The notes: generated by a model from the sequence alone, not told the origin. A DNA stretch of 28,477 nt from Clostridia bacterium (GCA_017412445.1 JAFPYA010000029.1:1-28477); one strand, 5' to 3'. Positions 1 to 28,477 are shown, numbered from the stretch's first letter. A program made the numbers and translations.

Positions 1-21
1 GCAGCTTTGCCGCCCCGAGGA

Positions 22-259
22 CGATTTTTGCGTTAGCGAGCTTGCCCGCGGGAGCAAAAATCGAATCCTTGCAGTTTTTGCGCCCGGAAATTCCCGCAGG
101 AATTTCAGCAAAAACTGTTTTCCTTTTACATAATTAATCTTAATTTGCTGTTTTGACAAAAAATGCTTCTGCGAGCAAAAAACCGCTTAAAATGAATCTC
201 TGATTCATTTTAAGCGAGAGGCGCCTGTTACAGCGCCCCCTATGCCCTGCCGAGGCAGG
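22..259. repeat. Cluster of stacked inverted repeats (REP/MITE-like), probably truncated at the window edge
   Basis: CGATTTTTGC(22-31)/GCAAAAATCG(54-63). CAGTTTTTGC(72-81)/GCAAAAACTG(108-117) with an inner GAAATTCC-cgca-GGAATTTC. Perfect 15-bp CGCTTAAAATGAATC-tct-GATTCATTTTAAGCG (184-216). CCTGCC-ga-GGCAGG (246-259). Confidence 0.7.
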
Positions 260-272
260 TGGAGATATTGAA

Positions 273-809
273 TTATTCTTCTATAGAAATCAAATCTGAC
301 GCTCTCTCGTTGCCGTAATTGTCCACCACGACCAGCTGCATAAAATACCTCGCGTCGTCCGGCAGGGAGGACACGGAAACGTCAAGGCTCAGGGGAACCG
401 TGTTGCCTTCGTCATTATACTCAACCAGGCTGAGGGAATAGTATTCATAAGCATTGGCCGCCTTCCAGCGGTAAAAGGGCTGCGGCTTACCGTTATTGTC
501 ATCAGCGGGCATATAATACGGGCTTACGAACACCAGCTCATATATGCTTTCCAATTTAAGCGTTTGCTTGCCGCTTATCAGCTCATCCTCGCCTGTCTCA
601 AACAAAAGCGGCACGCTCCAGCTTTGGTCGTCAACGCGATATTCGAGTATCAGATTTGCGCTGTGAACGGAGAAATCGTAAAACCCGCTTTCGTTTTCGG
701 TCTGCGAGTAGGCTATGGCCTGAGCCAGATAGCGCCTGACTGCCCGTCGCTCTGTATCATCATAGCGGGCAGCAAAACACTTTTTTTGCCGTTTGAGATG
801 ATGAGGCAC
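273..809 (-). pseudogene. C-terminal continuation of the clostripain-family protein in a shifted frame
   Basis: Overlaps the end of the 713..2200 ORF and has no convincing start of its own. 273..2200 is 1928 nt, so one added base gives a single 643-codon frame. Confidence 0.65.
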
Positions 810-2200
810 TGCCTGTCGTATTTTACGGACGCAGACGCTTCATTAAGTTCATAGTCATTGCCCGCGTATACGAGGCACAGACCCTCCTCGGGCGTGCCGG
901 CGTAAACAAAATACTTGAGTCTGTTGAATACAAACATTTCGGCGTCGGACAGTTCAACGGTGTAAACGCCGTTTGCGGCTTCTGCCCTCACTTCATTGTC
1001 TATCGTCTCAGCGGATTTTACCGCCATGGGATAGTCCGTGATGAAGCTTTTCCACTCGCTCGGCAGGGGCAAATCCGTAAGCTTCTGCTGCCAGGCCGCC
1101 GTTCTGTTCATATCCGCAAACTGGGGGAAATATATGCTCAGCCCGTGGGCGTGCTGGGCGCTGTCAGCGTCCCCTACGCAGCCTACGACGCATTCGTCAA
1201 GGGCTGCCGTTACGCTTTCGGCGTTCGCGCTGAGGGACATGCAATCGCCTGCCAGCTCATACAGATCTATAAAATCGTATTCGGCTTCATCGCCGTATCT
1301 GCCGATGCCCCATTTTCCCACCCTTACGCTGCTGACTGAGGCAAGCTCGTCTCCATGTATTATATAGCTCAGCTCACCAAGCATAAGGTTCAGAGCCTGC
1401 GTAAGGCCGCTTAGCCTGTCGAGCCTCACGAGCGACAGCGTATACGGGTGCTTCTGAGGGCTCACGCGGTTGTTGGTCTCGCAGCTCGCCTGATAGGCGG
1501 CCATCACGTTAAGCCCCATATCCATAGCGGAGCATGAAGCGTCCAGCGCGCTCAAAAAGCCGTAATCCCAGCCGTAATCCGGCTCAATCTCCTGCGAGGC
1601 CAGAAGATAATCGGCATAGGGAGCCAGCATGAACGCCGTTTCGCAGCCCGCCATAAAGCAGGCGTCAAAGCCTATCAGTGAGAGCCTGCTGCCCGAGCAG
1701 CCGGCCTCGTCAAGCGCCTGCGCGATTTCGTTGAGGCTCAGCCGCCTGTCCTCAGGGTTGGTGATGTCGTTGCCAAAGCCCTCTATGGGCCCGTAGCCGT
1801 GATCCCAGAAGATGAGTGCGAGCCTGCCACCGTTTGAAGCGGAGATGCCCTCCCGCAAAAGCGCCTTTAGCGTCTCCTTGTCCCCCATGCAGGTGTCAAG
1901 GGTTCCCAACTGAACAAGGCCGTCCGGGGTAAGGCGGCTGAGCACCGGGGAGGCGGCGTCAAGCTCATTGTGCCACCTGCGCGCGCCGCCGGTGAGGAGT
2001 ATCAGCTGCGTGTCGCCGCTTAGCGACTGCTGCATTTCCTTTATGTCCTTTACCGCGGTGCCGCTGTAGGTTTCAAGATCCGAGCCGACCATGTACACCA
2101 TGATCGTCCAAAAGGAGCCGCCCCCGTTTTCCGCCCCGCCAAACGGCGCCATGGCCAAAAGCAGCGCGAGAATAAGAGAGATATGTCTTTTAAAACTCAT
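713..2200 (-). CDS. Secreted clostripain-related cysteine peptidase (family C11), N-terminal and catalytic part
   Basis: Signal peptide MSFKRHISLILALLLAMAPFGGA. Family motifs WTIMVYMVGSDLE, LIFWDHG (catalytic His), IGFDACFM (catalytic Cys) and YLLASQEIEP. ATGA overlap with the upstream gene. Confidence 0.85.
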   Translation of the reverse strand: MSFKRHISLILALLLAMAPFGGAENGGGSFWTIMVYMVGSDLETYSGTAVKDIKEMQQSLSGDTQLILLTGGARRWHNELDAASPVLSRLTPDGLVQLGTLDTCMGDKETLKALLREGISASNGGRLALIFWDHGYGPIEGFGNDITNPEDRRLSLNEIAQALDEAGCSGSRLSLIGFDACFMAGCETAFMLAPYADYLLASQEIEPDYGWDYGFLSALDASCSAMDMGLNVMAAYQASCETNNRVSPQKHPYTLSLVRLDRLSGLTQALNLMLGELSYIIHGDELASVSSVRVGKWGIGRYGDEAEYDFIDLYELAGDCMSLSANAESVTAALDECVVGCVGDADSAQHAHGLSIYFPQFADMNRTAAWQQKLTDLPLPSEWKSFITDYPMAVKSAETIDNEVRAEAANGVYTVELSDAEMFVFNRLKYFVYAGTPEEGLCLVYAGNDYELNEASASVKYDRQCLIISNGKKSVLLPAMMIQSDGQSGAIWLRP

Positions 2201-2868
2201 TTGCTTAATTCGCTTACAATCGTTTCAAACTCGGTTTTTTCTATGCCCTCGCTCGTCAGCACTATCCAAAGCTCCGAGCGCCTGTATACCGCGCTTAATT
2301 CATTTGTAGAAGGGTCGAGATTGAATCTTGCCCCGCTTGGCCCCGCGTTTTTATCCTCAAGCGCGCCGTAGAGCGCGTTCTCCATATCGCTTACGCTCGC
2401 GTACATGCTTGCTTCGCCTCTCGTAAGCTCCACAAAGGCCTGCTTATGCTCGCCCGAGGAGTAAACTATCGTATCGGTTATCGTCCAGCCTTGAAATAAG
2501 TCATTGCTCGCTACGCCAAACGCCGCTTCGAAATCGTCGCCCGCTTCGCCGCGCGATACGAGGCCGGAGGGCAGAGCGCTCAATTGCACGCTGCCGTATT
2601 CAAACCTTTTGCCCGCTTCAATATTTGTGTTTTGTCCGGGACGTATGAGGGCGACCGCCAGCACTACGCAGGCCGCCAGTGCCGCAAAGGCAGGGACGTA
2701 GCGCAAATAAATGCTCTTCTTTTTCTGTGCTTTCTCGGCGTCTTTATTTCGCAATTCAGTATTTTTGCTCAGCATCAATTGCAGCGTTTCCTGCGCCTTC
2801 GCTTCGGAGAGCTGCTGATTTTCCATATCCGTTATGTAGCTTCCCTTTATACTCTTAGCCATAAACAT
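2197..2868 (-). CDS. Single-pass membrane protein, probable anti-sigma factor
   Basis: Directly downstream of the ECF sigma. Short cytoplasmic N-terminus, one hydrophobic helix (YVPAFAALAACVVLAVALI), then an extracytoplasmic domain. GAGGAG RBS; the start may be the second ATG at 2862. Confidence 0.65.
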   Translation of the reverse strand: MFMAKSIKGSYITDMENQQLSEAKAQETLQLMLSKNTELRNKDAEKAQKKKSIYLRYVPAFAALAACVVLAVALIRPGQNTNIEAGKRFEYGSVQLSALPSGLVSRGEAGDDFEAAFGVASNDLFQGWTITDTIVYSSGEHKQAFVELTRGEASMYASVSDMENALYGALEDKNAGPSGARFNLDPSTNELSAVYRRSELWIVLTSEGIEKTEFETIVSELSK

Positions 2869-2900
2869 AATCTCCTCAAAATAGTATCGGCCCTGCGCGG

Positions 2901-3422
2901 CTACGTCTGCAATTCCACGCTTGTTTTGAGCTTGTCTCGCGCGCGGGACAGACGGGTTTTTACGTTTTGCTCGCTTATGCCGAGGCTTTGAGCTATCTGG
3001 CGCACGCTCATGTCCTCATAATAGAACAGATGTATCACCGTGCGGTAGGCCTCGCTCAATTGCTCCACGGCCTCCTTCATAAGGGTTATGTCCTCCTGCT
3101 GCTCCAGCGCCTCCTCCGGCGTATTGTCTTCGCTTGCCGGCTCGGAAGGGCTTTCATCCTTGGAAAGGGCGTCATCGAACTGCACGCTCAGCTTTATCCA
3201 CATGCTTCTGAAGTGCTTTCGGCAGGCGTTTTGCGTAACGTGTATCAGCCAGGCCTTCAGGTGTTCCATATCGCGGATGCGGTCAGAGTAGCGCACCAGC
3301 GCCATGAATACGTCCTGCTGTATGTCCTCCGCCAAGGACACGCTTTTGGTTTTTACGAGGGCAAGGCGGTATACCATGTTATGGTACTGCTCGTAGGCCT
3401 GTGACAGCTCCTCGTTTGTCAT
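2901..3422 (-). CDS. ECF (sigma-70 family, group 4) RNA polymerase sigma factor
   Basis: Region 2 (YEQYHNMVYRLAL...AEDIQQDVFM...LKAWLIHVTQNAC) and region 4 (LSEAYRTVIHLFYYEDMSVRQIAQSLGISEQNVKTRLSRAR). ATG at 3422 preferred over the ORF-track start at 3467, which lies at the predicted transcription start. Confidence 0.93.
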   Translation of the reverse strand: MTNEELSQAYEQYHNMVYRLALVKTKSVSLAEDIQQDVFMALVRYSDRIRDMEHLKAWLIHVTQNACRKHFRSMWIKLSVQFDDALSKDESPSEPASEDNTPEEALEQQEDITLMKEAVEQLSEAYRTVIHLFYYEDMSVRQIAQSLGISEQNVKTRLSRARDKLKTSVELQT

Positions 3423-3467
3423 TCTTTCGCCGTTAATGGGAATCACCCCGCTCGTTTTGGTATACAA

Positions 3468-3496
3468 AGTATACCATACGGGGTCGTAGTTGGCAA
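3468..3496 (-). promoter_or_regulatory. sigmaA-type promoter for the ECF/anti-sigma/clostripain operon
   Basis: Minus strand TTGCCA-17 nt-TATACT with TG extension, overlapped by the palindrome TGGTATAC-AAA-GTATACCA (3458-3476). Confidence 0.7.
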
Positions 3497-3921
3497 GAGT
3501 CCTGTGATCTTTGCCTTGCGTTTATGCGCGTGCGCTTATGCAAGCATAGCTGTTCCGCCAAAGCTTTTTGCCGCTTATACTCGTAACATCCCTTTTGCGC
3601 AAACAGGTTACAGCCAAAAATAAAACAGTCCCACTGAAATCGGGGAAGGACACAAAACGAACGACTTGTCACCTCAAGCGCCTTATACCAGCGCATCACC
3701 TCAGTGTCCTGGGGCGAGGAACCGGTGCCGGCGTAGAAGCTTACGCCGTCCGTTCTCATATCGGGCTTTATGTCTCCAAGCCCGCCAAACTCAGCTTTGT
3801 TGATGCTATGTACTTGGCGAAGCAAGGTTACATCTGTTTGGTATGATAAAACAGGTTAAATCACTATGCGTCACGGCATCCGACAGACGATACCTCATAT
3901 CGTCCACGTATGCAACAATTA

Positions 3922-4008
3922 TTCATTTTTCAGTCTTAAGTCTTCAGTATTCATTTAGAAAATCCTGTCGGGGAAATGAATAATGAAGATTGAAGACTTA
4001 AGAATGAA
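3922..4008. repeat. Two inverted arrays of five 7-nt units each
   Basis: TTCATTT TTCAGTC TTAAGTC TTCAGTA TTCATTT (3922-3956), 17-nt spacer, then AAATGAA TAATGAA GATTGAA GACTTAA GAATGAA (3974-4008). Confidence 0.8.
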
Positions 4009-4020
4009 GAATACAAAGCG

Positions 4021-4050
4021 AAAATCCTGCCACTGTCGTGACAGGATTTT
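4021..4050 (-). terminator. Intrinsic terminator hairpin downstream of tmRNA
   Basis: AAAATCCTG...CAGGATTTT stem starting 5 nt after the CCA end, followed by TTTTCGCTTT on the minus strand. Confidence 0.75.
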
Positions 4051-4055
4051 CGCAT

Positions 4056-4405
4056 TGGTGGAGGCGAGGGGGGTCGAACCCCTGTCCGAAAACCCGGTGC
4101 CAAAAGCTTCTCCGAGCGCAGACTGCGTTTTAAATTTCCCCGCTTGAAACTCCCGCAGACGGGATTGACAGTTGGGTAGCTTCATAAATGCCGACGCAGC
4201 TCAAAGCTTTGCCGCGCCCGTTCCCTGCCTTTATGACGCCGGTGGCCTGCGCCGCAGGAGGCTCAGGGTCGACGGTAGCCGCTTAGGCGGCTACAGCGTA
4301 ACTGTTTTCGTTCGCAGTTATTGTTTTTCCCGATTTTAAGGCAGTTCGGGGCTGCCGCTCGCTTCTTTTGACCTCGTGATCCCCGTCGAAACCAAATACG
4401 CCCCC
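4056..4405 (-). ncRNA. ssrA: tmRNA (SsrA), tag peptide ANENSYAVAA
   Basis: 5' GGGGGCGTATTTGGTTTCGACGGGG and 3' GGGGTTCGACCCCCCTCGCCTCCACCA. Acceptor stem with G3.U wobble and encoded CCA. Tag frame GCG AAC GAA AAC AGT TAC GCT GTA GCC GCC TAA at 4315..4283. Adjacent to smpB. Confidence 0.97.
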
Positions 4406-4408
4406 GCG

Positions 4409-4873
4409 TCATCTGCCCTTGGAGGCAGCCCTGAGCGACCTTGCGATCTCGCGGGAGGCATCGCGTGAGGCGATGTCGTCACGCTTGTCGTAGTTGTGCT
4501 TGCCCTTGCAGATGGCAAGCAGCATTTTTACGCGGCCGTTCTTCAGGTATATTTCCAGAGGAATCAGTGTGAGCCCCTTTAAGGACACCGCCTGCTCCAG
4601 CCGCCGTATCTCCTGCTTGTGCATAAGCAGGCGCTTTACGCGCAAGGGGTCGGTGTTGAACACGTTGCCCTTTTCGTAGGGGCTTATGTGCATGCCGTAC
4701 ACCAAAAGCTCGCCAGAGACCACCTGGGCGTAGCTGTCCTTAAGGTTGCATTTGCCCATGCGTATGCTCTTTACCTCGGTGCCCTTGAGCTCTATGCCCG
4801 CCTCAAAGCTGTCCTCTATGAAATAGTCGTGACGCGCCTTGCGGTTCTGGGCGAGAATTTTGTGTGCGTCCAT
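4409..4873 (-). CDS. smpB: SsrA-binding protein SmpB
   Basis: [29 protein letters not shown]...[12 protein letters not shown]...[21 protein letters not shown] before the ATG at 4873. Confidence 0.98.
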
Positions 4874-4898
4874 GCGTTCCCTCTCCTTGCGGTGTTTT

Positions 4899-4927
4899 AT
4901 TATACCATAAGCCCGCGCTTTTGTAAA
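4899..4927 (-). promoter_or_regulatory. sigmaA-type promoter of smpB-ssrA
   Basis: Minus strand TTTACA-17 nt-TATAAT with TG extension. Confidence 0.75.
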
Positions 4928-4949
4928 TAGAAAAATTTGCGCCGTGGGC

Positions 4950-4978
4950 TTTTCAAACTTCTTTGGGTGTGATATAAT
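4950..4978 (+). promoter_or_regulatory. Extended -10 promoter for the peptide/ECF pair, divergent from smpB
   Basis: TG-A-TATAAT (4970-4978) with a weak -35 TTTTCA 17 nt upstream. Confidence 0.55.
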
Positions 4979-5066
4979 AAATCTGCTGCCAGAGGGACGC
5001 CCCTTTGCGTATAAAACAATGTACTGTGTACATATATACTTTAAGGCAGAGAGGTGTTTGATCATT

Positions 5067-5249
5067 ATGGAAAAGAAGCTTACGCAGTTGTTTGATTTAC
5101 AGCGCTTTGAGGTTAATCCGGCGCTTCAAAGCGTGATAGACGAGACGCACGCGCGCATGTCGCGGCACATCTCGCTGGACGATGCCGAGATAGTGGCCGC
5201 CGCGGGCGGCAGATACATCCCTCAAGAGGAGAAAAAGGAACCTAAGTAA
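5067..5249 (+). CDS. 60-aa peptide with a double-glycine leader-like motif (candidate PCAT substrate and/or sigma partner)
   Basis: [71 protein letters not shown] about 10 nt before the ATG. Stop overlaps the sigma start (TAATG). Confidence 0.8.
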
Positions 5250-5722
5250 TGAACATAGAGCTCATCTACGCCCAGTACCGGGGCAAGGTGCTCAGCTACA
5301 TCCGTTCGCGGGTGGGCTCTTTTGCCGATGCCGAGGATTTGTGCGAGGATGTGTTCGAAAAGATACAAAACAAGCTGGGTGAATACGACGAGAGCAAGGC
5401 GAAAATTAGCACCTGGATCTACACCATCACCCACAACAGCGTGATTGACTATTACCGCCGCACCCGCCCCTCGGGCGAGCTTGACGAAAACATGGCAAGC
5501 GAGGACGAGGTGAGCGACAACCTTTTGAGCACCGAGACCTTAAGCGAGCTGGCTCAGGCGCTCAAAAAGCTGCCCCAGCAAATGCGCGACATTATAGTGC
5601 TCAGATACTACGACGGCAAGCCCCTTACCGAAATAAGCGAAATAATGGGTCTGAGCTACGGCGCGACCAAGCTCAGGCACGCGAGCGCGCTGCAGATGCT
5701 CAAAGAACAGATGCGCTCTTAA
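5249..5722 (+). CDS. ECF sigma factor (sigma-70 family, regions 2 and 4 only)
   Basis: IYAQYRGKVLSYI...AEDLCEDVFEK...STWIYTITHNSVIDYYR and LPQQMRDIIVLRYYDGKPLTEISEIMGLSYGATKLR. Confidence 0.93.
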   Translation: MNIELIYAQYRGKVLSYIRSRVGSFADAEDLCEDVFEKIQNKLGEYDESKAKISTWIYTITHNSVIDYYRRTRPSGELDENMASEDEVSDNLLSTETLSELAQALKKLPQQMRDIIVLRYYDGKPLTEISEIMGLSYGATKLRHASALQMLKEQMRS

Positions 5723-5730
5723 GCAAACAA

Positions 5731-5781
5731 GTTTTCACCCCGTGACCGCAGTTCAATGCGTTTTCGGGGTGAAGCTTTTTT
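5731..5781 (+). terminator. Intrinsic terminator after the ECF sigma
   Basis: TTCACCCCG...CGGGGTGAA stem with an inner CGCA/TGCG stem, followed by a T run. Confidence 0.65.
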
Positions 5782-5791
5782 ATGCGGGAAA

Positions 5792-6183
5792 CACCTCATC
5801 CGACCTTGTTAAGCCCATCGCGGTGGCAGCGGAAAGTCGCCACCTCATCCGACCTCGCTGCGCTCGGCCACCTTCCCTTCGGAGGGGAAGGCTACCAAAA
5901 GGCTTCCCCTTGAGGGGAAGCTGGCAGCCGTAAGGCTGACTGATGAGGTGGGCAAAAGGCGAACATATCTCTTCGTTCATCAATATTCCATCCTTCACTC
6001 TCCGACCTCGTTTCGCCATTAACAGCGGCAGCTGAGACCCGCCACCTCATCCGACCTCGCTGCGCTCGGCCACCTTCCCCTCGGAGGGGAAGGCGCTCAA
6101 AGGGCTTCCCCTGGAGGGGAAGCGGGCAGCCGTAAGGCTGACTGATGAGGTGGCGGCATCCTCAAGGCTGACTTATGAGGTGG
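5792..6183. repeat. REP/REPIN-like composite palindromic elements, two near-identical 112-bp copies plus partial copies
   Basis: CCACCTCATCCGACCTCGCTGCGCTCGGCCACCTTCCC...GGGGAAGGC-spacer-GGCTTCCCCT..GAGGGGAAGC.GGCAGCCGTAAGGCTGACTGATGAGGTGG at 5840-5951 and 6042-6153. Partial copies near 5792, 6000 and 6164. Confidence 0.88.
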
Positions 6184-6252
6184 GCTTCCGCGTAGCGTCC
6201 CCCATTCCCCCAACGAAATCTGCGGCGCCTTTTTGTTTTGCCCGGTTTTCTA

Positions 6253-6281
6253 TTGACAAATCGGGCTTTCGGTTTTATTAT
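6253..6281 (+). promoter_or_regulatory. sigmaA-type promoter of the NHLP export operon
   Basis: TTGACA-17 nt-TATTAT, followed immediately by a tandem TACTCAAA x2 (6283-6298). Confidence 0.8.
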
Positions 6282-6331
6282 TTACTCAAATACTCAAATA
6301 AAACGTACCCATCAGTAAAGGAGAATAGCCT

Positions 6332-6826
6332 ATGAGTCAGGAGCAGGGCAAGGTCAGGCTGTTCAGGGAAAAGAGCCTTGAGGCGATTGAATCCCCGGAA
6401 AAGCTGAACGATTATCTCAGGGTGACCGACGCGGGCGTGTGGCTGGTGCTGGCCGCCGTGATAGCGCTGCTTGCAGGTTTCGTTTTGTGGGGCATATTCG
6501 GCAGCATAGATACCACCGTGAACATGGCTGTGGAGGCCGAAAACGGCGTGAGCGTGGTCTACGTGCCCTACGAAAAGCTGGACGCGGTGATGGAAAAGGG
6601 CTATGTCACGCTCGATAACGGCGACACCTACCGCTTCGACACAGCCGCGGCCATAAGCGTAAAGGTGCTGGACGAAACGCAAAGCGCCTTTTTGCTCAGG
6701 GCGGGCGGCTTCAGCGCGGGCGATGTGACCGCGGTGCTCACGCTCAAGGGCGCGCCCGGGGACGGCGTGTATTCCGCCTCGGCGGTGACCGAGCGCCTAA
6801 AGCCCATCTCGCTTTTGTTTAAATAG
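6332..6826 (+). CDS. Short NHLP-system secretion/adaptor protein (N-terminus like the HlyD-type NHLM secretion protein)
   Basis: LFREKSLEAIESPEKLNDYLRVTDAGVWLVLAAVIALLAGFVLWGIFG resembles the N-terminus of NHLM secretion proteins. One TM helix, AAGGAG RBS, first gene before two NHLP ABC transporters. Confidence 0.75.
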   Translation: MSQEQGKVRLFREKSLEAIESPEKLNDYLRVTDAGVWLVLAAVIALLAGFVLWGIFGSIDTTVNMAVEAENGVSVVYVPYEKLDAVMEKGYVTLDNGDTYRFDTAAAISVKVLDETQSAFLLRAGGFSAGDVTAVLTLKGAPGDGVYSASAVTERLKPISLLFK

Positions 6827-6837
6827 GAGGGGACAAG

Positions 6838-9015
6838 GTGTTTAACAAAAAGAATGTCCCCAAGCCGCTCATGCACGGGGCGGCCAAGGTGCCCGTGGTC
6901 ATGCAGATGGAGGCGCTTGAGTGCGGCGCGGCCTCGCTGACCATGATTATGCACTACTACAAAAAGTTCATTCCCCTCGAGCAGGCGCGCGTGGACTGCG
7001 GCGTGAGCATGAACGGCGCCAACGCCAAAAACATACTTTTGGCCGCGCGCTCGTACGGCATGGAGGCCAACGCCTGGCGCGTCGAGCCCGAGGATTTGCT
7101 GAACGAAGGCCCCTACCCCTGCATAATCCACTGGGGCTTCAACCACTTCGTGGTGCTGTGCGGCTTTAAGGGCAAAAGGGCGGTGCTGAACGACCCCGCT
7201 CGCGGCAACGTGACCGTGGACTGGGAGGAATTTGACCGCGAGTTTACGGGCGTGTGCCTGACCTTTGAGCCATCGGAGGAGTTCGCGCCCTCGGGCAAGC
7301 CCAAGAGCGTACTTTCCTACGCCAGGGAGCGCCTGAAGGGCAGCGGCGCCGCCGTGGCCTTCGTGGTGTTGACCACCACCATTTCTTCACTTATAGGCCT
7401 GATCAGCCCCGCGTTCAGCCGCGCGTTTCTCGACCGGCTGCTGACGCAGCAAAATCCCGAATGGCTCACGCCCTTCATGCTTCTGTTTGCGGTGATGATA
7501 CTTATAAGCGTGACCGTAAGCTGGATTTCGGCGGTGTATTCGCTCAGGATCCAGGGCAAGATGGCGGCCTACGGCTCGAGCGCCTACCTCTGGAAGGTGC
7601 TCAGACTTCCCATGCAGTTCTTTAATCAGCGCCTGGCCGCGGACATCTCCGACCGCCAGAGCACCAACGCGGGCATAGCGGGCACATTGGTAAACACCTT
7701 TGCGCCCCTTGCGCTGCAGGCGCTGATGATGGTGTTTTACCTCGTGGTGATGATAGGCTACAGCCCCATGCTCTCGCTTATAGGCGTGGGCTCGATAGCG
7801 CTGAACCTTCTGGTGAGCGTATGGGTGAGCAACAAGCGCGTGAACATCACGCGCGTGCAGCAAAGGGACAGGGCCAACCTGTCCGCCTCCACCATGAGCG
7901 GCATAAGCATGATAGAGACCATAAAGTCGAGCGGCGCGGAAAACGGCTTTTTCGGCCGCTGGGCGGGCTTTCAGGCGGGCGTAAACACCCAGGAGGTCAA
8001 GTACACGCGCCTGAACCTGCTGATAGGCACGCTGCCGGGCGCGATAACCTCCCTTGCCAACGTGGCGGTGTTGTCTCTTGGCGTGATGCTGGTGGTAAAG
8101 GGCGAATTCACCCGCGGCATGGTTATGGCGTTTCAGGGGTATCTGAGCGCGTTCACCTCCCCCGCCACCTCGCTCATAAACGCGGGGCAGCGCATGCAGG
8201 AAATGATAACCCAGATGGAGCGGGTGGACGACGTGATGAGCTACAGGGAGGACGAAAGCTTTTCTCCCCGCGTGAAGACCTCCGAATACGAAAAGCTCTC
8301 CGGCGCGATAGAGCTTAAAAACGTCACCTTCGGCTATTCCCGCTTGGACAAGCCGCTGATAAGCGACTTCAGCATGAGCGTAAAGCCCGGCCAGAAGATT
8401 GCCTTCGTGGGCAGGACGGGCTGCGGCAAAAGCACGCTTGCAAAGCTCATAAGCGGCCTGTACAGCCCGTGGGAGGGCGAGATCACCTTTGACGGCGTGC
8501 CGCTCAAGGACATAGACCGAAACGTGTTCACCGGCTCGGTCAGCGTAATAGATCAGGAGATAACCCTCTTTGAGGACACGATCTCCCAGAACATAAAGAT
8601 GTGGGACGAGTCCATAGAGGACTTCGAGGTGACCCTCGCCGCGCGCGACGCGGGCATATACGACGACATAGTCACCCGCGAGGGCGGCTTCGGCCACAAG
8701 CTGCTCGACGGCGGGCGCGACCTCTCGGGCGGCCAGAGGCAGAGGCTGGAGATCGCAAGAGCCCTGTCTCAGGACCCCACCATTTGCATTATGGACGAGG
8801 CCACCAGCGCGCTTGACGCGACCACTGAGCACGAGGTAATAAAGTCCATAAACGACCGCGGCATCACCTGCATAATAATCGCCCACAGACTGAGCACGAT
8901 ACGTGACTGCGACGAGATAATAGTGCTGGACAAGGGCAAAATAATCGAGCGAGGCACCCACGAGCAGCTCTACGCCGCGGGCGGCTTCTATCACGACCTT
9001 GTGACGAGCGAGTAA
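6838..9015 (+). CDS. NHLP-family bacteriocin export ABC transporter, C39 peptidase/permease/ATPase (PCAT)
   Basis: C39 triad intact: QMEALECGAASL (Cys), HWGFNHFVV (His), LNDPARG (Asp). TM domain, Walker A GRTGCGKS, signature LSGGQRQR, Walker B IMDEATSALD. Confidence 0.93.
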   Translation: MFNKKNVPKPLMHGAAKVPVVMQMEALECGAASLTMIMHYYKKFIPLEQARVDCGVSMNGANAKNILLAARSYGMEANAWRVEPEDLLNEGPYPCIIHWGFNHFVVLCGFKGKRAVLNDPARGNVTVDWEEFDREFTGVCLTFEPSEEFAPSGKPKSVLSYARERLKGSGAAVAFVVLTTTISSLIGLISPAFSRAFLDRLLTQQNPEWLTPFMLLFAVMILISVTVSWISAVYSLRIQGKMAAYGSSAYLWKVLRLPMQFFNQRLAADISDRQSTNAGIAGTLVNTFAPLALQALMMVFYLVVMIGYSPMLSLIGVGSIALNLLVSVWVSNKRVNITRVQQRDRANLSASTMSGISMIETIKSSGAENGFFGRWAGFQAGVNTQEVKYTRLNLLIGTLPGAITSLANVAVLSLGVMLVVKGEFTRGMVMAFQGYLSAFTSPATSLINAGQRMQEMITQMERVDDVMSYREDESFSPRVKTSEYEKLSGAIELKNVTFGYSRLDKPLISDFSMSVKPGQKIAFVGRTGCGKSTLAKLISGLYSPWEGEITFDGVPLKDIDRNVFTGSVSVIDQEITLFEDTISQNIKMWDESIEDFEVTLAARDAGIYDDIVTREGGFGHKLLDGGRDLSGGQRQRLEIARALSQDPTICIMDEATSALDATTEHEVIKSINDRGITCIIIAHRLSTIRDCDEIIVLDKGKIIERGTHEQLYAAGGFYHDLVTSE

Positions 9016-9030
9016 AGGAGGCGAGCGGCT

Positions 9031-11223
9031 GTGGGTTGGTTTGACGAGCAAATAGAATACAGAAAAAAGTACGAGCGCGAGCTGCTCGGCGACTCCTTTG
9101 AAAACATCGCCCGCTCGGTGACGGGCAGGCGCGTGAGCAGCACTGGCTTTGGCGGCGAGGCGGACGTAAGCGACGCGGTGAGCGCGCTGCTTAAGCATTT
9201 CGGTGTAAAGGAAAAGGAGGTGCCCGCCACAGTCACGGGGCTCAACGACAGGCTGGACTACCTGCTCTCCTCCACGGGCATACTCTACCGCGAGGTGATA
9301 CTCACAAAGGGCTGGCGCAGGGACGCCATGGGCGCAATGATTGGCTCGCTGATAAACGAGGGCGCGGTGATAGCGCTTCTGCCCTCGGACATGGGCGGCT
9401 ACGAGTACACAGACCCCAAAACCGGCGGCAAGGTGCGCGTGGGCGCGAAGGAGGAAAAGAACATAAGCGCCGAGGCGCTGTGCTTTTACCGTCCCCTGCC
9501 CATGCGAAAGCTGACTGTAAAGGACCTGCTTCAATTCATGAAGAGCTGCCTTACTATGCGGGACGTGCTCTCCTTCGCCTTTGCCACGCTCGCCGTGACG
9601 CTTGTGGGCCTGCTTATGCCGAGGCTCAACAACATACTGATGGGCGAGGTGGTCGAGAACCAAAGCTACCGGCTTTTGTTCGCGGTCAGCTCGTTTATAC
9701 TCTTTGCCACCCTGGGCACGATACTTTTGTCCATAATAAAGTCCTTCACGCTCGGGCGCATACGCGCAAAGCTGAGCCTGAACGTAAGCTCGGCCACTAT
9801 GATGCGTTTATTGTCCCTCCCGGCCTCGTTCTTTAAGGACTACTCGGCGGGCGAATTGAACCAGTACGTAAGCTACATGGATTCTCTGGCCGCGACCGTT
9901 GTGGACTCGGTGTTTGCGACCTCGCTCACCGGCGTGTTTTCGCTGATATATCTCGGGCAGGTGTTCGCCTACGCGCCCGGCCTCGTATGGCCGAGCCTGA
10001 TAGTTACGTTTGTGACGCTGGCGGTCAGCCTCATCTCCGCGCGGGTTCAGATGCGCATAGACACCGAAAAGATGACCGTAACCGCAAGGGAGCGCGGCCT
10101 TGTGTATTCGCTCATCACCGGCATACAGAAGATACGCCTGAGCGGCGCCGAAAACCGCGCCTTCGCCAAGTGGTCGAGGCAGTACACCCAGAGCGCCGCG
10201 CTTACATACAGCCCGCCCGCGATAATACGCCTTTCGGGCGTGATAACCTCGGCCGTGAGCCTGATTGGCACCGCGATAATGTACTACGTGGCGGTTCAAA
10301 GCCGCGTGAGCGTGCAGGACTACTACGCCTTCAACACCGCCTACGCCTACATTTCATCGGCGTTTTCGTCGCTGGCGGCGATGGCGCTGTCAGCAGCGGG
10401 CATAAAGCCCATAGTGTCGCTGATAAAGCCGCTGCTCAGCGCTGAGCCCGAGACCGGCGAAAGCAAGGAGACCATGACAAAGCTCGGCGGCCGCATAGAG
10501 CTTTCGCACGTCACCTTCGGCTACGACCCCGAGAGCAAGCCGCTGTTTGACGACTTCAACCTCGTGATTCCCGCGCGCCAGTACGTGGCGATAGTGGGCA
10601 AGAGCGGCTGCGGCAAATCCACGCTGGTCAGGCTGCTGCTGGGCTTTGAAAAGCCCTCGCGCGGCGTAATCTACTATGACCGCCGCGACATGCAGCAGAT
10701 AGACTTAAAGTCCTTAAGGCGCCAGATAGGCACCGTGATGCAGGACGGCAAGCTCTTCAGCGGCTCTATATTCGACAACATAGTCATCTCCGCGCCCACC
10801 ATAAAGCTGCAGGACGCATGGGACGCGGCGGAGATCGCGGGCATAGCCGACGACATACGCGACATGCCCATGGGCATGAACACGATGCTGCAGGAGGGCG
10901 GCGGCACAATATCCGGCGGCCAGAGGCAGCGGCTTATGATTGCCCGCGCCGTTGCGCCCAAGCCCAAAATTCTCATATTCGACGAGGCCACAAGCGCCCT
11001 GGACAACCTGACGCAAAAGAAGGTCTCCGAGGCGCTGGACTCCATGAAGTGCACCCGCATAGTTATCGCCCACCGCCTTTCGACCATACGCCGCTGCGAC
11101 AGGATACTCGTTATTGACAACGGCAAAATCGCCGAGGACGGCACATACGAGGAGCTCATCGCGAAGAACGGCCTGTTCAGCGAGCTGGTCAGGCGCCAGC
11201 GCCCGGACGGCAAGGCCGACTGA
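9031..11223 (+). CDS. NHLP bacteriocin export ABC transporter, permease/ATPase subunit
   Basis: Typical MGWFDEQI N-terminus without a catalytic Cys motif. TM domain, GKSGCGKS, ISGGQRQR, IFDEATSALD. Tandem with the PCAT. Confidence 0.9.
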   Translation: MGWFDEQIEYRKKYERELLGDSFENIARSVTGRRVSSTGFGGEADVSDAVSALLKHFGVKEKEVPATVTGLNDRLDYLLSSTGILYREVILTKGWRRDAMGAMIGSLINEGAVIALLPSDMGGYEYTDPKTGGKVRVGAKEEKNISAEALCFYRPLPMRKLTVKDLLQFMKSCLTMRDVLSFAFATLAVTLVGLLMPRLNNILMGEVVENQSYRLLFAVSSFILFATLGTILLSIIKSFTLGRIRAKLSLNVSSATMMRLLSLPASFFKDYSAGELNQYVSYMDSLAATVVDSVFATSLTGVFSLIYLGQVFAYAPGLVWPSLIVTFVTLAVSLISARVQMRIDTEKMTVTARERGLVYSLITGIQKIRLSGAENRAFAKWSRQYTQSAALTYSPPAIIRLSGVITSAVSLIGTAIMYYVAVQSRVSVQDYYAFNTAYAYISSAFSSLAAMALSAAGIKPIVSLIKPLLSAEPETGESKETMTKLGGRIELSHVTFGYDPESKPLFDDFNLVIPARQYVAIVGKSGCGKSTLVRLLLGFEKPSRGVIYYDRRDMQQIDLKSLRRQIGTVMQDGKLFSGSIFDNIVISAPTIKLQDAWDAAEIAGIADDIRDMPMGMNTMLQEGGGTISGGQRQRLMIARAVAPKPKILIFDEATSALDNLTQKKVSEALDSMKCTRIVIAHRLSTIRRCDRILVIDNGKIAEDGTYEELIAKNGLFSELVRRQRPDGKAD

Positions 11224-11225
11224 CC

Positions 11226-11774
11226 GTGAATACGCCTGCCTTTGACTTTATTCTCCTGCCCGGCATACGCTTAAGGGACGACGGCGGCATACCGGACGAA
11301 ATGCTTTTGCGCGTAAACAGGGCGCTCGACGTCTGGCGCGCCTCGGGAGAGCCGGTGATAGTGGCGCTGGGCGCGGACGCGGCAAGCGTGGGCGTAAGCG
11401 AGGCCGCGGCGATGAAAGGCCTGCTGACCGAAGCCGGCGTGCCGGAAGACCTCGTAGTGACCGAGGACAAAAGCTTCGTCACCAGCGAAAACTTCATAAA
11501 CGCGCGCGCCTTCATACCGCCCGGTTCGCGCCTTGCGCTGGTCACGAGCGACTACCACATGGCGCGCGCCCGCCTGCTCGCCCGCAAGGCGGGCTTTAAG
11601 GTAAAGGGCTTCAAGGCCAGAACCCCGGGCGGAAGTCTCAAGCGCCGCCGCCGCATTTTAGAGCTGCTGGGCATAATAGACGCGCTGTGCGGCTTTCAGA
11701 ACGAAAACCGCACCCGCCCCGCCCCCGTAGAGCGCTTCAAGCGCTTTATGAGCAGAAAGCTGACAGGAAAATAA
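11226..11774 (+). CDS. YdcF/DUF218 (SanA/ElyC-like) family protein
   Basis: FILLPG, EAAAMKGLL..AGVP, TEDKSFVTSENF, LVTSDYHMARA. Confidence 0.8.
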   Translation: MNTPAFDFILLPGIRLRDDGGIPDEMLLRVNRALDVWRASGEPVIVALGADAASVGVSEAAAMKGLLTEAGVPEDLVVTEDKSFVTSENFINARAFIPPGSRLALVTSDYHMARARLLARKAGFKVKGFKARTPGGSLKRRRRILELLGIIDALCGFQNENRTRPAPVERFKRFMSRKLTGK

Positions 11775-11793
11775 AGGCCCCACGGAGGCAATT

Positions 11794-12468
11794 ATGCATT
11801 TTGATTTGAAAAAATACCTCAAAACGAACCTGAGGCGCATACTCATGTCGCTGGGCGGCGTGATGCTGGGCGCAGTCGCGGTGGGCATATTCAAAATCGC
11901 GGCTATGGGCGTGGACCCCTTTCAGTCGTTCATGAGCGGGCTTGACAGCGTGATACCCATACCCTTCGGCACGCTCTACATGCTGGTGAACGCGGTTCTG
12001 CTCGTGTTCAGCCTCGTGTTCAACCGCCATAACATAGGCATAGCCACGTTCATAAACCTGTTTTTGCTGGGGTATGTGACCCAGTTTTCCTACGAGCTGC
12101 TGCAAAAGCTGATAGTAGACCCGTCGATAATAGTGCGCATAGTTTGCCTGCTTACGGGCATAGTTGTGATTTGCATAGGCTCGGCGCTGTACATGACGGC
12201 GGATCTGGGCGTGTCCACCTACGACTCGATAGCCATAACCATGGCGTACAAGTGGAAAATGGGCAAATTCAAGTTCATCCGCGTGTGCACGGACGTGGTA
12301 TGCGTAATCCTCGGCTGCGCGCTGTTTTTGCTTGGCGGCGGCAAATGGAGCAAGGTGCCCGAGATTGCGGGCATAGGCACTATAATCACCGCGTTTTTCA
12401 TGGGCCCGCTGATAGAATTTTTCAATCAGCGCATCGCCCGCCCGCTGCTTAACTCGGGAAAAAAGTAA
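11794..12468 (+). CDS. YczE/YyaS/YitT-family membrane protein
   Basis: Six hydrophobic segments. A.MGVDPF, GIATFIN, ADLGVSTYD, IGTIITAFFMGPLI. GGAGG RBS. Confidence 0.8.
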   Translation: MHFDLKKYLKTNLRRILMSLGGVMLGAVAVGIFKIAAMGVDPFQSFMSGLDSVIPIPFGTLYMLVNAVLLVFSLVFNRHNIGIATFINLFLLGYVTQFSYELLQKLIVDPSIIVRIVCLLTGIVVICIGSALYMTADLGVSTYDSIAITMAYKWKMGKFKFIRVCTDVVCVILGCALFLLGGGKWSKVPEIAGIGTIITAFFMGPLIEFFNQRIARPLLNSGKK

Positions 12469-12573
12469 CAGCAAGCCAAAGCGGGCTATTGCACAGATAA
12501 AAAGGGGCTTTTAGTTCTCTCAGGAAAAAATCATATAAAGCACAAGCGTAAAGGAAAACCACATCTGATTGCC

Positions 12574-13425
12574 ATGAAGGACTATCGTTTTTACGGCTGG
12601 CAGACGGCCGATGTAAAGGACGGCAGCGGCTTGACTCCCCGCGACTATTACGATTTGCTGTCGGAGGTATGGTGCGCCGAGACCTGCGCGCCGAGAATGC
12701 GAGGCGAATGGTCGCCGGACAACAGGACATTGGGGCAGTGCTCGATTACGGCGTTTCTTATGCAGGATATTTTCGGCGGGAAGGTTTTCGGAGTGCCTCT
12801 CGACGACGGCAACTGGCACTGCTTCAATGTAGTGGGCGACTGTGTGTTCGATCTTACAAGCGAGCAGTTCGGAAACGTCAGGCTCGATTACAATAAGCGC
12901 CGTGAGCAGCTTCGTGAAGTGCATTTTGCAAAGGAGGAAAAGCACCTGCGCTATGAGCTGCTCAGGAAAAGGCTTGAAAAAATCAGGCCGATAATTCGTC
13001 GCATGGACGAAAAAAATCTGGGCCGCTACGGTGAAATCTATGCCGGGGCCTTTTCCGGCGAGCCCTGGAACGACCCGTGGAAGGTCGATGATGCCATGAT
13101 CCCCGTCGGGGAGCTGCTGGAATCGAAGCAGTCCTACGGGCTCGAATATGTGCTTGGCGGGCAGGTTGTGGGGTTCATTCTCGGCACATCCATGCTTTTT
13201 CACTACGGAAGAACCTTTGAAATCAACGATCTTGCGGTTCATCCGGCATTTCAGCGGCGCGGCATCGCAAAAAAGCTTCTGGAACGCTGCCTGAACGATA
13301 TAAAGGCGCAGGGCATGGTCGGCGTGCATCTGATAACCGCCGCAGAAGGCATCCTGCCCGGATTCTACGAAAGGTACGGCTTCAAAAAGGAAAACGAAGT
13401 CATACTGATGGGAATGGAAGTATGA
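12574..13425 (+). CDS. YunG-like domain fused to a GNAT N-acetyltransferase
   Basis: N-part: VWCAETCAPRMRGEWSPDNRTLGQCSITAFLMQDIFGG...WHCFN...DLTSEQF. C-part: AFSGEPWNDPW...EINDLAVHPAFQRRGIAKKLL...FYERYGF (GNAT motif A). Confidence 0.8.
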   Translation: MKDYRFYGWQTADVKDGSGLTPRDYYDLLSEVWCAETCAPRMRGEWSPDNRTLGQCSITAFLMQDIFGGKVFGVPLDDGNWHCFNVVGDCVFDLTSEQFGNVRLDYNKRREQLREVHFAKEEKHLRYELLRKRLEKIRPIIRRMDEKNLGRYGEIYAGAFSGEPWNDPWKVDDAMIPVGELLESKQSYGLEYVLGGQVVGFILGTSMLFHYGRTFEINDLAVHPAFQRRGIAKKLLERCLNDIKAQGMVGVHLITAAEGILPGFYERYGFKKENEVILMGMEV

Positions 13426-13491
13426 TATACAGGCTTACCGATAATGCGGCTTTGAGTCAGTTTTCCGTAAAGAGCATTAAAACCAAGCTTC

Positions 13492-13530
13492 GATTCATTT
13501 TAAGCGAGGGGCCGTTCAACGGCCCCTTTT
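13492..13530. terminator. GC hairpin between convergent genes, preceded by a 17-mer shared with the 202-218 repeat
   Basis: GATTCATTTTAAGCGAG, then GGGGCCGTT-c-AACGGCCCC (13508-13526), then TTTT. Confidence 0.65.
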
Positions 13531-14859
13531 GCGCTTTTTGCTCCTTTTGCTGTCGCCTGGGTAGCGGTTTATGTTTATGTGGCGGTTGCTTACGGGGCGC
13601 TTCTTTTTGCCCAGCAGGCGCTTTACCGCGGGCAGGCGGCGGCCGCTTTGCTTTCTTAAGGACAGGGCGCGCTTGAGCTTTTCTATTTTGGCGCTGTTGC
13701 GTTTTAAGCTCTGGCGGCGAGGCAGAGGCGGGGTGTATGGCGCCTCGCGCTTTTCGATTTCGTCCTCCTCGCGTATAAGCTCGCGGCCGCTTTCGACAAG
13801 GTCCGGCTTAAGCAGAGGCGCGGAGACGCCGGTCTCCTGTTTGATTTCCACCTTGGTTTTGACCCTCATAGCAAAGTAGACTATGAGCCCTACCGCGAGC
13901 ACGGCGTAATAGGTGATGAAGCGCCACGCCAGCATGCCCGCTACGGTGAGGCTGCCCGGCATCAGATCGCCGAAAAACAGCGCAAACACGCCCTCCTGCG
14001 CGCCGCTTGCGCCGGGCAGGGGCGTATAGGCCGCGGCGCAGTACTGCATGACGCCCATGGTGAGCATGCGCCCGTAGGACGCGCCCTTAAGCCCCAGCCC
14101 AATAAAGACGCAGTACTGCACGCTGCACAGCATCACAAGCCGCGCGCCCGCCAAAAGCAGCTGCTTTATAAATTCCGCCTTGCTGTTGTACAGCCTGTGC
14201 ATGCCGTTGTAAAACCTGTCCGCGCCGGTGAGCATACTGTCCTCTTTTTCGATGAGCTTTTTAAGGCGCAGCTTTCTTGCCAGCCCCACTATCAGCTTCA
14301 TTATGGCGCGTATGGGTCTGCGCGTGAAGCACAAAAGTATCATGCCGACGGTCAGGGCCAGATTGAGCGCGTAGCCCAGTATCAGCAACCACATCGAGCC
14401 GTCGACCTGAGAGGAAATAAACCTGTAATTGACCGCGCCCAGCACTGTCGTAAGCAATACCAGCATTATATGAAAGCACACGTGCGGCATGAGCAGCGCG
14501 CTTGTGGAGTCTCCCACGGGCAGGCCGCGCCTGTTCATCTGGTATATCGCCACGGGCTGGCCGCCGGTCGCGCCGGGCGTGATGCCGGAATAAAACTCGC
14601 TGATTATGGCTATGCCGAACATGGGCATTACGCCCGTATCGTGCCCCATGTGCCTCAGCGCCGAGGCCGCGCCCCAGCCGTAAAGAAAAATCGAGCCGAA
14701 GGTGAGCGCCAGCCCCGCTATTGCGCTTTCTATCCTCAGGCCTCTGAGCGCCTCGACCGAGCAGGTCAGATCCCCGTTTTTGAAAGCGGTGTACAGCACC
14801 AGCCCCAGCGTGACCGCCAGAACCAGCAAGCTCGACATCCGCTTCAAAGCGTTTTTCAT
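13516..14859 (-). CDS. Lysylphosphatidylglycerol synthase transmembrane-domain protein (UPF0104 / flippase-like) with a basic C-tail
   Basis: FYSGITPGATGGQP, YTPLPGASGAQEG and WRFITYY motifs, multiple TM helices, GGGAGG RBS. Confidence 0.85.
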   Translation of the reverse strand: MKNALKRMSSLLVLAVTLGLVLYTAFKNGDLTCSVEALRGLRIESAIAGLALTFGSIFLYGWGAASALRHMGHDTGVMPMFGIAIISEFYSGITPGATGGQPVAIYQMNRRGLPVGDSTSALLMPHVCFHIMLVLLTTVLGAVNYRFISSQVDGSMWLLILGYALNLALTVGMILLCFTRRPIRAIMKLIVGLARKLRLKKLIEKEDSMLTGADRFYNGMHRLYNSKAEFIKQLLLAGARLVMLCSVQYCVFIGLGLKGASYGRMLTMGVMQYCAAAYTPLPGASGAQEGVFALFFGDLMPGSLTVAGMLAWRFITYYAVLAVGLIVYFAMRVKTKVEIKQETGVSAPLLKPDLVESGRELIREEDEIEKREAPYTPPLPRRQSLKRNSAKIEKLKRALSLRKQSGRRLPAVKRLLGKKKRPVSNRHININRYPGDSKRSKKRKRGR

Positions 14860-14986
14860 TTGTGCCTCCCCGCCGCTGTTTATGTTTCTTTTGAACGAAA
14901 ACCCGTTTTCGTCCCCTTTCGTACTATTATACCACGTTCCACTGCAAAATTAAACCCAAATTAGCGCCGTTCATACGGCTTTTTTC

Positions 14987-15015
14987 TTGACAAGCACTGA
15001 ATGCGGGAATAAAAT
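14987..15015 (+). promoter_or_regulatory. sigmaA-type promoter of purB
   Basis: TTGACA-17 nt-TAAAAT. Confidence 0.75.
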
Positions 15016-15046
15016 TGTTTCATAAAAAATATCGGGGTGAAAAATC

Positions 15047-16477
15047 ATGAGCGAAAGCTACGTCAATCCGCTTTGCCTGCGCTACGCGGGCGAAAAGATG
15101 CAGTTCATCTTCAGCGAGGATCACAAGTTTTCCACATGGCGCAGGCTCTGGGTGTATCTGGCCGAGGCCGAAAAGGAGCTGGGCCTGAACATCACTGACG
15201 GGCAAATAGGCGAGATGCGCGCGCACATAAACGACATAGACTACGAGACCGCGCGCAGGCGCGAAAAAGAGGTGCGCCACGACGTTATGGCGCACATATA
15301 TACCTACGGCCTCGCCTGCCCCAGCGCAAAGCCCATAATCCACCTTGGCGCGACCAGCTGCTTTGTGGGCGACAACACGGACATAATCCTCATGAAGGAG
15401 GCGCTTGGCCTCGTCAAGGCGGAGCTTTTAAGGGTAATAGACGCGCTTTGCACGTTTGCCGAAAAGCACAAGGGCCTGCAGACGCTGGCCTACACCCACT
15501 TTCAGGCCGCGCAGCCCACTACCCTGGGCAAGCGCGCGTGCCTGTGGCTGCAGGATCTGATGATGGACCTTGAGACGCTGGAGTTCACGAGCGCGCGGCT
15601 GAGGCTGCTTGGCTGCAAGGGCACCACGGGCACCTGCGCCAGCTTTCTGAGCCTGTTTGACGGCGACGAGGAAAAGGTGCTTGCGCTTGAAAAGCTCATC
15701 TCCGAAAAGTGCGGCTTTGAGGGCGCGTATCCGGTCAGCGGCCAGACCTACAGCCGCAAGGTGGACTATTTCGTTTTGAGCGCTCTTAGCGGCATCGCCC
15801 AGAGCGCCATGAAGTTTGCAAACGACATGCGGCTCATGAGCCACATGAAGGAGGTCGACGAGCCCTTCGAAGAGATGCAGGTGGGCTCCTCCGCCATGGC
15901 GTACAAGCGCAACCCCATGCGCAGCGAGCGCATATGCTCGCTCAGCCGCTACGTTATAAACGACGCGCTCAACCCCGCCGTGACCGCGGGCGTGCAGTGG
16001 CTTGAAAGGACGCTCGACGACAGCGCGAACAAGCGCATTTCCGTGCCTGAGGCGTTTTTGGCCGTGGACGGCATACTGGCGCTGTACCGCAACATAGTTT
16101 CCGGCATGACCGTGTACCCCAACGTGATGCGCAGGCATTTAAACGAGGAGCTGCCCTTCATGCTCACCGAAAACATACTGATGCAGGCCGTGAAAAAGGG
16201 CGGCGACCGCCAGAAGCTGCATGAGCTTATACGCGAGCACTCCGTGGCCGCGGGCAAAAACGTAAAGCTCAACGGCGCGGACAACGACCTGCTCGCCCGC
16301 ATAGAGAACGACCCCGCCTTCGGCCTCACCCGCGAGGAGCTTGACGAAATAATAAACACCGAAAGCTTAAGCGGCATGGCCGAGCGCCAGACCGAAATGT
16401 ACCTTGAGAGCGTAAGGCCGGTGCTCAGGCAAAACGCCGAATTGCTCAAGGGAGAAGACCAGTCAATAAACGTATAA
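15047..16477 (+). CDS. purB: Adenylosuccinate lyase
   Basis: YVNPLCLRYA, RHDVMAH, IIHLGATS, YTHFQAAQPTT.GKR, KGTTGT, and the fumarase-superfamily signature SSAMAYKRNPMRSE. Confidence 0.96.
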   Translation: MSESYVNPLCLRYAGEKMQFIFSEDHKFSTWRRLWVYLAEAEKELGLNITDGQIGEMRAHINDIDYETARRREKEVRHDVMAHIYTYGLACPSAKPIIHLGATSCFVGDNTDIILMKEALGLVKAELLRVIDALCTFAEKHKGLQTLAYTHFQAAQPTTLGKRACLWLQDLMMDLETLEFTSARLRLLGCKGTTGTCASFLSLFDGDEEKVLALEKLISEKCGFEGAYPVSGQTYSRKVDYFVLSALSGIAQSAMKFANDMRLMSHMKEVDEPFEEMQVGSSAMAYKRNPMRSERICSLSRYVINDALNPAVTAGVQWLERTLDDSANKRISVPEAFLAVDGILALYRNIVSGMTVYPNVMRRHLNEELPFMLTENILMQAVKKGGDRQKLHELIREHSVAAGKNVKLNGADNDLLARIENDPAFGLTREELDEIINTESLSGMAERQTEMYLESVRPVLRQNAELLKGEDQSINV

Positions 16478-16510
16478 ACCCTTGCGCGCCCGCTGACACA
16501 GGAGGAAACC

Positions 16511-17275
16511 ATGCTTCGGCAAAACGATTTTCCCATACTGGAGTTTGACGTTAGTCCCACCGCAAAGCTCAACCCCGCGCACTTTGCGGGCGACGGCTTT
16601 GACACGGACAAGCTGGTAATCACGTTTTTTCCCGAGGTAATAGACAAGCTGCTCAGGGAAGATAAAATCTCGGTTTGCAAGGTCATCCCCGGCGAAAACC
16701 CCGTGACCGTGTACCGCTTTGGCGTTTCGCCGGACGTGCTTATCACGCTGGGTCAGGTGGGCTGCCCCGCCTGCGGCGGAAACCTCGATTTGTTCAACGC
16801 CATGGGCATAACGAAGGTGATGTTCTGTGGCGGCGGCGGCGTGCTCGACAAAAACATAGAGGTCGGGCAGATTCTGGTAGTTGACGGCGCGATAAGGGAC
16901 GAGGGCTTTTCCTACCACTACATCCCCGCGTCGAGGATCGTATACACCGACCCCGCCGTGACAGATAAGATCGTATCTCAGCTTGAAAAGCGTGGGGTTC
17001 CCTACCTGCGGGGACTGGTGTGGACGACCGACGCGCTCTTCCGCGAGACAGAGGACAGAATCGCGGCGCGCAAAAACGAGGGCGCAAGGATAGTAGAAAT
17101 GGAGCAGGCGGGCTGCATCGCCGTAGCGCGCTTTCGCTCCTTCTCATACGGCGCGCTCATCTACGGCGGCGACGACTTAAGCGGCGAGGACTGGGACGAA
17201 AGAGGCTGGCGCAGCCGCGAAGGCGTGAGATACGACCTCGTGAACCTGTGCCGCGAGCTGGTGAAGGAAATCTGA
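16511..17275 (+). CDS. Nucleoside phosphorylase (PNP/UDP phosphorylase family 1)
   Basis: VGCPA, FCGGGGVL, AIRDEGFSYHY, VWTTDALFRET, VEMEQAG. AGGAGG RBS. Confidence 0.88.
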   Translation: MLRQNDFPILEFDVSPTAKLNPAHFAGDGFDTDKLVITFFPEVIDKLLREDKISVCKVIPGENPVTVYRFGVSPDVLITLGQVGCPACGGNLDLFNAMGITKVMFCGGGGVLDKNIEVGQILVVDGAIRDEGFSYHYIPASRIVYTDPAVTDKIVSQLEKRGVPYLRGLVWTTDALFRETEDRIAARKNEGARIVEMEQAGCIAVARFRSFSYGALIYGGDDLSGEDWDERGWRSREGVRYDLVNLCRELVKEI

Positions 17276-17312
17276 GCGCATAAGCCCAAAGTCAATTGTA
17301 TAAACAAAAAAA

Positions 17313-17352
17313 CGCCCCGGTCTGCGTCCGAAACAGCGGACAGGCCGGGGCG
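17313..17352. terminator. GC-rich hairpin after the nucleoside phosphorylase
   Basis: CGCCCCGG...CCGGGGCG outer stem with an inner GTCCG/CGGAC stem. A-run on the 5' side and only a weak T tract on the + strand. Confidence 0.5.
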
Positions 17353-17438
17353 CTTGCGTGCTCAAAAACACAAAGACCCGATATCGGGCCGCTTTTCCCG
17401 TTTCCTTATATTTTACCCCTCCATTCCTTAAAAAAGTA

Positions 17439-17467
17439 TTGCGAAAGTGTTGCAGGTGTTGTATAAT
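17439..17467 (+). promoter_or_regulatory. sigmaA-type promoter of the glycopolymer operon
   Basis: TTGCGA-17 nt-TATAAT. Confidence 0.7.
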
Positions 17468-17498
17468 ACAGGGTGATAAAATGTGCGGAGGTATGGGC

Positions 17499-18098
17499 GT
17501 GTACAGGCGATATGTGAAGCGGGCGCTGGACGTGGCGGCAAGCTTTTTGCTGCTGATTGCTCTGCTTCCCGTGTTTGCCCTTATCGCCTTTGCGATAAAG
17601 CTTGACTCCAAGGGCCCCGTGTTTTTCACTCAGGTGCGCATAGGCAAGGACGAAAAGCCCTTTAAGATAATTAAATTCAGAACCATGCGCGTTAAAGCCC
17701 CCAGCGAGATGCCCACGCGCCTTATGCAAAGGAGCCGCGCCTACATAACCCGCGTGGGCAGGTTTTTGAGAATAACGAGCCTTGACGAATTGCCCCAGCT
17801 TATAAACATATTGAAGGGCGACATGAGCTTTGTGGGCTTCAGACCCTGCCTGTGGAACGAGTACGAGCTGGACGACGAGCGGCGCAGAAACGGCGCCTAC
17901 TCCGTGCGCCCCGGCATAACCGGCATAGCGCAGATACGCGGCAGAGACGAGCTTGAGCCCGCCGAGAAGGCGCGTCTGGACGGCGTGTACGCGCGCCACG
18001 TGGGCTTCGACTACGACTTCAGAATAATCACCAAGACGGTGTTCGCGGTGTTCTACAAAGAGGGCTACAAGGAGGGAGGAGACTTTGGGCTTGAGTAA
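17499..18098 (+). CDS. Priming polyisoprenyl-phosphate sugar transferase (Bac_transf family)
   Basis: KRALDV, IKLDSKGPVFFTQ.RIG, IKFRTM, TSLDELPQL.NILKGDMSFVG.RP, PGITG.AQI.GR. The GTG at 17499 fits GGAGGT spacing; ATGs at 17481 and 17493 are alternatives. Confidence 0.9.
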   Translation: MYRRYVKRALDVAASFLLLIALLPVFALIAFAIKLDSKGPVFFTQVRIGKDEKPFKIIKFRTMRVKAPSEMPTRLMQRSRAYITRVGRFLRITSLDELPQLINILKGDMSFVGFRPCLWNEYELDDERRRNGAYSVRPGITGIAQIRGRDELEPAEKARLDGVYARHVGFDYDFRIITKTVFAVFYKEGYKEGGDFGLE

Positions 18099-20112
18099 CA
18101 AATATTCGGTGCTTATGAGCGTATACGCGGCCGAAACCGCGCCCAACCTGCGCATGAGCCTTGACAGCGTGCTGAGCCAGACGCTGCCTCCCGACGAGAT
18201 AGTATTGGTAAAGGACGGCCCGCTCACGGAGGAACTGGATAAAGTAATAGACGAGTGCGTCTCCTGTCACGAGGGGCTTTTCAACGTGGTGCCGCTGGAA
18301 AAAAACACGGGGCTTGGCAACGCGCTTAACGTAGGGCTGCAGCAGTGCAAAAACGAGTACGTGGCGCGCATGGACTCGGACGACGTGTGCTATCCCGACA
18401 GGATGCAAAAGCAGATGGATTTTCTTCAGGCGCATCCCGAGGTGGACATACTTTCGGGCACTATAGATGAGTTTGACGGCAGCATAAGCAACGTGACCGG
18501 ACGGCGCGTGCTGCCGCTGGGCAATGAGGAGATATGGCGCTTCGCAAAGACGCGCTGCCCCTTCAACCACAACTGCACCGTGTACAAAAAGAGCAAGGTG
18601 CTCGAGGTGGCGGGCTACCGCACCGACCTTAAGCGCGTGGAGGATCACGACCTGTGGATGCGCATGCACGCCGCGGGCGCGGTGGGCGCGAACCTTGCCG
18701 ATTCTATACTCTACGCCCGCGCGGGCACAGACATGCACGTACGCCGCCACGGCCGCGAAAACGCCATGGCGCTGCACGAGTTCTACCGCGAGCTGTGGCA
18801 GTTGAAGGAGATCAGCTTTCCGAGGTACATATACGACATTGTGTGCGCCTGCGGCCTGCAGCTGATGCCCACGTGGATGCACAAAATGTGCTATAAGCTC
18901 ATACGCTTAAAGACCAGACCCTACGGCTCAAAGCCGAAGGTAAAGGAAGAGGCCGCAAAAGAAGTCGGCGAGTTTTACACCGGCGAAATGACTCAGGAGG
19001 AGATTTCCGAGGCGCAAAGGCTCATATTTGAAATCTTCTCGGACGTAAAGCAGCTGTGCGAAACGCAAGGGCTCACGCTTATGCTTGGCGGCGGCAGCTG
19101 CCTTGGCGCGGTGCGCTCCCGCGGCTTCATACCCTGGGACGACGACATGGACTGCATTATGCCCCGTGCGGACTACGAGAAGCTCAAGCTCATATTCGAC
19201 AGCGCGCTCGGCGACAAATACGTTTTGCAGGTGCCGCGCGTAAAAGGTCACAGGGCAAGCAACCTGTTTATGAAGATAATACGGCGGGACGGCCCAGAGC
19301 ACGTGCAGCCTTCCCACGCGGGCGACCCCGGCGAAAAGGGGCTGTGGCTGGACATAGTGCCCATGGATTTTGCGCCCGAAAACGCCTTTAAGCGCGTTTT
19401 CAAGGGGCTGTGGTGCGACTTTATCGCCTACGTCGCGGTGTCGCGCTACCTGCTCAAATGCCGCTCTGCCGTCTACGCCGCCTACATGAAGCGCACGCCC
19501 CGCGGAAGGCTCGAATACTACTTCAGAAACGTTTTGGGCTTTCTGGCCTCCTTTATGAGCTATGAGGGCTGGTACGACTATTTTGACTCCGTGTGCCGCG
19601 GGAAGTGCGAGACCCGTCTGGTCACCTTCGCCTCCGGCACGGGGCACTACCTCGGCGAATGCATGCCGCTTGATACCTTCCTGCCCGCGGGCGTAGGCGA
19701 ATTTGAGGGCGCGCAGGTGCTTTTGCCCCGTAAGGCACACAATTACCTTCGCCGCCACTACGGCGCGGACTACATGACGCCTCCGAAAAGCGAACACCGA
19801 AAAGCTCACCCCATAGTAAGAAAAATCGCCTCCACCGCCGCGCCCGTGGACGAAACCGACGGCACCTACGCAGACGTTTCGGAGGCGAACGCACTCAGCG
19901 CCGAGGCTGACGCCGCAAGCGCCGTGGCCGCAGATGAGCGCGCCGAGGCGCAGGCAGACGCCGCGCAGTACGCAGGCGAAGCGCAGGCAGACGCTACAGC
20001 CGACACAATCGAAGCACAGGCAGACGCCGCGCCTGACACAAACGAGGCGCAGGCAGACGCCGCACATGACACAATCGAAGCGCAAGCAAGCGCGGGCGGG
20101 GCGCAGAGATGA
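18085..20112 (+). CDS. GT2 glycosyltransferase fused to a LicD-family phosphotransferase, with an acidic repeat tail
   Basis: GT2: YSVLMSVY, VKDGPL, ARMDSDD, EDHDLW. LicD: GGSCLGAVRSRGFIPWDDDMDCIMPRADYEKL, WLDIVPMD, YL..HYGADYM.PP. Confidence 0.88.
   Translation: MGLSNKYSVLMSVYAAETAPNLRMSLDSVLSQTLPPDEIVLVKDGPLTEELDKVIDECVSCHEGLFNVVPLEKNTGLGNALNVGLQQCKNEYVARMDSDDVCYPDRMQKQMDFLQAHPEVDILSGTIDEFDGSISNVTGRRVLPLGNEEIWRFAKTRCPFNHNCTVYKKSKVLEVAGYRTDLKRVEDHDLWMRMHAAGAVGANLADSILYARAGTDMHVRRHGRENAMALHEFYRELWQLKEISFPRYIYDIVCACGLQLMPTWMHKMCYKLIRLKTRPYGSKPKVKEEAAKEVGEFYTGEMTQEEISEAQRLIFEIFSDVKQLCETQGLTLMLGGGSCLGAVRSRGFIPWDDDMDCIMPRADYEKLKLIFDSALGDKYVLQVPRVKGHRASNLFMKIIRRDGPEHVQPSHAGDPGEKGLWLDIVPMDFAPENAFKRVFKGLWCDFIAYVAVSRYLLKCRSAVYAAYMKRTPRGRLEYYFRNVLGFLASFMSYEGWYDYFDSVCRGKCETRLVTFASGTGHYLGECMPLDTFLPAGVGEFEGAQVLLPRKAHNYLRRHYGADYMTPPKSEHRKAHPIVRKIASTAAPVDETDGTYADVSEANALSAEADAASAVAADERAEAQADAAQYAGEAQADATADTIEAQADAAPDTNEAQADAAHDTIEAQASAGGAQR
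19945..20094 (+). repeat. In-frame 33-nt (11-aa) tandem repeat, about 4.5 copies
   Basis: EAQADAAQYAG / EAQADATADTI / EAQADAAPDTN / EAQADAAHDTI / EAQASA. Units start at 19945, 19978, 20011, 20044 and 20077. Confidence 0.9.
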
Positions 20113-21254
20113 AGAGGTCTCAGCTGCTGGCGTCGTACCTGGTGACGCTGCTCAGTCGCGCGGCGCTTTCGCCCTTAAAGCTTTTGCCCGTAAAAAGCAA
20201 GCGCGCGTTGTTTTTGAGCTTTCGCGGCAAGCAGTACTCCTGCAACCCGAGGGCGATAAGCGAAAAGCTCGGCAGCATCGCGGGCGGCAGGGTAGAGATA
20301 GTGTGGGCGTTTCACGAGCCCGAAAGGTTCAGAAAGCTCGTTCCTCAGGGCGTAAAGGTGATAAGCGACCGGGGCTTTAAGTTCATATACTATGCCCTTA
20401 CGTCAAGGGTGGTGTGCACCAACACCTACTATAAGCCCCACATTCCCCGGCGCAGGGCTCAGTTTTACCTAAGAACCTGGCACGGCGGCGGGGCGTACAA
20501 AAAGGTGAGCTACCCCAAGGGGCTGATGGGCCGCTACATACGCCTGCAGCAGCAGGGCGCGAGCCTGTATCTGTCCTCCTCCGAGGCGTTTACAAAAATG
20601 ACCCTGCGCGAGTCCTTCGGCTACAAAGGCGAGGTGCTTGAGGCGGGTATGCCGAGAAACGACCCGCTCGTAAACGGCGATTGGAGAAGAATCGCCGAAA
20701 ACGTGCGCCGCGAGCTGGGGCTGGAGGGCAAAAAAATATGCCTCTACGCCCCCACCTACCGCGAGAAGGACAAAAAAGTGCCCAAAGTGCCCGACGCCGA
20801 AAGGCTGAGGGACGCGCTTAAGGAGCGCTTTGGCGGCGAGTGGGTGCTGCTTTCGCGCGGGCATCACGCCGACAAAAACGGCGTGCCGTTCGCTTCAGAC
20901 ATGGACGTAAGCGCCTACCCAGACATGCAGCCGCTTCTGATGGCCGCGGACGCGCTGATAACCGACTATTCCTCCTGCATATGGGACGCGGCGCTGGTGC
21001 CAAAAAGCGTGTTTCTGTTTGTGCCGGACATAGACGAATATATCTCCGACCGCGATTTTTACACGCCCATAGACACTTGGGGCTTTCCCGTGTCAAAGGA
21101 CGACGATGCCCTCATCAGCAATATACTTGCCTTTGACGAGGCCGCCTACCAAAAAAGAGTCTCCGCCGCCCTCGCAAAGCTCGGCAACAGGGAGACCGGC
21201 CGCGCCTCCCTCCTGGCAGCTGAAAGGATAATGAGGGAGTGCGTGGGAAAATAA
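20109..21254 (+). CDS. CDP-glycerol glycerophosphotransferase family protein (TagF/TagB-like)
   Basis: TWHG, GMPRND, LYAPTYR, LITDYSS and FVPDIDEY...RDFY. ATGA overlap with the upstream gene. Confidence 0.88.
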   Translation: MKRSQLLASYLVTLLSRAALSPLKLLPVKSKRALFLSFRGKQYSCNPRAISEKLGSIAGGRVEIVWAFHEPERFRKLVPQGVKVISDRGFKFIYYALTSRVVCTNTYYKPHIPRRRAQFYLRTWHGGGAYKKVSYPKGLMGRYIRLQQQGASLYLSSSEAFTKMTLRESFGYKGEVLEAGMPRNDPLVNGDWRRIAENVRRELGLEGKKICLYAPTYREKDKKVPKVPDAERLRDALKERFGGEWVLLSRGHHADKNGVPFASDMDVSAYPDMQPLLMAADALITDYSSCIWDAALVPKSVFLFVPDIDEYISDRDFYTPIDTWGFPVSKDDDALISNILAFDEAAYQKRVSAALAKLGNRETGRASLLAAERIMRECVGK

Positions 21255-21275
21255 TACACAAGGATAAAGGAATAG

Positions 21276-21309
21276 AGGAGCTGTTGCAAAAGCACAACAG
21301 CTCCTTTTT
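21276..21309 (+). terminator. Intrinsic terminator of the glycopolymer operon
   Basis: AGGAGCTGTTG-caaaagca-CAACAGCTCCT followed by TTTT. Confidence 0.75.
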
Positions 21310-21358
21310 GCCGGTTCATTACGGAAAGTTATAATTGCTTTGCCTCTCGCGGTTCCAT

Positions 21359-21540
21359 CATCGCCCATCCACCTCATCCGACCTCGCTTCGCTCGGCCAC
21401 CTTCTCGCCTGCGGGCTCGGTCACGGTTCGGCTCTTGACGTCCACTGGACGTCAATTCACCCCCGAACCGCGCTTCGCGCCCACAAGGGGAAGGCTTTTG
21501 GAGCGCGACAGCCGCAGGCTGACTGATGAAGTGGGCGATG
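21359..21540. repeat. Third copy of the REP-like element, carrying an inserted hairpin module
   Basis: CCACCTCATCCGACCTCGCTTCGCTCGGCCACCTTC...GGGGAAGGC...GCAGGCTGACTGATGAAGTGG. Outer IR CATCGCCCA/TGGGCGATG, inner TTGACGTCC-act-GGACGTCAA. Confidence 0.85.
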
Positions 21541-21594
21541 CTCAACCATTTCTCTTTCCTGCTCCAAATTCTCTGAAAAACCTGCGGCTCCTAT

Positions 21595-23520
21595 CTATTC
21601 GTCGTATATCCCGCCCTCGAGTGCGCTGCGCGCCGCCAATATGTACTTCGCCGTGTCCAGCGGGTCTACGCTGCGCCTTGCGGCGATCTTGCCTGTGCCG
21701 GGCGGGCAGTCGCGGTAGCCTTCGAGGCGGGCGCTCATGCCGCCGCGCCCTGAGGAGACGGAGGCGAGGCGGGTGGGGTAATCCATGCACTCGGAGGCGG
21801 GCACATAGGCCACAAGCGCGCTCATGTCTGAGTCTGTTTCCACAGACACTACCTCGCCGCGCATTGCTATGACGTCGCTCATTATTTTGCCGGTCACGCC
21901 TTCGGGCACGCGTATCCTGAGCTCCAATACCGGCTCAAGCAGCTTTGTGCCCGCGTTTCTGAGGCCGTCCTGTATCGCCCAGGGCGTGGCCACGATGAAG
22001 TCCAGAGGGTGGGTGTGAAACTGATGGTACGAGCCGCCGGTCAGCGTAATGTCCACGTCCGTCACCTGCCAGCCCAGCCTGCCCTGAGAGAGCGCGAGGG
22101 GCAGCGCCTGCTCCACCTGATGCTGGTAGCGCGGCAGTATCTCGCGGCCCGGCACCTCGGAGTGGAATTTAACGCCGCTGCCGCGGGGCGCGGGCGCGAT
22201 GCTGAAGCGCAGTATCGCCCAGCAGGGCTTTGGCATTGTGTAGGCGCAAAAGCCCGTGGCCTCGCGCGCGACGGTCTCCTTGTATATGACCGTGGGGTCG
22301 CCGAAATGCGAATTAAGGCCGTAGCGGGTTTTAAGCGCGTCCTCGAGGATTTCGAGCTGTATCGCGCCCATCGCGTCCATGTGCAGTTCGTTCGTGGCGC
22401 TGACGAAGCGGGTCCTCAGCAGCGGATCCTCCTCCGCCAGCTCGCGGCAGGCGGCGGCAAGCTCCCTCTGCCTTGAGATGTCATCCGCCTCCACTCTGAC
22501 GGTGGTGAGCGGCTCCCTGAGCCCGCCCGGCTGAACCCTGCGCGGCAGAAGCGCGCCGTCGCCCAGCACATGGCCCACCTTCATCTGATTAAGCCCGTAC
22601 ACCACGCCGATTTCGCCCGCCTTAAGCGCGCCCGCGTCCGCGCCGTCCACGCCGCGAATCTGGGTTATCTTGCTTTCAACCTGCGCAGTCTCGCCCGTGA
22701 GCGGGTCTATGCGCCCGGGCAGTGTGACCGCCTCGCGGTTTGAAAGCCTTCCGCCGTAGAGCCTCACCCACAGCCCCTTGCCCAGCAGCCTGTCCCTCTC
22801 CACCGCGAAGGCCACGCCGCACAGGGCGTCGCCGCCCGGGCGCGGCGGGGGCAGAAAGTCCCTTATGCCGTCGAGCACCTGCTCTGTACCTATGCCCTTT
22901 AGCGCCGAGCCGGAGAGCACGGGGTACACGCTGCCCTCCCTTGCAAGGCGGCTGAGCGAGGAATGAAGCTCGCTTACGCTTATCTCTTCGCCCAAAAGAA
23001 ACTTTTCGCTCAGTGCCTCGTCCTTGTCTATGAGCGTCTCGGTCAGCATGTCGCGGTCGCTTATGAGCGCGGCGCAGTCGCTCAGGCGCTTTCGTATCTG
23101 CACGGTCACGCGCTTCAGATCCGCGCCCTCCCTGTCCAGCTTGTTTATGAAAAACATCACGGGCAGACCCTGATTTTTGAGTGCTTCAAAGAGCAGCTCG
23201 GTTTGCGGCTGCACGCCCTCCGCGCCCGAAACCACCATTATCGCTCCGTCGAGCGCCCAAAGCGAGCGCTCTATCTCGGCGGAAAAATCGCTGTGGCCGG
23301 GCGTGTCGATCAGGTTTATGTCCTCGCCCTTCCACGAAAGCCTCACGCACTTGGCGCGAACGGATATGCCGCGCCGCCTCTCGACCGAAAGCGTATCCGT
23401 GTGGGCGGTGCCCTTGTCCACGCTGCCCAGCGTGCGTATAGCCCCCGCCGCCAGCAAAAGCTGCTCGCTCAGGGTGGTCTTGCCCGCGTCGACGTGGGCG
23501 AAAATGCCTATGTTGCGCAT
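21595..23520 (-). CDS. TetM/TetW/TetO-like (EF-G-like) translational GTPase, ribosomal-protection-protein family homologue
   Basis: NIGIFAHVDAGKTT, ERRRGIS, LIDTPGH.DF..E.ERSL..LDGAI, NKLD, P.VIYKET, LLEP. About 640 aa with a short G' insert. GGAGG RBS before the ATG at 23520. Confidence 0.85.
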   Translation of the reverse strand: MRNIGIFAHVDAGKTTLSEQLLLAAGAIRTLGSVDKGTAHTDTLSVERRRGISVRAKCVRLSWKGEDINLIDTPGHSDFSAEIERSLWALDGAIMVVSGAEGVQPQTELLFEALKNQGLPVMFFINKLDREGADLKRVTVQIRKRLSDCAALISDRDMLTETLIDKDEALSEKFLLGEEISVSELHSSLSRLAREGSVYPVLSGSALKGIGTEQVLDGIRDFLPPPRPGGDALCGVAFAVERDRLLGKGLWVRLYGGRLSNREAVTLPGRIDPLTGETAQVESKITQIRGVDGADAGALKAGEIGVVYGLNQMKVGHVLGDGALLPRRVQPGGLREPLTTVRVEADDISRQRELAAACRELAEEDPLLRTRFVSATNELHMDAMGAIQLEILEDALKTRYGLNSHFGDPTVIYKETVAREATGFCAYTMPKPCWAILRFSIAPAPRGSGVKFHSEVPGREILPRYQHQVEQALPLALSQGRLGWQVTDVDITLTGGSYHQFHTHPLDFIVATPWAIQDGLRNAGTKLLEPVLELRIRVPEGVTGKIMSDVIAMRGEVVSVETDSDMSALVAYVPASECMDYPTRLASVSSGRGGMSARLEGYRDCPPGTGKIAARRSVDPLDTAKYILAARSALEGGIYDE

Positions 23521-23557
23521 CAAATCCTCCCGAAATGATCAAAAGCCGCCCGGGGCT

Positions 23558-25735
23558 TTATTTTGCCTGTGCGTCCTCGTTTATAAGGTGAGGGCGCGTG
23601 TCCACGGGGTAAATGCCGCCCGCGCCGTAGGCTTCAAGCGCGGCGACGATTATGTATTTTTCAGTGCCGAGGGTCATCTCCCTGCCCTCCTTTTTCCATT
23701 TGGAGAAGGGCAGAGAGCCAAAATCCGACACGTAGGCGTTCACGCTCACGGTAAGCGTGCTTTCTTGCCACCCCTCCGCCCAGACGCCCCTGTCGTATAT
23801 CACCTCGCCGCCCGCGCTCACGAGCCGTGTGACATTTGTGCCGCTGTAATAGCAGTCTATGCCGCTCATGGTCAGGCGCGCGCCCGCCCCGCCGTTCAGC
23901 GCGGCGTCAAGCAAACCGAGCAATTCGCCGTAGCTTATCTCGTACACGCACAGGTCGTTGTCGAAGGGGTAGGCCGTGTATATGTCCGCCGCGCTGACCT
24001 CGCGCGAGGCCGCGCCGTTCAGCAGTATCCCCGTTCTCAGCGCGCCCATGTTGGTAAAGGCCACGTCCACGCCCGCGCCCGCGCGCACAAGCTCCAGCAT
24101 GAAGTTGCCCAGCGTACAGCTCATGGCACAGCCGTCTATGGGCGAAAGCGTGAGCTCCGTGTCTATTATCGCAAGCGCGCCGCCCACGGTTTCGCGCACA
24201 TACGAGGCCGCTTCAAGGGCGACATTCAGCACCTCCGGGTCAAATTTATCCCCCGCCTCGCCGTCAGGACAGAGCGTGTCGTCCTTGCTTAAGTACACAA
24301 ACCGCGCCCCGTCCACGCGGGCGTAGCCATTGCCTAAAACCAGCCTCGCCTCGCAGTAGCCGCGTCCGTAGCAGTACGCCTGCATGTAGGGTATGCCGCT
24401 GCCGCTTACGCCGCATTCGGGGAAGTGGCTGTGCCCGCCCAGCACCAGATCCACATCGCTGTCTATCCTCAGCTTATGCGCAAGCACCGCTGCGTCCATG
24501 TGCGCAAGCACTATCACCGCGTCGCAGCCGCCTGCCTTCAGCGCGCTTGCCAGCGCCTCAAGCGCTCTGTAGTCCTCGCGTATGCTGTAGCCTTCGCCCG
24601 AAAACACGTCCTTTGAAATCGAGCTGCCGTAGTCTTCCGCCCAGCCTATCACGCCTATATTCACTGTCCGCGCCTCCCCGCTTTGGGAAAAGGCGGTCTT
24701 TTCAATTATCGCGAAGGGCACGGCGATGTCTGAAGGCTCGCCGCTTTGGCTTATGTTCATGCACAGTACAGGTATTTTACTGTTTCCGCTTAAGCCGAAC
24801 ACGTCGTATGAGCCAAGGGTCGCGTCCGGGTCTATGACCTTCCTGACGCCCCAGTCGAACTCGTGGTTGCCCAGCGCCACCGCGTCGTATTTCATTATGT
24901 CCAGCGCCGCCATAACCGACTGCCCGTCCACCTCGTTTGAGACGGCGCTGCCCTGAAACATGTCGCCCCCGTCCAGGAGCAGCACGTTCTCTTCGCCGTG
25001 AACGAGGCGCGCTTTGTTCACGCGCGCGGCTATCGCGGCAAGGGGATAGGTGCAGTTTTCGCTTTCCGCCGCCGAGGTGTCGGCGAGGTAGCCGTGAAGG
25101 TCGGTGGTTTCAAAGAGGGTCAGGGCGTATTCGTCCTTTTCTTCGCCGCTTTTTCGTTCGGGCAGCGCGTCTGTGAGCTTTGCCGCCTCGTCCTTGTCAA
25201 GCGGCGCGTAAAACGCGTATCTGAAGCTTTCGTTCTGGGCGGTCTTGTAGAGCACCACCGCGTCCGAAAGCGGATAGTATTCCAGCGCGCTGCCGGTAAG
25301 ATACGCGCTCTCGACCGTGCAGCCGTTTGTGCGAAACGTGAGGCGCCAGAGCGCGCCCGTGCCGTATTCTTTAAGAACGAGCCTTCCGCTTTCCTCCGCC
25401 GAAAGATATTTTTCGCCCGAGGAGAAGGCGTAGGTGCCGTCGCTTTGGATTTCCGCGCGCCACAGGGCGGCGGAAGCAAGCGTGTACAGATACCCGTCCC
25501 GCTCGTAGGTTTCCGCCGTGGCGAGCCCCTTGTCCTTCCTTTCAGGCGTCAGCGCCTGACCGTAGGCGGCGTTTACTATATACACCTCCATGCCGTCCGT
25601 AAGCTCGCTTACCTTTACCGCCGCTGTGTCAAAGGGGCTGACCTTTTCTTCCGAAAGCGCGGGCGCAAGCGACAGAAGCAAAAGCGCAAGCAGCAGCGCG
25701 GGTATTCTAAGGCGGACAGTCGCAATCGCTTTCAC
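23558..25735 (-). CDS. Secreted 5'-nucleotidase / calcineurin-like phosphoesterase with an extra N-terminal domain
   Basis: Signal peptide, then TTDLHG, LDGGD, LGNHEFDWG, VLAH and GGHSH metal motifs. 5'-nucleotidase C-domain LGNF...VAFTN.GALR...YPFDN. AAAGGAG RBS, GTG start. Confidence 0.88.
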   Translation of the reverse strand: MKAIATVRLRIPALLLALLLLSLAPALSEEKVSPFDTAAVKVSELTDGMEVYIVNAAYGQALTPERKDKGLATAETYERDGYLYTLASAALWRAEIQSDGTYAFSSGEKYLSAEESGRLVLKEYGTGALWRLTFRTNGCTVESAYLTGSALEYYPLSDAVVLYKTAQNESFRYAFYAPLDKDEAAKLTDALPERKSGEEKDEYALTLFETTDLHGYLADTSAAESENCTYPLAAIAARVNKARLVHGEENVLLLDGGDMFQGSAVSNEVDGQSVMAALDIMKYDAVALGNHEFDWGVRKVIDPDATLGSYDVFGLSGNSKIPVLCMNISQSGEPSDIAVPFAIIEKTAFSQSGEARTVNIGVIGWAEDYGSSISKDVFSGEGYSIREDYRALEALASALKAGGCDAVIVLAHMDAAVLAHKLRIDSDVDLVLGGHSHFPECGVSGSGIPYMQAYCYGRGYCEARLVLGNGYARVDGARFVYLSKDDTLCPDGEAGDKFDPEVLNVALEAASYVRETVGGALAIIDTELTLSPIDGCAMSCTLGNFMLELVRAGAGVDVAFTNMGALRTGILLNGAASREVSAADIYTAYPFDNDLCVYEISYGELLGLLDAALNGGAGARLTMSGIDCYYSGTNVTRLVSAGGEVIYDRGVWAEGWQESTLTVSVNAYVSDFGSLPFSKWKKEGREMTLGTEKYIIVAALEAYGAGGIYPVDTRPHLINEDAQAK

Positions 25736-25765
25736 GGTGAAGCTCCTTTATATGTATTTTTGCTT

Positions 25766-25794
25766 ATTATACAGCTTAGCCCCCGTCCGGTCAA
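25766..25794 (-). promoter_or_regulatory. sigmaA-type promoter of the 5'-nucleotidase
   Basis: Minus strand TTGACC-17 nt-TATAAT. Confidence 0.75.
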
Positions 25795-25846
25795 TCGCGG
25801 CGCATAAATATGCGCAAAAATACGCCTATTTTTACGCCCTCGGCGC

Positions 25847-25875
25847 TTGTCAGGCGGGGCGGCGTGTGGTATAAT
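25847..25875 (+). promoter_or_regulatory. sigmaA-type promoter of the patatin-MATE operon
   Basis: TTGTCA-17 nt-TATAAT with TG extension. Confidence 0.75.
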
Positions 25876-25914
25876 GCCGCGAAATCATACTTACGGGGGC
25901 TTAGGGCAGTTTAT

Positions 25915-26763
25915 ATGAAAAAGGGTCTCGTGATGGAGGGCGGCGCGATGCGCGGCATGTTCACCTGCGGGGTGATGGACGTGCTCATGGAAAACGATAT
26001 CGTATTTGACGGCGCGGCGGGGATCTCCGCGGGCGCGACGTTCGGCTGCAATTTTAAGTCCCGCCAGATTGGCCGCCCCTTGCGCTACAACTTAAAGTAC
26101 TGCCGCGACCCGCGCTACTGCTCCCTGCGCTCCCTCATATTTACCGGCGACCTCTACGGCGCGGACTTCTGCTACCGCGTGCTGCCGGACGAGCTGGACA
26201 TATTCGACCGCGAGGCGTACAGGCAGAACCCCATGGACTTTTACGTGGGCGCGACCGAGGTGACGAAGGCCGAAATCGCATACCGCAACTGCCTCAAGGC
26301 TGACGACACGGAGATGCAGTGGATACGCGCCTCGGCGTCCATGCCCTTTGTGTCCCACGCGGTGGAGATTGAGGGCAAAAAGTATCTGGACGGCGGCATC
26401 GTAGACGCGGTGCCCTACGGCATAATGGTCAAAAACGGCTATGAAAAGCTGGTGCTCATACTCACTCAGCCCGCGGGCTACCGCAAAAGCCCCATGGGCC
26501 TTAAGCGCCTTACAAAGCTGCTGCTGAGAAAATATCCCGCCCTGTACGAGGCGCTTTTACGCCGCCACGAGATGTACAACCGCCAGATGGACGAAATAGA
26601 CGCGCGCGAAAAAAGCGGGCAGTGGCTGGTTATGCGCCCGCCCGAGAAGCTCGGCGTCAACCGCGTGGAAAAGCACCCGGACAGGCTCGAAAAGGCCTAT
26701 CTCGTCGGCAAAAGCGAGGCAAACGCCCGCCTTGAACAGATAAAAACCTATCTTTGCTCCTGA
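25915..26763 (+). CDS. Patatin-family phospholipase
   Basis: EGGAMRG, GISAG (nucleophile Ser), ASASMP, DGG. Start at MKKGLV (25915) because the ORF-track extension overlaps the promoter. Confidence 0.9.
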   Translation: MKKGLVMEGGAMRGMFTCGVMDVLMENDIVFDGAAGISAGATFGCNFKSRQIGRPLRYNLKYCRDPRYCSLRSLIFTGDLYGADFCYRVLPDELDIFDREAYRQNPMDFYVGATEVTKAEIAYRNCLKADDTEMQWIRASASMPFVSHAVEIEGKKYLDGGIVDAVPYGIMVKNGYEKLVLILTQPAGYRKSPMGLKRLTKLLLRKYPALYEALLRRHEMYNRQMDEIDAREKSGQWLVMRPPEKLGVNRVEKHPDRLEKAYLVGKSEANARLEQIKTYLCS

Positions 26764-26793
26764 CCGCCCCCTGATTTACGAAAGGAAAAAACC

Positions 26794-28155
26794 ATGCGCA
26801 TTTTCACCCGCGACGGCTCGTTTTACAAAACCTACTTCAGGCTGATGCTGTTCATCGCCTTTCAGAACCTGCTCACCTTCAGCGTGTCGCTGGTGGACAA
26901 CGTGATGCTGTCGCGCTACGGCGGCGCGGCGTTCAACGGCGCGGCGCTGGCCAACCAGATACAGTTTCTTTTGCAGATGGTGGTAAACGGCGCGGGCGAG
27001 GGCGTAATAGTGCTTTCCGCCCAGTACTGGGGCGAGAGGCGCACGGACCCCATAAAGCGGGTGGCCTCGGCGGGGCTGACCACCGCGCTCACATTCGGCG
27101 TGACATTCTTTGTGCTGGCGAGCGTACTGCCCCGCGAGATACTGAGCCTCTTAAACAAGGACAAGGACATACTCGACGCAGGCTGCGAATATCTTAGCAT
27201 AATCCGCTTCACCTACCCCATCTGGTGCCTGACGATGGTGCTTTTGGCGTCTCAGCGCTCGGTCGAAAACGCGCGCCTGGGCTTTTTCGTGATGCTTATA
27301 AGCATGGTGGTAAACATATTTTTCAATTACTGCATGATATACGGCCACTGGATATTCGAGGAGATGGGCGTTCGCGGCGCGGCGTACGCCACGCTTATCG
27401 CCCGCGGCTTTGAATTTGTGACCGCGCTTGTATTTACTCTGTTCATAGACAAAAAGCTTAAGCTCAGGCTCAAAAGCATGTTCTCCTTCGACAGGGTGCT
27501 CTGGCGCGACTATTTCAAATACGCCACGCCCATAATGCTGGGCGGGGCCAGCTGGGGCATGGCGATGTTCATACAGACCTCGATAATCGGCCACATGGGC
27601 GGCGACGTCATAAGCGCAAACACCCTTGCGATAAACGTGTTCAACGTGGTGAGCGTGTTCGCCTACGGCGGCGGCAACGCCTCGGGCGTGATCACAGGAA
27701 AGTTAATAGGCGAAAACAACCCGCGCCTTAAGGAATACGTGCGCACAATGCAGGCGCTGTTCGTGCTCACGGGGCTCATAACCGGCGCCACCATCTTTGC
27801 GCTCAGGATGCCCGTGATACGTCTGTTCCGCCTTGAGACAGGCGCGGCGATAGGCTTCGCAAAGCAGTTTCTGCTGGTGCTCTCAGTAACCTCCGTGGGC
27901 ACGGCGTATCAGGCGCCCTGCCTTACGGGCATAGTGCGCGGCGGCGGGCTGACCAAGTTCGTGTTTTACAACGACCTCATATTCCAGTGGGGCATAGTGC
28001 TATTGTTTTCGCTGCTTGCGGCCTACGTGTGGCATCTGCCGCCCGTGTGGGTGTTTTTCATACTCAAAAGCGACCAGCTGCTCAAATGCGCCGTCGCCGC
28101 CGTTGAGGTAAACCGCTTCACGTGGATAAGAAAGCTAACGCAGGCGCAAGCCTGA
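26794..28155 (+). CDS. MATE-family efflux transporter
   Basis: VSLVDNVML, SAQYWG, GVRGAAYATLIAR and two homologous halves with about 12 TM segments. Confidence 0.92.
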   Translation: MRIFTRDGSFYKTYFRLMLFIAFQNLLTFSVSLVDNVMLSRYGGAAFNGAALANQIQFLLQMVVNGAGEGVIVLSAQYWGERRTDPIKRVASAGLTTALTFGVTFFVLASVLPREILSLLNKDKDILDAGCEYLSIIRFTYPIWCLTMVLLASQRSVENARLGFFVMLISMVVNIFFNYCMIYGHWIFEEMGVRGAAYATLIARGFEFVTALVFTLFIDKKLKLRLKSMFSFDRVLWRDYFKYATPIMLGGASWGMAMFIQTSIIGHMGGDVISANTLAINVFNVVSVFAYGGGNASGVITGKLIGENNPRLKEYVRTMQALFVLTGLITGATIFALRMPVIRLFRLETGAAIGFAKQFLLVLSVTSVGTAYQAPCLTGIVRGGGLTKFVFYNDLIFQWGIVLLFSLLAAYVWHLPPVWVFFILKSDQLLKCAVAAVEVNRFTWIRKLTQAQA

Positions 28156-28233
28156 AAATGCCCGCGTTATTTGCCGCTAAATCTGCTAAATGATACTTGA
28201 GGATATTACAGCATAAGCGTCAAAAGCTAATCT

Positions 28234-28476
28234 TCATTTGCTGCCCTCTGCCGCTGTCAAAGCCTGATAGCGGCGCATTAGTTCAGCGACACAGCTGCTC
28301 TCGGTGGTGTCCTTGACGCTCATGCCGTAGGCCTCCATGACGGCGCGGTCGTTTTGCTGGTGGGCCTTGCGAAGCTCCGGCGGCATTGTCAAATCGTCGT
28401 ACAGGTCGGCAAGGCTGCTGTCCGGGTACAGGGCGCGGGCGTCCAGAATGGCCTGCGCGGTCTTTTCGATCTTCGC
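28234..28476 (-). CDS. 3' end (partial) of an MmeI-like type IIL restriction-modification enzyme / DNA methyltransferase
   Basis: My translation of the minus strand: AKIEKTAQAILDARALYPDSSLADLYDDLTMPPELRKAHQQNDRAVMEAYGMSVKDTTESSCVAELMRRYQALTAAEGSK*. This matches the characteristic MmeI-family C-terminus (LADLYD...MPPEL.KAH..ND.AV..AYG). Not in the ORF track. Confidence 0.85.
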   Translation of the reverse strand, partial: AKIEKTAQAILDARALYPDSSLADLYDDLTMPPELRKAHQQNDRAVMEAYGMSVKDTTESSCVAELMRRYQALTAAEGSK

Positions 28477-28477
28477 C

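Follow-up and report, generated by a model that had tools for sequence, protein, structure and literature searches.

The DNA analysed here, referred to below as the window, is a stretch of 28,477 nucleotides from a Clostridia bacterium (GCA_017412445.1, JAFPYA010000029.1:1-28477). The initial annotation had proposed a peptide gene, a sigma factor gene, an adaptor gene and two ABC transporter genes in this region, and every one of these elements was found where it had been placed. The features are as follows.

4986-5013, plus strand: candidate ECF-type promoter, CTGCCA-N16-CGTATA, 54 nt ahead of the start codon of the peptide gene
5067-5249, plus strand: gene for a 60-aa small protein (ORF with ribosome-binding site)
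Peptide residues 1-34: two conserved helices (from the conservation profile)
Peptide residues 35-47: leader-type helix with C-terminal VAAAG
Peptide residues 48-60: variable charged tail of 13 residues
5249-5722, plus strand: minimal ECF sigma factor, 157 aa, regions 2 and 4 only (Pfam, NCBIfam)
5729-5785, plus strand: intrinsic terminator immediately downstream of the sigma gene, a hairpin with six U behind it
6253-6281, plus strand: sigma-70-type promoter candidate, TTGACA-17-TATTAT (consensus scan, 11/12; a consensus match only)
6332-6826, plus strand: short membrane adaptor of the NHLP-system HlyD type with an N-terminal TM segment, 164 aa against about 420
6838-9015, plus strand: ABC1, NHLP-type PCAT with C39 peptidase, permease and ATPase (TIGR03796, Peptidase_C39)
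9031-11223, plus strand: ABC2, partner permease/ATPase (TIGR03797)
11226-11774, plus strand: DUF218 protein, SanA/ElyC-like envelope factor (PF02698, 2e-21)

The exporter genes, which begin 610 bp downstream of the sigma gene, were compared with the NHLP-type exporter families TIGR03794, TIGR03796 and TIGR03797 (Haft 2010, PMC2887384). In the adaptor only residues 20-64 (the N-terminal 45) match TIGR03794, with 34 bits against a cut-off of 156.2; it lies directly upstream of ABC1 in 13 loci. ABC1 exceeds the cut-off of TIGR03796 (898.6 against 853.3 bits, model positions 1-709) and is the only gene of this family in the assembly; its C39 domain (about 6838-7290; Peptidase_C39 match 1e-32) is likewise the only one in the whole assembly. 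Compared with LahT150 (PDB 6MPZ; E 5e-65, about 70% identity by eye), residues Gln23, Cys29, His103 and Asp119 of ABC1 align with Gln21, Cys27, His101 and Asp117 (PMC6363468), and the catalytic residues previously described as intact are all kept. ABC2 reaches 689 bits with TIGR03797, below the cut-off of 709.4 (next-best family 365 bits), and is treated here as a divergent member of that family; no peptidase domain was recognisable in it, and its N-terminal 175 residues gave no Pfam or PDB match. The DUF218 gene begins 3 nt past the ABC2 stop. In related loci, DUF218 genes occur between sigma and adaptor (L025, L052, L053) or adjoin exporter genes (L065 and the P0019 metagenome contigs), Cache-domain PP2C phosphatase genes are recurrent neighbours of the exporter, and GG-leader LysM, SH3b and Zn-ribbon proteins are encoded near these exporters.

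The small protein is of the soluble type, without a transmembrane segment. Its AlphaFold2 model (pLDDT 70) has helices at residues 2-14, 18-31 and 37-46 and a tail without secondary structure; the end of the ORF can be read as a 13-residue segment followed by 12 residues, and the tail of this copy holds no Cys, Ser or Thr. A word-indexed homology search returned only a near-identical cluster, and the family surfaced with an exhaustive HMMER search (E<=1e-3): at least 175 uncurated clusters, mostly from gut Clostridia. Neither the peptide nor 76 relatives fell into a Pfam or NCBIfam family (only scattered sub-threshold matches to GG-leader families were seen) or matched any anti-sigma family described there, and the neighbours of the peptide in the ESM Atlas are all annotated as "hypothetical protein".

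Across the family the first 47 residues are conserved (2.53 bits per column for residues 1-34, 2.76 for residues 35-47, 0.8 for the tail). The leader-type helix has the pattern L-x4-L-x2-V-x-A-A-G and closes on the invariant A-A-G, found in 130 of the 147 family representatives of up to 150 aa, with a variable residue after it; xGG occurs in 8 of the 147, and a minority carry a true VAGG. The GG leader reported initially is thus present in the copy of the window, but the conserved family feature is A-A-G, not GG, and since residue +1 or -1 is variable in the family, the "GG" of this copy may be an accident. The short tails that follow have a median length of 17 aa, about 39% charged residues and a slightly acidic mean character; they are of low complexity, poor in Cys (0.6% of residues) and unconserved even among close relatives; in some members a Zn-ribbon replaces the tail, and Zn-ribbon cargo of the same kind is found behind ordinary GG leaders in L048 and L051. 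The leader models for NHLP (TIGR03793) and Nif11 (TIGR03798) had no match in the assembly at E<=1, and TIGR03793 matched 1 of 76 family members (E 0.06). Kinship to Nif11-type leaders was also considered and rejected (hhalign against the Nif11-like leader from L050, probability 5%).

LahT150 recognises a leader by its final 13 residues alone, in which positions -4, -7 and -12 are hydrophobic (PMC6363468). Given a cut after VxAA, the V, L and L of the family match this spacing before A-A-G, and the canonical register would place Ala-Ala at -2 and -1; our literature search found no experiment showing that a C39 domain accepts Ala-Ala at these positions. The copy of the window fits either register, AAA|G (V-4, I-12) or GG|R (I-7, L-12). 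We consider it quite probable that the peptide is a PCAT substrate.

The claimed lack of modification enzymes was borne out: no RiPP enzyme emerged when all large ORFs of the 28-kb window were compared with Pfam, and the assembly (88% complete, 390 contigs) contains no YcaO, NHLP-leader or Nif11-leader match and a single member of the peptide family. There was no LanC-like match in the assembly either, a negative that proves little because the model was also blank in all 14 control genomes. A regular-expression scan of the whole assembly in six frames found no other plausible small ORF with a GG leader, in agreement with the earlier statement that the peptide is the only GG-type ORF nearby, and the assembly has no homolog of the GG-LysM peptides of relatives. 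Nif11-like Cys-rich precursors were seen near ABC1 in L050 and L062.

Judged from the elements listed, peptide and sigma form one transcription unit in the window and the transporter genes another. Between them lie the terminator hairpin (fold energy -25.5 kcal/mol, z = -3.76; 0 of 200 shuffles as stable), two repeat elements and the sigma-70-type promoter candidate, which sits ahead of the transporter operon. In 11 loci the peptide gene is preceded by CTGCC-A at -35 and CGTAT(A/C) at -10, with a spacing of 15-16 nt; the same ECF-type motif precedes a GG-leader LysM gene in L030. Of the three out-of-family cassettes, L078 has CGGAT at -10, with TGCCA retained at -35, and the other two have CGTAT. 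We infer that CTGCCA-N15/16-CGTAT functions as a promoter; the -10 element CGTATA resembles that of sigma-W-type ECF promoters. Scanning the assembly for CTGCCA-N14-17-CGTAT gave 14 matches, mostly intragenic, against 2-11 in shuffled sequences, which is too weak for defining a regulon, and the genome-wide scan did not find the motif upstream of the transporter operon of the window. One match, taken as a lead only, lies 120 nt upstream of a gene for an SH3b protein with a Sec signal (contig C234). Metatranscriptome contigs from sheep, bovine and other gut samples cover the peptide, sigma, adaptor, ABC1 and ABC2 genes at a depth of 2-6, from sparse fragments that have no visible transcript ends and may include DNA carry-over.

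The ECF sigma factor (Sigma70_r2 3e-17 and r4 3e-12 in Pfam; TIGR02937, 105 bits) is tightly coupled to the peptide gene: the TAA stop of the peptide (5247-5249) and the ATG of sigma have one base in common (TAATG). Sigma is the only invariant neighbour gene of the peptide; in divergent family members on metagenome contigs the peptide gene still overlaps or abuts an ECF sigma gene, and no other anti-sigma candidate was found near sigma. Exceptions are three peptide genomes without a sigma ortholog at E<=1e-22 and one Zn-ribbon family member, an orphan with no sigma nearby. A complex of the two proteins was predicted with an ipSAE of 0.48 (three runs 0.47-0.54; best control 0.00), a score rated as weak support: of 80 solved complexes 58 attained the mark, as did 2 of 110 mismatches, but among those that passed only 7 of the 80 solved complexes, and both of the mismatches, had scores of 0.60 or less. 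The predicted contacts join peptide residues 1-34 to region 2 (sigma residues 10-17 and 52-62) and region 4 (residues 93-152). The sigma alignment used was shallow (11 rows), and the prediction could reflect the model's memory of sigma/anti-sigma complexes; on balance we lean slightly towards binding of sigma by the peptide.

The co-occurrence of the three components was examined in 151 genomes of the same bacterial family, among which the peptide was present in 27, ABC1 in 41 and the sigma ortholog (E<=1e-22) in 24. A TIGR03796 exporter was found in all 27 peptide genomes and in 14 of the 124 others, and the sigma ortholog occurred only in peptide-bearing genomes, always adjacent to the peptide (24/24). 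The sets are therefore nested, all sigma genomes having the peptide and all peptide genomes having ABC1, an asymmetry to be expected if the peptide depends on the exporter. In 12 of the 27 genomes ABC1 and the peptide are no more than 10 kb apart, with varying order and orientation (ORF calling in these loci used a GC3-based filter, and the gene maps of lower-GC loci are rough). A search of 300 genomes of the class gave three matches, each in a different family outside this one, and all three show the contiguous order adaptor-ABC1-ABC2-peptide-sigma. Although these counts overstate the evidence, because related genomes are not independent, they support the view that peptide, sigma and NHLP-type PCAT form an evolutionarily linked module and not a chance neighbourhood. 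Two outcomes that the initial annotation had named as speaking against its proposal were thus looked for, namely peptide homologues that do not co-occur with PCATs and a separate precursor with modifying enzymes accounting for the transporter; neither was found, the former in 27 of 27 genomes within the family and 3 of 3 outside it, the latter in this 88%-complete assembly, and the association with the sigma clade was likewise recovered.

With this linkage as its basis, we tentatively propose two functions for the small protein, as a substrate of the PCAT and as a partner of the sigma factor, its role towards sigma probably being that of an anti-sigma, most likely a minimal soluble one. The gene layout, the family, the linkage of the three components, the intact protease and the conserved promoter motif are observed; sigma binding, cleavage and its site, the degron and the regulon are inferred. 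The N-terminal helices (residues 1-34) would bind the co-translated sigma between regions 2 and 4 and hold it inactive, and the leader-type helix (residues 35-47) would make the protein a substrate of the C39 protease of the exporter. A PCAT cut at or beside the invariant AAG would lead to export of the short tail and would inactivate or destabilise the inhibitor; a cut after VAAA would expose an Ala-Ala C-terminus resembling the SsrA tag of the organism, ...YAVAA (the tmRNA in the window encodes the tag ANENSYAVAA). Freed sigma would then act on its own CTGCCA-N16-CGTATA promoter and on other targets, which in relatives may include genes for GG-leader cell-wall-binding cargo, and its activity would report the presence or activity of the exporter. 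After PCAT cleavage the leader remains in the cytoplasm, so that release of sigma would need an extra step (degradation or lost affinity), itself hypothetical. The complete scheme, a FlgM-like checkpoint in which the cytoplasmic C39 domain cuts the 60-aa anti-sigma at AAG and frees the ECF sigma, is put forward with marked reserve. A finding against the dual role is that the transporter of the window has a sigma-70-like promoter candidate and no ECF motif.

The initial annotation had offered two versions of a signalling circuit. The first, in which the 12-residue tail is a defined exported signal, was not supported: the tail is hypervariable, the cassette has no conserved receptor, and a fixed signalling peptide is unlikely because the tail sequence is not conserved. 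The second, PCAT-dependent gating of sigma by the peptide, fits better, because residues 1-34, which a protease like LahT150 does not need, are as conserved as the 13-residue recognition segment, and because sigma is the only invariably adjacent gene and the predicted complex, weakly supported as it is, places its contacts on these same residues.

An alternative is that the peptide is simply exported: it would be an ordinary PCAT substrate, unmodified, whose leader is long and structured like those of the Nif11 and NHLP types, and sigma would drive its transcription without being controlled by it; the exported tail would then serve as an extracellular signal specific to the species or as a peptide acting on the envelope. 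The leader-type motif and the strict co-occurrence with PCATs (27/27 and 3/3) agree with this, as does the combination of a conserved leader with a hypervariable C-terminus, the classic pattern of precursors (PMC2887384), and tandem peptide copies with different tails (two in L025 and two in L032) are also reminiscent of precursor families. The ECF-type promoter ahead of the gene suits simple sigma-dependent expression, and the Cache-domain PP2C phosphatases beside the exporter could be receptors. However, the tails are short, low-complexity, highly charged and unconserved, no receptor is a conserved part of the cassette, and significant similarity to Nif11 or NHLP leaders is lacking; the predicted contact with sigma is specific when set against the controls, and the strong conservation of residues 1-34 is left without explanation, because there is no modifying enzyme and the related protease needs only 13 residues (PMC6363468). 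We regard plain export as rather unlikely.

Less probable still is a purely cytoplasmic anti-sigma or co-factor that is never processed by the PCAT, its link to the exporter being due to a sigma regulon that serves this exporter or the cargo. Strict adjacency and translational coupling to sigma, the predicted interface on residues 1-34, a motif that is AAG instead of GG, the transcriptional separation of the two units in the window and the ECF-type motif ahead of the GG-LysM cargo gene in L030 would all be accommodated by such a regulator. Against it stand residues 35-47, in which L, L, V and the small residues match the spacing of the protease determinants (with VAGG in a minority), as do the members with a Zn-ribbon in place of the tail, which look like true leader-cargo fusions, and it does not require the observed nesting, in which the peptide never occurs without a PCAT.

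That the peptide is a RiPP or bacteriocin precursor whose modifying enzymes are encoded at another locus or in the 12% missing from the assembly is very improbable: NHLP-type exporters were defined by RiPP precursors (PMC2887384) and the assembly is incomplete and in 390 contigs, but it holds no YcaO, NHLP or Nif11 match (the LanC-like model being blank in controls too), no modifying enzyme adjoins the peptide gene in the loci examined, the tail of the window has no Cys, Ser or Thr and those of the family hardly any Cys, and a core this short, acidic and hydrophilic does not suit a class II bacteriocin, so that the earlier judgement that it does not look like a toxin appears sound.

Among the signalling devices of bacteria, ECF sigma factors are a major one; they are known to be controlled by membrane anti-sigmas that undergo regulated proteolysis, by partner switching, by C-terminal extensions and by phosphorylation. 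The known cargo of PCATs consists of bacteriocins, pheromones and a few proteins. Our literature search found no paper linking PCATs to ECF sigma factors. A close parallel to the proposed dual role is FlgM, the anti-sigma of sigma-28, which the flagellar type III apparatus removes by exporting it: here too a small, mostly helical, soluble anti-sigma would be removed by a dedicated export machine, sigma activity would be coupled to the state of that machine, and sigma may drive genes for later cargo. Unlike FlgM, the present system has an ABC/PCAT exporter instead of a T3SS and an ECF sigma instead of one of group 3, and the proposed sigma-binding part would stay in the cytoplasm after PCAT cleavage. 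RseA (E. coli sigma-E) and RsiW (B. subtilis sigma-W) undergo regulated proteolysis with an Ala-rich C-terminal degron for ClpXP, and the proposed cut would similarly expose an SsrA-tag-like ...V-A-A(-A) C-terminus; in contrast to them, the inhibitor here is soluble and 60 aa long, and the protease would be the cytoplasmic C39 domain of the exporter, not a site-1 or site-2 protease. As with ECF anti-sigmas in general (class I ASD/ZAS; class II CnrY, NepR), the gene is co-transcribed with sigma, judging from the TAATG overlap. Anti-sigmas of these classes bind regions 2 and 4 and cover the core-binding surfaces of sigma; the contacts predicted here, with weak support, fall on the two regions.

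The exporter shares the three-gene adaptor/ABC1/ABC2 layout of LahT/NHLP-type PCATs (PMC2887384; Bobeica 2019, PMC6363468), the catalytic residues of LahT and a candidate substrate whose hydrophobic residues, given a cut after VxAA, have the LahT recognition spacing. It differs in having no NHLP/Nif11 leader, no LanM or cyclodehydratase and an adaptor reduced to a 164-aa stub, in a candidate leader that ends in AAG and not GG with a short unconserved tail, and in the tie to an ECF sigma, which is unmentioned for these exporters in PMC2887384 and PMC6363468. The streptococcal ComC/ComAB/ComX and Blp systems also combine a GG-type peptide, a PCAT and an alternative sigma, the PCAT-processed peptide acting upstream of sigma and of further GG-peptide genes; their signal, however, runs via a two-component system or Rgg receptor (PMC10630487, PMC7018657), whereas no such receptor is conserved here, and the mature part is conserved within streptococcal pherotypes but unconserved and of low complexity in the present family. 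MAM of Faecalibacterium, a 135-aa structural envelope protein with a 21-residue leader and proposed export by an adjacent PCAT, is a non-bacteriocin GG-leader cargo of gut Clostridia and a precedent for the LysM, SH3b and Zn-ribbon proteins, although no sigma link has been described for it (PMC12184118).

An uncurated small-protein family of at least 175 clusters ties ECF sigma factors to PCATs in a compact cassette, small enough for transfer to a model host and direct testing. If the peptide is only exported, it would represent a new leader family with an AAG processing motif, which bears on genome mining for RiPPs and bacteriocins and on the use of LahT-type proteases as tools. If the dual function is true, it would be a new way of sigma activation, a new regulatory role of PCATs and a new class of ECF regulation, and it would explain PCAT loci that have no "product".

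Co-occurrence of the 60-aa small protein (the peptide), the ECF sigma factor and the PCAT exporter, which the initial annotation had proposed to check, was found in a sample of 151 genomes of the window organism's family, where the peptide profile matched in 27 genomes, TIGR03796 (E<=1e-160) in 41 and the sigma ortholog (E<=1e-22) in 24. All 24 genomes with a sigma ortholog contain the peptide, the two genes being always adjacent in one order or the other, and the exporter is present in all 27 peptide genomes versus 14 of the remaining 124 (by genus, 18/18 peptide genera fall within the 29 exporter genera among 72). In 12 of the 27 genomes no more than 10 kb separate exporter and peptide, with differing orders and orientations; in the rest the exporter is on another contig or far off. 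Sampling 300 genomes of the class yielded three further peptide matches, in three other families, and all three sit in a contiguous adaptor-ABC1-ABC2-peptide-sigma cassette (ABC1 and ABC2 are the two ABC proteins of the exporter). On metagenome contigs the peptide of divergent members again overlaps an ECF sigma, and one Zn-ribbon member of the family is an orphan. The linkage is given as counts with no P-values, because the genomes are related and not independent; despite kinship, a functional link of peptide, sigma and exporter is the simplest reading of the nested sets, of adjacency in rearranged orders and of the cassettes outside the family.

The cassette in the window has the following features:

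5067-5249 (+), 60-aa small protein, preceded by a GAGAGGTG ribosome-binding site
5249-5722 (+), ECF sigma of 157 aa, whose ATG overlaps the peptide stop codon via TAATG
5799-5951 and 6001-6153, two copies (87% identical, with internal palindromes) of a 153-nt dispersed repeat, filling the gap between sigma and adaptor
6253-6281, sigma-70-type promoter TTGACA-17-TATTAT ahead of the transporter operon
6332-6826 (+), adaptor of 164 aa
6838-9015 (+), ABC1, with a C39 peptidase domain
9031-11223 (+), ABC2

The sigma matches regions 2 and 4 only, and immediately 3' of its gene stands a hairpin (fold energy -25.5 kcal/mol, z = -3.76) followed by UUUUUU. By blastn the 153-nt element recurs in the window assembly as 35 fragments, spread over 17 contigs, and its copy number differs between strains, since the sigma-adaptor gap is shorter (280-408 bp) in near-identical ones. 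The TIGR03794 match of the adaptor is confined to the N-terminal TM region; ABC1 reaches 898.6 bits with TIGR03796 (cut-off 853.3) and 1e-32 with Peptidase_C39, ABC2 scores 689 bits with TIGR03797, below the cut-off of 709.4, and a DUF218 gene in the transporter operon starts 3 nt past the ABC2 stop. The C39 domain of ABC1 aligns with LahT150, a known C39 protease domain (PDB 6MPZ; E 5e-65, about 70% identity by eye), and keeps all of its Gln, Cys, His and Asp. Sequence, profile matches and this alignment thus bear out the anatomy as first described (peptide, TAATG, sigma, adaptor, two ABC genes, intact C39 residues).

Divergent from the peptide-sigma operon is a tmRNA (4056-4405, reverse strand; tag ANENSYAVAA) with the adjoining smpB (4409-4873, reverse strand); on metatranscriptome contigs the tmRNA depth is in the thousands versus 2-6 for adjoining genes. 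Also on the reverse strand, 713-3467 holds a second ECF sigma (2901-3467), then a 223-aa ORF that no Pfam model matches and that may encode its anti-sigma, then a C11 peptidase of the clostripain family (713-2200). Downstream are a cell-envelope glycopolymer cluster (17358-21254, forward strand; sugar transferase, GT2-LicD fusion, CDP-glycerol glycerophosphotransferase) and an EF-G-like GTPase (21595-23523, reverse strand) with GTP_EFTU, EFG_III, EFG_IV and EFG_C domains, whose length, 642 aa, is typical of tetracycline ribosomal-protection proteins.

A word-indexed search with the peptide returned one 97%-identical cluster and nothing else; an exhaustive search brought up 175 clusters (E<=1e-3), almost without exception 57-90 aa long, with the consensus MEKKLxxLFD[YF]Q[KR]FExNxxLQxVIDxxHxRY...LSDD[ED]LxxVxAAG and then a tail. 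In the family alignment F9 is invariant, and conservation is 90% or higher at L5, Q12, F14, L20, I24, A45, A46 and G47. Information per column is 2.53 bits in residues 1-34, 2.76 in residues 35-47 and 0.80 in the tail, which has a median of 17 aa, is about 39% charged, rich in K, E, D and P (0.6% Cys), and is replaced in a few members by a CxxC...CxxC Zn-ribbon; these look like true leader-cargo fusions. AlphaFold2 predicts helices at 2-14, 18-31 and 37-46 and a tail without secondary structure (pLDDT 70). No Pfam or NCBIfam model matches the peptide or 76 relatives, its ESM Atlas neighbours are all unnamed, and the family is not named in any source. Two protein matches of the search, P0004 (376 aa) and P0124 (189 aa), matched the N-terminal motif repeatedly in tandem (6 and 3 stretches) and look like low-complexity or repeat translations, not true relatives.

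We tentatively prefer to read the small protein as dual-function: residues 35-47 would make it a substrate of the C39 protease, residues 1-34 would inhibit the sigma, and PCAT processing would release the sigma. With the invariant Gly taken as G-1, the family pattern runs L-13, L-8, V-5, A-3, A-2, which gives the canonical recognition spacing if the cut follows V-x-A-A and the conserved Gly is then +1; a minority has a true V-A-G-G aligned with V-A-A-A. For recognition LahT150 requires no more of a leader than its final 13 residues, hydrophobic at -4, -7 and -12, and it accepts GG, GA and GS (PMC6363468). The register is ambiguous in the window copy and the LSLDEAE subgroup (a cut between AAA and G gives V-4 and I-12, one between GG and R gives I-7 and L-12). 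The GG that the initial annotation took as defining is therefore not a family feature, the family motif being an invariant Gly after A-A, and the predicted cut site of the window copy is not readable from sequence. Close to their exporter or peptide genes, relatives (loci numbered L) encode small proteins in tandem, with short, canonical GG leaders or a Nif11-like leader:

L030:2224-2757, L035:11041-11643 and L036:8749-9003, GG-leader LysM cargo
L048:11707-13355 and L051:4066-4320, GG-leader Zn-ribbon cargo
L059:6787-7370, GG-leader SH3b cargo (Pfam SH3_3 25.9 bits, just below the cut-off of 27)
L050:6576-7584, also L062, Nif11-like leader with a Cys-rich core

Exporter cargo is thus varied in the lineage, where cell-wall-binding mini-domains seem to be commonly exported by PCATs, and the MAM paper offers an earlier case from gut Clostridia of a cargo, not a bacteriocin, proposed for PCAT export (PMC12184118). 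Plain export of the unmodified peptide under sigma control we consider rather unlikely; residues 1-34 are conserved like the recognition segment, yet the closely related protease does without them and there is no modifying enzyme to dock.

The sigma is the sole invariant neighbour of the peptide and is translationally coupled to it, and no other anti-sigma candidate was seen near the sigma. The predicted peptide-sigma complex, obtained with purpose-made alignments, gave ipSAE of 0.47, 0.48 and 0.54 in three runs versus 0.00 in three controls, for which the method's verdict is 'weak support' (58 solved complexes out of 80 attain its mark, as do 2 of 110 mismatched pairs, and scores <=0.60 came from just 7 of the 80 and from both passing mismatches). 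Contacts are predicted between peptide residues 1-34 and sigma residues 10-17 and 52-62 (region 2) and 93-152 (region 4), a geometry that weakly suggests an anti-sigma sandwiched between the two regions and could be model memory. Such contacts would also fit a cytoplasmic regulator of the sigma that escapes PCAT processing altogether, a reading we regard as improbable.

The motif CTGCCA-N15/16-CGTAT(A/C) lies upstream of the peptide gene in 11 loci (4986-5013 in the window) and also precedes the GG-LysM gene in L030. CGTAT at -10 is kept in two of the three out-of-family cassettes; L078 has CGGAT at -10 and keeps TGCCA at -35. Judged by its sequence the motif is an ECF-type promoter, which ahead of the peptide gene would most simply mean autoregulation; it is absent before the transporter operon in the window genome, where it is barely enriched overall (14 copies versus 2-11 in shuffles). 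One copy on contig C234 of that genome (C234:13109-13134, L072:610-635) stands some 120 nt ahead of a tandem pair of SH3b-domain proteins with Sec signals (158 and 161 aa), possible regulon members under a motif with weak genome-wide enrichment.

A SpoIIE-type PP2C phosphatase, with an RsbW-like HATPase_c_2 kinase either fused to it or encoded next, lies directly beside adaptor/ABC1 or sigma in about nine loci (L079:3191-5311; L023, L034, L035, L051, L056, L062, L067, L080), including two out-of-family cassettes; the L056 copy has Cache/HAMP sensor domains, and none of these loci showed a STAS partner. Its homologs in the window genome are on other contigs (C176, C300, C112). The phosphatase might act as a receptor or provide an additional regulatory input.

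In PCAT topology the cleaved leader remains inside the cell, so that in the dual-function reading release of the sigma would need a further step. Conjecturally, the exposed ...V-A-A-A end might serve as a degron; it resembles the organism's own SsrA tag ANENSYAVAA, and also the degrons that cleavage exposes in RseA and RsiW.

The exporter families were defined through RiPP precursors (Haft 2010; PMC2887384), and a RiPP or bacteriocin precursor is very improbable here, with no RiPP enzyme among the other large ORFs of the 28-kb window, which include the clostripain-like peptidase, second ECF sigma, SmpB, GNAT, an LPG-synthase-like protein, purine enzymes, teichoic-acid-type transferases, the EF-G-like GTPase and a 5'-nucleotidase. 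A single C39 domain and a single member of the peptide family are present in the full assembly (88% complete, 390 contigs), and nothing there matches NHLP, Nif11 or YcaO; the LanC-like model found nothing either, a weak negative as it was also silent in all control genomes. A six-frame pattern scan of the assembly gave no other GG-leader small ORF. Together with the gene anatomy, these searches confirm for window and assembly the earlier observation of a sole GG-type ORF without RiPP enzymes.

No description linking ECF or anti-sigma factors with PCAT, C39 or double-glycine was found in the literature, and only a demonstration of PCAT-dependent sigma activation would make the system categorically new. 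The cassette itself is real, conserved and uncharacterised; its linkage is well supported, and its mechanism is a testable hypothesis.
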